A DNA stretch of 64,000 bases, taken from positions 23 through 64,022 of the forward strand of contig CAXTMX010000005.1 in NCBI GenBank assembly GCA_964245585.1, given 5' to 3'. A program made the translations under genes and the position numbers. Positions within the stretch are counted from its first letter, which is position 1, and the number at the start of each line of letters is the position of its first letter. Under the pieces are notes generated by a model. That model searched no databases, was not told the origin of the DNA, and saw only the letters and a program-made list of their open reading frames with translations. Source of the stretch: an uncultured Sphingomonadaceae bacterium. Its GTDB lineage: Bacteria > Pseudomonadota > Alphaproteobacteria > Sphingomonadales > Sphingomonadaceae. Positions 1 to 64,000 of the stretch are shown here, one piece after another.

Positions 1-1536
1 CTGGCCGAGCTCGCTGCGACGGTCGCCGCCGCGCGCGCCGGCGATCATGCCCGCGCGCTGGCTATCGTCCGCACCGATCGCGGACGCCTGCTGATGGACC
101 GGATCCGCGTCGAACAGCAGGTCGCGCGCGATCGGACCCAGATGCATTTCAACGACATCGCCGCGCGCTCGGCCAGCAATGCCCGCTGGCTGATCACCGG
201 TCTCGTCATCGGCCTGCTCGGGGTGCTGGCGGTCGCGGCGATCGCGCTGCGCCAGTACCGGCGCCAGATCGCCGAGGTCGGCGAGGAGCGCGACCGCGCC
301 GCCGGCGCCTATGCGCGCCTGATGGTCGAAAGCAACGCGCGCGAGCAGGCCGAGGAACAGCTGCGCCAGGTCCAGAAGATGGAGGCGGTCGGGCAGCTTA
401 CCGGGGGTATCGCGCATGATTTCAACAATATGCTGGCGATCGTCATCGGCAGCCTCGACATGGCGTCGCGCCGCATCGGCGACACCACGGGCAAGCTCGA
501 GCGCTCGATCGCGACCGCGCGGGAGGGCGCCGAGCGCGCCGCCGCGCTGACCGGGCGGCTGCTCGCTTTCTCGCGCCAGCAGCCGCTTGCGCCCGTTCCG
601 ATCGACGCCAATCGGCTGGTTGCCGGCATGTCCGAGCTGCTGCGCCGCACGTTGGGCGAGCAGATCGCCGTCGAGACCGTGCTCGCCGGCGGCTTGTGGC
701 CGACCTTCGCCGATCCGGGCCAGCTCGAAAACGCGCTGCTCAACCTCGCGGTCAACGCCCGCGACGCGATCCTCGGCGAGGGGCTCGAGGGCGGTCAGCT
801 GACGATCGAGACCGCCAACGCGCATCTCGACGAGGCCTATGCCGCCTCTCGCGGCGAGGTCCGTGCGGGGCAGTATATCATGATCGGCGTCAGCGACACC
901 GGCTCGGGGATGAGCCCGGAGGTCGTCGCCAAGGCGTTCGATCCGTTCTTCACGACCAAGGCGGTCGGCCGCGGCACGGGGCTCGGGCTAAGCCAGGTAT
1001 TCGGCTTCGCCAAGCAATCGGGCGGGCATGTCGCGATCTATTCCGAGGTCGGCGAGGGCACCACGGTCAAGCTCTATCTGCCGCGCGCCAGCGGCAAGGT
1101 CGAGGCGCCGCTGCCGCCGATCACGCCGGACGACCTGCCGAGCGGCCGCGCCGACGAGATCATCCTCGTCGTCGAAGACGAGCAGCGCGTGCGGCATTTC
1201 TCGGTCGATGCGTTGCGCGAGCTCGGCTACACCACCATCTCCGCGCCGGGCGGCGCACAGGCGCTCGAGATCCTCGATCAGCAGCCGACGATCGCCTTGC
1301 TGTTCACCGATATCGTGATGCCCGAGATGAACGGGCGCATATTGTCCGATCTGGCGCGCGCGAAGCGGCCCGATCTCAAGGTGCTCTACACCACGGGCTA
1401 CACGCGCAACGCCGTGGTCCATAACGGCATGCTCGATGCCGGTGTCGCCTTTCTGCCCAAGCCGTTCACGGTCGCCCAGCTCGCGGTCAAGGTCCGCGAC
1501 GTGCTCGACGGCGGCGGGATCAACCGCCCGGCGTAA
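1..1536 (+). CDS. Hybrid sensor histidine kinase/response regulator with CHASE3-like sensor, 5' end outside the window
   Basis: Frame is open from base 1 ([36 protein letters not shown]). It has a TM segment, H-box [18 protein letters not shown] boxes ([27 protein letters not shown]) and a C-terminal receiver ([20 protein letters not shown]). Confidence 0.9.
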
Positions 1537-2458
1537 AGACGCGCCGCTTGCGCAGCCGCAGCGTCGGCCAGTCGCCACGATCGATCCGCCCTGCCGGGCG
1601 CATGCCGTGGCGGCGATAGGCGGCGGTGACCGCACCGGCCTGATGATCGAGCAGCCCGGCGAGGATCAGCGATCCGCCCGGCGCGACCGCCGCCGCGACC
1701 GATGGCGCCAGCGCGATCAGCGGCGCGGCGAGAATGTTGGCGACGACCAGATCGTAAGGCGCGGCCGCCCGGAGCAACGGATGCGCCATGCCCGGCGCGA
1801 TGGCGAGGCCGAGCCGGCCGCGCGTCGCGCCGAGCCGCACGCCGTTCGCCGCGGCATTCTCCGCAGTCACCTCGAGCGACACGGGATCGATGTCGGACGC
1901 GATGACGCGCGCGAGCGGCCACAGCGCGAGCGCGGCGAACGCGAGCAGCCCGGTGCCGGTGCCGAGATCGAGCACGTCATGGAACCGCGCGCCCCGACGC
2001 TTCATCCGATCGAGCATCAGCAGGCAGCCCGTGGTCGTCTCGTGCTGGCCAGTGCCGAACGCGCGGCCGGCCTCGATCCGCAAGGCGATCGCGCCGGGCG
2101 GGACGGCATCCGCGTGCGTCGCGGTATGGACGAAGAAGCGCCCCGCGCGGATCGGCTCCAGCCCGGCCTGCGACAGCGTCAGCCAATCGGCCGGGACGAT
2201 CCGTTCGATCTTCGGTCTGCGCCGTGCGGCGGAACGCGCGAACTGGCGAATGCGGGCAACCAGGTCCGCATCGGGCTCGGCCGCGCAATAGAGATCGAAC
2301 CGCCAGACGTCGGGCCGCGCCGGATCGGGTTCGCTGGCCATCATGACCGGGGGGTCGGTCAGACCGGGAAACGGCTCGTCGAGCAGCGCGAACGCCTCGG
2401 CCTCGACCCGCGTGCAGGGCAGGCTGAGCTTCCAGCCGTCGGTCGCGTCGCTGTCCAT
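1520..2458 (-). CDS. prmA: 50S ribosomal protein L11 methyltransferase
   Basis: AFGTGQHETT, VLDLGTGTGLL (SAM motif I), ASDIDP, VVANILA and LILAGLL motifs. Confidence 0.92.
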   Translation of the reverse strand: MDSDATDGWKLSLPCTRVEAEAFALLDEPFPGLTDPPVMMASEPDPARPDVWRFDLYCAAEPDADLVARIRQFARSAARRRPKIERIVPADWLTLSQAGLEPIRAGRFFVHTATHADAVPPGAIALRIEAGRAFGTGQHETTTGCLLMLDRMKRRGARFHDVLDLGTGTGLLAFAALALWPLARVIASDIDPVSLEVTAENAAANGVRLGATRGRLGLAIAPGMAHPLLRAAAPYDLVVANILAAPLIALAPSVAAAVAPGGSLILAGLLDHQAGAVTAAYRRHGMRPAGRIDRGDWPTLRLRKRRVFTPGG

Positions 2459-2495
2459 CGCGCGGCGTTACGCCGCCCGCAGGCGCAGGAAAAGC

Positions 2496-3878
2496 TCAGG
2501 CGGCGATCTTCGCGACGAAATCGCCGGTGGTCGCCTCGAGCCCGGCGAGCTGGCTGTCGACCTCGCTGAAGCCGGTTTCCAGATCGTCGATCTCGGAGGC
2601 GACATGCTCGGTGTCAGACCGGATCGATGCGATCGTGCCCGACATCGAATCGGCGGCGAGCGCGGTCTCGTCGACCGCGGCGGTGATCATCGTCACCGTC
2701 TGGGCCTGCGCCTCCATCGCGTCGCGGATCCGTTCGGCCGATTGCTGGACCTCGCCGACGGTGTCGCGGATCGAGCCGTTGGCATCGACCGCCTGGCGCG
2801 TCGCCGACTGGATCGCGGCGATCTTCGAGGCGATGTCGTCGGTCGCGCGCGCGGTCTGGCTGGCGAGGCTCTTGACCTCCTGCGCCACCACCGCGAAGCC
2901 GCGGCCGGCATCGCCCGCGCGCGCCGCCTCGATCGTCGCATTGAGCGCGAGCAGGTTGGTCTGGCCGGCGATGTCGCGGATCAGGCCGAGGATCGATTCG
3001 ATCGCCTGGGCATGGCCGCTGAGCGCCTCGGAGACGCCGACCGCCTGGACCGATTGCTGCGCGGCCCGCGTGGCAACCTGCGCCGCCACCTCGACCTCGC
3101 CGCGCGCCTCGTCGATTGCCCGGATCAGGCCGGCGGCGGTCTGCGCCGCCTGACGCATCGCCACCGCCGACTGCTCGGCGGCGGCCGCGACCTCGGATGC
3201 CTTGCCGAGCATGCCGCGCGCCGATGCCGCAGCGGATACCGTCTTGACCCGCAGGTCGCCGGAGCTGTGGATCGTCGATTCGAGAATGCCGACGATGGTC
3301 TGCTTGAACTGGCTGCTCTCGTCGTTGCGTCGCGCCGCGCTCTTGCTACGCTCGAGCATCGCGATCTGCGACATCATGATCTCGATCTCGATCAGGCTCA
3401 GCCGGTGAATGGTATCGGCGATCGCGCGCAGCGCCTCGCGATCGGCATGAAATTTCTCGCGCATGCGGCGCAGCATCGATGCGAGAGCCTCCGACATGCC
3501 ATTGATAATGATCGGCATTGGCACGCCCAGCGAATAAATTTCGCGTGCAGGCTCGGCGACCCGCTCGACCCAGTCGGCGTCGATCGGCATGGTGAACTTC
3601 AGCTTCATGCGGCGGAGCGAATGTTCGACGAAAAGGACGCGGTCGCTCTCGCCCGTCCGGGCCGTGGGATCTAATGCCGACATGTTTCGTCCAAAGAAGT
3701 CGGAAAAAAATTGCTCCGAGGCGGCCATGATGACATCGCCGGCTTGTTCCCAAACGGCGCGAAGCGAGCGCTCGAGACTCCCGTCGCCATTATAGAGCTC
3801 GAGATGCAGGGCGATATCCTCCGCGCTGAGATGCACGTCATTCTCAGGGGGGACACGGGAATTGAGCTTGCCGGTCAC
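2496..3878 (-). CDS. Soluble methyl-accepting chemotaxis protein with globin-like N-terminal sensor
   Basis: MCP hairpin [37 protein letters not shown]. No TM helix is evident. The N-terminal ~190 aa are helical and resemble globin-coupled sensors (inference). Confidence 0.85.
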
Positions 3879-4013
3879 CTTTTATCTCCACCACGCATCT
3901 GCGCCGTCTCGGGATAGCGGCCGATGGTAAACAAGAGGTTAGAATCCCCGGCTGCGCTTGCATGGCGCGCCGCTTCGACTAAGACGGCGACGCTTCGACC
4001 GATGGGAGGAATC

Positions 4014-4442
4014 ATGTCGCGCAACCGGGCTCGGCCGCTGTCTCCGCACCTGAGCATATGGCGCTGGGGACCGCACATGCTGGTCTCCATCCTTCATCGC
4101 GCCACCGGCAGCGCGCTCGCGGTCGGCGGCGGTGTGCTGTTCACCTGGTGGCTTGCCGCCGCGGCGAGTGGCGCGGGCGCTTACGCCAGCTTCTATTATT
4201 ATGCAGTCGACGCGGCCGACGGCGCGCCACTTGGCTTCGCCGCCAACGCGCTCACGCGGATCGTCGCGGTCGGGCTGACGTGGAGTTTCTTCCAGCACAT
4301 GCTGTCCGGCATCCGCCATCTCGTGCTCGACACCGGCGCGGGTTACGAGCTCAAGACCAACAAGACCGGCGCGGTCCTGACGATCGTCGGCTCGGTACTG
4401 CTGACCGCGATCGCCTGGATCGCCCTTTTCGTGAGGCACTGA
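4014..4442 (+). CDS. sdhC: Succinate dehydrogenase cytochrome b556 subunit
   Basis: [18 protein letters not shown] and HMLSGIRHL motifs. RBS GGAGGA precedes ATG 4014. Confidence 0.95.
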
Positions 4443-4828
4443 TGGGAACAGGCACCGGCATCGGCCGCGTCCGCGGGCTCGGCTCCGCCAAGCAGGGCGC
4501 GCATCACTGGTGGCACCAGCGGCTGACCGCGGGCAGCAACCTGCTGCTCGTCCTGTGGTTCGTCGTTTCGCTGTTCCGCTTGCCGTCGTTCGATCACGAG
4601 ACGGTGGTGCAATGGATCTCGGCGCCGGTGGTGGCGGTACCGCTGATCCTGCTGACGATCTCGGTCTTCTATCATCTGCGCCTCGGCCTCCAGGTGGTGA
4701 TCGAGGATTATCAGCACGACGAGACGCGCGTCGTCGCGCTCGTCCTGCTCAATTTCTACGCGATCGGGGCGGGCGCGCTGGCGATCTTCTCGATCCTCAA
4801 GATCGCGTTCGGGGGGACGCCAGCCTGA
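4442..4828 (+). CDS. sdhD: Succinate dehydrogenase hydrophobic membrane anchor
   Basis: [19 protein letters not shown] and [18 protein letters not shown] overlaps with sdhC and sdhA. Confidence 0.95.
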
Positions 4829-6615
4829 TGGCCGAAGCTTACAAGATCATCGATCACGTCTACGACGCGGTCGTCGTCGGCGCGGGCGGTTCCGGGCTGC
4901 GCGCGACCATGGGCATCGCCGAGAGCGGGCTCAAGACCGCGTGCATCACCAAGGTGTTCCCGACGCGCAGCCACACCGTCGCCGCGCAAGGGGGGATCGC
5001 CGCGTCGCTCGGCAACATGGGCCCGGATCACTGGACCTGGCACATGTACGACACGGTCAAGGGCTCCGACTGGCTCGGCGACCAGGACGCGATCGAATAT
5101 CTCGTGCGCGAGGCGCCCGCCGCGGTCTACGAGCTCGAGCATGCCGGCGTGCCGTTCAGCCGCACCCAGGACGGCCGCATCTATCAGCGCCCGTTCGGCG
5201 GCATGATGCAGAACATGGGCGAGGGGCCGCCGGCGCAGCGCACCTGCGCCGCCGCCGACCGCACCGGTCACGCCATGCTCCACGCGCTCTACCAGCAGAG
5301 CCTGAAATACGACGCCGACTTCTACATCGAATATTTCGCGCTCGACCTGATCATGGAAGGCGGCGAGTGCCGCGGCGTGATCGCCTTGTGCATGGACGAC
5401 GGCACGATCCACCGCTTCCGCAGCCATGCGACGGTGCTGGCGACCGGCGGCTACGGCAAATGCTATTTCTCGGCCACGTCCGCGCACACCTGCACCGGCG
5501 ACGGCGGGGGCATGGTGCTGCGCGCCGGGCTGCCGCTGCAGGACATGGAATTCGTCCAGTTCCATCCGACCGGCATCTACGGCGCGGGCGTGCTGATCAC
5601 CGAGGGCGCGCGCGGCGAGGGCGGCTACCTCACCAACTCCGAGGGTGAGCGCTTCATGGAGCGCTACGCGCCGAGCGCGAAGGATCTTGCCTCGCGCGAC
5701 GTCGTGTCACGCTCGATGGCGATGGAGATCCGCGAGGGCCGCGGCGTCGGCAAGAACAAGGACCATATCTACCTCCACCTCGATCATATCGATCCCAAGG
5801 TGCTCGCCGAGCGGCTGCCCGGCATCACCGAGACCGGCAAGGTGTTCGCCAACGTCGATCTGACGCGCCAGCCGCTGCCGGTGGTGCCGACGGTGCATTA
5901 CAATATGGGCGGGGTGCCGACCAATTATCACGGCGAGGTGGTGACGCTGAAGGACGGCGATCCCGACGCGGTCGTCCCCGGCCTGTTCGCGGTCGGCGAG
6001 GCGGCGTGCGTCTCGGTCCACGGCGCCAATCGGCTCGGCTCGAACTCGCTGATCGACCTGGTCGTGTTCGGCCGCGCGACCGGCAAGCGCATCGCCGAGA
6101 TCGTCAAGCCCGGCACCGCGCATAAGCCCGCGGTCAAGGCCGCCGACGACTTCGCGCTGGCGCGGCTCGATCGCTTTCGCAACGCCAACGGCGCGTCGTC
6201 GACCGCGGCGATCCGGCTCGACATGCAGCGCACGATGCAGTCCGACTGCGCGGTGTTCCGCACCACCGAGAGCCTGCGCGAGGGGATGGAGAAGATCGAC
6301 CGGGTCCAGGCGCGCATGGCCGACGTCGGCGTCACCGACCGGAGCCTCATCTGGAACACCGACCTGGTCGAGACGCTCGAGCTCGACAACATGCTGCCGC
6401 AGGCGGTGGTGACGATGCACTGCGCCGCCAACCGCCACGAGAGCCGCGGCGCGCATATGCACGAGGACTATCCCGAGCGCCACGACGACGAGTGGATGAA
6501 GCACACCATCGCCTGGGTGAAGCAGAACGCCGTGGTGATCGATTACCGCCCGGTCCACGAATATACGCTGACCGACGACGTGGGGTATATCAAGCCGAAG
6601 GCGCGGGTTTATTGA
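4828..6615 (+). CDS. sdhA: Succinate dehydrogenase flavoprotein subunit
   Basis: [22 protein letters not shown] (FAD-His), QFHPTG and [11 protein letters not shown]; ends KARVY. Confidence 0.98.
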
Positions 6616-6623
6616 GAGCCGAC

Positions 6624-7412
6624 ATGGTGCTCTCCGTCCAGCCAAGCTGGACTGCGATCGTGCTGGCCGGGCAGCGGCCCGGGCGCGATCCGCTGGCCGA
6701 GGCGTTCAGCGCGCCGCTCAAGGCGCTCATCTCGATTCGCGGGGTAGCGATGGTTCGCCGCGTGGTCGAGACGCTGCTCGCGACGCCGGCGATCGCGCGT
6801 GTCGTCGTGCTGGCGCAGGACGTCGGCGCGATCGGCGCGGCGCTCGCGGTCGACGCGCGGCTGCGTGTGCTTCCGTCGAGCGACGGCATTTCCGCCAGCA
6901 TCGCCGAGGTGGCGGGCGGCGAGGCGGCGCCCTGGCCGGTGCTGGTGACGACCGCCGACCATCCGCTGCTGACGCGCGCGATGATCGAAGGCTTCCTCGC
7001 CGGCGCGGGGGCGCGGGACGTAGCGGTCGGCATGGTCGAGCGCGCGACCTTCGCCGTGCGCTTTCCCGACAATCGGCGGACTTGGCTCCGATTTCGCGGC
7101 GGCGCCTATTCAGGGGCCAACCTATTCGCGCTGCGCACCGCCAAGGCCCAAGGTGCGCTTGCGCTGTGGGCTGGGGCGGAGCGCGACCGCAAGCGGGCGC
7201 TGCGGCTGTTCTGGCATTTCGGGCCGCTGCTCGCGCTGCGCGCGGCGACGCGCACGATCGGGCTCGACCAGGCGCTTCGGCTGGCGGGACGCAAACTCGG
7301 CCTCGATGCGGGCGTGGTCCTGCTCGATCAGCCCGAGGCCGCGATCGACGTCGACAAGCCGGCCGACCATGCGCTCGCCGAGACTTTGCTGGCGCAGCGC
7401 GGCGGGACGTGA
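6624..7412 (+). CDS. MobA-like NTP-transferase family protein
   Basis: AIVLAG...KAL N-terminal motif, [10 protein letters not shown] and DVDKPADH. Confidence 0.75.
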
Positions 7413-7479
7413 CGGTTCGAGGTTGAGCCGCCGCGCGCTTGTCGTTATCGCCTCAGCCACCGACCGACGAGGACTGGCG

Positions 7480-8265
7480 ATGGCCGAATTCGCACTGCCC
7501 AAGAACAGCAAGATCAAGCGCGAGGGCAAGGTCCACAAGGCCGATCCCGCGGCAAAGAACGTGCGGCCGTTCAAGATCTATCGCTACGATCCCGATTCGG
7601 GCGAGAATCCGCGCTATGACACGTTCGAGGTCGATCTCGACGAATGCGGGCCGATGGTGCTCGACGCGCTGATCAAGATGAAAAGCGAACAGGATCCGTC
7701 GCTCACCTTCCGCCGCTCGTGCCGCGAGGGCATCTGCGGCTCCTGTTCGATGAACATCGACGGGCGCAACACGCTCGCCTGCACGCATGCGATCGAGGAT
7801 TGCGACAAGCAGGTACGCATCACGCCGCTGCCGCACATGGACGTGATCAAGGATCTCGTCCCCGATTTCACCCATTTCTACGCGCAATATGCCTCGATCC
7901 AGCCGTGGCTGCAGACGGTGACGCCGCCGCCCTCGGGCAAGGAGCGGCTGCAGAGCCCCGAGGACCGCGCCAAGCTCGACGGTCTCTACGAATGCATCCT
8001 GTGCGCCTGCTGCTCGACCGCGTGCCCGAGCTATTGGTGGAACAGCGACAAGTTCCTCGGCCCCGCGATCCTGCTCCAGGCGTATCGCTGGCTCGCCGAC
8101 AGCCGCGACGAGATGACCGGCGAGCGGCTCGACGAGCTCGAGGATCCGTTCCGCCTCTATCGCTGCCACACGATCATGAACTGCTCGAACGTCTGTCCCA
8201 AGGGGCTCAGCCCGGCCAAGGCGATCGCCGAGGTCAAGAAGATGGTGGTCGAGCGCGCGCTCTGA
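7480..8265 (+). CDS. sdhB: Succinate dehydrogenase iron-sulfur subunit
   Basis: [24 protein letters not shown] and [12 protein letters not shown] Fe-S motifs. Confidence 0.98.
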
Positions 8266-8278
8266 TTTTTCATAAGGT

Positions 8279-8350
8279 CCGTTCGTCCCGAGCGAAGTCG
8301 AGGGACGTGGTCCGGTTGCAACGTGTCTCGACTTTGCTCGACACGAACGG
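8279..8350. repeat. REP-like palindromic intergenic element
   Basis: CCGTTCGTCCCGAGCGAAGTCGAGGGAC...GTGTCTCGACTTTGCTCGACACGAACGG. The two halves are imperfect reverse complements with CCGTTCG/CGAACGG ends. Confidence 0.8.
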
Positions 8351-9478
8351 GTGAAGGGTATCCAGATCAGCACCCCGCTCGCCCGCTACGACGCGCTCGT
8401 CGCCTCGGGCGAGTTGCGTCCCGATCCCGATCAGCGCGGCGCTGCCCTGCGGCTTGACTGGCTCACCGCCGAGCTGGCGGCGATCCCGGCGCGCGGCAGC
8501 TTGCTGTGGCGGATGTTGCGCAGGGCGCCGGCGAGCCCGCGCGGAGTCTATATTTGGGGCGGGGTCGGGCGCGGCAAATCGATGCTGATGGACCTGTTCT
8601 TCGATTGCGCCGCATTCCATCCCAAGCGCCGCGTCCATTTCCACGAATTCATGATCGAGGTCCACGCGCGCCTGCGCGACGAGCGCGCCAGGGAGCGGGG
8701 CGATCCGATCCCGCCGGTGGCCGAGGCGATCGCGGCGGAGGCCAAGCTGCTCTGCTTCGACGAGATGGTGGTCAACAACAGCGCCGACGCGATGATCCTG
8801 TCGCGGCTGTTCACCGCGCTGGTCGACGGCGGGGTGACGGTGGTCGCGACGTCGAACCGGCCGCCCGCCGATCTCTACAAGGACGGGCTCAACCGCGAGC
8901 ATTTCCTGCCGTTCATCGCGCTGGTCGAGCAGCGCCTCGACGTGCTCGGGCTCAACGGGCCGGTCGATTACCGGCTCGAGCGGCTTGGCGGCGCTGCGAC
9001 CTGGCACGTGCCCAACGGCCCCGAAGCGACCAAGGCGCTGAGCGACGCCTTCTTCCGCCTGACCGACTTCCCGGTCGAGGATCGCGCGCATGTCCCCGCC
9101 GCCGACATCGACGTCGGCGGCGGACGGCTGCTGCACGTGCCCAAGAGCATCAAGGGCGTCGCGGTGTTCTCGTTCAAGCGGCTGTGCGGCGAGGCGCGCG
9201 GCGCGGCCGATTATCTGGCGGTGGCGCGGCGCTACCACACGGTCATCATGGTCGGCGTCCCGCGGATGGGGCCCGAAAACCGCAACGAGGCGGCGCGCTT
9301 CAAGACGCTGATCGACGAGCTGTACGAACATAAGGTCAAGCTGCTCGCCGCCGCCGATGCCGAGCCGGCCGCGCTCTATGCGGCCGGCGACGGCGCGTTC
9401 GAGTTCGAGCGCACGGTCAGCCGGCTGATGGAGATGCAGTCGGCCGAATATCTCGCGCTGGGGCACGGCGAGGAGTGA
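8351..9478 (+). CDS. zapE: AFG1/ZapE family ATPase
   Basis: YIWGGVGRGKS (Walker A), RVHFHEFM, LLCFDEM, TSNRPP, RFKTLIDELYE and RTVSRLMEMQS. Confidence 0.93.
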   Translation: MKGIQISTPLARYDALVASGELRPDPDQRGAALRLDWLTAELAAIPARGSLLWRMLRRAPASPRGVYIWGGVGRGKSMLMDLFFDCAAFHPKRRVHFHEFMIEVHARLRDERARERGDPIPPVAEAIAAEAKLLCFDEMVVNNSADAMILSRLFTALVDGGVTVVATSNRPPADLYKDGLNREHFLPFIALVEQRLDVLGLNGPVDYRLERLGGAATWHVPNGPEATKALSDAFFRLTDFPVEDRAHVPAADIDVGGGRLLHVPKSIKGVAVFSFKRLCGEARGAADYLAVARRYHTVIMVGVPRMGPENRNEAARFKTLIDELYEHKVKLLAAADAEPAALYAAGDGAFEFERTVSRLMEMQSAEYLALGHGEE

Positions 9479-9522
9479 GCAGGTGCAACAAGGCGGTTGT
9501 CCGCAGCGGCGCATCGGTCTAA

Positions 9523-10545
<1,023 letters not shown>

Positions 10546-10586
10546 CTTTTTTTCGTCATACCTTCGCCGGGGAACTGGGAGATAGA

Positions 10587-11471
10587 ATGAGCATCCTCGT
10601 CAACGCGAACACCAAGGTCATCTGCCAGGGCATCACCGGCAGCCAGGGCACGTTCCATTCCGAGCAGGCGATCGCCTACGGGACCAAGATGGTCGGCGGC
10701 GTCACGCCCGGCAAAGGCGGTTCGACGCACATCGGCCTGCCGGTGTTCGACACCGTCGCCGAGGCGATGGAGCGGACCGGCGCCGACGCCAGCGTCGTCT
10801 ACGTCCCGCCGCCGTTCGCCGCGGACTCGATCCTCGAGGCGATCGACGCCGAGGTGCCGCTGATCGTGTGCATCACCGAGGGCATTCCGGTGCTCGACAT
10901 GGTCCGCGTCAAGCGCGCGCTGTCGGGCTCGAAGTCGCGGCTGATCGGGCCGAACTGCCCGGGCGTGCTGACGCCGGGCGAGTGCAAGATCGGAATCATG
11001 CCGGGCAACATCTTCTCCAAGGGCACGGTCGGCGTCGTCTCGCGCTCGGGCACCTTGACCTACGAGGCGGTCCACCAGACCACCGCGGTCGGCCTCGGCC
11101 AGACCAGCGCGGTGGGCATCGGCGGCGATCCGGTCAACGGCACCAACTTCATCGACGTGCTCGAGCTGTATCTCGCCGACGATGCGACCCAGTCGATCAT
11201 CATGATCGGCGAGATCGGCGGCGCCGCCGAGGAGGATGCGGCGCAGTTCCTCCAGGACGAGGCCAAGCGCGGGCGCAAGAAGCCGATGGTCGGCTTCATC
11301 GCCGGCCGCACGGCCCCGCCGGGGCGGCGCATGGGCCATGCCGGCGCGATCGTGTCGGGCGGCAAGGGCGGCGCGGAGGACAAGATCGCGGCGATGGAGG
11401 CCGCCGGGATCAAGGTCGCGGCGAGCCCATCGGAACTCGGCACCACTTTGAAAGATTTGCTAAACGCCTAG
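10587..11471 (+). CDS. sucD: Succinyl-CoA synthetase alpha subunit
   Basis: [33 protein letters not shown] and MGHAGAI. Confidence 0.97.
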
Positions 11472-11537
11472 TTAATAGGTTCGGCTGCAACGATATAGGG
11501 AAAGTGCGCGCCATCGCCGGCGCGCGAGGAACAGCAG

Positions 11538-14471
11538 ATGGGCATCGACACATTGGACCTGCGTGACGTCGAGGGTGTCAGCCCGTCGTTCATCGAGGCG
11601 CTCTATCGGCGTTATGCCGCTGATCCGTCGGCAGTCGAGCCGGGCTGGCGGCACTGGTTCGAGGGTTTCGAAAGCGCGCTGAGCGGGCCGAGCTGGGCGC
11701 GTCCCGACTGGCCGCCGGCCGATACCGACGAGCTCACCGCCGCGCTCGATCCGACCCAGATGGCGGTCGCGCCGAAACCGGCAAAGTCTGCGCCTCCCGC
11801 CGCCGTGGCCGCGGCCGCGCCGCCGGCCGCCGCGCCCGACACTGCGGCGTTGGCGAAAGCCGCATCGGACTCGATCCAGGCGATGCTGCTGATCCGTACG
11901 TATCGCGTGCGCGGCCATCTCGCTGCCGATCTCGATCCGCTCGGCATGGCCAAGCGCGCGCTGCCCGCCGACCTCACTCCCGAATATCACGGCTTCACCG
12001 GTGCCGACCTCGATCGCCCGATCTATCTCGGCGGCGTGATTGGGGCCGAGCGCGCGACGGTGCGCGAGATCGTCGAGATCCTTCAGCGCAACTACTGCGG
12101 CCATGTCGGCCTCGAATATATGCACATCGGCGATACCGAGGAGCGTCGCTTCCTCGAGAATCGGATGGAAGGCAAGGACAAGGAGATCAGCTTCACGCCC
12201 GAGGGCAAGAAGGCGATCATCTCCAAGGTGATCCAGGCCGAGCAGTACGAGAAGTTCCTCGGCCGCAAATATGTCGGCACCAAGCGGTTTGGGCTCGACG
12301 GCGGCGAGGCGATGATCCCCGCGCTCGAGAGCGTGATCAAATATGGCGGGCAGCAGGGCGTACGCGAGATCGTGCTCGGCATGCCGCATCGCGGCCGGCT
12401 CAACGTGCTCGCCAACTTCATGGCCAAGCCGTTCCGCGCGATCTTTAACGAATTCGCCGGGGGCTCGTCCAATCCCGAGGACGTCGGCGGCTCGGGCGAT
12501 GTCAAATATCATCTCGGCACCTCGACGGACCGCGAGTTCGACGGGATCAAGGTCCATATGTCGCTTGCCGCCAACCCCAGCCACCTGGAGGCGGTCGATC
12601 CGGTCGTGCTCGGCAAGGCGCGCGCCAAGCAGACCAAGATCGACGACATCAAGCGCGAGAGCGTGCTGCCGATCCTGCTCCACGGCGACGCGGCTTTTGC
12701 CGGCCAGGGTATCATCATGGAATGCTTCGGCTTTTCCGGCCTGCCGGGCTACAACACCGGCGGCACGCTCCATTTCGTCGTCAACAACCAGGTCGGCTTC
12801 ACCACCAGCCCGCAGTTCGCGCGCTCGTCGCCTTATCCGTCGGACATCGCCAAGATGGTCCAGGCGCCGATCCTCCACGTCAACGGCGACGATCCCGAGG
12901 CGGTGACCTTCGCCTGCAAGGTCGCCACCGAATTCCGCCAGACGTTCAAGCGCGACGTCGTCATCGACATGTGGTGCTATCGCCGCTTCGGGCATAACGA
13001 GGGCGACGAGCCGAGCTTCACCCAGCCGCTGATGTACGACGAGATCCGCCAGCACCCCCCGGTTTCTGCCATCTATGCCGAGCGCCTCAAGGCCGAGGGC
13101 GTGGTCGACGATAGCTGGCTCAAGGAAAGCGCAGACAATTTCGTCGCGACGCTCGAAGAGGAGTTCGAGGCGGCCAAGAGCTACCGCCCGAACAAGGCCG
13201 ACTGGTTCGGCGGCGACTGGCACGGGCTGTCGGCGCCGAGCGAGGCCATGACCGAGCGCCGCGCCGCCACCACCGGCGTCGCGCCGGACAAGATCGCCGC
13301 GCTCGGCCAGGTGCTCACCGCGCCGCCGGCCGACCTCACGATCCACAAGACGCTGGCGCGCATCCTCGACGCGAAACAGGCGATGTTCGACACCGGCGAA
13401 GGATTCGACTGGGCAACCGCCGAGGCGCTCGCGTTCGGGACGCTGCTCCAGGAAGGCTATGGCGTGCGGCTGTCGGGTCAGGATTCGGGCCGCGGCACGT
13501 TCAGCCAGCGTCACGCGGTGTGGGTCGACCAGAAGGACGGACACAAATACATCCCGCTGTCGGCGCTCGATCGCAAGTTCCAGGTGCTCGACAGCCCCTT
13601 GTCCGAATTCGGCGTGCTCGGGTTCGAATATGGCTATTCCTCGGCCGCGCCGAAGACCTTGGTTCTGTGGGAGGCGCAGTTCGGCGACTTCGCCAACGGC
13701 GCGCAGGTGATCATCGATCAGTTCATCGCCGCGGGCGAAGCCAAGTGGCTGCGCGCCAACGGGCTGGTGATGCTGCTGCCGCACGGTTACGAAGGGCAGG
13801 GGCCCGAGCATAGCTCGGCGCGGCTCGAGCGCTATCTCCAGCTGTGCGCCGAAGACAATATGCAGGTCGCCAACTGCACCACCCCGGCGAACTATTACCA
13901 CCTGTTGCGCCGCCAGATGCACCGCGATTTCCGCAAGCCGCTGATCGTGATGACGCCCAAGTCGCTGCTCCGCCACAAGTCGGCAGTGTCGACGATCGAC
14001 GAGCTTACCGGCGACAGCCACTTCAAGCGCATCCTGTCCGATCCGGCCCCGCCGGCCGACGCCGACGTGCGCCGGCTGGTGCTATGCTCGGGCAAGCTCG
14101 CCTACGAATTGATCGACGCGCGCGACGCGGCCGGCGACAAGACCACCTCGATCGTGCGGATCGAGCAGCTCTATCCGTTCCCGTGCGACGCGCTGGTCGT
14201 CCGGCTCAAGCGGATGACCAACCTCGAGACGCTTGTCTGGGCGCAGGAGGAACCGAAGAACGCCGGTTCCTGGTCGTTCGTCGAAAGCATCCTCGAGGAA
14301 TGCCTCGGCGAGACCGCGCTCAAGCCGCGCCGTGCCCAATACGCCGGGCGCGCCGCGGGCGCGGCCACCGCGACCGGGCTCGCCAAACGTCACCAGCTCG
14401 AGCAGGCGGCGCTGATCGCGCAAGCGCTCGGGCATCTGTCCGAAGGGCCGGCGCTGCGCAAGGCGGGGTGA
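11538..14471 (+). CDS. sucA: 2-oxoglutarate dehydrogenase E1
   Basis: KRFGLDGGE, GMPHRGRLN, GDVKYHLG, HGDAAFAGQG, WEAQFGDFAN and HSSARLER. Confidence 0.98.
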   Translation: MGIDTLDLRDVEGVSPSFIEALYRRYAADPSAVEPGWRHWFEGFESALSGPSWARPDWPPADTDELTAALDPTQMAVAPKPAKSAPPAAVAAAAPPAAAPDTAALAKAASDSIQAMLLIRTYRVRGHLAADLDPLGMAKRALPADLTPEYHGFTGADLDRPIYLGGVIGAERATVREIVEILQRNYCGHVGLEYMHIGDTEERRFLENRMEGKDKEISFTPEGKKAIISKVIQAEQYEKFLGRKYVGTKRFGLDGGEAMIPALESVIKYGGQQGVREIVLGMPHRGRLNVLANFMAKPFRAIFNEFAGGSSNPEDVGGSGDVKYHLGTSTDREFDGIKVHMSLAANPSHLEAVDPVVLGKARAKQTKIDDIKRESVLPILLHGDAAFAGQGIIMECFGFSGLPGYNTGGTLHFVVNNQVGFTTSPQFARSSPYPSDIAKMVQAPILHVNGDDPEAVTFACKVATEFRQTFKRDVVIDMWCYRRFGHNEGDEPSFTQPLMYDEIRQHPPVSAIYAERLKAEGVVDDSWLKESADNFVATLEEEFEAAKSYRPNKADWFGGDWHGLSAPSEAMTERRAATTGVAPDKIAALGQVLTAPPADLTIHKTLARILDAKQAMFDTGEGFDWATAEALAFGTLLQEGYGVRLSGQDSGRGTFSQRHAVWVDQKDGHKYIPLSALDRKFQVLDSPLSEFGVLGFEYGYSSAAPKTLVLWEAQFGDFANGAQVIIDQFIAAGEAKWLRANGLVMLLPHGYEGQGPEHSSARLERYLQLCAEDNMQVANCTTPANYYHLLRRQMHRDFRKPLIVMTPKSLLRHKSAVSTIDELTGDSHFKRILSDPAPPADADVRRLVLCSGKLAYELIDARDAAGDKTTSIVRIEQLYPFPCDALVVRLKRMTNLETLVWAQEEPKNAGSWSFVESILEECLGETALKPRRAQYAGRAAGAATATGLAKRHQLEQAALIAQALGHLSEGPALRKAG

Positions 14472-14490
14472 CGCGCGTCCCAATCCAGAT

Positions 14491-14575
14491 CCGTTCGGGC
14501 TGAGCCTGTCGAAGCCCTTTCCTTCTGTTTGACGGAGGAAGAAAAGAGGCACTTCGACAAGCTCAGTGCGAACGG
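14491..14575. repeat. REP-like palindromic intergenic element related to 8279-8350
   Basis: CCGTTCGGGCTGAGCCTGTCGAAGCCC...GCACTTCGACAAGCTCAGTGCGAACGG inverted arms. Confidence 0.8.
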
Positions 14576-14613
14576 TCAACTGATCACACTGGCCAGACTT
14601 TCAAGGACCGATC

Positions 14614-15873
<1,260 letters not shown>

Positions 15874-15888
15874 TCCAACCGCTGCGCA

Positions 15889-16269
15889 GTGCCCCTGCGA
15901 AAGCAGGGGCCCAGAATGGAGAGCGACACGAAAGTCGGCTACGTCTACATCATGGCGAGCAAGCGCAACGGCACGCTGTACGTCGGGGTGACCAGCGATT
16001 TGATCGGTCGGATTTACAGCCACCGCGAAAAGCTGGTTACGGGCTTTTCGAAAAAATATAATTGTACGCTGCTTGTCTGGTTCGAAGCACATACCGATCT
16101 GCAAGCCGCGCGGCTTCGCGAATTGCAGATGAAGAAATGGAAGCGGGCGTGGAAGCTTGAGCTGATCGAACAACGCAACCCGCAATGGAAGGATTTGTGG
16201 GCGGAGATCGTCCGTCCGTAATCCCACCGAAAGAGCGTAGGAACTGGGCTCCTGCGTTCGCAGGAGCAC
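15889..16269. mobile_element. GIY-YIG gene bracketed by two inverted 26-bp palindromic (REP-like) units
   Basis: Left unit 15889-15914 GTGCCCCTGCGAAAGCAGGGGCCCAG. Right unit 16244-16269 CTGGGCTCCTGCGTTCGCAGGAGCAC, whose reverse complement matches the left at 23/26. The interior is AT-richer than the flanks. Confidence 0.7.
15916..16221 (+). CDS. Small GIY-YIG nuclease (UPF0213/YhbQ-like)
   Basis: YVYIMASKRNGTLYVGVTSDL..R...H, FSKKY, LVWFE and RELQMKKWKRAWKLELIEQRNP. Confidence 0.92.
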   Translation: MESDTKVGYVYIMASKRNGTLYVGVTSDLIGRIYSHREKLVTGFSKKYNCTLLVWFEAHTDLQAARLRELQMKKWKRAWKLELIEQRNPQWKDLWAEIVRP

Positions 16270-16282
16270 ATTGGAGTTTGCA

Positions 16283-18795
<2,513 letters not shown>

Positions 18796-18934
18796 ATTTT
18801 GAGGGCAGGTGACCGACCGAGATCGACGGTCAGACGACAGGCCGCTTGGGAATGATTGCGATAACTGCCATTGCGGCCGCCGCTGCCCTAAGTCAGAATA
18901 ATTTTCCTATAAGACACTGAAGGCTATCGCCAGA

Positions 18935-19411
18935 ATGCTTGCAAACGGGATCGCGACGATGTTGACGATGGTAATGCTTGCCGCAACTGCCGTAGCGACA
19001 TCGGTGGAATCGACCCCTCTTTTCGACAAAGGCATTTGGGAAAAAGGCCTTTATTTGAAGCCATCAGCGGAAATAGGGAAAAGGGAAACGCATCAGAACA
19101 TCACGCATGATGTTACCGTGTGTCACACTGCCCCACCGCCAAATGATGATGCCCTTTTCTTCATGCCGGCGATGCACAAATATTGTACGGCAAAAAGCAT
19201 TAGTACGAGCGATGGGTAGGCTTCGTTTAGCGCAACATGCCGATTATGCGAAAATAGAACTCTTGAGCTGGATGGCCACGGGAACTATGCGCAAAGGAAA
19301 TACAAGATTTTCGTCACTGGATTTGTTGTTAAAGACGGAGTGAGCATTCCTTATAGTGGCGAGGTTTACGGTCGCCGAACGTCATCCTGCTCGGAGCGGC
19401 AGATTCATTGA
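18935..19411 (+). pseudogene. AT-rich exported protein gene (DUF3617-like Cys pattern) interrupted by an in-frame TAG at 19217-19219
   Basis: Signal-peptide-like start and KGIWE motif. Reading through the TAG continues for 63 sense codons (ASFSATC...GHGNY...GRRTSSC) to TGA 19409-19411. Family assignment is by pattern only. Confidence 0.5.
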
Positions 19412-19580
19412 GCTCCTTCGCATTGAGCAACAAGTCTGATTGATCGTTAGAGTTCGCGTATAACCGCAGCACAGCGACCAGGAACGCACGATCGCTTCGA
19501 GACGGAAACGTACATCGCCTCAACATCAACTTCTGGATCAGAAGGCGACATTTCGGCGGCGATGGTACTGTTAGGTCGGC

Positions 19581-20957
<1,377 letters not shown>

Positions 20958-21042
20958 AAGCGGTCCGGAAAAAAGCGCGTCGAAAGCGACGGTCGCTGCC
21001 TGCGCGCTTGCGCAGTGCCGAGGCACTTTGTCAAGGTTGGCG

Positions 21043-21483
21043 CTAGCGACGGCCGTCAGGGACGAGCTTGCGGAAGCGTTCGATCTGGCATTCGCCGCCC
21101 GAGCGCGCGTGGATGCTGTCGCGGTCGGCGCAGATGCGGCCGTCCTTGGTCGGCACCAGATAGAAGCCCGAATAGAAATCGAGTGCCGGGCATTCGCTCT
21201 CGAGCTCGGCGCGGATTCGCGCTCCGCCGCGCAGGATCATGTCGACGCTGTCGGGCGCGCTGATCGCGGCGCCGGCGACCTTGCCCAGTTCGATGCAGCG
21301 CGCGCCCCGCTTCTCGCGCCAGCGCGCAGGCGGATCGGGCGCGCGGCGCGGGATCGGCACGCGCACGATCAGCCGCTCGCGGATGATCACCTCGGTCAGC
21401 GCCAGCTCGATCCCGTCGGCATCCTTGGGCCGCGCGGCGGGCGCGGCGGCGATCAGCAGCGCGAGCGAAGCCGTGAAGATCAT
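21043..21483 (-). CDS. Hypothetical exported protein
   Basis: Signal peptide MIFTASLALLIAAAPAA, four Cys and host-like codon usage. Confidence 0.7.
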   Translation of the reverse strand: MIFTASLALLIAAAPAARPKDADGIELALTEVIIRERLIVRVPIPRRAPDPPARWREKRGARCIELGKVAGAAISAPDSVDMILRGGARIRAELESECPALDFYSGFYLVPTKDGRICADRDSIHARSGGECQIERFRKLVPDGRR

Positions 21484-21578
21484 GCGGTGCTGTCCATGAC
21501 GCGCAATTGCCTTCCTCGCCGCGGGTTGAACGAGCGATTAATTGCCTGCCCGACCGGGCCTTCGTCTATAGGGTGGCG

Positions 21579-23054
21579 ATGGCCGAGGTCCCCGACGAAA
21601 TATTGCTCGCGCGGCTGGCCGAGCGGCTCGGCGCGCGGGGCTTCACCCGCGACCCCGACGCGATGGCGCCGTGGCTGACCGACTGGCGCGGCAACATCAC
21701 CGGGCGCGCCGCGGCGCTGCTCTCGCCGGCCGATCGCGAGGAGGTCGCGTTCGCGGTCGCCGCGGCGGCGCGGGCGCGGGTCGCGATCGTGCCGCAGGGC
21801 GGGAACACTTCGATGGTCGCCGGGGCCACCCCGTCGGGCGACGGACGCGCGCTGCTGCTGTCGCTGCGGCGGATGCGCGCGATCCGCTCGGTCTCGCCGG
21901 CGGACAATCTGCTCGTCGCCGAGGCCGGCGCGATCCTGGCGGACGTCCACGATGCGGCTGAGGCGGCGGGGCGGCGCTTTCCGCTGTCGCTTGCGGCCAA
22001 GGGCTCGGCCACGGTCGGCGGGCTCGTCTCGACCAATGCGGGGGGCACGCAGGTGCTGCGCTTCGGCACGATGCGCGCGCTGCTGCTCGGGATCGAGGCG
22101 GTGCTGCCCGACGGATCGCTGTTCGATGGGCTGTCCGCGCTGCGCAAGGACAATCGCGGCTACGATCTGCGCCAGCTGCTCGCCGGGGCGGAAGGGACGC
22201 TCGGCGTGATCACCGCGGCGAGCCTGCGGCTGGTCCCGGCGGCGGCGCAGCGCGCGGTCGCGTGGGTCGGCCTCGCGTCGCCGGACGATGCGCTGCGGCT
22301 GCTGCGCCGGCTCGAGGCGGCGACCGGCGATGCGGTGGAGAGCTTCGAGCTCGTTCCGGACGACGGGCTCGATCTGGTGCTGCGGCACATCGCGGGAACG
22401 CGCGCGCCGCTGGCGCAGGCGCACCGCTGGCATGTGCTGGTCGAGGCGGTGGCACCGGCGGGCGCGGCCGATCCCGCCGTCGCGCTGGGCGAGGCGTTGG
22501 GCGCGGCGGCGGCCGATGGCGCGATCGAGGATGCGACGCTGGCGGCGAACGAGACCCAGGCCGAGGCGCTGTGGCGGCTGCGCGAGAGCCTGTCGGAGGC
22601 CGAGCGGATCGACGGCGTCGCCGCCAAGCATGACGTGTCCGTCCCGGTCTCGGCAATGCCCGGCTTTATGGAGCGGGCGCGCTTGGCGGTCGAAGCGGCG
22701 TTCGCCGGCGCGCGGGTGATCGCGTTCGGCCATCTCGGCGACGGCAATGTCCATTTCAACGTCCGCGCGCCGGCGGGGACGGGGGATCGCACGTGGATCG
22801 CCGCTCATGGCCCGGCGGTCACCCGGCTGGTTCACGATCTTGTCACGGCCGCCGGCGGGTCGATCTCGGCCGAGCACGGCATCGGCCAGCTCAAGCTCGC
22901 CGAGTTTGCGCGGCTGGCCGATCCGGCGCGGCTGAGCGCGCTGCGGGCGATCAAGGCGGCGCTCGATCCGCACGGGATCATGAATCCGGGCAAGCTCGTC
23001 CCGCCCTCCGGCCCGGTTCCGGCAAGCCTTGCCGAAGCTTCGTCCGCACCATAG
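21579..23054 (+). CDS. FAD-binding oxidoreductase (D-2-hydroxyacid dehydrogenase/GlcD type)
   Basis: PQGGNTS, STNAGG, KDNRGYDL, GAEGTLG, GHLGDGNVH, SAEHGIG and MNPGK. Confidence 0.92.
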   Translation: MAEVPDEILLARLAERLGARGFTRDPDAMAPWLTDWRGNITGRAAALLSPADREEVAFAVAAAARARVAIVPQGGNTSMVAGATPSGDGRALLLSLRRMRAIRSVSPADNLLVAEAGAILADVHDAAEAAGRRFPLSLAAKGSATVGGLVSTNAGGTQVLRFGTMRALLLGIEAVLPDGSLFDGLSALRKDNRGYDLRQLLAGAEGTLGVITAASLRLVPAAAQRAVAWVGLASPDDALRLLRRLEAATGDAVESFELVPDDGLDLVLRHIAGTRAPLAQAHRWHVLVEAVAPAGAADPAVALGEALGAAAADGAIEDATLAANETQAEALWRLRESLSEAERIDGVAAKHDVSVPVSAMPGFMERARLAVEAAFAGARVIAFGHLGDGNVHFNVRAPAGTGDRTWIAAHGPAVTRLVHDLVTAAGGSISAEHGIGQLKLAEFARLADPARLSALRAIKAALDPHGIMNPGKLVPPSGPVPASLAEASSAP

Positions 23055-23086
23055 AGCGCGAGCGCAAATTTTTTGGGAGACGGCTG

Positions 23087-23866
23087 ATGGCGAGTGCTGC
23101 GGACAACGGCCTGCCGCTGTTCTACAACGAGCTTCAGCCGCTTTCGAGCGGGCCCCATGGCGCCTGGCGCGCGCGGCACGTCGATTCGGCGCCGTTCCTC
23201 GCCACCGCGCACGCGATCCCGCTGACGATCGACGAATTCATCCTGGCGCAGCGCGATTTCCCGATCGTCTTCTCGGTCGGCGAAAATCCGGTGCCGCTGG
23301 CGCTGATGGGGCTCAACGAGGGCGTCAACGTGTTCGTCGATGCCGAAGGCAAGCTCAACGAGCAGGTCTATGTGCCGGCCTATGTCCGCCGCTACCCGTT
23401 CATGCTCGCCAAGCTGCGACCCGACGGCGACGAACTGTCGCTGTGCTTCGATCCGACGAGCGAGGCGATCGGTCCGTTCGACGAGGGCGATCCGCTGTTC
23501 GACGGCACCGCGCCGAGCGAGACGGTCAAGCAGATCCTGGGCTTTTGCGAGCAGTTCGAGACCGCGGGGCAGCGGACCGCCGCGTTCGTCAAGGAGCTGG
23601 CCGACGCCAAGCTGCTGATCGACGGCGAGGTCTCGATCCAGCCCGAGGGCAGCGATCAGCCGTTCGTCTATCGCGGTTTCCAGATGGTGTCGGAGGACGC
23701 GCTGCGCGAGCTGCGTGGCGACGTCGCACGCAAGATGATCCAGTCGGGGCTGCTCGGGCTGGTCTTTGCCCACCTGTTCTCGCTCTCGCTGGTGCGCGAC
23801 GTATTCGGGCGGCAGATGGCGCAGGGCAAGGTGCCGATCCAGGTGCCGCAGCCGGCGAACTCCTGA
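23087..23866 (+). CDS. SapC family protein
   Basis: PLFY, IPLTIDEF, FPIVF, ALMGL, YVPAYVRRYPF and AHLFSL motifs. Confidence 0.85.
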   Translation: MASAADNGLPLFYNELQPLSSGPHGAWRARHVDSAPFLATAHAIPLTIDEFILAQRDFPIVFSVGENPVPLALMGLNEGVNVFVDAEGKLNEQVYVPAYVRRYPFMLAKLRPDGDELSLCFDPTSEAIGPFDEGDPLFDGTAPSETVKQILGFCEQFETAGQRTAAFVKELADAKLLIDGEVSIQPEGSDQPFVYRGFQMVSEDALRELRGDVARKMIQSGLLGLVFAHLFSLSLVRDVFGRQMAQGKVPIQVPQPANS

Positions 23867-23904
23867 AGCCGTCTTGCTTATCGGCGTTTCGCTTCGATAG
23901 TTGC

Positions 23905-23933
23905 TTGAAACCTTTTCCAGCCCGGCCTATTTA
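23905..23933 (+). promoter_or_regulatory. Sigma70-type promoter of the sRNA
   Basis: TTGAAA (23905-23910), 17 nt spacer, TATTTA (23928-23933). This resembles the alphaproteobacterial CTTGAC-N17-CTATAT consensus. Confidence 0.6.
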
Positions 23934-23939
23934 ACTCGT

Positions 23940-24043
23940 GATGCCGGGCGTGGCCCCCTTTGCGTCCGGGCATTACGCACCCTCGGGTGCGTTCCTCCCT
24001 GAACCTTGGCCACCTCGCGCCGCAATGCGCGAGGTGGTTTTTT
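23940..24043 (+). ncRNA. MmgR/SuhB (alpha-r8)-like small RNA
   Basis: Anti-SD core TTCCTCCCT followed by an intrinsic terminator (CCACCTCGCG...CGCGAGGTGG-T6). Its position beside N-formylglutamate amidohydrolase and cpdR matches known mmgR synteny. Confidence 0.75.
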
Positions 24044-24884
24044 ATTCGGCGGCGAGCATCGCCGGCTGCGCCTCGCGCTCGAGCGCCCGCACCGCGGCGG
24101 CAACGAAGCGGGCGAGATGCGCCAGGCCGGGAGCCGGCGCGCGCAATCCCGCGACGAGATAGAGCGATCGGTCGACTTCGAGCTGGATCGCGTGCCGGCC
24201 GGCGGCAGGATTGCCGTGGCGCTCGGTGATATAGCCTCCGGCATACGGGGTGTTGCGCGCCAGCGGCAGCCCCGCAGCCTTCGCCTCATGCTCGACCGCC
24301 GCCACGAACCGCGCATCGGCGCTGCGCCCGTGGCGATCGCCGAGCACGATGCCGCTCGCCGCCGGCGGCATCGAATGGACGTCGAGCAGCACGGCGATGC
24401 CGAAACGCGCCTGTGCCGCGGCGAGCAGAGCCGCCAAGGCCGCGTGCCATGCGCGATGATCGCCGGCGACGCGCGCGGCGACGTCGCGCGCGTCGAGCCG
24501 CGCGCGATAGATTTCCCCTGCGCCGCCGATACGCCGCGGGATGAGCCCGAGCCCGCCGCGCATCCGGGCGGTCGACAGGCAATCGAGCGGCGCGGGTCCC
24601 TCGACCATGGCCGAATCGATCTCGCGCTCGTCGCGATTGAGATCGATCCACGCGCGCGCGCGGCGCGCCACGAGAGCGGTCGCGCCGTTGGCGACCGCGG
24701 TATCGACCAGCCGGTCGGCGAAGCGGTCTTCGAGCGACTCGAGCTGTATGCGCGACAGGCGCGCGCTCGCAAGCAGCGCGGCGGGATAGTCGCGCCCGGC
24801 GTGCGGCACTGACAGTATGACCGGGGAAGCCGGAAGTTCTGGTCCGAGACGAACGAACGGTGGTTCCGGCGAGCGTGTGAGCAT
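24042..24884 (-). CDS. N-formylglutamate amidohydrolase
   Basis: SVPHAGRDYP, IDLNR, LLDVHSMP, NTPYAGGYIT and HAIQLEVDRSLY. Confidence 0.92.
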   Translation of the reverse strand: MLTRSPEPPFVRLGPELPASPVILSVPHAGRDYPAALLASARLSRIQLESLEDRFADRLVDTAVANGATALVARRARAWIDLNRDEREIDSAMVEGPAPLDCLSTARMRGGLGLIPRRIGGAGEIYRARLDARDVAARVAGDHRAWHAALAALLAAAQARFGIAVLLDVHSMPPAASGIVLGDRHGRSADARFVAAVEHEAKAAGLPLARNTPYAGGYITERHGNPAAGRHAIQLEVDRSLYLVAGLRAPAPGLAHLARFVAAAVRALEREAQPAMLAAE

Positions 24885-24992
24885 GATAGACCGCTAGAGC
24901 ATTTTCGCGGCGGCGGGAATCCGCCTGAATATTTCTTAAGAGCTTCTCGCCTAGCTGGCCGTGGCGGGAACGGTGGACGGAAGTACGGGCAG

Positions 24993-25370
24993 ATGATTCG
25001 AATCCTGCTGGCGGAAGATGATCGGTCGATGCGCGAATATCTTGCGCGCGCGCTCCATCGCGTCGGCTATGCGGTGACCGCGGTCGACCGCGGCACGGCG
25101 GCGATCCCGCTGCTCGAGGCGGAGACGTTCGATCTGCTGCTGACCGACATCGTCATGCCCGAGATGGACGGGATCGAGCTGGCGCAGCGCGCCGCCACGC
25201 TGGCGCCCGGCATGCGGGTGATGTTCATCACCGGCTTCGCCGCGGTGGCTTTGCGTAACGGCAGCACCCCGCCGCAGGCCAAGGTGCTGTCGAAGCCGTT
25301 CCACCTGCGCGACCTCGTCCTTGAGGTCGATCGGATGTTCGAGGTCGGCAGCGCGTCCGGGTCGAACTGA
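24993..25370 (+). CDS. cpdR: Single-domain response regulator CpdR
   Basis: [33 protein letters not shown] and LSKPFHLRDLV; located next to tRNA-Val. Confidence 0.9.
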   Translation: MIRILLAEDDRSMREYLARALHRVGYAVTAVDRGTAAIPLLEAETFDLLLTDIVMPEMDGIELAQRAATLAPGMRVMFITGFAAVALRNGSTPPQAKVLSKPFHLRDLVLEVDRMFEVGSASGSN

Positions 25371-25424
25371 CCGGGGCGCCGCGGGTTGCACAGGGTGCCA
25401 TGCCCGGCTAGAGACCCCGCCCGT

Positions 25425-25499
25425 GGGCGTGTAGCTCAGTGGTAGAGCACTGTGTTGACATCGCAGGGGTCGCAAGTTCAATCCTTGCCACGCCCACCA
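25425..25499 (+). tRNA. tRNA-Val(GAC)
   Basis: GGGCGTG acceptor stem, D-loop AGTGGTA, anticodon arm CTGTG-TTGACAT-CGCAG (GAC at 25457-25459), T-loop TTCAATC and a CCA end. Confidence 0.97.
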
Positions 25500-25503
25500 T
25501 CAT

Positions 25504-25539
25504 AAGCCTCGGAAAACTAAGCGTTTTCCGAGGCTTTTT
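25504..25539 (+). terminator. Intrinsic terminator after tRNA
   Basis: AAGCCTCGGAAAAC-TAAGC-GTTTTCCGAGGCTT perfect 14-bp stem followed by a T run. Confidence 0.8.
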
Positions 25540-25563
25540 GCCAGCTGGGGCGTTACCGTCTCA

Positions 25564-25634
25564 GTGCCAAATCGTGCCAAAAATCGGCCGTTTGCGCCCC
25601 GTTTTGCCTAACGGATTGGGCAAATTCTGGGCAC
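25564..25634. promoter_or_regulatory. Candidate integrase arm-type sites
   Basis: GTGCCAAA direct repeats at 25564 and 25574, with related inverted copies (TTGGGCAAATTCTGGGCAC), between the tRNA and the integrase. Confidence 0.4.
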
Positions 25635-25712
25635 GGCCATGGCGACCCCGTTTGAGGGCGTTCGCAAAGGGCAGCGCGCGCCGTCACCCGCGCTCCAGCT
25701 GGAGCGTATGAC

Positions 25713-26750
25713 ATGCTTAGGCTTCGGCGTCGTGGGAAGCGTGGGACGTGGTATATCCGCGGGAGTGTCACGCTTGGGGAGCGGCGGATCGTCGTCGCAG
25801 AGTATAGTACGGGAACGTGTGACAAGGCAGCGGCGTCGCACCTGATGGCGGTGCGCGAGCAGGAGTTGCGCGAGCAGCTTCTGTTCGGTCCGCGGGCAGT
25901 GGCGGCGAGTGCGGTGATCGCGGATGCGTTCGAGCTGTATCTGACCAAGCCGAAGCCGCCCAACTCGACGGACGTGGTGCGGGTGGGGGTGATGAACGAG
26001 CGGATCGGGGCGATGAGCCTGGGCGATGCGAAGGCAGCGTGGCATAGCTTCCGCGAGGCTTATCTCAGGAGCCATGCGCCGGCCGGACAGGATCGCTACC
26101 GCTCGTTGCTGCAGGCGGCGCTCAACGTCCATGCCGAGCGGTATGACCTGCCGCCGGTCAAGCTCAAGGCGATCCCGTTCGACAACCAGCGGATCCGCTT
26201 CCTGAGCCATGCCGATCGCGACCGGCTAATCGCGAGCTATGCCGAGCATGTCCGGCCGATCGCGACGATGTTCGCCTTCCAGGGTCCGCGCACGCAGGAA
26301 GCGCTGCAGCTGGTGTGGGGGGCAGGGGGCGTCGACATGGAGCGCGGCACGATCTTCTTCTCGCGGACAAAGACCGGCAGTCCGCGCACGGTCGAGATGC
26401 ATCCGCGGGTGACGGCGGCGCTGCAGCCGCTATGGCTGCAACGCGGGCGGCCGCAGCAGGGACATGTCTTCCTCAACCGGCTGGGCAAGCCCTACACCGA
26501 CACGCGCGACCTCGCGGTCCAGGGCGGCAACCCGCTGCAGAGCGCCCATGAGAGCGCCTGTGCGCGGGCCGGTATCGCCGACTTCAGGGTCCACGACTGG
26601 CGCCACCATTGGGCGAGCCATTGCGTCATGGCCGGCATCGACCTCATCACGATCATGCGACTCGGCGGATGGAAGTCGCTGCGCATGGTCCAGCGCTACG
26701 CCGCCGTCGATACCAACCATATGAACGAAGCCGTGAGGAAGCTAAGTTGA
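25713..26750 (+). CDS. Tyrosine recombinase/integrase
   Basis: GPRTQEAL (R), TKTG (K), HDWRHHWAS (HxxR), LGGW and VQRY (Y). Confidence 0.93.
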   Translation: MLRLRRRGKRGTWYIRGSVTLGERRIVVAEYSTGTCDKAAASHLMAVREQELREQLLFGPRAVAASAVIADAFELYLTKPKPPNSTDVVRVGVMNERIGAMSLGDAKAAWHSFREAYLRSHAPAGQDRYRSLLQAALNVHAERYDLPPVKLKAIPFDNQRIRFLSHADRDRLIASYAEHVRPIATMFAFQGPRTQEALQLVWGAGGVDMERGTIFFSRTKTGSPRTVEMHPRVTAALQPLWLQRGRPQQGHVFLNRLGKPYTDTRDLAVQGGNPLQSAHESACARAGIADFRVHDWRHHWASHCVMAGIDLITIMRLGGWKSLRMVQRYAAVDTNHMNEAVRKLS

Positions 26751-27176
26751 CTTAATCCGGTCTGGCTCACCCCAGCTCTCTATCCGCGAAAACCCTGCAG
26801 CTTCGAAAGTTCAGTGATGGGATGGAATGGCGCAGAGATGAAATAGTCGGCGATGTGCATGCCAGCTCCGCTAATCGGCGCTCGAGCGTTTGGCTGGATG
26901 TTATCGCCCATCGCGGAGATTGTAGCGGAGCGCTAACGTCCACCTCGAATATCTTCCTAGCCAGTCGCATCACGCTGACCACCGATCGATCCGGAGCCAC
27001 CGGTTAAGCCGTCATGCGCCATTCCGGCGACATCTCCGATTGAATAAGAAAAGCTTGCGGTCCTACCATCTGGAGTCAGTTGATTCTCAACATCATGACA
27101 TGCTGCGACATGTGATGTGAAGGTTGATCAATCAATCTGAGACGATCGCTCTATAACCACCTTAGCAAGATCGATT

Positions 27177-27518
27177 TCAACGTCGGCCACCAGGGTAGGG
27201 ATCGAACGGATTTGAACTAGGTTCCTCTTGTAAGGGCACTGCATTAACTGGTGGCGGAACCCTTTGTGGCTCAGTGATCTGCGGTACAGCGTCTGGTTCG
27301 GCAACAATTCCGATCATTCCGCGTGCGATCGAGGCTGAACCAAACAGAATGAAACACCCAAGGACAACCGTAAGGCCATCACGCAAAGGATATGTACCCC
27401 GCAACATCCGAAAGCCGATCCCCGCGATCGCAAGAACCGCAAGAGCTGATCCAACCTGTCCAAGAAATATATCCTGCACCCAAGCCACCGCGGCCACCAA
27501 AGCGCTGTCTTGAGTCAC
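27177..27518 (-). CDS. TrbC/VirB2-family pilin-like protein with Pro-rich C-terminal tail
   Basis: AVAWVQDIFLG..ALAVLAIAGIGFRMLRG...VVLGCFILFGSASI is clearly paralogous to the adjacent virB2. Start codon is uncertain. Confidence 0.75.
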   Translation of the reverse strand: MTQDSALVAAVAWVQDIFLGQVGSALAVLAIAGIGFRMLRGTYPLRDGLTVVLGCFILFGSASIARGMIGIVAEPDAVPQITEPQRVPPPVNAVPLQEEPSSNPFDPYPGGRR

Positions 27519-27694
27519 ATCCGGTCCTATGCCCACTTTCAAAAACGCTCGCGTATTGTGCTGCTCAGCATCCCTTATGGCAATGCCCCCGCGCATCTGG
27601 GCGTTGCCACGGACCTCGCCACAAACGGGTGGCTTCTCGTATGCAGGTCTGCCAAATGTCGGGACCGAGGATGGTGCGCCGTATGGGGGAAGCG

Positions 27695-28009
27695 TTGACT
27701 TGGAAGTCTACCACGCGGGCTTTAGCCGCTTTGGGTTTACTATCGCTTCCGGTCTCCGGATGGGCGCAATCTGTGCCCGATCCCGAGGGCTCCGGCGCCA
27801 TCATCGGCGCTGTCAACTGGCTTCAGGGGACATTGCTTGGTACCGTCGCTACGGTGGCAGCGGTAATCGCAGTCGCTTGCGTTGGCTTCATGATGCTGAC
27901 CGGCCGCATAAATTGGCGTCATGGCGTGATAGTCATCGTGGGCTGCTTTATCCTGTTCGGGGCGGCGAGTATCGTCGCGGGCATTCGCGCTGCAGCAACC
28001 GGGGGGTAA
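27695..28009 (+). CDS. virB2: T4SS pilin VirB2
   Basis: Signal peptide, then AVNWLQGTLLG..AVIAVACVGFMMLTGR..W..VIVGCFILFGA. Start is uncertain (TTG 27695 or ATG 27683). Confidence 0.85.
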   Translation: MTWKSTTRALAALGLLSLPVSGWAQSVPDPEGSGAIIGAVNWLQGTLLGTVATVAAVIAVACVGFMMLTGRINWRHGVIVIVGCFILFGAASIVAGIRAAATGG

Positions 28010-28015
28010 AAGCGC

Positions 28016-28303
28016 ATGGCGGTTGGACTCAAACGGGATACGGTTTTCGTAGCGCTGACGCGGCCACAAATGTTCGCCGGCGTGACCTACACGTTCTTTG
28101 TCCTGAATGGCATCGTCACCGCTGAGTTGTTTCTGATATTCAAGGCGTTTTGGGTGATCGGCGTTGCGCTGGTCGTGCATCTGGTCGGCGCGACGCTCTG
28201 CGTCAGGGAGCCACGTTTCTTCGATCTGTGGCTCGCCCGGGTAAGCCGTTGCCCCCGCGTTAGGAATTACACGCTGTGGGGATGCAACTCCTACCGTCCT
28301 TGA
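28016..28303 (+). CDS. virB3: T4SS VirB3
   Basis: FVALTRPQMFAGV, two TM segments, C-terminal WGCNSY. Confidence 0.9.
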   Translation: MAVGLKRDTVFVALTRPQMFAGVTYTFFVLNGIVTAELFLIFKAFWVIGVALVVHLVGATLCVREPRFFDLWLARVSRCPRVRNYTLWGCNSYRP

Positions 28304-30657
28304 CCCGCGATCCACGGGTCGTAGCGCGCGAAAAGCCGGCAGGTGCCCACTTGCCGTATGCACGTCATCTCGACTCCGTCACCTTGGAAACGCGCGACGG
28401 GCAATTGATGCAGGTGATCCGTCTCGGAGGTCTGCTGTTCGAGACAGCTGACACGGAAGAGCTCAATTACCGATCAGAGCTGCGCGATGCGCTGTTGCGC
28501 ACCATCGGCAGCTCTCGTTTTGCGATCTACCATCACGTCATTCGCCGCAAGGCTGAGGCCGTGTTGGACGGGCACTTCCCCGATGCGTTTTCCCGCGATC
28601 TCGACCGACAGTGGCGGCAGCGACTCTCGGGCCGTCAGCTCTACGTGAACGACCTGTTCCTTACGATCATGCGACGGCCTGTGCAGGGCCGAGGCAGTGC
28701 GCTTGAGCGCTTTCGCGATCTGATCACCCAGCCAATGATGGATCGCCGCTCAACGGCCCTCGCAGCGGAAAAACGCGCGCTCGATGCCGCAACTGATGCG
28801 ATCATGGCCTCGCTGGGCAGCTATTCACCGAGGCTCCTCGCCATTTGTCCGACCGAACGCGGCCTGCGCTCGGAACCTCTCGAGTTCCTTTCTTGTCTGT
28901 TTAACGACGAAATGCGGCCGGTCGGGCTGCCGCATGGCGATCTCGGGCATCATATACCGATCCGCAGGGTCAGCTTTGGACAAGATGCGTTCGAGCTTTC
29001 ATCGATCGGCGCCACGCCGCGCACGTTCGGCGCGATCGTGTCGATCAAGGACTATCCGGATCAGACCATGCCCGGGATGTTCGATGATCTTTATCGCCTG
29101 CCTTTTCCGATGACGATAAGCCAATCGTTTGCCTTCGTTGAGCGACGCCAAGCTCTGAGCCGGATGAATCTTGCATTCAGACGTATGCGCGCGAGCGAGG
29201 ACGAAGCTCTTTCGCTACGTGACGAGCTGGCGCGCGCGAAGGACGACGTTGCCGCAGGACGAGCCGCTTTCGGCGAGCATCACACGACGATCACGCTTCG
29301 AGCGGAAGCGCTCGAAGATCTCAATGCGCAGGTGGCCGAGGTGACGGCTGCGCTTGCAGATCTCGGTATCATGGGCGTGCGCGAGGACATCGCGCTGGAA
29401 CCAACCTTTTGGGCTCAGTTTCCCGGTAACTTCCGCTATGTCGTCCGCAAGGGTCTCGTCTCGACGGGCAATTTTGCCGGGCTCGCGAGCCTGCACAACT
29501 TCCCTGTCGGACGCCCGCGCGGCAATCACTGGGGCGAAGCCGTCACGCTTCTGGAAACGACGGCCGCGGGGCCGTACTTTTTCAACTTTCATCAAAATGA
29601 TCTCGGCAATTTCACGGTTATTGGCCCATCCGGCTCTGGCAAGACCGTGGTGCTCAACTTTCTTCTGGCCCAAGCACGAAAATTCGCGGCGCGGATCGTG
29701 TTCTTCGACAAGGACCGCGGAGCTGAACTGTTCATTCGCGCGATCGGCGGCCAGTACGATCGGCTACGCCCCGGATCGCCATCGGGTTTGAACCCGCTGC
29801 AGCTTCCCGATACGCCTGCCAATCGCCAATTTCTGATCGACTGGCTGACACAGCTCGCGGGCGCGGCCGACGCCGAGGAACTTGAGCTGATCCACGATGC
29901 GGTCGACACAAATTTCGAGCAGATTAAGTCGCATCGTCGGTTGCGTCACCTCGCTGAGCTGTTGCGCGGCAATACCAAGCCTCGCGCCGGCGATTTGTAT
30001 TCGAGAATCCGGCCCTGGTGGGGGGAAGGTCGACACGCCTGGCTGTTCGACAACGAAACGGATCTCACCGACCTGTCCGCCTCCGCGGTCGGATTTGATA
30101 TCACGGCGCTGCTCGACGATCCTATTCTTCGCACCCCGGCGCTCATGTATTTCTTCCATCGAGTGGAAGAGCGCCTCGACGGATCGCCCGCGATCATCGT
30201 GATCGACGAAGGTTGGAAGGCGCTTGACGATGAAGTCTTCGTTCGTCGCATCAAAGACTGGGAAAAGACCATTCGCAAGAAAAATGGCATAGTCGGCTTT
30301 GCGACTCAGAGCGCTCAGGATGCGCTTGAGAGCCGCATCGCCAGCGCCATCGTCGAACAGGCTGCGACGCAGATTTTCATGATCAATTCGAAAGCGCGCG
30401 CTGAGGACTATGTCGATGGTTTCGGGCTTACGAGACACGAATTCGAACTTGTCCGCACGCTTCCGGACAATTCACACAGCTTCCTGATCAAGCACGGTAA
30501 CGACAGCCTGGTCGCGCGTCTCAATCTCACCGGTGAGAAAAGCCTGCTCACGATATTGTCTGGACGGGAAGAAACTGTTCGCATCTTCGACGAGCTGGTG
30601 GGTGAAACGGGCATCGATCCCGGCGCTTGGATCCCGCCTCTACTGGCGAGAGCATGA
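28276..30657 (+). CDS. virB4: T4SS ATPase VirB4
   Basis: FWAQFPGN, GPSGSGKT, FFDKDRG, IVIDEGW and FATQS. Start may be TTG 28300. Confidence 0.95.
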   Translation: MGMQLLPSLTRDPRVVAREKPAGAHLPYARHLDSVTLETRDGQLMQVIRLGGLLFETADTEELNYRSELRDALLRTIGSSRFAIYHHVIRRKAEAVLDGHFPDAFSRDLDRQWRQRLSGRQLYVNDLFLTIMRRPVQGRGSALERFRDLITQPMMDRRSTALAAEKRALDAATDAIMASLGSYSPRLLAICPTERGLRSEPLEFLSCLFNDEMRPVGLPHGDLGHHIPIRRVSFGQDAFELSSIGATPRTFGAIVSIKDYPDQTMPGMFDDLYRLPFPMTISQSFAFVERRQALSRMNLAFRRMRASEDEALSLRDELARAKDDVAAGRAAFGEHHTTITLRAEALEDLNAQVAEVTAALADLGIMGVREDIALEPTFWAQFPGNFRYVVRKGLVSTGNFAGLASLHNFPVGRPRGNHWGEAVTLLETTAAGPYFFNFHQNDLGNFTVIGPSGSGKTVVLNFLLAQARKFAARIVFFDKDRGAELFIRAIGGQYDRLRPGSPSGLNPLQLPDTPANRQFLIDWLTQLAGAADAEELELIHDAVDTNFEQIKSHRRLRHLAELLRGNTKPRAGDLYSRIRPWWGEGRHAWLFDNETDLTDLSASAVGFDITALLDDPILRTPALMYFFHRVEERLDGSPAIIVIDEGWKALDDEVFVRRIKDWEKTIRKKNGIVGFATQSAQDALESRIASAIVEQAATQIFMINSKARAEDYVDGFGLTRHEFELVRTLPDNSHSFLIKHGNDSLVARLNLTGEKSLLTILSGREETVRIFDELVGETGIDPGAWIPPLLARA

Positions 30658-30658
30658 C

Positions 30659-31816
30659 GTGAGTTGTCAAGCCGTCCTCACTGGCCAGCAATTCCTCTCG
30701 CACGCCCTTGCACACGTCGACTGTCAGGCCGCGGCCATCGGGCGCTACGGCTACGGCGCGCTCGCCGATACGGGTTCTTCCGTTTCAATTGCTCTCACCG
30801 GCCTTCTAACGATATTCGTTGCCGTCTTCGGGGTTCGATTGCTGCTCCGCCAGCAACATGGCCTCCCGGATGTTATTGGTGATGCATTGCGTGTTGGCAT
30901 CGTGCTGACCCTCGCGACCAGTTGGCCCGCGTGGCGCATTGTCGGTTACAACTTCTTCGTCCACGGCCCTCTGGAGGTCGCGCAATCAATCGGATTGGCT
31001 GCGCAGCTTCCTGGATCGTCGGGCGATTACATCATGCGCTTGCAGCGCGTCGACGAAGGACTGGCGGTGCTTAACGACGCGGGAAGTGGTCGGCTTGGCG
31101 CGGCTACCGGCGACTGGTTCCAGCTCGGCTTGGCGCGTAACGCATTCCTAGCTGGCACACTCGCTCCGCTGGCCTTTCAGCGTTTGCTTACCGGCATACT
31201 GCTCGCGCTCGCCCCTTTGATGGCGGGCTTGCTCCTCTTTACCAGCACGCGCTTGCTATTCGCGGGGTGGTTGAAAGCGCTGGTAATGATGTTTCTGGCT
31301 TCGATTGCCATCAGCATCGTTCTGACGACCGAGCTCGCCTTTATCGAGCCGTGGATGGTCGATGTGTTGCAGCTTCGCTCCGCCGAAAGGCAAACGCTCG
31401 ACGCGCCCGTTGAGATTGTTGTAGCCACCATATCCTTCGCACTCGTGTCGCTCGGGGCGCTTGCCGTATGCGCTCGAATAGCATTCTATTCGGGGTTCTC
31501 CGGCTGGATCACTAAGGTCTCCGAGGTACGCTCCGAGGAGAGCTCTAAAGCATTTGATCGCCCGATCGCGATGTCGGCGGTGGAGTTTAACTCGCCGGCA
31601 CGCGCTGGACGGGTGGCACACGCGCTAAATGATTCAATCTTCCGAGAGCAGCGACTGATCTCTCGTGCTAACGTGTCCAGCGCTGCGACGGCCTCGACCC
31701 CAACCAGCGCGCTCTTTCAAGATCAGGATAGGCGCTCGGAAATCCTTGGGGATAGCTTCCGGCGCAACCGACAGCGTGTAACGCGTGCCGGTCGAGTTCG
31801 GGACGGTGCAAGATGA
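30659..31816 (+). CDS. virB6: T4SS VirB6/TrbL
   Basis: Polytopic membrane protein with LLALAPL...TRLLFAGWLK, located between virB4 and virB8. Confidence 0.8.
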   Translation: MSCQAVLTGQQFLSHALAHVDCQAAAIGRYGYGALADTGSSVSIALTGLLTIFVAVFGVRLLLRQQHGLPDVIGDALRVGIVLTLATSWPAWRIVGYNFFVHGPLEVAQSIGLAAQLPGSSGDYIMRLQRVDEGLAVLNDAGSGRLGAATGDWFQLGLARNAFLAGTLAPLAFQRLLTGILLALAPLMAGLLLFTSTRLLFAGWLKALVMMFLASIAISIVLTTELAFIEPWMVDVLQLRSAERQTLDAPVEIVVATISFALVSLGALAVCARIAFYSGFSGWITKVSEVRSEESSKAFDRPIAMSAVEFNSPARAGRVAHALNDSIFREQRLISRANVSSAATASTPTSALFQDQDRRSEILGDSFRRNRQRVTRAGRVRDGAR

Positions 31817-32604
31817 CCAAGATGCACGACGAAAAAGTTTCAGATTACCTTCGCGATGCGGAATCATGGTCGAATTCGATCAAGCGCTCTGAAGCTTCGT
31901 CGCGACGTGCAGCCTGGGTAGTCGCAAGCGGAGTCGGAGCTATCGCCTTCATCGAGGCAATGGCCATCGTCATAATGCTGCCGCTTAAGACTGTCGTGCC
32001 CTACACATTGCTGGTCGATCGCCAGACCGGTTATGTTCAAGGGCTCAAGCCGCTCGAGCGTGAGATCGTCGCACCGGATAAGGCGCTGGTCCGCTCATTC
32101 CTGGCGCAATATGTGATAGCGCGCGAAGGCTTCGATATCGACTCCCTCAACGACACCTACAAGAAGGTCGCGTTGTGGTCCGCTGATGAAGCGCGGCGGC
32201 GCTATCTTGAGGCAATGCAGATTTCAAACCCCGCCAGCCCGCTCGCCAGCTTGCCGCGGCGGGCGCTCGTTGAGGTACAAGTGCGCAGCCTGTCGTCGCT
32301 TAACAACGACACCTCGCTCATCCGTTTTTCAACGGTTCGGACCGATCCGGGAGGGCAGCCGCAGCCACCGCAGCCTTGGGTGTCGGTCGTCCGGTACCGT
32401 TTCTCCGGCGCTGCAATGAGCGCAGACGACCGCCTGCTTAATCCTCTCGGCTTCCAAGTGATTCGTTATCGTCGAAACCCGGAGACAGTATCGGCGGACG
32501 TTCCTCGTTCACTGGCAACGTCGACGGCGACAAGCGCTCCGGCCGTGTATGAAAGGAGGTCGCAGAGCATTGAAGTGGCACGAGGGGTCGGAATACAGCC
32601 ATGA
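31813..32604 (+). CDS. virB8: T4SS VirB8
   Basis: RRAAWVVA + TM, PLKTVVPY..VDRQTG, YVIAREG and NPLGFQV. Confidence 0.92.
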   Translation: MTKMHDEKVSDYLRDAESWSNSIKRSEASSRRAAWVVASGVGAIAFIEAMAIVIMLPLKTVVPYTLLVDRQTGYVQGLKPLEREIVAPDKALVRSFLAQYVIAREGFDIDSLNDTYKKVALWSADEARRRYLEAMQISNPASPLASLPRRALVEVQVRSLSSLNNDTSLIRFSTVRTDPGGQPQPPQPWVSVVRYRFSGAAMSADDRLLNPLGFQVIRYRRNPETVSADVPRSLATSTATSAPAVYERRSQSIEVARGVGIQP

Positions 32605-33302
32605 TCCGGCACGTGCTAGTCGCCGTTTTACTTGTGGAGAGCGCGCCCGTCCTGACTGCGTTGGCCCAGCCGCTCGACAATCGCTTACAGTCGATCACTT
32701 TCGAAGCAGATACACCCCAGCGTATCGAGACGTCGTCCGATATTATACAGACCGTTTTGTTTGAGCGCGGTGAACAAATCCGGTCGGTCCTTTTGAGCGA
32801 TCCGAGTGCCTTTTTTGTAAGCATTTCAGGCAGCGGCGATAGCCTTGTGCTCAGAGCCAACGGTCCAGGTGCCCAGTCGGTGATGACCGTAGAAACCAAC
32901 CTGCGTCAGTATCGTCTGCAACTTGTTGGGAGCGCGGGTATCAAAGGCGATAGGATCCCCCAGATCATTCGTTTTACCTACGGTGCGGCGACTGGAGACA
33001 TTCGCCGGGCTCCTGACGCGTCTCCGCCCGGGATCAGCTGGCGTCTATCCGGCGACGTGGGTCTCCGCCCGGCCAAGATCAATGACGATGGCGAGAAGAC
33101 CTATATCTCTTGGCCCGAGAAGGTGCCCATGCCGGTCGTGTTCGCTGTCGACTCGCGGCAACGTGAACAATTGGTCGACGGATATGTCCGAGCAGGATTT
33201 TACACAATCGATAGGGTTTACGAGCGACTGATCTTTCGTATCGATCGCCGGGAGGCGATGGCCAAGCGCGTTCAGGATCGCGAGGCAGTGAAGCATGATT
33301 GA
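32601..33302 (+). CDS. virB9: T4SS VirB9/TrbG
   Basis: Signal peptide, DNRL, GEQI, VETNLRQY and RP..DDGEKTYISW..P..P.VF. Confidence 0.88.
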   Translation: MIRHVLVAVLLVESAPVLTALAQPLDNRLQSITFEADTPQRIETSSDIIQTVLFERGEQIRSVLLSDPSAFFVSISGSGDSLVLRANGPGAQSVMTVETNLRQYRLQLVGSAGIKGDRIPQIIRFTYGAATGDIRRAPDASPPGISWRLSGDVGLRPAKINDDGEKTYISWPEKVPMPVVFAVDSRQREQLVDGYVRAGFYTIDRVYERLIFRIDRREAMAKRVQDREAVKHD

Positions 33303-34362
33303 ACCCTCCGTCCTGGCCACCGACGATATTCGCCCCGTTGTAGCACGCCGAGACAAATCTCGTGCTGTGCAACTTTTTGTCTTTGGCGCTATCGTTGCCG
33401 GCGTAGCGTTGTTCGCAACCCTCGAGGCGCGGCGCGCGTCAATTACCAGCCCGCGTGTTACTGCACCGATGGACAGTGCCGGCGAACCCTACATCAGCGC
33501 GCCGCCTCCTCTCATTGGTCCAGCCATGCGAGAAGCAGTCGAACCAGCGATAACGCCGATCTTACCAAGACCGATTGAGGCGGCGACGGTCCATAGTTCG
33601 CTGCCTGTTGGACAGACCCAGCGTTATCCGGAGCGCATGCCCACCTCGTTACCTGCAAGCATCGGCGCTGCCTCATCGCCACCGGCGACGCTGGCCGGCG
33701 GGCCGAGCAACGGACCGGAGCCAAGTTACGTATTTAGGAACGAGACCACCTCTCCTCGAACTGAGCCATCAGCATCTCCGGGAAAGTCGGATGAGCGGGT
33801 TCGCGCGTCGCGGTTTGTAGCGCCCGGGACGACGGTTGCGCAAGGAACAGTGATCCAGGCCGTGCTTGAGACTGCGCTCGACTCTAACCAGCCTGGCTTC
33901 GCTCGTGCAATAGTCTCGCAGGAGGTGTCCAGCTTCGACGGGACGAGAGTGTTGATCCCGCGCGGAAGCAAGTTGTTCGGGGATTATAAAGCCGATCTCG
34001 GTCGCGGCCAAAATCGTGCTCTCATTCAGTGGCGTCGGCTAACGCGCCCGGACGGCGCGATAATTAGCCTCGATTCACCGTCAGCAGATCCGCTCGGGCG
34101 GGCCGGCGTGCGCGGGAATGTGAACTCGCATTTCTTTGAACGATTTGGAGGCGCCATACTGCAGTCGGCACTGGACTTCGGGGTGCAGGTTGGCGCACGC
34201 AAAGCCGCTGGGGACACGGTCATCCTGGCATTGCCGGGAGGCGTTCAGCAGGTGAATCCGGTGAGGCCGGAAGCGGTTAGACCCACGTTGACCGTGAAGC
34301 AGGGCACGAGCGTCACGGTGTTCGTCGCGCGCGATCTGGATTTCACGGACGTGGAACCGTGA
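33295..34362 (+). CDS. virB10: T4SS VirB10/TrbI
   Basis: TM, Pro-rich linker, QGTVIQAVLETALDS, LIPRGSKLFG, DPLGRAG and VFVARDLDF. Confidence 0.93.
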   Translation: MIEPSVLATDDIRPVVARRDKSRAVQLFVFGAIVAGVALFATLEARRASITSPRVTAPMDSAGEPYISAPPPLIGPAMREAVEPAITPILPRPIEAATVHSSLPVGQTQRYPERMPTSLPASIGAASSPPATLAGGPSNGPEPSYVFRNETTSPRTEPSASPGKSDERVRASRFVAPGTTVAQGTVIQAVLETALDSNQPGFARAIVSQEVSSFDGTRVLIPRGSKLFGDYKADLGRGQNRALIQWRRLTRPDGAIISLDSPSADPLGRAGVRGNVNSHFFERFGGAILQSALDFGVQVGARKAAGDTVILALPGGVQQVNPVRPEAVRPTLTVKQGTSVTVFVARDLDFTDVEP

Positions 34363-35339
34363 ACGCACTGACCAAGAGCATATATCTCGACAGTTTTCTC
34401 GCACCCCTAGCGCCTTATATGGCCCGCGAGGAAATCACCGACATATACGTTAATCGGTCCGGAGAATTGTGGATCGAGTCAATCGGCGCGCAGGTGCAAC
34501 GGATTGAAGATCCCGCGCTAACGCAGGTCGCCCTTAGCCGGCTTGCTCGCCAGGTCGCCGCCATCAGCTCGCAGGGCGTAAGCCGGGAACACCCTCTGCT
34601 CGCCGCAAGTTTGCCGGATGGGTCGAGGATTCAGATCGCGCTTCCGCCAGCAACGCGCGGCGAGATAGCTTTGGCGATACGAAAGCACGTCGTGCAGCAC
34701 CTGACGCTAGACGCATATGAGGCCCAGGGAGCCTTCGCAACGTCCGATGCTGACATAAGACAAAGTGTGTCCCAATCGTCGAGCCGGGCAGATCGGCGAG
34801 AACGCTCTACCAAGGACCTTCTCCGAAGCGCGGTACGCACGCGTCGGAACATTATCATCGCAGGTGGCACCTCCACGGGAAAGACGACCTTTCTGAATGC
34901 ATTGCTCCGAGAGATCTCCCCCAAGGAGCGCTTGATCCTTATTGAAGACACCCCGGAACTCCAAATGACACATAGTAACTCTGTCGGCCTAATCGCGGCG
35001 AGGAGCCCAATTGGGGAAGCCGCAGTCAACGCCGAGGATTTGCTCATTGCTTCTTTGCGCATGCGGCCCGACCGCGTAATCCTAGGGGAGCTACGAGGGG
35101 GCGAGGCGATGACGTTTTTGCGAGCCATCAACACAGGCCATCCAGGTTCGATGACAACGATCCACGCGGATTCGCCAGAACGTGCCGTCGATCAGCTCGC
35201 GATGCTTGTCCTGCAAGGGGGAAACCGCATGTCGTGGGAGAACGTCGTGAGCTATGTTCGTCGCTCCATCGACGTGTTCGTGCAGCTGAAACGTAACGGA
35301 GGTGTCCGGTCGGTTGAGACCGTTTCCATGACCTACTGA
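34359..35339 (+). CDS. virB11: T4SS ATPase VirB11
   Basis: GGTSTGKTT, IEDTPEL, LRMRPDR and NTGHPGSMTTIHA. Confidence 0.95.
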   Translation: MNALTKSIYLDSFLAPLAPYMAREEITDIYVNRSGELWIESIGAQVQRIEDPALTQVALSRLARQVAAISSQGVSREHPLLAASLPDGSRIQIALPPATRGEIALAIRKHVVQHLTLDAYEAQGAFATSDADIRQSVSQSSSRADRRERSTKDLLRSAVRTRRNIIIAGGTSTGKTTFLNALLREISPKERLILIEDTPELQMTHSNSVGLIAARSPIGEAAVNAEDLLIASLRMRPDRVILGELRGGEAMTFLRAINTGHPGSMTTIHADSPERAVDQLAMLVLQGGNRMSWENVVSYVRRSIDVFVQLKRNGGVRSVETVSMTY

Positions 35340-35811
35340 CTTTAGCCACCCGCGATGGTGCGTGGAGTGATGATCTATCCTCGGCAACGCGAACGAACGC
35401 GAGACGTGCGCAGATGACTATGATCCGCATAAGAGAGGCCGCGCGGTGACTCGACTACCGCACCGACTATCATGCGGCCAGACGTCTTGCCGTCAGCTCG
35501 GATAGGAGCAATCAGTTGCGATATCTTTGGTGTGCGAGTCTATGCGTTCCCCACGATCGCGGGCGGCATTTCATCGTTGGCAAAAATCACATCGTTCGTC
35601 ATGCCCGCACGATTGAACGACGCATTTCAGAGGCGCTTGAAAGCCACCTTCACACCGAAACGGATGCACTTCAAAATTGTTGCGCGCGGTTACGAGTTGC
35701 AGCCGGCTATGCAATGAGATGCGACCGGGTTATGCGTCGGTGATGGGGCAACGTGTTCTGACGGGGGCGGGCATGAGACATTCAGGAAGCGCGTCCAGGG
35801 GAGAGTGGAAC

Positions 35812-38800
35812 GTGCTACGGATGCTATGGGTAGCAGTCGCCACGCTGTTGGTCTTCTTCGCAAATGCAGCCCCTGCGGAGGCCGCGCCACCTATGTGGCA
35901 AGCGTGGGCTCCCGAGTGGTACTATAACTATCTTTGGAAACTTGGCTCGACCTGGCCCCCGGTGGAGCCCGCCTTCTCAACGCCGGACGCCTCTTGTGCA
36001 AGTGCTCTAAGTTGGGAATACAACAATCAGGACAGCTCTGCGGCGACCTATACCGTCGGTCCGTGGGAAGAAGCGATATGGATCCAGTACGCGCCGAGCG
36101 GCGTGCGCGAGACAGTCGCGGGCCGTCGATGCTCAATCAACAGAGCTGATGGCACTCCTGGTGACTTGGGGTATGATGGCTGGAACGGTTTGAAACAGAT
36201 TGTTCTCATACCGTTTTGCAGCAATGGCGAGACACTGGGTATCGTTGAAGGTAGCCCAGTTTGTTCGGCTGTAGTCCCCCCTGATAGCCAAGACTGCGAG
36301 TGCGTACCTGGAGATACGCCTGTTAGCGGACCGCCTGAAGTTTCGGTAGGTAACCCCATACTGGTTGATACCGGTACTAAGACCGCAGAAGAGACCGATT
36401 ATCGGTCAGCAGACGGTTTGCTGGAGGTGAAGCGCGAGTATAAGAGCCGGCCGCGCAATCCTATTTACATGCCTTTCCCGCTTGAGATTCCTGGCTTTTC
36501 CACTCAATGGCACGGCCTGCTTCCGGGTATGTTGGATATTGAAACGATCGTCAACGGATTTGGAGAGCTAGATTACCTAGCTTTTCAGTCGTCAGATGGT
36601 TCGGTTCGCCGTTTCTATGCCAACAGCGCGACGGACTATGTCTATACGAAATCCGATCAGACGCGATTGAACGTGACGATGGTGAGCACGCCAACGATAG
36701 GGCGGCCGGATTTCTACAAGGCGCCTGCCGATACCACCAGCACCGGCGAGGTCCGACTTCAGTTCGCAAATGGAAAGTATATACTTTTCCGACGAGCTGG
36801 GGACTATGACGCAGCAAACAAGCGGCGAGTTCTTGTTCCCGTCGAGCAGGGCGAACCTGGTGGCTACAAGCGGTGGTTCGATTATCCCGACGCAGGGATT
36901 TACCCTAACCGAATAAGGGACAGCTTCGGACGCCAGCTTATCTTGACCTGGACCGAGCTCGGCTGGTCGCACAACACGGTGCGCGGAGCGCGAAAGGGGC
37001 CCAACCAGTCGACAGCGCCAGTCGGGTTCACGAAGGAGTTCGGCATTTCGGCAATCGCTTTGCCTGATGGTACGACGCTCAACTACACCTATGGGGCGAT
37101 CGACCCCTCCGGCTATCTCGGCCGACTGGAGACCATGACGCGGAAGAACGCGAGCGCGACAACTCTCTGGGGGCGGTCATACTTGCACGAGGATACCCGT
37201 TTTCCGGCGGCAATCACAGGGATCGTCGATCAGAATGGGGCCCGCCTGTCCACTTATAGTTACGACGAATATGGACGAGCCACGCTGTCCAAGCGTGCGG
37301 GTGGGGTAGGGCAATATCAAATCACTTATTCAGCCCCCAACACCGACTCCACTCCTCAAACCCGGGCCGTCACTAATCCGCTAGGTCTGACCGACACCTA
37401 CTCTTATGTCGGCTGGAATGCGGGTGGCGTGAGTCTGCAAACGAACCCTCGTCGGCTTCTCTCGATCGACGGGGCCGCCACCGCATCGGTTCCCGTCCGG
37501 TCGCGTAGCTTCGCGTACACTACACAGGGCCAGCTTAAATCGTTCACCGACGCAAAGGGGAATGTGACGAGCCAGGTGGTCGATTCGGCTAAGTTTCGCC
37601 CGAACAGCGTTACGAATGCCGGCACCGTATCGCAGAGCATAACTTGGGATCCTAATTTTGACCTTCCAGCTCAAATCCTGCTCACAGGAAAGCTCGCGAC
37701 GAGTTTCACTTACGATAGTTCGGGTCAGCTTTTGACCCTCAGCCGGGTGGACAAGACCACTGCAGGAAACGGCACGACCAGGACGACGACCTATACCTGG
37801 GGAACGGGTGGTCGCCTGATGTCGATCAATGGCCCTCGCAATCCCGCTGCCTATGGCGGGGTGGATGATCTGACGACGTTCACATATGATCCACAGGGCA
37901 ATCGGCTGACGATGACGAATGCGCTGGGCAAGGTGACTAACTATTCGGGATACGACGCCAACGGCAATCCAGGCCTCGTGACTGATCCCAACGGTATCAA
38001 GACAGCCTTCACTTACGACGGACTGGGTCGGGTGAAGACGATCACGGTCAAGCACCCTACCACCGTGGCGCTCGATGCGGTGACTACTCTTGACTATGAC
38101 GTAGAGGGCCGCGTTATCGGCTTAACCCGTCCCGCCGCCGCGAAGTTGAACTTCGACTATGACCTCGCGGGCCGGCTTCTCGCTATTCGCTCGGACGACG
38201 GTGAGCGGATCGACTACACCTATGACGGAATGAACGACGTACTGAGCGAAACGGTGAAGCGAACCAACGGCACGCAGTCGCGCGCCATCACTCGCACGTT
38301 CGACGAGCTCGGGCGAATGTTGACGCAGACGCTTGGGCCGAGTCGGACGACGACGTGGTCATACGACAAGAACGGCAATCGGACACAGGTGACGACCCCG
38401 CGCGCCAATGCCTCAACTCAAGCGTTCGATGCGCTTGATCGCTTGACGACTGTAGCGGCGCCCGCTGCCGGCACGACAACCAACGCTTACGACAGCCAAA
38501 ACAACATCGCTTCATTCACCGACGCCAAGACGTTCCAGACAACCTACACGCGCAACGGGTTTGGCGACATCATCAAGGAAGTGTCACCCGATCGAGGAGC
38601 GACGAGCTATACGTATGATGATGGCGGTGATCTTAAGACGATGACCGACGGCCGCGGCCAGGTAGTCACCTTTAACCGCGATATCCTCGGCCGAATCACG
38701 AGCAAAGTTCCGACGGGCCTTACAGCGCAGACGGTGACCTACACGTGGGATACGGGCGGACTCGCGGGCAGCTACGGGGTTGGGCGTGTTGGCAAGATCG

Positions 38801-40485
38801 TAGATGGATCGGGCACGACGACGTTCCAATACGATCATCGCGGCAACATGCTGGTGATACAGCAGGCCATTGGTACAACCTCTGCGGCGCAGCTGATTTA
38901 CGCCTACGATCTTGGCGATCGCGTGACCCAGATCACCTATCCGTCGGGTCGAATCGTCCAGTATGGCCGCGACAGCAAGGGCCGGGTGAACCTTGTGCAG
39001 ACGAAGGCGTCGGCGTCAGTCGGGACTTGGACGTCGATCGCAAGCGGGCTTACTTATGAGCCGTTCGGCGCCGTCACCTCGATCACTCTCGGCAACGGCC
39101 TGAAGGCTACGAACGACTGGGGCAACGATGGCCGACTGGCGACGCGGCGGCTGCAGCGCGTGTCCAACGGGACCAATCTGTCCCTGCTGACCTACGGCTA
39201 CGACAACGACGATAACATCATCAGCATCACAGACGGCGTCACCTCGAGCCAGAGCCAAACCTATGCCTATGACGCGGCGGGCCGGGTGAACCGCATCGAC
39301 ACCGCGAGCGGCACGTACAAGCGTACTGACTACACCTACGACGCCAACGGCAACCGTCAGCAGGAACAGCGCCGGACGCTTGCGACCGATGCGACGCCGG
39401 CGCAGACCGATGCATATAGTTATGCGACTACCTCAAACCGTCTGAGCAACGTGGCGATCCCCGCGGGCAACCGCGCGATCACGTATGATGGGCGAGGAAA
39501 CATGAAAGGTGAGACGCGTCCGAGCAGCGTCACGGTCACTCAGACCTACGACGGTTATGGCCGCCTAACCGGCTATAGCCGGACCGGCACGAGTGCATTG
39601 TCGTTCACATACAACGGTCGTGATGACAGAGTGACGATGGTGATCGGCACAGTGACGCGCCGGTTCATCTATGATCCCGACGGTCGGGTGATGGGCGAGT
39701 ATGGCAACTCGGCCACGGACGTAAAGGCTGAGTTTATCTGGCAGCTACCAGTGGTTGCCAACGATAACGACTTTGGCGGAGACGATGGACTCAATGGCTA
39801 CGCGCCGCTTGCGGTGGCGACGCCGACTACGGCCGGTGCGATACAGATTAACTGGGTGCACGGCAGCCATCTCGGAGTGCCGCTGGTGACAACGGACAGC
39901 GCCGGTAACGCGGCGACGACGCCCAACGACTACTTCGCACCCGGGTTTCCAGGCCAGAGCAAGATCCTCGCCGACCTCTACTACAATCGCTACCGCGACT
40001 ACGATCCCACTATCGGACGCTACATTCAGGCCGACCCCATAGGCCTCGATGGTGGGACAAATCTCTATGTGTATGTCGCAAATAATCCGATACGGTGGAC
40101 CGATCCCATGGGGTTGTTCATCCCGTTGGTCATACCTGCCGCAGAGGGCGCTGCGGAGGGGATCGCCGCGCTCTGTCTGCGGTTTCCTGCGCAGTGTGCC
40201 GCTACGATCAACGCTGGTGCGGCCATCGTTTCAGCGTGCATCGGCGGCGGCGAGGACAGGTGCGAAAAGCAAAAGGAAGATGATGAGTTTGAGTGTAATC
40301 AGTGGAACGTATACACCAACCATCAGGGTTACAGTCGAAGAGAGGGGTATCGTATATGCCTCAGTACAGCAGCAACTAGATACGCCGAGTGTAGATCTAG
40401 GGGAATGAATCCTGCTAACATCACCACACCCTTGTTCCTGCCAACTAGACGACGTGGCATCCCAGATCCGTCACGAGGCAGGTAG
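35812..40485 (+). CDS. Rhs/YD-repeat polymorphic toxin with Sec signal peptide, currently carrying C-terminal tip A
   Basis: GTG 35812 follows RBS GGGGAG and gives [24 protein letters not shown]|. It has a VGNPI motif, many YD repeats and the core end [46 protein letters not shown], then a Cys-rich tip. No PAAR motif seen. Confidence 0.95.
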
Positions 40486-40489
40486 CAGG

Positions 40490-40768
40490 ATGGAAGATTT
40501 GTATATCTCACGTCACATGTTGTTCCTTAAAGGCGAGGAATATCATAAAACCGTGATTTATATACAAAAGCCTATAGAGCGAACAGATGGCGGTCATACT
40601 GCACGAGTGGTTTTTACTGAAGTTAGTAAGTATGATGCAAATATAAAGGGAGCAGATAGTTTGAACGCTATTGAATGTGCGATATCGTACATCAACAGCG
40701 TTTGTAAGGATAGTACAGAGCCTAGATTCTACTGGGAAGAAGGTTATCCTTTCATTGGATCTAATTGA
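40490..40768 (+). CDS. Putative immunity protein for Rhs tip A (DUF6968-like GxDSxxA pattern)
   Basis: AT-rich 92-aa ORF starting 4 nt after the toxin stop; IKGADSLNAIECA. Family assignment is tentative. Confidence 0.75.
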   Translation: MEDLYISRHMLFLKGEEYHKTVIYIQKPIERTDGGHTARVVFTEVSKYDANIKGADSLNAIECAISYINSVCKDSTEPRFYWEEGYPFIGSN

Positions 40769-41389
40769 CGACGCCTTGTCGGCTTAACATGGGATCCTGC
40801 TCATCTTCTCGTTGATCCGGGCACCTGCTGCCGTTGTGCAAGCTACTGCCGATCTGGTGACGCTCTTTTTTGCACAGTAGCCGACTTGGAGGGCGGTCAG
40901 GAGCGTTTGCAAGATAAAGGCAGCGCCTCCTGGCGGCTGCTAAGTGGTTGTCTGCACGTCGGAATATAGCGAGGCATGCGTCACGGCGACGGAGGCTCCC
41001 GGCGTGATGTTGGAGGTGCCGCGCTGGCAACCAGTTGAATCGGCGCGGCAATAGCAGGAGGCAGCCACGAGACTCTCCTGTCGGGGCTCCTGCCGGATCG
41101 CCGATGACGATCGCCAGGCCAGGAGCGCGGCGGAGGCAGGGCGACGGAGCGGCTGGAATATGCCCACACCCTATGCGGCGCGCCGCGAGGCGTAAGTGTC
41201 TGGCCTGCAATGCCAAAACCCGTAAACAAGGCTAGGCCACGATCGCATTGCAACGCAAGACACCGCTAACCCATTGATCTTGTGAGGAGCGGCGGTTCGC
41301 TGCCACCCTGCTGACAGAGCTGCTGAACGGGTCCGCCACGGGGAGCGGCACGGCCGTTCCCCATCGTCGTTCCGTGCTGATCCTCGGGC

Positions 41390-41770
41390 CTACCGGATGA
41401 TGCTCTCGATCTGGCGCTTGGTGAGGAACGCGTCGAGCAGGGTCTTGACGACCTGCTTGTCGGCGTCGGGGAGGTGCTCGACGGCCTGGAACTGGCGGAG
41501 CAGCTCGCGGTCGCTGACGCGGGCGGCGGCGGCTTCGTCGCTGGCGCCATCGAGAAGATAATCGCTGGTGGTGTCGAGCGCGTCGGCGAGGCGCCTGAGG
41601 GTATCGCCGCCGGGGCGCGACGTGCCGCGCTCGAACCGGCCGATGTGGGTGTAGTGGAGGCCGGCCTTCTGCCCAAGCTGGGTCTGGGAGAGGTCGCGCG
41701 CCTTGCGCAGCGTGCGCAGCCGCTGCGAGAACCCCTCGCCCACATCGTTCTCCAGCACCCTTGCCGCCAT
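41390..41770 (-). CDS. XRE-family HTH regulator
   Basis: FSQRLRTLRKARDLSQTQLGQKAGLHYTHIGRFERG..P..TLRRLADAL; divergent from the primase gene. Confidence 0.92.
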   Translation of the reverse strand: MAARVLENDVGEGFSQRLRTLRKARDLSQTQLGQKAGLHYTHIGRFERGTSRPGGDTLRRLADALDTTSDYLLDGASDEAAAARVSDRELLRQFQAVEHLPDADKQVVKTLLDAFLTKRQIESIIR

Positions 41771-41920
41771 CACCATCTCCAATGGAGTGATGCTGCCGGA
41801 TGTGGAGGGGGAATGCCATGCCTGCATGCTCGATAGCCTGTCCTGACTGCTTGACCGAATACAGCGCAGCGGCTAGCGGATCAAGCATCCTTGCTGCATG
41901 AAAAATATCTGGGGACAGCG

Positions 41921-44899
41921 ATGGCGCGCATGGCGGACGCGGAGATCGAGCGGCTGAAGAACGAGGTGAGCCTGGTGCGCCTCGTCGAATCGGCGGGCGT
42001 GGCGCTCCAGCGGCGCGGTCAGGAGATGGTGGGCCGCTGCCCGTTCCATGCCGACGACACGCCGTCGCTGTCGGTCAACGCGGCGAAGAACCTGTTCCGC
42101 TGCTTCGGCTGCGACGCGGGCGGCGGGCCGATCGACTGGGTGATGAAGCGCGAGGGGGTGAGCTTCCGCCACGCGGTCGAGCTGCTGCGCGACGGCGCCG
42201 CGCTGGAGCCACCCGCGTCGTCGCCAGCACGATCCACCGTGCGGCGGCTTGCCCCGCCGATGAGCCTCGATGGCGACGACCGGGCGCTGCTCGATCAGGT
42301 GGTGGGCTATTATCACGAGACGCTGAAGCGGTCGCCCGAGGCGCTGGCCTATCTGAAGGCGCGCGGCCTGGTCCACCCCGAGCTGATCGAGCGGTTCCGG
42401 CTCGGCTATGCGGACCGCACGCTGGGCCTCAGGCTGCCCGAGAAGAACCGCAAGGCTGGCGCGGAGGTGCGCGGGCGGCTGGAGCGGATCGGGCTCTACC
42501 GGGCGAGCGGCCACGAGCACTTCCGGGGCTCGCTGGTGGTGCCGGTGATCGACGCGCACGGCCATGTCGTCGAGGTCTATGGGCGCAAGACCAGGGACGA
42601 TCTGCGCCCCGGAACGCCCATGCACCTCTACCTTCCTGGGCCGCATCGCGGCGTGTGGAACCTCGACGGGATCGCCGGATCGGGGGGCGAGGTGATCCTG
42701 TGCGAGGCGCTGATCGACGCCATGACCTTCTGGGTAGCCGGCTATCGCAACGTCACCGCCGCCTATGGCACGAGCGGCTTTACCGACGACCATCTGGCGG
42801 CGTTCCGCGCGCACGATATCGCCCGCGTGCTGGTCGCCTACGACCGCGACGCCGCCGGCGACAAGGGCGCCGCTGCGGTCGCCGAGCAGCTCGCGCCGCA
42901 TGGGATCGGGGTCTATCGCGTGAACTTCCCGAAGGGGATGGATGCGAACGGCTACGCGCTGAACGTGACTCCGCCCGCCAAGAGTCTGGGGGCGTTGCTG
43001 CGCGCCGCCGAGTGGATGGCGGGCACCGAATCCCGTCCGCGCGCGGTGCCGTTCGACGACGAATCCGAGCCCCATATCGTCGTCGAAACCCTTCCTCTCT
43101 CAGCCGCCGAGCCGCTGTCCGAGCCCAGCCACGCCGGCCCGATCGCGCCGTCGCCACCGCCTCCCGTAGCGGCCGAGATCGGCGAGCGGGAGGTGGTGAT
43201 CCAGCTCGGCGACCGCACCTGGCGCGCGCGCGGGCTGGCCCGCAACGCGTCGCCGGAGGCGATGAAGATCAACCTCATGGTGCGGCGCGGAGAGGCGTTC
43301 CACGTCGACGGACTGGACCTGCTCAGCGCCAAGAACCGCGCCGCGTTCGTGGCGGAAGCCGCGCTCGAGCTGGGCCTGCCGCCGGAGGCGGTGAAGCGCG
43401 ATATCGGGCAGGTGCTCTTGAAGCTCGAGTCGGTGCAGGAGGCGATGCTGCGCGAGACAGCGCCGACCCCCGGCGTCGTGATCAGCGCCGGCGACGAGGC
43501 CGCGGCGATGGCCTGGCTCCGCTCCCCCGACCTGCTCGACCGGATCGCCGCCGACATCGCCGCTATGGGCGTGATCGGCGAGGCCGAGAACGCGCTCACC
43601 GTCTATCTGGCGGCGCTCAGCCGCAAGCTCGATCGGCCGCTCGCGGTGCTGATCCAGTCGACCAGCGCCGCCGGCAAGAGCGCGCTGATGGACGCGGTGC
43701 TCGACCTGGTGCCGGAGGAGGAGCGGGTCGCCTACTCGGCGATGACCGGGCAGAGCCTGTTCTATCTGGGCGAGGCGGACCTCCGCCACAAGGCGCTCGC
43801 CATCGCCGAGGAGGAGGGCGCGCGCCATGCGTCCTATGCGCTGAAGCTGCTTCAGAGCCAGGGCGCGATCACCATCGCGTCGACGGGCAAGGACCCGGCG
43901 ACGGGCAAGCTGGTGACGCAGGACTATCGGGTCGAGGGACCGGTCGCGCTGATGCTGACCACGACCGCGATCGACCTCGACGAGGAGCTGAGCAACCGCT
44001 GCCTGGTGCTGACGATCGACGAGAGTCGCGAGCAGACCCGCGCGATCCATGCCCGCCAGCGTTACGAGGAGACGCTCGCCGGCCTCGCCGAGCGCGAGAA
44101 CGGCGCCGCGATCCGCGCGCTGCATCACAATGCGCAGCGGCTGATCAGGCCGGTGAAGGTGGTCAACCCGTTCGCGGAAGCCCTGACGTTCCTCGACGAC
44201 AAGACCCGCACGCGCCGCGACCACCGCAAATATCTTGGGCTGATCCGCGCCGTCGCGCTGCTCCACCAGCATCAGCGGCCGACCCGCGAGCTGACCCGTC
44301 CCGGCATGGCGCCGCTCGCCTATATCGAGGCGACGCTGGACGATATCGCGGCCGCCAACCGGCTCGCCCATGCGGTGCTCGGCACCACGCTCGACGAGCT
44401 GCCGCCGCAGACCCGGACGCTGCTCCACTTGGTCCGCGATCACGTCGCCGCGCGTGCTACGGCCGAGGGCGTCCAGCCCCGCGACGTGCGGTTCACCCGC
44501 CGCGAGGTCCGGGAGGCGACAGGCTGGGGCGACACCCAGCTCAAGCTCCACCTGCACCGCCTGGAGGAGCTTGAATATCTGCTGGTGCGCCGCGACGGCA
44601 CCCGGTTCGTCTACGAGCTGGCCTGGGGCGGCGAAGGCGAGGCGGGCGCGCCGTTCGTGATGGGGCTGATCAACGTCGAGCGGCTGCGCCAACATCATTA
44701 TGACCGCGAACGGTCGGGGGTGGCGGCCGATCGGCCGCCCTCTGGTCGGGCCGAGATCGGGGTCCGGTCGGTGGGCAGTCACGCCCCCGAATCGCCAAGA
44801 ACCGCAGGGATCGTGCGGCTTCCCGCGCACATCGCCGCACCGCGCCCTGAATCCGTATCCCAGGTCGCTGGCGAACGCCGGTCATACGCGAACGGCTGA
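41921..44899 (+). CDS. DnaG-type primase (CHC2 Zn finger + Toprim) fused to a P-loop NTPase domain
   Basis: CPFHADDTPS...CFGC, LCEALIDA, YDRD.AG, Walker A-like QSTSAAGKS and Walker B-like LAIAEEEG. Confidence 0.9.
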   Translation: MARMADAEIERLKNEVSLVRLVESAGVALQRRGQEMVGRCPFHADDTPSLSVNAAKNLFRCFGCDAGGGPIDWVMKREGVSFRHAVELLRDGAALEPPASSPARSTVRRLAPPMSLDGDDRALLDQVVGYYHETLKRSPEALAYLKARGLVHPELIERFRLGYADRTLGLRLPEKNRKAGAEVRGRLERIGLYRASGHEHFRGSLVVPVIDAHGHVVEVYGRKTRDDLRPGTPMHLYLPGPHRGVWNLDGIAGSGGEVILCEALIDAMTFWVAGYRNVTAAYGTSGFTDDHLAAFRAHDIARVLVAYDRDAAGDKGAAAVAEQLAPHGIGVYRVNFPKGMDANGYALNVTPPAKSLGALLRAAEWMAGTESRPRAVPFDDESEPHIVVETLPLSAAEPLSEPSHAGPIAPSPPPPVAAEIGEREVVIQLGDRTWRARGLARNASPEAMKINLMVRRGEAFHVDGLDLLSAKNRAAFVAEAALELGLPPEAVKRDIGQVLLKLESVQEAMLRETAPTPGVVISAGDEAAAMAWLRSPDLLDRIAADIAAMGVIGEAENALTVYLAALSRKLDRPLAVLIQSTSAAGKSALMDAVLDLVPEEERVAYSAMTGQSLFYLGEADLRHKALAIAEEEGARHASYALKLLQSQGAITIASTGKDPATGKLVTQDYRVEGPVALMLTTTAIDLDEELSNRCLVLTIDESREQTRAIHARQRYEETLAGLAERENGAAIRALHHNAQRLIRPVKVVNPFAEALTFLDDKTRTRRDHRKYLGLIRAVALLHQHQRPTRELTRPGMAPLAYIEATLDDIAAANRLAHAVLGTTLDELPPQTRTLLHLVRDHVAARATAEGVQPRDVRFTRREVREATGWGDTQLKLHLHRLEELEYLLVRRDGTRFVYELAWGGEGEAGAPFVMGLINVERLRQHHYDRERSGVAADRPPSGRAEIGVRSVGSHAPESPRTAGIVRLPAHIAAPRPESVSQVAGERRSYANG

Positions 44900-45915
44900 T
44901 GCCGCGTCGTGCGCTGCCGCCGCTGCCGGGACGCCATGATCCCGACAGCCTCGCCTCGCACATGGAGCGGTTCCTGTCGGCGCTGGCGGTGCTCAACTAC
45001 TCGCCCGCGACGATCGAGGACCGACGCTACTGCCTCGCCACGTTCATCCTGTGGTGCGGCGAACGTGGCCTGGAGCGCCCGACGCAGGTGACGAAGCCGA
45101 TCCTGGAGCGGTTCCAGCGCCACCTCTACTATCACCGCAAGCCCAACGGCGACCCGTTGACGTTCCGCACGCAGGCGGCGCGCATGGTCCCGCTGCGCGC
45201 CTGGTTCAGATGGCTGGCGCGCGAGAATCACATCCTGTCCAACCCGGCCTCCGAGCTGGAGCTGCCCCGCCCCGAGCGTCGCCTGCCGGCGGTGGTGCTG
45301 ACGGCGGAGGAGGCCGAGGCGGTGATGGCCGTTCCCGACGTGGGCGCGCCGCTGGGGCTGCGCGACCGCGCCATGCTGGAGCTGCTCTACGCCACCGCGA
45401 TCCGACGCAGCGAGCTGATCGCGCTCAAGCTGTTCGACGTGGACTATGCCCGTGCCGCGCTCATCGTCCGGCAGGGCAAGGGCAACAAGGACCGGGTGGT
45501 GCCGCTGGGCGAGCGGGCGAAGGCCTGGCTTACCGCCTATCGCGACCGCGTGCGCCCCGGTCTGGTCGCAGGCCGCGATCCGGTCACGCTGTTCCTGAGC
45601 CGTGACGGGCGCCCGCTCGAACCCAAGCGCCTGTCCGAGAAGGTGCGCGGCTATGTGGAGGCCGCCGGCATCGGCAAGCCGGGCTCCTGCCACCTGCTGC
45701 GCCACACCGCCGCCACGCTGATGCTGGAGGGCGGCGCCGACATCCGGTTCATCCAGGCTCTGCTCGGCCACGAGAGCCTGGAGACGACGCAGATCTACAC
45801 CCGCGTCTCCATCACCAAGCTGGCCGAGATCCACGCCGCCACGCACCCCGGCGCCCGCCTGGTGCGCGACCGCGCCCTGCTCGATACAGCACTTGCCCTC
45901 GACGGCGAGGACTGA
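44899..45915 (+). CDS. XerC/XerD-like tyrosine recombinase
   Basis: RDRAMLELLYATAIRRSEL, GKGNKDR, HLLRH, LLGH and TTQIY. TGATG coupling to the primase gene. Confidence 0.95.
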   Translation: MPRRALPPLPGRHDPDSLASHMERFLSALAVLNYSPATIEDRRYCLATFILWCGERGLERPTQVTKPILERFQRHLYYHRKPNGDPLTFRTQAARMVPLRAWFRWLARENHILSNPASELELPRPERRLPAVVLTAEEAEAVMAVPDVGAPLGLRDRAMLELLYATAIRRSELIALKLFDVDYARAALIVRQGKGNKDRVVPLGERAKAWLTAYRDRVRPGLVAGRDPVTLFLSRDGRPLEPKRLSEKVRGYVEAAGIGKPGSCHLLRHTAATLMLEGGADIRFIQALLGHESLETTQIYTRVSITKLAEIHAATHPGARLVRDRALLDTALALDGED

Positions 45916-46109
45916 CCTTCCTCTCTCAGCCGCTTGCCCGCGCGCGCCAGCGCGCGCATGATGGCACTTGATCTTTGACAGCCGCGTCGCGGCACCGAAA
46001 ACCGCCTCAAGGCGATCCGGCGCTCGCCCGAACCGCTTCTCCCGCGTGTGCGCGTAAGCCGCTGCACCGCCTCGGGAAAAGCGCATCACTATGGCCGGAC
46101 CACATCAAG

Positions 46110-46134
46110 CGGATCAGTTGTCGCAAATAATCCG
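46110..46134. other. attP-like junction with imperfect inverted repeat
   Basis: CGGATCAGT-TGTCGCA-AATAATCCG. The arms match 7/9 as an inverted repeat, or 9/11 with a 3-nt spacer. The junction joins the element's right end to its left end. Confidence 0.7.
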
Positions 46135-46530
46135 ATACGGTGGACCGATCCCATGGGGTTGTTCATCCCGTTGGTCATACCTGCCGCAGAGGGCGCTGCG
46201 GAGGGGATCGCCGCGCTCTGTCTGCGGTTTCCTGCGCAGTGTGCCGCTACGATCAACGCTGGTGCGGCCATCGTTTCAGCGTGCATCGGCGGCGGCGAGG
46301 ACAGGTGCGAAAAGCAAAAGGAAGATGATGAGTTTGAGTGTAATCAGTGGAACGTATACACCAACCATCAGGGTTACAGTCGAAGAGAGGGGTATCGTAT
46401 ATGCCTCAGTACAGCAGCAACTAGATACGCCGAGTGTAGATCTAGGGGAATGAATCCTGCTAACATCACCACACCCTTGTTCCTGCCAACTAGACGACGT
46501 GGCATCCCAGATCCGTCACGAGGCAGGTAG
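46119..46530 (+). pseudogene. Orphan copy of Rhs tip A (no core)
   Basis: [14 protein letters not shown] + tip A, preceded by element DNA instead of the Rhs core. Confidence 0.85.
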
Positions 46531-46534
46531 CAGG

Positions 46535-46813
46535 ATGGAAGATTTGTATATCTCACGTCACATGTTGTTCCTTAAAGGCGAGGAATATCATAAAACCGTG
46601 ATTTATATACAAAAGCCTATAGAGCGAACAGATGGCGGTCATACTGCACGAGTGGTTTTTACTGAAGTTAGTAAGTATGATGCAAATATAAAGGGAGCAG
46701 ATAGTTTGAACGCTATTGAATGTGCGATATCGTACATCAACAGCGTTTGTAAGGATAGTACAGAGCCTAGATTCTACTGGGAAGAAGGTTATCCTTTCAT
46801 TGGATCTAATTGA
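46535..46813 (+). CDS. Putative immunity protein for tip A, copy 2
   Basis: Same translation as 40490-40768. Confidence 0.75.
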   Translation: MEDLYISRHMLFLKGEEYHKTVIYIQKPIERTDGGHTARVVFTEVSKYDANIKGADSLNAIECAISYINSVCKDSTEPRFYWEEGYPFIGSN

Positions 46814-47434
46814 CGACGCCTTGTCGGCTTAACATGGGATCCTGCTCATCTTCTCGTTGATCCGGGCACCTGCTGCCGTTGTGCAAGCTACTGCCGATCT
46901 GGTGACGCTCTTTTTTGCACAGTAGCCGACTTGGAGGGCGGTCAGGAGCGTTTGCAAGATAAAGGCAGCGCCTCCTGGCGGCTGCTAAGTGGTTGTCTGC
47001 ACGTCGGAATATAGCGAGGCATGCGTCACGGCGACGGAGGCTCCCGGCGTGATGTTGGAGGTGCCGCGCTGGCAACCAGTTGAATCGGCGCGGCAATAGC
47101 AGGAGGCAGCCACGAGACTCTCCTGTCGGGGCTCCTGCCGGATCGCCGATGACGATCGCCAGGCCAGGAGCGCGGCGGAGGCAGGGCGACGGAGCGGCTG
47201 GAATATGCCCACACCCTATGCGGCGCGCCGCGAGGCGTAAGTGTCTGGCCTGCAATGCCAAAACCCGTAAACAAGGCTAGGCCACGATCGCATTGCAACG
47301 CAAGACACCGCTAACCCATTGATCTTGTGAGGAGCGGCGGTTCGCTGCCACCCTGCTGACAGAGCTGCTGAACGGGTCCGCCACGGGGAGCGGCACGGCC
47401 GTTCCCCATCGTCGTTCCGTGCTGATCCTCGGGC

Positions 47435-47815
47435 CTACCGGATGATGCTCTCGATCTGGCGCTTGGTGAGGAACGCGTCGAGCAGGGTCTTGACGACCTG
47501 CTTGTCGGCGTCGGGGAGGTGCTCGACGGCCTGGAACTGGCGGAGCAGCTCGCGGTCGCTGACGCGGGCGGCGGCGGCTTCGTCGCTGGCGCCATCGAGA
47601 AGATAATCGCTGGTGGTGTCGAGCGCGTCGGCGAGGCGCCTGAGGGTATCGCCGCCGGGGCGCGACGTGCCGCGCTCGAACCGGCCGATGTGGGTGTAGT
47701 GGAGGCCGGCCTTCTGCCCAAGCTGGGTCTGGGAGAGGTCGCGCGCCTTGCGCAGCGTGCGCAGCCGCTGCGAGAACCCCTCGCCCACATCGTTCTCCAG
47801 CACCCTTGCCGCCAT
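47435..47815 (-). CDS. XRE-family HTH regulator, copy 2
   Basis: Same translation as copy 1. Confidence 0.92.
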   Translation of the reverse strand: MAARVLENDVGEGFSQRLRTLRKARDLSQTQLGQKAGLHYTHIGRFERGTSRPGGDTLRRLADALDTTSDYLLDGASDEAAAARVSDRELLRQFQAVEHLPDADKQVVKTLLDAFLTKRQIESIIR

Positions 47816-47965
47816 CACCATCTCCAATGGAGTGATGCTGCCGGATGTGGAGGGGGAATGCCATGCCTGCATGCTCGATAGCCTGTCCTGACTGCTTGAC
47901 CGAATACAGCGCAGCGGCTAGCGGATCAAGCATCCTTGCTGCATGAAAAATATCTGGGGACAGCG

Positions 47966-50944
47966 ATGGCGCGCATGGCGGACGCGGAGATCGAGCGGCT
48001 GAAGAACGAGGTGAGCCTGGTGCGCCTCGTCGAATCGGCGGGCGTGGCGCTCCAGCGGCGCGGTCAGGAGATGGTGGGCCGCTGCCCGTTCCATGCCGAC
48101 GACACGCCGTCGCTGTCGGTCAACGCGGCGAAGAACCTGTTCCGCTGCTTCGGCTGCGACGCGGGCGGCGGGCCGATCGACTGGGTGATGAAGCGCGAGG
48201 GGGTGAGCTTCCGCCACGCGGTCGAGCTGCTGCGCGACGGCGCCGCGCTGGAGCCACCCGCGTCGTCGCCAGCACGATCCACCGTGCGGCGGCTTGCCCC
48301 GCCGATGAGCCTCGATGGCGACGACCGGGCGCTGCTCGATCAGGTGGTGGGCTATTATCACGAGACGCTGAAGCGGTCGCCCGAGGCGCTGGCCTATCTG
48401 AAGGCGCGCGGCCTGGTCCACCCCGAGCTGATCGAGCGGTTCCGGCTCGGCTATGCGGACCGCACGCTGGGCCTCAGGCTGCCCGAGAAGAACCGCAAGG
48501 CTGGCGCGGAGGTGCGCGGGCGGCTGGAGCGGATCGGGCTCTACCGGGCGAGCGGCCACGAGCACTTCCGGGGCTCGCTGGTGGTGCCGGTGATCGACGC
48601 GCACGGCCATGTCGTCGAGGTCTATGGGCGCAAGACCAGGGACGATCTGCGCCCCGGAACGCCCATGCACCTCTACCTTCCTGGGCCGCATCGCGGCGTG
48701 TGGAACCTCGACGGGATCGCCGGATCGGGGGGCGAGGTGATCCTGTGCGAGGCGCTGATCGACGCCATGACCTTCTGGGTAGCCGGCTATCGCAACGTCA
48801 CCGCCGCCTATGGCACGAGCGGCTTTACCGACGACCATCTGGCGGCGTTCCGCGCGCACGATATCGCCCGCGTGCTGGTCGCCTACGACCGCGACGCCGC
48901 CGGCGACAAGGGCGCCGCTGCGGTCGCCGAGCAGCTCGCGCCGCATGGGATCGGGGTCTATCGCGTGAACTTCCCGAAGGGGATGGATGCGAACGGCTAC
49001 GCGCTGAACGTGACTCCGCCCGCCAAGAGTCTGGGGGCGTTGCTGCGCGCCGCCGAGTGGATGGCGGGCACCGAATCCCGTCCGCGCGCGGTGCCGTTCG
49101 ACGACGAATCCGAGCCCCATATCGTCGTCGAAACCCTTCCTCTCTCAGCCGCCGAGCCGCTGTCCGAGCCCAGCCACGCCGGCCCGATCGCGCCGTCGCC
49201 ACCGCCTCCCGTAGCGGCCGAGATCGGCGAGCGGGAGGTGGTGATCCAGCTCGGCGACCGCACCTGGCGCGCGCGCGGGCTGGCCCGCAACGCGTCGCCG
49301 GAGGCGATGAAGATCAACCTCATGGTGCGGCGCGGAGAGGCGTTCCACGTCGACGGACTGGACCTGCTCAGCGCCAAGAACCGCGCCGCGTTCGTGGCGG
49401 AAGCCGCGCTCGAGCTGGGCCTGCCGCCGGAGGCGGTGAAGCGCGATATCGGGCAGGTGCTCTTGAAGCTCGAGTCGGTGCAGGAGGCGATGCTGCGCGA
49501 GACAGCGCCGACCCCCGGCGTCGTGATCAGCGCCGGCGACGAGGCCGCGGCGATGGCCTGGCTCCGCTCCCCCGACCTGCTCGACCGGATCGCCGCCGAC
49601 ATCGCCGCTATGGGCGTGATCGGCGAGGCCGAGAACGCGCTCACCGTCTATCTGGCGGCGCTCAGCCGCAAGCTCGATCGGCCGCTCGCGGTGCTGATCC
49701 AGTCGACCAGCGCCGCCGGCAAGAGCGCGCTGATGGACGCGGTGCTCGACCTGGTGCCGGAGGAGGAGCGGGTCGCCTACTCGGCGATGACCGGGCAGAG
49801 CCTGTTCTATCTGGGCGAGGCGGACCTCCGCCACAAGGCGCTCGCCATCGCCGAGGAGGAGGGCGCGCGCCATGCGTCCTATGCGCTGAAGCTGCTTCAG
49901 AGCCAGGGCGCGATCACCATCGCGTCGACGGGCAAGGACCCGGCGACGGGCAAGCTGGTGACGCAGGACTATCGGGTCGAGGGACCGGTCGCGCTGATGC
50001 TGACCACGACCGCGATCGACCTCGACGAGGAGCTGAGCAACCGCTGCCTGGTGCTGACGATCGACGAGAGTCGCGAGCAGACCCGCGCGATCCATGCCCG
50101 CCAGCGTTACGAGGAGACGCTCGCCGGCCTCGCCGAGCGCGAGAACGGCGCCGCGATCCGCGCGCTGCATCACAATGCGCAGCGGCTGATCAGGCCGGTG
50201 AAGGTGGTCAACCCGTTCGCGGAAGCCCTGACGTTCCTCGACGACAAGACCCGCACGCGCCGCGACCACCGCAAATATCTTGGGCTGATCCGCGCCGTCG
50301 CGCTGCTCCACCAGCATCAGCGGCCGACCCGCGAGCTGACCCGTCCCGGCATGGCGCCGCTCGCCTATATCGAGGCGACGCTGGACGATATCGCGGCCGC
50401 CAACCGGCTCGCCCATGCGGTGCTCGGCACCACGCTCGACGAGCTGCCGCCGCAGACCCGGACGCTGCTCCACTTGGTCCGCGATCACGTCGCCGCGCGT
50501 GCTACGGCCGAGGGCGTCCAGCCCCGCGACGTGCGGTTCACCCGCCGCGAGGTCCGGGAGGCGACAGGCTGGGGCGACACCCAGCTCAAGCTCCACCTGC
50601 ACCGCCTGGAGGAGCTTGAATATCTGCTGGTGCGCCGCGACGGCACCCGGTTCGTCTACGAGCTGGCCTGGGGCGGCGAAGGCGAGGCGGGCGCGCCGTT
50701 CGTGATGGGGCTGATCAACGTCGAGCGGCTGCGCCAACATCATTATGACCGCGAACGGTCGGGGGTGGCGGCCGATCGGCCGCCCTCTGGTCGGGCCGAG
50801 ATCGGGGTCCGGTCGGTGGGCAGTCACGCCCCCGAATCGCCAAGAACCGCAGGGATCGTGCGGCTTCCCGCGCACATCGCCGCACCGCGCCCTGAATCCG
50901 TATCCCAGGTCGCTGGCGAACGCCGGTCATACGCGAACGGCTGA
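47966..50944 (+). CDS. Primase/P-loop fusion, copy 2
   Basis: Same translation as copy 1. Confidence 0.9.
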   Translation: MARMADAEIERLKNEVSLVRLVESAGVALQRRGQEMVGRCPFHADDTPSLSVNAAKNLFRCFGCDAGGGPIDWVMKREGVSFRHAVELLRDGAALEPPASSPARSTVRRLAPPMSLDGDDRALLDQVVGYYHETLKRSPEALAYLKARGLVHPELIERFRLGYADRTLGLRLPEKNRKAGAEVRGRLERIGLYRASGHEHFRGSLVVPVIDAHGHVVEVYGRKTRDDLRPGTPMHLYLPGPHRGVWNLDGIAGSGGEVILCEALIDAMTFWVAGYRNVTAAYGTSGFTDDHLAAFRAHDIARVLVAYDRDAAGDKGAAAVAEQLAPHGIGVYRVNFPKGMDANGYALNVTPPAKSLGALLRAAEWMAGTESRPRAVPFDDESEPHIVVETLPLSAAEPLSEPSHAGPIAPSPPPPVAAEIGEREVVIQLGDRTWRARGLARNASPEAMKINLMVRRGEAFHVDGLDLLSAKNRAAFVAEAALELGLPPEAVKRDIGQVLLKLESVQEAMLRETAPTPGVVISAGDEAAAMAWLRSPDLLDRIAADIAAMGVIGEAENALTVYLAALSRKLDRPLAVLIQSTSAAGKSALMDAVLDLVPEEERVAYSAMTGQSLFYLGEADLRHKALAIAEEEGARHASYALKLLQSQGAITIASTGKDPATGKLVTQDYRVEGPVALMLTTTAIDLDEELSNRCLVLTIDESREQTRAIHARQRYEETLAGLAERENGAAIRALHHNAQRLIRPVKVVNPFAEALTFLDDKTRTRRDHRKYLGLIRAVALLHQHQRPTRELTRPGMAPLAYIEATLDDIAAANRLAHAVLGTTLDELPPQTRTLLHLVRDHVAARATAEGVQPRDVRFTRREVREATGWGDTQLKLHLHRLEELEYLLVRRDGTRFVYELAWGGEGEAGAPFVMGLINVERLRQHHYDRERSGVAADRPPSGRAEIGVRSVGSHAPESPRTAGIVRLPAHIAAPRPESVSQVAGERRSYANG

Positions 50945-51960
50945 TGCCGCGTCGTGCGCTGCCGCCGCTGCCGGGACGCCATGATCCCGACAGCCTCGCC
51001 TCGCACATGGAGCGGTTCCTGTCGGCGCTGGCGGTGCTCAACTACTCGCCCGCGACGATCGAGGACCGACGCTACTGCCTCGCCACGTTCATCCTGTGGT
51101 GCGGCGAACGTGGCCTGGAGCGCCCGACGCAGGTGACGAAGCCGATCCTGGAGCGGTTCCAGCGCCACCTCTACTATCACCGCAAGCCCAACGGCGACCC
51201 GTTGACGTTCCGCACGCAGGCGGCGCGCATGGTCCCGCTGCGCGCCTGGTTCAGATGGCTGGCGCGCGAGAATCACATCCTGTCCAACCCGGCCTCCGAG
51301 CTGGAGCTGCCCCGCCCCGAGCGTCGCCTGCCGGCGGTGGTGCTGACGGCGGAGGAGGCCGAGGCGGTGATGGCCGTTCCCGACGTGGGCGCGCCGCTGG
51401 GGCTGCGCGACCGCGCCATGCTGGAGCTGCTCTACGCCACCGCGATCCGACGCAGCGAGCTGATCGCGCTCAAGCTGTTCGACGTGGACTATGCCCGTGC
51501 CGCGCTCATCGTCCGGCAGGGCAAGGGCAACAAGGACCGGGTGGTGCCGCTGGGCGAGCGGGCGAAGGCCTGGCTTACCGCCTATCGCGACCGCGTGCGC
51601 CCCGGTCTGGTCGCAGGCCGCGATCCGGTCACGCTGTTCCTGAGCCGTGACGGGCGCCCGCTCGAACCCAAGCGCCTGTCCGAGAAGGTGCGCGGCTATG
51701 TGGAGGCCGCCGGCATCGGCAAGCCGGGCTCCTGCCACCTGCTGCGCCACACCGCCGCCACGCTGATGCTGGAGGGCGGCGCCGACATCCGGTTCATCCA
51801 GGCTCTGCTCGGCCACGAGAGCCTGGAGACGACGCAGATCTACACCCGCGTCTCCATCACCAAGCTGGCCGAGATCCACGCCGCCACGCACCCCGGCGCC
51901 CGCCTGGTGCGCGACCGCGCCCTGCTCGATACAGCACTTGCCCTCGACGGCGAGGACTGA
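50944..51960 (+). CDS. XerC/XerD-like tyrosine recombinase, copy 2
   Basis: Same translation as copy 1. Confidence 0.95.
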   Translation: MPRRALPPLPGRHDPDSLASHMERFLSALAVLNYSPATIEDRRYCLATFILWCGERGLERPTQVTKPILERFQRHLYYHRKPNGDPLTFRTQAARMVPLRAWFRWLARENHILSNPASELELPRPERRLPAVVLTAEEAEAVMAVPDVGAPLGLRDRAMLELLYATAIRRSELIALKLFDVDYARAALIVRQGKGNKDRVVPLGERAKAWLTAYRDRVRPGLVAGRDPVTLFLSRDGRPLEPKRLSEKVRGYVEAAGIGKPGSCHLLRHTAATLMLEGGADIRFIQALLGHESLETTQIYTRVSITKLAEIHAATHPGARLVRDRALLDTALALDGED

Positions 51961-52163
51961 CCTTCCTCTCTCAGCCGCTTGCCCGCGCGCGCCAGCGCGC
52001 GCATGATGGCACTTGATCTTTGACAGCCGCGTCGCGGCACCGAAAACCGCCTCAAGGCGATCCGGCGCTCGCCCGAACCGCTTCTCCCGCGTGTGCGCGT
52101 AAGCCGCTGCACCGCCTCGGGAAAAGCGCATCACTATGGCCGGACCACATCAAGCGGATCAGT

Positions 52164-52554
52164 TGTTGGGAATAACCCAATACGATTTACTGACCCGGCG
52201 GGGTTGCAGTCGCGGATTGTGATACCTGTCCCTTGGTGGTATCCGCCGGTTCCTCCGCTTTTGAACCAAGGAAACAAGCCTCGCAATAACAGCGCGGACG
52301 CTAATAAGGCGTGGCGTGATTACAAAGCGCGCTATCAGGAGCCGCCACCTCCCAACCTGGACCCATGTGAACAACTGGCCTGGGAGATTTGGAAAGAAAA
52401 GCGTCTGATAGATGATCGGTTGGCTTGGGACGCGAGATATCTACCGGGCAGGCACGATATTGCCATTGACCAGTCTCGCAAGCGCATTAAAAATCTAGAG
52501 GATGAAATGAAAGTACTTGGGTGTACGTGTCCACCGCATGACTCAAAGTATTGA
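52164..52554 (+). pseudogene. Displaced/orphan Rhs C-terminal tip B
   Basis: VGNNPIRFTDPAGL followed by a different tip (..YKARYQEPPPPNLDPCEQLAW..WDARYLPGRH..). No Rhs core lies directly upstream. Confidence 0.88.
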
Positions 52555-52906
52555 CGCTATGCTTGAAGAAAATTCTATACCTACGCCTTTAACCTTTGAG
52601 CAAATTGCAAGAATGCAGGCCCGTTACAGTCATTTACCATCTTACGAGCCAGGTAGAGCATTTGGCGTCTGTGATCCGATGACATACGTTAACGCAGATG
52701 GGGATGCCCTGATCCATATCGCTGCTACAGCTGGAGATACGGAAACTGTGGAGCTGTTACTCAAAGCTGGTATCGATCCGAATATAAAGGGGGACATGAG
52801 TTATACGCCGCTCCATTATGCAACAGATGCTAAGCATTCGGGTATTGTCGAATTGCTTGTCCGCTATGGCGCTATCAAAACAAAGACTGAGTTTGATGAT
52901 ATGTAA
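52538..52906 (+). CDS. Ankyrin-repeat protein, putative immunity for tip B
   Basis: GDALIHIAATAGDTETVELLLKAGIDPNIKGDMSYTPLHYA...IVELLVRYGA; overlaps the tip B stop. Confidence 0.85.
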   Translation: MTQSIDAMLEENSIPTPLTFEQIARMQARYSHLPSYEPGRAFGVCDPMTYVNADGDALIHIAATAGDTETVELLLKAGIDPNIKGDMSYTPLHYATDAKHSGIVELLVRYGAIKTKTEFDDM

Positions 52907-53136
52907 CAATAATCAGATGGACCGGTTTGCCGCTAGGCAAGCTATTGACATACGATACTAGTAAAGCTTTGGTAATAGACACGTAAGGCCGGCCTAGTCG
53001 TTTTGTCTTTTTCGAGGTGGCCATATGACGAACGAGTACAGTAACTCGCCGACGACCTGAAGAGGAGTCCACTTCGCTCTTTCGCGCAGCTCTATTCCAA
53101 TAGAGCCGTTTGCGAACTGATCAGTGGAGACGTTCC

Positions 53137-53361
53137 GTGAGGTATGCCGATGGGCAGCACATTCAACTTGGCGATAAAGTGCGCCTAGGAAGTGACGACG
53201 GAGGCGTCGTTGTATGCGATATCAGTGCAAGGCTATTTTCCTCCTCTCACCCGGAGAGCGAGTGGGGCTATCTTAGCGAGGGCGTCGTTATCGAGTTTCC
53301 CGAATACGGGATAATTCACATGAAAGTCGCAGAGCCTGGCCTTGAGCTTGTCGCACGCTGA
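53137..53361 (+). CDS. Small hypothetical protein, possible orphan immunity
   Basis: MRYADGQHIQLGDKV...EWGYLSEGVVIEFPEYGIIH; AT-rich and downstream of the Rhs locus. Confidence 0.6.
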   Translation: MRYADGQHIQLGDKVRLGSDDGGVVVCDISARLFSSSHPESEWGYLSEGVVIEFPEYGIIHMKVAEPGLELVAR

Positions 53362-53403
53362 TGGCGCCTGATGTCGGTTAGGTAAGAGGTCCCGACGGTA
53401 AAT

Positions 53404-53796
53404 ATGGAACCTGAAATGAGAGTTTCGACGATAGGCACTTTTCTTACGCCGATAGTTCTCACTTTGATTTGTTGCGCTTGCTCAAACCCCTCTCGCGCGC
53501 AGAATTTGGTAGTGTATCACGTTGGCTTCGACGTTGACACGATAACGGGATATCACGAGGAAAATTTTCCTCGAACTGGATGTCGCGGCGCCATCAATGA
53601 ACAGAAGTTCCTTAGACTATTGCGCAAGCCGAAGGCACGATCGAGCTATAATAAGGGCGACATCAAGGCAATGGTTCTACGCAAATCTTCTCCATACTAT
53701 ATCGATTATAATGGGTTTGTTCGAAGGGGCGCCGACTTCTACATAATCGACAAGGATGAATTTGAAAAAAATATCAAATTCGATGGGAAGTGCTGA
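53404..53796 (+). CDS. Hypothetical exported/lipoprotein, possible orphan immunity
   Basis: Hydrophobic N-terminus with LICCACS; AT-rich. Confidence 0.55.
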   Translation: MEPEMRVSTIGTFLTPIVLTLICCACSNPSRAQNLVVYHVGFDVDTITGYHEENFPRTGCRGAINEQKFLRLLRKPKARSSYNKGDIKAMVLRKSSPYYIDYNGFVRRGADFYIIDKDEFEKNIKFDGKC

Positions 53797-54029
53797 ATAA
53801 ATCGTGTCGCCTACTGATAGCTCAGGCGAAGTCGGCTCGTGGTAGTCACAGTAGTAGCCTAGCACTTGCGCTTCGCCGGCGGACGGTATGAACCAGATAA
53901 CGGTCCGACTGGCAATCGGCGTTCAACGTCGCCGAGCATCCCCTTTTTTTCGGGAGACGCCACGCGCTTGCGAATCGCGTATCTCTAATCCCCGGCTCGA
54001 AGGAACCGATCGAACAGAAGGGATCGAGG

Positions 54030-55088
54030 ATGCGAGCGACGCAGAGCGAGGAGAGGAGCGCGGAGATTGCAGACCCGACAAACCCGGTCGCGGCGATCTT
54101 GAAAGGCAGGGAGGTGAGCGCGCTGGACGACGACGCCGCACTTCTCAGTTTCTATTCTACGCGCTCGCGGGCGTCCATTCTAACCGAAGATCCCGCGTAT
54201 TCTCAAAAGCCCGAGATCGTAAATCGAACCGCCGAGGCGTCGGCTGACGTGCGCAGTGGCGAGCTGGTCTTCCTCGAAGCCATTCCCAAAGAACGTCTGT
54301 TGGGTGAGAAGGGAATACGCAGTTGCTTCGCCGTCACGCCCCCGTGCTTAGTCGACTTCGACGTCGCTTGGTTCTGCAGTCTCTGCCTGGCGGCGCGCAG
54401 CCTCGAGGACGTCAACGAGATCCTCCACATGCTCTACGACGGTCTCGGGGCGAACGCCTGCTTGCTCGCGCAGTTTGGCGCCAATCGGCGCCGGCCGACA
54501 TTTCAGTTTGTGATCGATGGGCCGCCAGGACTGGCGGCGGAGATCACGTCCCGGCGTTTGACTGACGACGCAATTATGGTCGCCTGTCAGCAGCGTGTGT
54601 TCGGGTTCCTCTGGTCCGACCTCGAGCGGATCATCGAGATGACCGACAAGCGTCGAGAGACGCTGGCCATCTACGCGGCACACGGTCTCCACGAAGGCTT
54701 CACGATTCCCTTGTCGGTGCCTGGCGAACCGCGTGGCTTCTGCAGCTTCGGTTGGTCGAACCCGCATGATCTCACACTCGACATCATGTCGATCCTCCTC
54801 ATCGCTGCGCCGGCGCTGTTTGAGACGGTCCGACGGCTACGCGGCATGTGGATCGTGAATCGCGAAAAGCTCGAACTGACCCCCCGTCAAATAGACTGCC
54901 TCGTGGGGGTTTCGCGCGGGCTCAACGACATGCAGATCGCGCACGAACTTGGTATCAGCGTGCAGACCGTGCATGATCATCTCGAGGAAGCGCGCAAGCG
55001 TTACGGCGCGCACAAGCGGACCGACCTTCTCGTGAAAGCGATCCGCTCGGGCGAGCTGCCTTGGAGCCGCATCACCAGATCTCAGTAA
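54030..55088 (+). CDS. LuxR-family regulator (autoinducer-binding-like domain + HTH), paralogue 1
   Basis: FLWSDL, HGLHEGFTIP and LTPRQIDCL..GLND.QIAHELGIS..TV..H. Start is uncertain. Confidence 0.88.
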   Translation: MRATQSEERSAEIADPTNPVAAILKGREVSALDDDAALLSFYSTRSRASILTEDPAYSQKPEIVNRTAEASADVRSGELVFLEAIPKERLLGEKGIRSCFAVTPPCLVDFDVAWFCSLCLAARSLEDVNEILHMLYDGLGANACLLAQFGANRRRPTFQFVIDGPPGLAAEITSRRLTDDAIMVACQQRVFGFLWSDLERIIEMTDKRRETLAIYAAHGLHEGFTIPLSVPGEPRGFCSFGWSNPHDLTLDIMSILLIAAPALFETVRRLRGMWIVNREKLELTPRQIDCLVGVSRGLNDMQIAHELGISVQTVHDHLEEARKRYGAHKRTDLLVKAIRSGELPWSRITRSQ

Positions 55089-55325
55089 TGGCCCTCACGG
55101 TCCTTAGGTCGTCAAGGTTTAGTGCTTAGCGATCACTGATGTGCGAGCGTATGCGCACGGGTCTGCACGTATCCGTTCGAGATCCGTTGTCAAACATCTT
55201 CACAGCGTGATGCCGTCGCCTGCACGTTCACCCCTCTTTTTTCGGGAGACGCCACAGAGAAACGAATCGCTTATGTATCTTTAGCCGCCAATGGAGCTTG
55301 CAAGCGGCCAGTCGAGGATGCTGAC

Positions 55326-56441
55326 ATGCGTATCGATAGTTCGAGAAATGATCTCCGCGAGAGCGGCGAGGGGAGATGCGACCGCCTAGACCGGAAGCGA
55401 AATCGGCGTGAGCCTTCTGAAATAGAAGCCCGGAAGCCATATTTGCGTCTCGTTGAAGCCAACAATCCGCTATCGCATGTTTTTGATGGGTACGGCGCCG
55501 GAACGGTGCGGAATGCTCCGACATCCGCGGGTCGGCCGCAATCCGCCGCATTTGTCGGGTCTGTCACGCAGGAGCGTCCCACGCCGCAGTGTGGGCTTCG
55601 CAGTTGCTTCCGATCGGCGACGCCACGACTCGCCGACTTCGACGCCGCGTGGCTCAGCAACCTTTGCCTCGCCGCGCGTGACCTTGAAGACGTCCACGAG
55701 ATCCTCAGGATGGTTCATTCAGGCGTCGGCTCGAAGGTCTGCCTCCTCGCGCAGATCGGTCCGACACGCTTTCTTTCCTCGTTCCATCTCCCGGTCGACG
55801 TCCCCGATGATCTCGCGACGGCGATCGTCTCGCGACCGATGGCTGACGACGCGGTGATGACCGCCTGCAAGCAGCGCGTCTTGGCGTTCGCCTGGTCCGA
55901 TCTCGAACGCATCATCGAGATGAATGACCGGCGCCGTGAGACGCTCGCGATCTGCGCGTCTCACGGGTTGCTTGAAGGGTTTACGATCCCCTTGGCCGTC
56001 CCAGGTGAGCCTCGGGGGTTCTGCAGTTTCGCGTGGGAGGACCCGGAGGCTCTCACCATCGATGTAATGGCGATCCTCATCCTGGCTGCGCAGTGCCTCT
56101 ACGAGACCGCTCGACGCGTGCTCGGGATGTGGGTCGAACACCGCGAGTGCCTCGGATTGACGCCAAGGCAGATCGATTGCCTGGCGGGCGTCGCATGTGG
56201 GCTCAACGATGCGCAGATCGCGCACGAGCTTGGCATCAGCGTGCCAACCGTCCACGACCATCTCGACGTGGCCCGCAGGCGCTACCGTGCGCACAAGCGG
56301 ACCGACCTGATGGTTAAGGCGATCCGCTCGGGCGAGTTGCCTTGGAGCCGCATCACGGGATCGCCGCTGGCCTGGACATCGGCGCGCTATCGATCCAGCC
56401 AGCCTCCCTGGGCTCCGATTGCCGACCCGGACGCCCGATAG
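55326..56441 (+). CDS. LuxR-family regulator, paralogue 2
   Basis: Strong similarity to paralogue 1 from RSCF onward, with the same HTH. Start is uncertain. Confidence 0.88.
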   Translation: MRIDSSRNDLRESGEGRCDRLDRKRNRREPSEIEARKPYLRLVEANNPLSHVFDGYGAGTVRNAPTSAGRPQSAAFVGSVTQERPTPQCGLRSCFRSATPRLADFDAAWLSNLCLAARDLEDVHEILRMVHSGVGSKVCLLAQIGPTRFLSSFHLPVDVPDDLATAIVSRPMADDAVMTACKQRVLAFAWSDLERIIEMNDRRRETLAICASHGLLEGFTIPLAVPGEPRGFCSFAWEDPEALTIDVMAILILAAQCLYETARRVLGMWVEHRECLGLTPRQIDCLAGVACGLNDAQIAHELGISVPTVHDHLDVARRRYRAHKRTDLMVKAIRSGELPWSRITGSPLAWTSARYRSSQPPWAPIADPDAR

Positions 56442-56461
56442 CTTCGAAGCGGATCATCCCC

Positions 56462-57311
56462 ATGTCTGAGCGACAATTTCAAGAGGATGCGCGCACACCG
56501 GACGCGCGCCACCTGCTGATCAAGCCTGGCATCCCGGACTGGCGGAATGCGGACAGCTACCGGCATCTGCTCGAGCTCGACGCTGAGGGTTGGGCATGGG
56601 AATGGCTGCGCCGCAATCCAGCCTATGTTGAAGCAGCCGAGAGCACGCCGCTACCCGTCGCCGAGCCGGCGAGCGGGCAACCTTATGTGGTTCTCTCCAG
56701 CGCGCGCATCGTCGCAGACTGGGGGCTTCATTTTCGCGGAGCATCCGTCGATCCCAGCGCCGCAGGCAAGGCTGATCTGGCACGCCAGCTGCTTACCTTC
56801 GGCGCTTGCGGTCGACGCGATCCCCGCGCCAACGCCAACGCCAGACGTCTTTGACTTCGACGATGCCGGCGCTGCGGTCACCATCGCGCGGGAATCGAGC
56901 GGGCTGGAGAGTGTCGTCCTCAGCAATGGATATCAACGAATCCGGCTCGATATCTTGCAGGGCAGCATTGGCAACGGGCCTGTCCGGCTTCGTTATCGGA
57001 TCAGCGGGTCGCCGGCGCTGGATCGCCAACTGCACAACCTCAAGCGCTTGCTGATGATGAGACGAGACGGACGGATCACGCGAGATTCGTCAGGGACCAC
57101 GCCCAAAGCCGCTCGCTGGATACCTGTCTTGAGAGCGATCGACGCACGCGCCAAGTCCATTACGCAGCGCGATATCGCCGCCGAGCTGTTTCCCCGCATT
57201 GGTCTTGGGAAGGACTGGCGTGATACCGATTCGGTTCGGATGCGCGTCCATCGCCTGATCTCCGCGGGCAATGAAATGCTCGCCGGCGGATATCTGCGCC
57301 TATTGCGTTAG
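56462..57311 (+). CDS. fseA: FseA-like activator (Msi172/DUF6499 + Msi171/DUF2285) made by +1 programmed frameshift
   Basis: AWEWLRRN motif. Slippery site GAC.TGG.GGG.CTT.CAT.TTT.CGC at 56717-56737. The +1 frame continues FAEHP..LRAIDAR..QRDIA..W..GGYLRLL. Confidence 0.85.
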
Positions 57312-57553
57312 TCGGTGGTTTCAGGCGCCGGGGCGCCCCCCAGAGCAGACTTGCGCAACAGTTCATGCGCTTCGACGCCGAGTGCGCGGGCGATATCGTC
57401 GACCATGTCGATCGTCGCACCATAGATCGATCGTTCGAGTGCGCTGATATAGGTGCGGTCTATCCCCGCCTCATGCGCCAACGCTTCCTGCGAGAGCCCC
57501 TTCGCATTTCTCATCGTTCGGAGGTTGTGCGCGAACACCAAACGTATATCCAT
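57308..57553 (-). CDS. qseC: XRE HTH regulator, QseC-like
   Basis: MDIRLVFAHNLRTMRNAKGLSQEALAHEAGIDRTYISALER; divergent from the qseM-like gene. Confidence 0.8.
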   Translation of the reverse strand: MDIRLVFAHNLRTMRNAKGLSQEALAHEAGIDRTYISALERSIYGATIDMVDDIARALGVEAHELLRKSALGGAPAPETTD

Positions 57554-57631
57554 AACGGCAAGCGGACGCGCTTGCGATGTATTCCTCCACGGAGTATACT
57601 CGACAAGTGTATTTTTGGATACGGTTCAAAG

Positions 57632-57940
57632 ATGAGTGAGCAGCAGTCCAGGCTGAGTGAGACCGCGCCGACGGGGCCGCAGCTCACCGATTACGACCGG
57701 GCGCATCGCATCACCTATTTGCGCTTGCTCGACGCTGAAGCCGAGTCCGCGGATTGGCGCGAGGTCGCGACTGTTGTTCTTCATCTCGATGTCGCTGCGG
57801 ATGTTGAGCGGGCGCGGCGCATCTGGGAAAGCCATCTCGCGAGAGCGCGGTGGATGACCGAGGCCGGCTATCGACAGGAGCTCGATACCGCCGCCTCATT
57901 AGGTTGTGAACCCATAAACACGACGACATCTGCTCGTTGA
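57632..57940 (+). CDS. qseM: QseM-like antiactivator (stand-alone DUF2285)
   Basis: LTDYDRAHRITYLRLLDAEAESADWREVA...SHLARARWMTEAGY. Confidence 0.85.
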   Translation: MSEQQSRLSETAPTGPQLTDYDRAHRITYLRLLDAEAESADWREVATVVLHLDVAADVERARRIWESHLARARWMTEAGYRQELDTAASLGCEPINTTTSAR

Positions 57941-58230
57941 CCCAAGGAGCGTAGCGCGGCAAGAGCAACCCATGAGGTCGTTGAGCATCGCGCGCAGGTG
58001 CCTGCTGGTCAGCGCAGAGTTTACGCTACAGCGTTCGCCCTCGGTGGGCTGAGAGCGGGTTCAGCCGAGTTGTGGTTCCTGATCGCTATCGCATCGGTCT
58101 TCGGCATTGCGTTAAGCGCAGCGGCTTGTGTCATCCTTCAGGTAAAGGCCACGTTTCTGCGGCGGGGCGAAAGCACCCCATTGGGGTAACTGCCGCTTCA
58201 TTTGGGCTGAGAAGCTGATTCAGCATTGGC

Positions 58231-58320
58231 ATGAGCCGATACGATCTAACCGACTTCGAATGGCCCGTGATCGAGACGTTGCTGCCTAACAAGCTGCGTG
58301 GGGCCTTCGCCAGGGCGACG
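58231..58320 (+). pseudogene. IS5-family transposase N-terminal remnant
   Basis: Translates MSRYDLTDFEWPVIETLLPNKLRG, typical of IS5-family (DUF4096) N-termini, then degenerates. Confidence 0.7.
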
Positions 58321-58384
58321 GACTCCTAACTCGGCAACTCCGCGGCGAGCGGGCGCCAATCTATTCTGCGTTCCGACCCTAGCC

Positions 58385-58413
58385 GTACGAATCCGTACCC
58401 CGCGAATTCGTAC
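58385..58413. promoter_or_regulatory. Inverted repeat upstream of rdfS, candidate FseA-type operator
   Basis: GTACGAAT-N13-ATTCGTAC perfect 8-bp inverted repeat ending 78 nt before the ATG. Confidence 0.5.
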
Positions 58414-58491
58414 CTGCCGTTCCGACCTCGACCGCGCCACATCAAAGTAGACGAGCGCGTGGAAGCGCTCCGAGCGGCGGCGAGGTGAGCA

Positions 58492-58728
58492 ATGGATGGC
58501 AACGAGAACGTGCGCGCAAGCCTGGCGAGAAGCGGCACACCGTTTCTCAGCCCAGAGCAAGCGGGCCACTATCTTGGCGTGTCGACCCGAACACTCCAGG
58601 AGCATCGATCCGCGGGCACCGGACCGCGCGTCCGACGGCATTGCCGTCGGGTGCGCTATCATATTGACGATCTCGAGGCATGGTCGGCGGGCCTTGGGGC
58701 AACGGACGCCGGCGATGGCTCGCCGTAG
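58492..58728 (+). CDS. rdfS: RdfS-like excisionase (HTH_17/MerR-like)
   Basis: FLSPEQAGHYLGVSTRTLQEHR..GTGP...RVRYHIDDLEAW; first gene of rdfS-traF-SLT. Confidence 0.8.
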   Translation: MDGNENVRASLARSGTPFLSPEQAGHYLGVSTRTLQEHRSAGTGPRVRRHCRRVRYHIDDLEAWSAGLGATDAGDGSP

Positions 58729-59242
58729 CTGGCCGACGCCTCGCGTTTGGCGGGGGCGGGTTGCCGTCGTCCTCGGCATCTTCTGCCTCGCCGCGACGAT
58801 CGCGTGGCCGCCGCGTCCGATTCTCGTTTGGAACGCGAGCGCCAGCGCTCCTCTCGGCCTTTATGCGGTCTCGCCCGTCGGGCCGGTGCGCGTCGGAGAC
58901 ATGGTCATCGCGCGGACGCCGCAATCTGTCCGCGATCTTGCGGCGCGGCGGCATTATCTTCCCGCCAACGTCCCGCTGGTCAAGCGCGTCGCCGCGGTCG
59001 GCGGCGACCGTGTTTGCGCGCGAGGCGACTCGGTATCGGTCAACGGCATTGCCCGCGTCCACAGAGTGGAGCACGACGGCGCCGGCCGCCCGCTGCCGTG
59101 GTGGCGGGGCTGCACCGTGCTGGGGCACGGAGCGCTGTTTCTGTTGATGGCGAACCGTACGGATTCGTTCGACGGGCGCTATTTCGGCGCGACCGGACCG
59201 GACGACGTCATCGGCAAGGCGCATCTGCTGTGGCCTGGTTGA
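58715..59242 (+). CDS. traF: Conjugal transfer S26 peptidase TraF
   Basis: WNASASAPLGLY, PLVKRVAA..GD.VC and DSFDGRYFG. Confidence 0.9.
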   Translation: MARRSWPTPRVWRGRVAVVLGIFCLAATIAWPPRPILVWNASASAPLGLYAVSPVGPVRVGDMVIARTPQSVRDLAARRHYLPANVPLVKRVAAVGGDRVCARGDSVSVNGIARVHRVEHDGAGRPLPWWRGCTVLGHGALFLLMANRTDSFDGRYFGATGPDDVIGKAHLLWPG

Positions 59243-59871
59243 AGGCGACAGCAATAGCGCTGGCCTTGGCGCTCGGCCCCCCGGCTCACGCCCAGCCGGT
59301 TGTAGAACGCCTCGCCCGCTGGCGCCCGTTCGTGACCGAAGCCTCGACGCGCTTCGGCATTCCGACGGAATGGATCGAACGCGTGATGCGCGCCGAAAGC
59401 GGCGGCTCGACCCCGCTCGGTGAGCGACCGATCACCAGCGCCAAGGGCGCAATGGGATTGATGCAGATCATGCCCGCGACCTGGACGGAGCTGCGCGCCG
59501 CATTGGGATTGGGGGCAGATCCCTACGACCCGCGCGACAACATCCTGGCTGGCGCGGCCTATCTGCGGCGGATGTTCGATCGCTTCGGGTTTCCGGGCCT
59601 CTTCGCGGCCTACAATGCCGGACCCGGCCGCTATGCCGAGCATCTCGCAAGCGGCCGTCCCTTGCCCGGCGAGACGCGCGCCTATCTCGCGAGCGTTGGC
59701 GGTAGCGGCGATCGCTCGGAAGTCGTGACGGCGGTGCCACCCTTCAATCCCATCTTTTTCGCTTCGACCGGCATGTCTGGACGGCCGACAAAAGGAGCAA
59801 GCAAGGGTGCCGGGTTGTTTGTCGTCTTGCGGTCCGATGTGGTGGATGAGGCGGTCAATCGAGACCCATAG
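59230..59871 (+). CDS. Lytic transglycosylase (SLT)
   Basis: VMRAESGG, SAKGAMGLMQIMP and AAYNAGPG. Confidence 0.9.
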   Translation: MAWLKATAIALALALGPPAHAQPVVERLARWRPFVTEASTRFGIPTEWIERVMRAESGGSTPLGERPITSAKGAMGLMQIMPATWTELRAALGLGADPYDPRDNILAGAAYLRRMFDRFGFPGLFAAYNAGPGRYAEHLASGRPLPGETRAYLASVGGSGDRSEVVTAVPPFNPIFFASTGMSGRPTKGASKGAGLFVVLRSDVVDEAVNRDP

Positions 59872-60049
59872 GAAGAGAAGGCGAGGGCGCCTGCCCCGGC
59901 CGCCGGCCGGGGCACCGGGGCTCTGCTCTGCTCGGCGTCTTCGCCGCCGAGCTCCGTCGAGCCGCGCGTGCCGCGCGTCTCGCCCTTCGGCGACGATCCC
60001 CTGGCGGGCAGCTGGCGCTAAGGGATCGCGCTCGGCGCGATGAGTCGCT

Positions 60050-60315
60050 TGAGCCGTTCGATCCCATCGCCCCCTTCGCCGCCTCCCAGTGTCCCTGGCG
60101 TGCCACGCGGATTTTCGGCGCCAAGGAGTTGCGTCGGGGACAAGCTCCGCTAGGCGAGACGGGGCCGGCGGCGCCTGTTCGCTTATCAGCGAAGCGCCGG
60201 CCCCGTCTCGCCAAGCTGCGCTAGTCCCCTCCCGTGCCTCTTGGCGCCAAGAAATCCGCGCGGCCCTGGGGACCCTGCGAGGACGGCTCCGGGTGCGATG
60301 GGATCGAGCCGGATC
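60050..60315. other. Large nested inverted-repeat structure upstream of leading-region genes
   Basis: Pairs: 60058-60070/60295-60307 (13 bp perfect), 60106-60126/60240-60260 (imperfect), 60153-60170/60195-60212 (18 bp perfect) and 60178-60183/60188-60193. Confidence 0.75.
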
Positions 60316-60555
60316 TCGCTCCGCTCCTCGTTGAAGCGGTATCGGCGGCATCTCGCCGCCGATGCGTCTTCGTCGCTTGTTGGGCCGCTGGCCGCGGCCC
60401 TTTGGTTGCTCAGACTCACCAGGCACGATGGAAATCTGTCAAGAAAACAATGAGGTGGAGGCAGTTTTGCTGGTCCTTTATAAGTATAGATGTCGCTGAT
60501 CGAAAACAAATCGCAGTCGGCGACCGACAGCAACGGGCTAGACGGAGTAATGACA

Positions 60556-60966
60556 ATGAACATCGGTGAAATGATCCATAACGACGACGGCAGCGTGACC
60601 GGCTATGTCGCCGAGGCGACCTATGATTTCGAGAACGTGTTTCTCGAAAAGGTCGCTTCCACCCACGAGCGTGCGCCCGCCTTCAATCTCAAGACCAAGA
60701 GCCCGCGCGGCCGTCCCGTCCGTCTCGGCTCGATCTGGGAGCGGGCGGCGAAGGAGACCGGCGAAATCTATTTCGGCGGCTACATTGAGAGCAGCGTGTC
60801 GGGCTTCGTGCCGCTGCGCCTGTTCCGTTCGCGCCAGAACCCGAATGCCTGGGTAATCGTGCGCAAGCTGCCGCAGCGCAAGGCCGGTGGCGCGCAGGGG
60901 ATCGAAATCCCCGAGGCGAACGAGGACTACGCCCGCGACTTCAGCCGCGAGCTGGAGGACGCCTGA
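60556..60966 (+). CDS. DUF736-like protein (putative ssDNA-binding)
   Basis: MNIGE...TG.V...ERAPAFNL...LGSIWER..ETGEIY pattern with an acidic C-terminus. Confidence 0.65.
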   Translation: MNIGEMIHNDDGSVTGYVAEATYDFENVFLEKVASTHERAPAFNLKTKSPRGRPVRLGSIWERAAKETGEIYFGGYIESSVSGFVPLRLFRSRQNPNAWVIVRKLPQRKAGGAQGIEIPEANEDYARDFSRELEDA

Positions 60967-60975
60967 ATGACGTGA

Positions 60976-60999
60976 AGGGGAGCGGTTCGCCGCTCCCCT
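60976..60999 (+). terminator. Stable hairpin (10-bp stem, TTCG loop), no clear U tract
   Basis: AGGGGAGCGG-TTCG-CCGCTCCCCT. Confidence 0.45.
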
Positions 61000-61032
61000 G
61001 ATCGTCGCCGACAATCGAAAGGAGCCTTCGCC

Positions 61033-61989
61033 ATGACGAGGGAAACGACCGCGCGCCGCGCGCGGGGCGGTGAGTCGTCGCGCGACATCTATGCCGAAGT
61101 AACCGCGAAGATCATCCACGAGCTTGAGGAAGGCCGCTTGCCCTGGGTGCAGCCTTGGGGACAGACCGGGAGCGTCAATCCGAGCCTGCCGCGCAACGCG
61201 CTGTCCGGTCGCAATTATTCGGGCGTGAACGTCCTAATCCTGTGGGGCGCGGTAATCGACGCAGGGTTCTCGTCGCAAAGCTGGCTGACCTTCCGGCAGG
61301 CGCTGGAAGCCGGAGGCAATGTCCGCAAGGGCGAGCGTGGAACGACCGTCGTCTATGCCGACCGCTTCATTCCAGAAGCGGAGAAGGCACGCGCCCGCGA
61401 GACCGGCGACGACGCCAAGGCCATCCCTTTCCTCAAGCGCTTCACCGTGTTCAATGTCGCGCAGTGCGAGGGGCTACGACCCGGCCTTGCCGCCGACCCA
61501 GCGCCCCTGCCGCAACGGCGGATCGTGCCTGTCGCCGAGGACGTGATCGCCGCATCGGGCGTGGACTTTCGCATCGGCGGAAGCCGCGCTTTCTATGCGC
61601 CCCCCGACGATTATGTGCAGGTGCCACCGCAACCCGCTTTCTTCGACCAGATCAACTATTATCGCACGGCGCTGCATGAACTGACCCACGCGACCGGCCA
61701 TGCCTCGCGCCTAGACCGCAAGCTGACCAACGCGTTCGGCAGCAAGGATTATGCGCGTGAGGAACTGGTCGCGGAGATGGGCAGCGCGTTCCTGTGCGCC
61801 GCGCTCGGCATCGTGCCGACCGTGCGCCATGCCGACTATCTGGCGTCCTGGCTGGAAGCCCTGCGCGAGGACAGTCGCGCGATCTTCCGCGCCGCCAGCG
61901 CCGCCAGCAAGGCAGCGGACTGGATACTAGCGCGGCATCGCGAAACGCAGCAGCGGCAGACGGCCGAGGCCGAAAGGCTCGCGGCATGA
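61033..61989 (+). CDS. ardC: ArdC-family ssDNA-binding antirestriction protein (DUF1738 + zincin-like domain)
   Basis: IYAEVT..II..LE.G..PWVQPW, YSGVN, WLTFRQA, VRKGERG, VFNVAQ, LHELTHATGH..RL and YAREELVAE. Confidence 0.92.
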   Translation: MTRETTARRARGGESSRDIYAEVTAKIIHELEEGRLPWVQPWGQTGSVNPSLPRNALSGRNYSGVNVLILWGAVIDAGFSSQSWLTFRQALEAGGNVRKGERGTTVVYADRFIPEAEKARARETGDDAKAIPFLKRFTVFNVAQCEGLRPGLAADPAPLPQRRIVPVAEDVIAASGVDFRIGGSRAFYAPPDDYVQVPPQPAFFDQINYYRTALHELTHATGHASRLDRKLTNAFGSKDYAREELVAEMGSAFLCAALGIVPTVRHADYLASWLEALREDSRAIFRAASAASKAADWILARHRETQQRQTAEAERLAA

Positions 61990-62216
61990 GCGCGGCACGC
62001 ACGACGCCACGGCTCGAGGTCGAGCCGACCGAGGCCGGGATGCAGACGCTCGTCGCAGGTATCGCGCCGATCACCTTACGCGATCGATTGGCGATGCGCG
62101 CTGCAATGCCTCTCGAACCGAAGAAGTCGAAGCGCCCCGCCGATCACGGCCTGTTCGACCTCAACGCGCGCTTGCAGATCGACTTGTTCGACCAGCTTCC
62201 GCCACGCGGTGGATGA
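61986..62216 (+). CDS. Small hypothetical protein with QIDLF motif
   Basis: ATGA overlap with the ardC stop; 76 aa. Confidence 0.6.
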   Translation: MSAARTTPRLEVEPTEAGMQTLVAGIAPITLRDRLAMRAAMPLEPKKSKRPADHGLFDLNARLQIDLFDQLPPRGG

Positions 62217-62302
62217 CGCAGGCGGCCGTCCGCCGCCAGACCAAAGCCGGTCCGCCATCCCCGCAAAGAGCGACGGACCGGCGCTCACAAGGAACGTGTA
62301 AG

Positions 62303-64000
62303 ATGGAACTCAAATTTATTGCCCGTGACAAGCTGTTCATCGACAAGACGAACATGCGCTACGGCAAGAAGGCGCCCGACGTGTCGGACATCCTGTCCAC
62401 CGTGCGCGAGCGCGGCATCATCGTGCCGCTGATCGTCAAGCCCGCCAACCACGAGGGATGCTCCGGCATCGTCGCCGGCTCGCGCCGCTTCACCGCCGAC
62501 GCGATTATCGTCGCCGAAGGCATCGACCACGGGCCGTTGCCCTGCGCGATCCTCGAAGCAGGCGACGATGCCGCCGCGATCGAAGCCTCGCTGATCGAGA
62601 ATATCGCGCGGCGCGATCCCGACGAGGTGACGCAGTGGGAGACCTTCACCCGGTTGGTCAAGGAAGGCCGCAGCGTCGCGGACATTTCCGCGACGTTCGG
62701 ATTTCCCGAGCTTGGCGTGAAGCGCATCCTCGCGCTCGGCAACCTCATGCCGCGCATCCGCGACCTTTACCGCCGCGATCAGATTGACATCACGACCGTC
62801 CGTCATCTGACGCTGGCAAGCAAGAGCCAGCAGAAGGAATGGCTGGCGCTCCATGACGACCCGGAAGCCTATGTGCCGATCGGCCACCAGTTGAAGGCGT
62901 GGTTGTTCGGCGGGCAGTCGATCAAGGCCGACAACGCGCTGTTCGACGTCGAGGCGAGCGGGCTGGCGGTGGTCGCCGAGCTGTTCGGCGACAACCGCTA
63001 CTTCGCCGATGCCGATGCCTTCTGGACCGCGCAGGATGCCGCGATCGCCGCGCGCAAGGAGGAGTATCTGGACGCTGGATGGTCCGACGTGGTGATCGTG
63101 CCGCCCGGCGAGTATTTCTCGCAATGGGAGTATCGCAAGGCTCCGAAGCGCAAGGGCGGGCGCGTCTATGTCGACGTGCGCGACAGCGGCGAGGTGACGT
63201 TCCACGAGGGCTTTATCACCTCGAAGGAAGCGCGTCGGATGGAGCGCGGCGAGCCGATCGACACCGGTCCCAAGCCGACGCGGCCCGAGGTGACGAGCAC
63301 GATGCAGACCTATATCGACCTGCACCGTCATGCCACCGTGCGCGCCGCGCTGACCGGCCATCCCAAGGTCGCGCTGCGCTTGATGGTCGCCCACGTCATC
63401 GTCGGCTCGCACCTGTGGAGCGTGAAGCCCGAGCCGCAGGCCACGCGTAATGACGAGGTGCGCGAGAGCGTCGAGACCTGCATCGCCGAAGCGGAGTTCG
63501 ACGGCAAGCGTCGCGCCGCTCTCGCGCTGCTCGGCTTCTCCGCCGAGGAGCCGACCGTCACCGGCGGCAACGGCGACGCCTACGGGTTAGTCGGCCTGTT
63601 CCTGCGCTTGCTCGGCCTTCCCGATCGCGCGGTCATGGACGTGATCGCCATCGTCATCGGCGAAACGCTCGCCAGCGGCAGCGCCGCGGTCGAGGCGGTC
63701 GGCGGCGAGATCGGCGTCGATATGGCCCGCTACTGGCAGGCCGACGACGCCTTCTTCGAGCTGCTGCGCGACAAGGAGGTGCTGACCCGGATCGTCGCCG
63801 AGGTCGCGGGCGAGACCGTCGCCGGGGCCAACGCGAAGGAGAAGGGCAAGACCATGAAACGCATCGTCCGCGACCATCTGGACGGCGCGAACGGGCGCGC
63901 CAAGGTCGACGGCTGGGTGCCCAAGTGGATGGCGTTCCCGCCGTCCGCCTACACCGCGCGCGGCGGCGTCGGCAGCGTCGAGGCGGCGGCGCTGGTCGCG
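62303..64000 (+). CDS. ParB/RepB/Spo0J-family protein of ICE/plasmid leading regions, 3' end outside the window
   Basis: MELKFI..NMR..RGIIVPLIV..IVAGSRRF..EASLIENIAR, then an HTH. The frame appears open to the window end and is absent from the ORF track because no stop is reached. Confidence 0.88.
   Translation, partial: MELKFIARDKLFIDKTNMRYGKKAPDVSDILSTVRERGIIVPLIVKPANHEGCSGIVAGSRRFTADAIIVAEGIDHGPLPCAILEAGDDAAAIEASLIENIARRDPDEVTQWETFTRLVKEGRSVADISATFGFPELGVKRILALGNLMPRIRDLYRRDQIDITTVRHLTLASKSQQKEWLALHDDPEAYVPIGHQLKAWLFGGQSIKADNALFDVEASGLAVVAELFGDNRYFADADAFWTAQDAAIAARKEEYLDAGWSDVVIVPPGEYFSQWEYRKAPKRKGGRVYVDVRDSGEVTFHEGFITSKEARRMERGEPIDTGPKPTRPEVTSTMQTYIDLHRHATVRAALTGHPKVALRLMVAHVIVGSHLWSVKPEPQATRNDEVRESVETCIAEAEFDGKRRAALALLGFSAEEPTVTGGNGDAYGLVGLFLRLLGLPDRAVMDVIAIVIGETLASGSAAVEAVGGEIGVDMARYWQADDAFFELLRDKEVLTRIVAEVAGETVAGANAKEKGKTMKRIVRDHLDGANGRAKVDGWVPKWMAFPPSAYTARGGVGSVEAAALVA

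Follow-up and report, generated by a model that had tools for sequence, protein, structure and literature searches.

The window, that is, the whole stretch of 64,000 nucleotides analysed from an uncultured Sphingomonadaceae bacterium, contains an Rhs gene and, from the junction with its toxin tip onwards, a 6,045-bp unit which is present twice. The features of the locus are the following:

25425..35339, plus strand: left part of an ICE-like region, with a tRNA-Val, a phage-type integrase (25713-26750) and genes whose translations read as VirB-like T4SS genes
35677..40073, plus strand: host Rhs core, with YD repeats and an Rhs-associated core end (TIGR03696); the whole Rhs ORF is 35677-40485
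40065..40089, plus strand: J1, attL-like (host core, TGTCGCA AATAATCCG, tip A)
40074..40485, plus strand: tip A, copy 1, in frame on the host core, with a Cys-rich C-terminal domain
40490..40768, plus strand: predicted immunity gene for tip A (weak DUF6968; predicted tip A binder)
41390..41827, minus strand: XRE/RstR-like repressor, copy 1 (NF041951, 83.7 bits, cut-off 80), divergent from the primase
41891..44899, plus strand: primase-helicase, copy 1 (CHC2 zinc finger, Toprim, C-terminal P-loop)
44899..45915, plus strand: tyrosine recombinase, copy 1 (NF002331/PRK01287, 431.8 bits, cut-off 371)
45990..46118, plus strand: conserved element right end (P arm), terminating in CATCAAGCGGATCAGT
46103..46134, plus strand: J2, attP-like, joining the element end to tip A
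46119..52163, plus strand: second identical 6,045-bp copy (headless tip A, immunity gene, XRE, primase-helicase, recombinase)
52148..52179, plus strand: J3, attR-like (element end, TGTTGGG AATAACCCA, tip B)
52164..52554, plus strand: tip B, headless; modelled as three helices and likely the former tip after displacement
52538..52906, plus strand: ankyrin-repeat gene, likely immunity for tip B

The host Rhs is located on the VirB-type ICE-like region. Its N-terminus seems, by eye, to include a signal-peptide-like stretch, and no PAAR domain was detected in it. The layout of Rhs toxin-immunity genes is present, that is, a variable tip of predicted toxicity behind PxxxxDPxG and then a small partner gene.

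The C-terminal domain of tip A also terminates other Rhs proteins, and in G033 an Rhs that lacks the element carries this tip together with its partner. The predicted complex of the pair scored 0.75 against 0.03 for the best control, with the runs agreeing in 100% of contacts and a pLDDT of at least 83 for the partner; the mark used for such predictions is reached by 116 of 157 solved pairs and 2 of 215 mismatched pairs. A word search showed no homologue of the partner. In the case of tip B, the model (pTM 0.60) found no solved match in the PDB, and a homologue (69%) was located on an Rhs core. The position of the ankyrin-repeat gene makes it the likely immunity gene of tip B. Neither tip matched a toxin family of Pfam.

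The contents of the unit had been given by the sequence-only reading as tip A, an immunity-like gene, an XRE regulator, a primase-NTPase and a Xer-like recombinase, and profile matches support this list, with the recombinase falling in NF002331 and not in the XerC or XerD equivalog. The primase-helicase carries the Walker A (AAGKS at 593) and Walker B (EEEG at 638) motifs. All catalytic residues of the recombinase are present (R169, K194, H265, R268, H291 and Y300), and its sequence is intact. The NF002331/PRK01287 recombinase bears the XerC label, yet it belongs to a separate clade. Identity with chromosomal XerC or XerD was rejected (TIGR02224, 233 against a cut-off of 335; TIGR02225, 228 against 330; separate branch in the tree), and so was identity with the integron IntI (TIGR02249, 118 against 265).

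No relaxase or mating genes, as expected of an ICE or IME, were found among the scanned ORFs of the unit. Packaging or capsid-redirecting genes, as expected of a P4/PICI-type satellite, were also absent, PHROGs giving only primase, integrase and regulator in the unit, and the recombinase had no match among phage records at 1e-55. The Rfam scan of 35000-54500 returned no match, and the promoter scan before the displaced immunity gene nothing above chance.

Junctions of the repeated unit

Three junctions had been placed at 40074, 46119 and 52164, and all of them read as stated. J1 is ..CTCTATGTGTA / TGTCGCAAATAATCCG (Rhs core / tip A), J2 is ..GCGGATCAGT / TGTCGCAAATAATCCG (element end / tip A) and J3 is ..GCGGATCAGT / TGTTGGGAATAACCCA (element end / tip B). 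The cut at J1 splits the Tyr codon of Y-V-x-N-N-P behind its second base, and J2 shows an imperfect inverted repeat, CGGATCAGT-7 bp-AATAATCCG. The Rhs core on the left of J1 shares its reading frame with tip B on the right of J3, and their joined reading (..NLYVYVGNNPIRFTDPAG) confirms the in-frame Rhs with tip B that had been claimed.

The 60-bp stretches that precede J1 and J3 are unrelated to each other. At the crossover, 3 bp are identical without a break, as the sequence-only reading had it; its account is refined on the downstream side, where tips A and B agree at about 30 of the 43 bp that follow the cut. Within the 7 bases after the cut, J1 and J3 differ in three.

A direct comparison of 40074-46118 with 46119-52163 gave 0 mismatches across 6,045 bp, and the repeat is exact. 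The 2.65-Mb assembly contains no further copy of the element and no other Rhs-end site of the window type. When sequencing runs were searched for the words of the window, the best share was 0.17 and the window's strain was in none; contigs from four runs consisted of relatives' backbones only and were kept out of the support. It is possible, though we lean against it, that the chromosome has one copy and that the second is the assembler's unrolling of an excised circle in the sample. The absence of any difference between the copies, the state of the assembly (140 contigs, 83% complete) and the existence of a relative's circular contigs are in keeping with this, whereas complete replicons show true tandems (ZYB39, with copies that differ in 1 base, L158 and L012). 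The mechanism would remain unchanged in either case, because J2 would then derive from the circle.

Relatives, target sites and empty alleles

The unit belongs to a widespread element family. The recombinase is matched by 5,023 proteins at E <= 1e-60, some of which may be ordinary Xer proteins. In samples the family is rare (2/401 and 5/400 genomes), and searches of viral contigs gave 2 partial loci in one case and none in another.

An Rhs NP..DPxG end is located within 1.5 kb downstream of 35 of the 55 family recombinases having this length of sequence, versus 0/112 control windows beside ordinary XerC/D genes. Counting the two of the window, 34 distinct junctions have their cut on the same base and CGTCAAGCGGATCAGT-like ends. 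The suggested link of homologous units to Rhs ends is thus sustained, and the scope of the family is wider than had been claimed, with CdiA, FHA-like and Hint-domain toxins among its targets. For the remaining 20/55 recombinases the Rhs motif is absent within 1.5 kb, and some of them are at other toxin targets; the loci without an assigned target are L081/L082, L083, L095, L096, L139, L140, L144, L145, L160 and L161. Other recombinase clades cut at other conserved pre-toxin motifs, that is, Rhs DPIG, CdiA VENN and Hint WVHN. In a quick tree, 46 family recombinases are placed on one side of a branch and 6 XerC/D controls apart. The target motif follows the clade, with 11 changes for 12 labels, which is the minimum; the labels were assigned by hand, and the loci are related.

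The 7 post-cut bases are identical at the left and right junctions in 3/8 alphaproteobacterial pairs (L006, L010 and L012), which would be unlike a strict lambda-type overlap, where 6-8 identical bp are expected at both junctions; they differ in the window, L011, L020, L078 and L124. In L014 and E. coli, 12-13 bp are identical at both junctions, the position of the overlap being presumed. Tandems or stacks recur in L012, L017 (identical copies) and L124, and also in complete isolate replicons (L085, L147, L158 and L162). For instance, the stack of L011 has backbones 99.9% identical and three different tips. Locus L018 has recombinase fragments and no tip behind the element end, and no Rhs core was found upstream in L003. 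Displaced tips are decayed in several loci (L003, L078). Addiction-type toxin-antitoxin genes (RelE, SymE and VbhA) occur in many units, with SymE in enterobacterial members.

An ordinary site-specific parasite, to which the Rhs/CdiA motif is a target for its conservation alone and whose tip only patches the gene with no competitive gain, is an unlikely explanation of these data. The rarity of the family, the decayed tips and the lack of a known activity for either tip A or tip B agree with it, and the toxin-antitoxin genes would be enough for persistence. A patch, however, would copy the host end; instead, unrelated tips are brought in, each with a partner gene of its own for which binding is predicted, and each resolved clade has come to use a motif that directly precedes a toxin domain.

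Two different cdiA loci of E. coli have one 7,782-bp element in common. Comparison of C10 (filled) with 1303 (empty) shows the 7,782-bp insert, a 13-bp repeat (TGTTGAGAATAAC) and flanks with 0 mismatches over 300 bp per side. At the second locus, empty in C10, the insert of ZYB39 amounts to 2 x 7,782 bp, again with 0 mismatches in the flanks, and its two units differ in 1 base. The displaced tip of C10 is an annotated cdiA end in 26 of the 40 matches listed (45 genomes matched) and that of ZYB39 in 4 genomes. Clean empty-site alleles, which the sequence-only reading expected, are therefore present for homologous elements in E. coli cdiA; the window strain's own core-tip B allele was absent among 61 relatives and 301 order genomes.

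The circular metagenome contig L123 (7,571 bp) corresponds to the integrated copy of L014 from attL to attR with 0 mismatches. This is an att-bounded circle sequence, with the reservation that the circular attP junction, carried by J2 and L123, would be identical in a collapsed tandem. Terminal repeats were present in 1/25 whole contigs tested. Two PLSDB circles, NZ_CP055112 and NZ_CP072857, have only element genes and Rhs tips inside. The former is colinear with a stretch of E. coli chromosomes that lies between two copies of the primase. Neither circle is demonstrably att-bounded, and neither was counted as an attP circle.

Tips could also be exchanged at the conserved core end by recombination through homology or microhomology, in line with the published circle model, with the primase-recombinase pair as a passenger. 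Such exchange is proposed or shown in passages of PMC2935791 and PMC3967940. The bases common to tips A and B past the cut, the presence, in the same loci, of orphans whose homology to the core is long (L086, L087 and L162) and the two PLSDB circles would fit. We nevertheless consider it very improbable here: homology is absent upstream of the cut, the boundary is the same base at all 34 junctions and abuts the conserved element end, the repeat at the E. coli insertions is no longer than 13-15 bp, and the cut position tracks the recombinase clade.

Element-end scars also stand before headless orphan toxins in element-free loci. In G018, about 165 bp of the conserved element right end survive. 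The element-end tetramer WWGT precedes 24/26 distinct headless VENN starts and 0/11 core-type starts, against a background of 1.7%, in loci chosen through the element and not at random. The J3 core of the window (TGTTGGGAATAAC) differs in a single base from TGTTGAGAATAAC, the VENN core of E. coli. Taken together, these results allow a plausible but tentative reading, in which the recombinase family may be a general integron-like loader of polymorphic toxins. The cdiA VENN and rhs Y-V-x-N-N-P codons would double as recombination sites, mini-cassettes, each with a tip, an immunity gene and an element end of about 150-165 bp, would be moved in trans, and many headless orphans in element-free genomes would be its footprints.

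Proposed mechanism and comparison with known systems

As judged from the sequence, the 6,045-bp unit is quite probably an integrative element. Its tyrosine recombinase would likely integrate a circle into the conserved codons that directly precede the Rhs toxin domain, seating tip A in frame and leaving tip B headless behind with its likely immunity gene. Excision by attL x attR would yield the circle and restore the old toxin, and the circle would likely be copied by the primase-helicase. Further circles could insert at attL, because attL itself is an intact core-tip site, and produce tandems and stacks of different tips. Strand exchange would likely tolerate mismatches in the 7 post-cut bases. 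The CTnDOT integrase is mismatch-tolerant. New tips may be picked up by insertion at a downstream orphan site and subsequent excision at the core site. Since the unit has no relaxase or capsid gene, it is likely carried between cells by ICEs, plasmids or phage of the host. Carriers would gain a weapon and keep the old immunity, which would favour spread.

How new Rhs/CdiA tips are acquired without losing the old ones is a long-standing question. The family offers a candidate enzyme, defined sites, circles and filled and empty alleles in complete E. coli genomes, which make the question testable by a plasmid assay. The family would also account for thousands of "site-specific recombinase XerC" genes beside toxin loci, add a mobile element whose cargo borrows the weapon of its host and provide recombinases naturally retargeted to several coding motifs. 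The swap of toxin tips by site-specific recombination is likely a route to toxin diversity that we did not find described.

Lambda-type tyrosine-integrase islands replace the end of their target gene. The attL/attP/attR layout, the direct repeat, tandem accretion and an intact target gene are common to both, whereas in the window's family a different functional domain, and not a copy of the host end, takes the place of the old part, and mismatches in the putative overlap are common. In shufflons (Rci/pilV) and phage tail-fibre invertons, a site-specific recombinase alters the C-terminus of one protein by inverting resident segments; the unit is, in contrast, mobile, probably replicating and inserted in direct orientation. 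SE elements are also non-conjugative and integrative with a circular intermediate, but they need intA, tfp, intB and srap, and this identity was rejected for the unit, in which ORF and profile annotation gave one recombinase and a primase-helicase only.

The literature searched, mainly the main text of open papers, contained no description of the element, and a prior description is possible. Passages of PMC3150448, 10.1101/2025.05.08.652813, PMC10539506, PMC8125069, PMC3967940, PMC11278526, PMC4028081 and 10.64898/2026.09.30.755834 do not mention it. According to passages of PMC12247911 and PMC3482391, respectively, rAID has a tyrosine recombinase beside arrays of immunity genes only, and XerC/D adjoin polyimmunity loci. 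Integrons and rAID share with the unit a recombinase beside conflict-gene arrays. Unlike rAID as defined in PMC12247911, where an orphan-immunity array without toxins is expected, the unit has a toxin tip and immunity fused to a carrier and a recombinase that travels with its cargo, and rAID identity was rejected.

SymE-cHTH-Prim-Hel neighbourhoods beside haemagglutinin and RHS genes appear in the text and Fig. 7 legend of Kawano 2007 (PMC1891008). They share the primase-helicase and the Cro/cI regulator with the unit; the text in question mentions neither a recombinase nor an att site nor the exchange of toxins, and SymE had no match in the window's unit.

Finally, the usual attribution of Rhs tip exchange to homologous recombination, as the sequence-only reading gave it, is borne out by passages of PMC2935791, Poole 2011 (PMC3150448) and Koskiniemi 2014 (PMC3967940). 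In its passages, Jackson 2009 (PMC2935791) gives a C-terminal displacement model with a circular intermediate of unknown origin and no integrase known with Rhs. The outcome in these three sources is the same as here, that is, a new tip on the core, the old tip and immunity shunted downstream and a proposed circle; in contrast to the displacement so described, the window's unit has a dedicated recombinase, a fixed cut and an identity of 3-15 bp.

The unit and its host Rhs gene

The 6,045-bp unit is, with high probability, a real and new integrative-element variant. Comparison of sequences supports this well, and the likely role of the unit is to exchange the tips of polymorphic toxins. Two copies stand in tandem at the core/tip joint of an Rhs gene:

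40074-46118, first copy, opening at J1 (attL-like)
46119-52163, second copy, opening at J2 (attP-like)
52164, J3 (attR-like), followed by tip B, a headless and likely displaced former tip

The two copies are identical, and our analysis agrees with the sequence-only reading on the three junctions and on tip B being in frame with the core. The gene set was also recovered: tip A and its partner gene, an XRE-type (RstR-like) repressor, a CHC2/Toprim primase whose C-terminus has a P-loop, and a tyrosine recombinase that retains six of six catalytic residues. The host frame of 1,602 codons has tip A as its end, and the adjacent partner encodes 92 residues. The G+C content is 49% in tips and partner genes, 70% in the backbone and 59% in the core. 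J2 lies within an imperfect inverted repeat, its two arms 7 bp apart, which is read as a putative recombinase site. The tandem may be the assembler's rendering. The host is probably a sphingomonad, since the closest matches of the recombinase are Sphingomonas records.

Tip A homologues are located at the ends of other Rhs proteins (13 matches), and tip A together with its partner recurs on an element-free Rhs of comparison genome G033 (39% and 35% identity). The predicted tip A-partner complex scored 0.75 (best control, 0.03); the runs agreed fully, and the partner's pLDDT was at least 83. This mark was reached by 116 of 157 solved pairs and 2 of 215 mismatched ones. Binding is supported as a prediction, and the position of the tips suggests that they are toxic. 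A scan for a promoter of the displaced immunity gene found none, a point against the reading.

The Rhs gene lies within an ICE-like region at tRNA-Val (25425-35339 and 54030-64000), which contains an integrase, VirB-like genes, two LuxR-family paralogues (54030, 55326) and, by appearance, putative TraF peptidase, lytic transglycosylase, ArdC and ParB genes; no T6SS link of the Rhs was seen there. In relatives G001 and G018 the orthologous Rhs adjoins the same VirB genes. After the ankyrin gene come two small low-GC ORFs without family matches (53110-53796), which may be additional orphan immunity genes. Elsewhere in the genome, another and distant Rhs-like gene (G000:C2:83768-85270) has no element.

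Filled, empty and circular forms

An empty allele, joining core to tip B, had been anticipated; none was found for the window itself among the comparison genomes, but matching empty alleles exist for homologous elements of E. coli. In E. coli C10, a 7,782-bp unit flanked by a 13-bp repeat occupies the VENN (pre-toxin motif) codons of cdiA. Strain 1303 is empty at this locus; the 300 bp on each side show 0 mismatches, and identity is 99.7% across the 10.5 kb on the right. In ZYB39 the C10 unit is present twice, the copies differing by 1 base, at a different cdiA locus that C10 has empty. Among the 40 matches listed for C10's displaced tip, every one starts at the junction; in 26 the tip forms the end of an annotated cdiA and in 7 that of an orphan. 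The element's own tip was found in 6 of 5,426 genomes. A tip B homologue (69%) forms the end of an Rhs core, and in G001 the orthologous Rhs bears a different tip and lacks the element.

At L167:9001, the tip of the E. coli element stands at a headless orphan junction where C10 and 1303 have a different tip, suggesting that orphan starts may be usable target sites.

Metagenome contig L123, with a 100-bp terminal repeat, gives a 7,571-bp circle showing 0 mismatches, from left to right junction, to the copy integrated in L014. It represents either a circle that was excised or a tandem that collapsed, and both require att recombination. Two PLSDB circles consisting only of the element were not counted.

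The fixed cut and possible footprints

The scan of relatives (25 genome and 40 metagenome loci) gave, with plasmid and comparison-genome loci, 86 recombinase matches, partial and duplicate ones included. The expected linkage to Rhs ends was borne out: an NP..DPxG end lies within 1.5 kb downstream in 35 of the 55 recombinases with at least 1.5 kb of downstream sequence, and in 0 of 112 control windows around 28 ordinary XerC/D genes. The motif occurs within 2.5 kb in 49 matches; the cut falls at the window's base in 38 (34 distinct), directly preceded by the conserved end CGTCAAGCGGATCAGT, and further upstream in 11. L012 and L017 also have tandems of identical copies, and L011 contains three different tips, the two backbones between them being 99.9% alike. 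In 3 of 8 pairs of left and right junctions, the seven bases that follow the cut are identical. The mismatches in the others suggest a tolerance like that of the mismatch-tolerant CTnDOT integrase, or later rearrangement. Counting against the reading, L003, L018, L081-L083, L095 and L096 appear off-target or have no assigned target.

In L003 (11223 and 15343), a headless tip is broken by an IS, and an Rhs gene with a 43-bp near-identical junction follows 4 kb downstream; no Rhs core was found upstream of the tip. In L018 (12165-12740), fragments of the recombinase gene itself come after element ends, perhaps an off-target or self-insertion.

Element-free loci contain similar ends. In G018 (L078, G018:C637), the orthologous Rhs core is followed by a tip, an immunity-like partner gene, an element-end remnant of ~165 bp and then a dead tip, and no family recombinase was found in this 90%-complete genome. 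End scars precede headless tips in E. coli arrays, including the element-free 1303 and CEC15 loci; those of L152 and L153 (E. coli) are the size of G018's and that of L149 is more diverged. In ten enterobacterial loci there are 26 distinct VENN starts of headless tips, and the tetramer WWGT, as at the element end, precedes 24 of them, but 0 of 11 core-type starts (background 1.7%). These loci were reached through the element, and 6 of the 26 starts adjoin an intact one. The pattern is a basis for proposing headless orphans as element footprints, rather than a result.

Duplication and recombination are invoked for tip exchange by Poole 2011 and Koskiniemi 2014, and again by Hagan 2023. A further point against the reading is that orphans with long homology are present in the arrays that contain the element, showing that homologous exchange also operates there.

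Distant relatives and known systems

Homologues of 46-62% identity are found behind Rhs genes in Ralstonia, Janthinobacterium and E. coli. In Pseudomonas, Paraburkholderia, Enterobacter, Salmonella and also E. coli, they are found behind CdiA/FHA-like genes. The codons abutting their ends are QTDPIG, DPIG, LYxY, GLEGG, LDYYY, VENN, GAK, QTAIG and WVHN. In a quick tree of 52 rows, 46 family members (NF002331/PRK01287) separate from 6 XerC/D controls with support of 100, and the 12 target labels take 11 changes, the minimum; with labels assigned by us and shared by kin, this shows clustering of the target motif only. The family is uncommon: of 401 genomes from the window's class, 2 have a match over the cut-off, and of 400 from another class, 5 have strong matches.

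Individual loci vary in their targets. Element ends abut WVHN, which we take to be Hint-type, in L129 and L132, the unassigned motif VAPDG in L081/L082, and GAK (L084) or QTAIG (L085) in FHA/CdiA-like genes. An E. coli version at the ansP-vgr-rhs locus (L162, L163) cuts at DPIG and contains SymE and ISEc1; its recombinase was matched in 56 of 5,426 genomes, 52 of these at 90% or above. In Leptospira plasmids and in Providencia (L160, L161), distant members come after a large M23-peptidase gene and an invasin-domain gene, respectively.

No description of the element was found in the openly available literature. Kawano 2007 draws the primase-helicase and regulator beside haemagglutinin and RHS genes, and its section on them mentions no recombinase; Zhang 2012 reports XerC/D adjoining polyimmunity loci. 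Tested in turn against XerC/D, the integron integrase, rAID, SE, ICE/IME and phage satellites, the unit did not qualify as any of them. The unit works like a tyrosine-integrase island which replaces the end of its target, and in outcome it resembles a shufflon.

Follow-up and report, generated by a model that had tools for sequence, protein, structure and literature searches.

The locus raises the question of how a 6-kb unit came to be joined, in tandem and in frame, to the end of an rhs gene, and which enzyme acting on which sequence would make such a joint. In the window, i.e. the whole stretch of 64,000 nucleotides that was analysed, positions 40074-46121 are repeated exactly at 46119-52166, giving 6048 identical bases with a period of 6045 bp. 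The 25 bp at 46110-46134, designated J2, form the middle of three in-frame rhs junctions around this repeat.

The tandem repeat and its three junctions

J2 consists of two 9-nt arms around a 7-bp spacer (CGGATCAGT / TGTCGCA / AATAATCCG), with 7 of the 9 arm bases complementary, and the identity of the repeat starts at the first spacer base. The original prediction of inverted arms around a spacer at the edge of the repeat is thus confirmed by the exact repeat. Arm complementarity is 3/9 in the left junction (J1), the make-up of which is like that of an empty rhs target when compared with 89 free cores, and 5/9 in the right junction (J3). The spacer of J3 differs from that of J2 at three of the last four bases, and the overlap of the outer junctions is TGT, which is the sole identity common to J1, J2 and J3; both the spacer mismatch and the 3-bp overlap were as predicted. 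The three TGT triplets lie in one rhs frame, which stays open behind them for 136, 136 and 129 codons, respectively, in agreement with the claim that the site is overlaid on protein-constrained rhs codons. J2 is therefore a real, base-exact and in-frame junction of the conserved right end of an element with an Rhs tip.

As judged by a count of all 25-mers in the window, 223 of 63975 (0.35%) have arms at least 7/9 complementary around 7 nt, and hence the J2 palindrome alone is unremarkable; its weight lies in its position at the repeat edge and in its recurrence in homologues. The source genome is a draft of 140 contigs, in the whole of which the 6045-bp unit is found in just these two copies, with one other, distant rhs gene. 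Each of the public runs covers at most 0.18 of the window stretch, and neither a free circle nor an empty site turned up at this coverage. The tandem is either chromosomal or represents an integrated copy together with a circle, and J2 is a real junction either way.

The unit comprises an Rhs tip with a putative immunity gene, an RstR-like repressor, a primase, an XerD-like recombinase and a conserved right end (Table 1). The ORF behind tip A had no match in Pfam, NCBIfam or PHROG, and tip B had none in PHROG. The primase has a long C-terminal part with a Walker-A-like motif, as read from the translation. In an alignment of 11 homologues of the recombinase, residues R169, K197, H265, R268, H291 and Y300 are invariant, and residues 21-312 align colinearly to residues 5-289 of XerD (1a0p). 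Relative to XerD, the protein has about 20 extra N-terminal residues and neither a large insertion nor an N-terminal arm-binding domain, and with the integron integrase model TIGR02249 it scored 118 bits, below the cut-off of 265.

The right end is 68-83% identical to its homologues in long matches, and includes three direct copies of CCRCNTCRRG (46002, 46067 and 46100) and an inverted CAAGCGG (45930-45936). The CCRCNTCRRG repeats could be accessory binding sites or iterons for the primase. Comparison of the right end with Rfam revealed no structured-RNA match, and a scan for promoters and terminators found nothing above shuffled sequence. CGCGTCRGG repeats resembling CCRCNTCRRG are present in right ends from Ralstonia, Pseudomonas, Paraburkholderia and Enterobacter. 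Gene pairs resembling toxin-antitoxin modules, as judged by annotation or by reading of the sequence, lie between recombinase and right end in seven other loci (L005, L009, L010, L015, L020, L191 and L203); the window element has no such pair.

A virB-type secretion cluster immediately precedes the rhs gene, and the upstream region (25425-35339) also includes a tRNA-Val gene (25425-25499) and a second integrase gene (25713-26750). Downstream (54030-61989) are two LuxR, two RovC-like, SLT and ArdC genes, with an imperfect inverted repeat of 59 nt, its arms separated by 24 nt, at 60112-60253 near the ArdC gene. As judged by gene content, these surroundings look like an integrative conjugative element, which could be the carrier of the locus and might also export the Rhs protein.

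Table 1. Positions of the junctions, the repeat unit and the genes of the element in the window.
Feature	Position	Strand	Details
rhs, full-length 1602-aa ORF	35677-40485	+	PF05593, TIGR01643, TIGR03696; host core fused in frame to tip A
J1, left junction, attL-type	40065-40089	+	host left arm CTATGTGTA, spacer TGTCGCA, right arm of tip A
First copy of 6045-bp unit plus shared TGT	40074-46121	+	exact repeat
Putative immunity ORF after tip A	40454-40768	+	assigned by position only
RstR-family HTH repressor	41390-41827	-	NF041951, 83.7 bits (cut-off 80); second copy 47435-47872
CHC2 zinc finger/Toprim primase, 1002 aa	41891-44899	+	PF01807, PF13155; second copy 47936-50944
XerC/D-like tyrosine recombinase, 338 aa	44899-45915	+	NF002331, 431.8 bits (cut-off 371); second copy 50944-51960
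Conserved non-coding right end, ~200 bp	45916-46118	+	alignment with homologues
J2 left arm CGGATCAGT	46110-46118	+	from element
J2 spacer TGTCGCA, 7 bp	46119-46125	+	TGT at 46119-46121
J2 right arm AATAATCCG	46126-46134	+	Asn-Asn-Pro codons, tip A
Detached tip A copy, 136 codons, rhs frame	46120-46530	+	putative immunity ORF 46499-46813 behind
J3, right junction, attR-type	52155-52179	+	element left arm, spacer TGTTGGG, right arm of tip B AATAACCCA
Tip B, 129 codons	52165-52554	+	probable displaced earlier tip
Ankyrin-repeat ORF, putative tip B immunity gene	52517-52906	+	PF00023, PF12796

Junctions in related elements and free rhs cores

Twenty-five loci came from a scan restricted to one genome per species, and the set was enlarged by further searches. 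Crossover points in homologues had been named in advance as the check that could refute the site; they were not scattered, and the right end meets the Rhs tip at the identical base, followed by TGT, in 23/23 junctions from 19 loci. This set omits the contig-end loci L002 and L009 (the genome of the latter being represented by L328), two aberrant junctions of L018, the odd left junction of L020, loci L013 and L014 with another register, and L004, L016, L023 and L025, where no right end was found. The consensus of the element end is CGGRYCWGT, with CGTATTAGT in the sole Parvularculaceae genome. Pairing of the arms is 70% at the register of J2 and 10-46% when slid by one to three columns, and compensatory changes on both sides of the arms were not found within the clade. 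The tips behind 21 junctions had no blastp match to one another, and the junctions therefore represent separate events, though the backbones are kin. Contigs from unrelated public runs also have the right end running into other tips.

The same succession of core-tip, element, tip, element and tip is found in complete chromosomes (L012 and, at the VENN motif, Escherichia coli ZYB39), and tandems are present in the window, L011, L012, L017, L191, L204 and ZYB39. At L011 (1476-14476), two backbones 99.9% identical accompany three different tips, and hence backbone and cargo recombine after integration. The two aberrant junctions of L018 (12177 and 12727) comprise a TGA continuing into part of the recombinase gene of the element itself and a TGT continuing into non-rhs DNA with GATCAG/CTGATC symmetry, and they are possible off-target events.

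The recombinase was found in 3/401 genomes of the family, 4/401 of the phylum (both counts including the window genome) and 2/231 of a second family. A 14-mer pattern of the site matched 63/401 genomes of the order, mostly by chance; among 70 of the 76 matches listed, three were true junctions, two of them already collected. Pattern scans of metagenomes (at least 120 stretches, 80 of them listed) and of viruses (27 loci) gave chance matches, as none matched the right end or the recombinase. A viral scan with the recombinase sequence found nothing and one with the recombinase alignment gave five distant loci, and the phage collection had no match at 1e-50.

The background for the junctions was a set of 89 rhs core ends, taken from 69 loci within the same family; Tyr/Phe and Pro are conserved in it partly by construction, as the core-finding pattern requires them. 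The first spacer triplet of these free cores is TGT in 72/89, CGT in 7, TGC in 7 and CGC in 3, and the TGT entry point is thus available in some four-fifths of rhs cores in the family. Conservation is lowest at spacer positions 3 and 6 and highest in the Asp-Pro codons. In the host, the left half (consensus NTAYGCYTA) does not mirror the right arm (mean 1.9/9 in the 89 free cores). The conserved right arm of the host is thus mirrored by a sequence that the element brings, and the host side has one good arm only. The two arms and spacer originally taken as the site stand on the element side, where the 25 bp are the core of a larger, one-sided end of about 200 bp, and do not describe the host side.

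The right arm is usually AAYGATCCN (Asn-Asp-Pro), with the Asp codon (G at arm position 4) in 20/23 junctions and 82/89 free cores. The Asn-Asn-Pro arm that had been predicted is therefore correct for the window, but it is the minority form, and the Asp form matches the left arm of the element better.

Because TGT is common in free cores, its invariance at the junctions (19/19 loci) is just weakly significant (p 0.013). Spacer positions 4-6 read GCA in 13/23 junctions as against 11/89 free cores, an enrichment of about four-fold; the difference persists per locus (11/19 against 9/69, Fisher p 1.5e-4) and against the other cores of element-bearing genomes (6/33, p 0.004), with all p values here overstated because kin are not fully independent. 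GGG and GGC are the commonest free-core codons at these positions, and plain matching to the majority would therefore not favour GCA. The assumption that the last spacer bases are free is contradicted by this enrichment. A TG...CA spacer opens with TG on both strands, which may reflect a preference for a cleavage context at both ends. No such CA end is seen in the VENN clade (TGTTGAG), in Paraburkholderia or in 10/23 junctions of the same clade.

Left and right spacers were compared in ten pairs, five of which differ (window, L003, L011, L020 and L187) and five of which have identical 7-bp spacers (L006, L009, L010, L012 and L017), and spacer mismatch is thus tolerated as foreseen; L003, with a left site that is the nearest upstream core 12 kb off, and L020, with an atypical left site, are weaker pairs. 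Paralogous cores within a genome have the same spacer in most cases, and the identical pairs were therefore not taken as a preference for homology. Identity to the left of the spacer is zero in 7/8 computed pairs, the left site of the eighth being no core, and to the right it is exactly 3 in 4/8 pairs, 0 in one and 10-15 in three. At L011 the left site has CGT, which means that the reaction may do without even the first T. The window holds the one tandem that is informative on spacer inheritance, and in it the spacer travels with the tip. The spacers of L011 fit either a heteroduplex or a single exchange, those of L012, L017 and ZYB39 are identical, and no clear case of daughters with the spacer staying with the element was found among the tandems examined.

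Related recombinases from the plasmid and E. coli collections are found downstream of rhs or cdiA-like genes, with the gene order unchanged. In Ralstonia elements, which keep the GCGTC+3+9 spacing, end in GCCAACTAT and cross over before Tyr-Ala-Tyr-Val, the left arm CCAAC faces the GTTG of the Tyr-Val codons, and the arm therefore changes with the target. Their spacer base 0 varies (C, T or A), and 5/6 of the spacers end in CA. Pseudomonas-type junctions read TGG-N-[GC]CA in 3/3 cases. In enterobacterial elements the crossover is at the CdiA VENN motif, the tandem in the complete E. coli ZYB39 genome being one example; the spacer of this clade lacks the CA end, and its symmetry suits a length of 6 bp. 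In two elements from Caulobacteraceae the crossover lies at Phe-Leu-Gln-Thr-Asp-Pro, and a mirror arm is not clearly recognisable. In a recombinase tree of 32 rows, from which loci with no match of more than 250 residues are omitted, the junction types occupy branches of their own, most of them with good support. This is an association by descent of junction type and recombinase clade, not statistical co-evolution.

Orphan VENN tips behind a different short left sequence ending in GT are present at L191 (17836 and 26230) and L421 (14551), which suggests that another family member left these junctions. In three distant relatives (L184, 9399-9523; L205, 10153-10277; L416, 3229-3353), arms lie in long hairpins behind the recombinase gene; we take the arms to resemble dif and the hairpins to be as in CTX-type sites, and they are a possible link between the element family and integrative mobile elements exploiting Xer (IMEX).

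A candidate attachment site and the alternatives

Taken together, J2 is probably the core of an attP at which the element's own XerD-like recombinase would recombine with the Tyr-Val-x-Asn-Asp/Asn-Pro codons of rhs in the manner of IntDOT. A circle carrying tip, immunity gene and backbone, closed at a J2-type junction and perhaps replicated by its own primase, would pair as double-stranded DNA with an rhs gene. The first strand exchange would occur at the left edge of the 7-bp overlap, where TGT, the third base of the Tyr codon and the first two of Val, would give 2-3 bp of identity; the middle spacer base, the Val wobble position, would be free. The second exchange, at the right edge, would be favoured by the CA end of the spacer and, as with IntDOT, would not need identity. 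The incoming tip would thereby become the one joined to the core, with the old tip pushed behind the element; excision would restore tip B to the core. Both partners bring rhs codons as the right arm, and hence the left product is an empty-type target and the right product an attP type. As J1 is like an empty target and J3 like J2, integration regenerates its substrate types, further copies can be accepted, and the frequent tandems are accounted for.

This assignment is supported by the exact repeat edges at TGT with all junctions in frame, by the same crossover base in 23/23 junctions with unmatched tips, and by zero identity left of the spacer at core left sites together with 70% arm pairing at the register. 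The GCA/CA bias, the intact catalytic residues, the clade-linked junction types and the IntDOT precedent add to it. It is weakened by the frequency of TGT in free cores and the lack of both-sided arm changes within the clade, by a host half-site without a palindromic left arm for binding of the fourth monomer, and by the absence of the CA bias from the VENN clade, Paraburkholderia and 10/23 junctions. Furthermore, a heteroduplex from two exchanges predicts spacers linked to the element, whereas the window spacer follows the tip.

The last point would be met if the same enzyme made a single strand exchange at the TGT end of the same site, the Holliday junction being resolved by replication as in CTX or integron reactions, perhaps with the element's own primase. 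Such a reaction appears less likely, though it would suit the non-palindromic host left arm, the RstR-family repressor and the primase, as well as the dif-like hairpins of the three distant relatives. The left arm is, moreover, touched by a long-range inverted repeat of 7 bp, for which 20 rows show one compensatory change, and a matching inverted repeat is present in 4/6 Ralstonia right ends checked. However, folding of 45915-46140 is not beyond that of shuffled sequences (z -1.3 and -1.0), no long-range stem covers the spacer or the right arm, and the right arm, being part of the variable tip, has nothing in the element to pair with. The colinearity of the recombinase with XerD and its low score with the integron model also speak against this reaction, and the CA bias suggests that the far spacer end is read or cleaved. 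The integron and CTX analogy originally drawn therefore fits less well than IntDOT.

That a conventional reaction with full identity made the junctions, and that mismatched pairs arose later by homologous recombination or tip replacement within arrays, is improbable. The five pairs with identical spacers and the reshuffled array at L011 are in keeping with it, but identity in half of the pairs is expected from the spacers shared by paralogous cores. Moreover, the window units are identical over 6048 bases and thus recent, yet J2 and J3 differ at three of four positions, and four pairs stop matching after exactly TGT. Least credible is a junction made by host enzymes (XerCD, or RecA-type recombination on microhomology) or by misassembly, for although assembly of a draft genome (140 contigs) can unroll a loop into an exact 6-kb tandem, and homologous recombination was proposed for tip displacement in the accessible part of Jackson et al. 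(PMC2935791), an unrolled loop still needs a junction of right end and tip A in the DNA, whether circle or tandem, the same junction recurs in 19 loci, in complete chromosomes and in contigs of unrelated public runs with other tips, there is no core homology upstream of TGT, and the site lies about 200 bp from the element's intact recombinase gene and changes with the recombinase clade.

An IntDOT-like attP at J2 would offer a site-specific route for the exchange of Rhs and CdiA tips, which has so far been explained mainly by homologous recombination. It would also add a case of a tyrosine recombinase with short, one-sided identity, in which codon constraint provides the conservation of the target. 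The chances seem evenly balanced that these are small self-replicating, integron-like 'tip changers', in which each clade of Xer-like recombinases has acquired an element-side arm that mirrors the constrained boundary codons of its own class of toxin, needs no more than 2-3 bp of identity, regenerates the target with each insertion and thus switches the toxin reversibly. In such a family, the boundary codons by class would be YVxNDP, TYAYV and LQTDP in Rhs, and VENN and GAK in CdiA-like proteins.

Comparison with known systems

Lambda Int and Cre are the canonical full-identity systems, in which the partners share the whole overlap; the element differs from them in that its spacers differ in 5/10 pairs. 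Integrons resemble it in their array logic, as only the first tip is fused to the core, but IntI carries an integron-specific insertion, whereas the recombinase of the element has no insertion of this type. IMEX of the CTX/TLC type share with the element an RstR-family repressor, Xer-like chemistry, short homology at one end, and a usable target that is regenerated after integration and leads to tandem arrays. However, CTX-type IMEX use host XerCD, a dif target and a folded single-stranded attP (according to the part of PMC5357621 available), while the element has its own recombinase and targets rhs codons.

By gene content, the window unit is a PhRepA-like element. PhRepA of Photorhabdus luminescens, as described in the accessible portions of PMC6267812, has adjacent primase and integrase genes, a Cro/C1-type HTH gene and tandem clusters, in which one copy is associated with a complete large haemagglutinin gene and the others with truncated remnants; the supplement names VENN threads, and the element is described as a phage-related repeat. 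The likeness, compared by description, thus lies in the primase-integrase pair, the HTH gene and the tandems behind a polymorphic toxin gene. PhRepA differs in its haemagglutinin-gene target, and it carries a SymE gene. The portions of its text and supplements that were available mention no attachment site, crossover point or tip-swap logic, and 'integration site' had no matches in the supplements.

The pushing of a resident tip downstream by an incoming one is shared with Rhs C-terminal displacement and orphan modules (parts of PMC2935791, PMC4927057 and PMC5727410). The detached tips of the window differ from orphan toxin-immunity modules in having no core sequence upstream of TGT. Jackson et al., in the part available, knew of no integrase associated with Rhs (PMC2935791). 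The portions seen of PMC5727410, PMC4927057, PMC3482391 and bioRxiv 10.64898/2026.07.13.738213 mention, without a site, that integrases or Xer recombinases occur in the neighbourhood of rhs, cdi or poly-immunity loci; the bioRxiv text refers to Martinkus et al. 2026 (Current Biology 36:176) on Xer-dependent systems that accompany Rhs poly-immunity arrays. For Ralstonia, an element bearing Toprim is mentioned in the available part of PMC11481896, and those of PMC3150448 and PMC5131962 contain nothing relevant to the site. The literature searched, to which most subscription papers do not belong, contains no description of the attachment site.

The closest parallel is IntDOT, for which the excerpts of PMC2817482 and PMC2034462 give a crossover region with 2 identical bp at its left side, the other 5 bp, to the right, being mismatched. 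Both systems have a tyrosine recombinase, a 7-bp region and a short identity on the left (2 bp for IntDOT and 3 bp for the element). The IntDOT family differs in its N-terminal arm-binding domain, the enzyme of the element being XerD-sized and its target the in-frame codons of a toxin. On this comparison, the site most likely works like that of IntDOT, in an element that stands outside the IntDOT family, the integrons and the IMEX.
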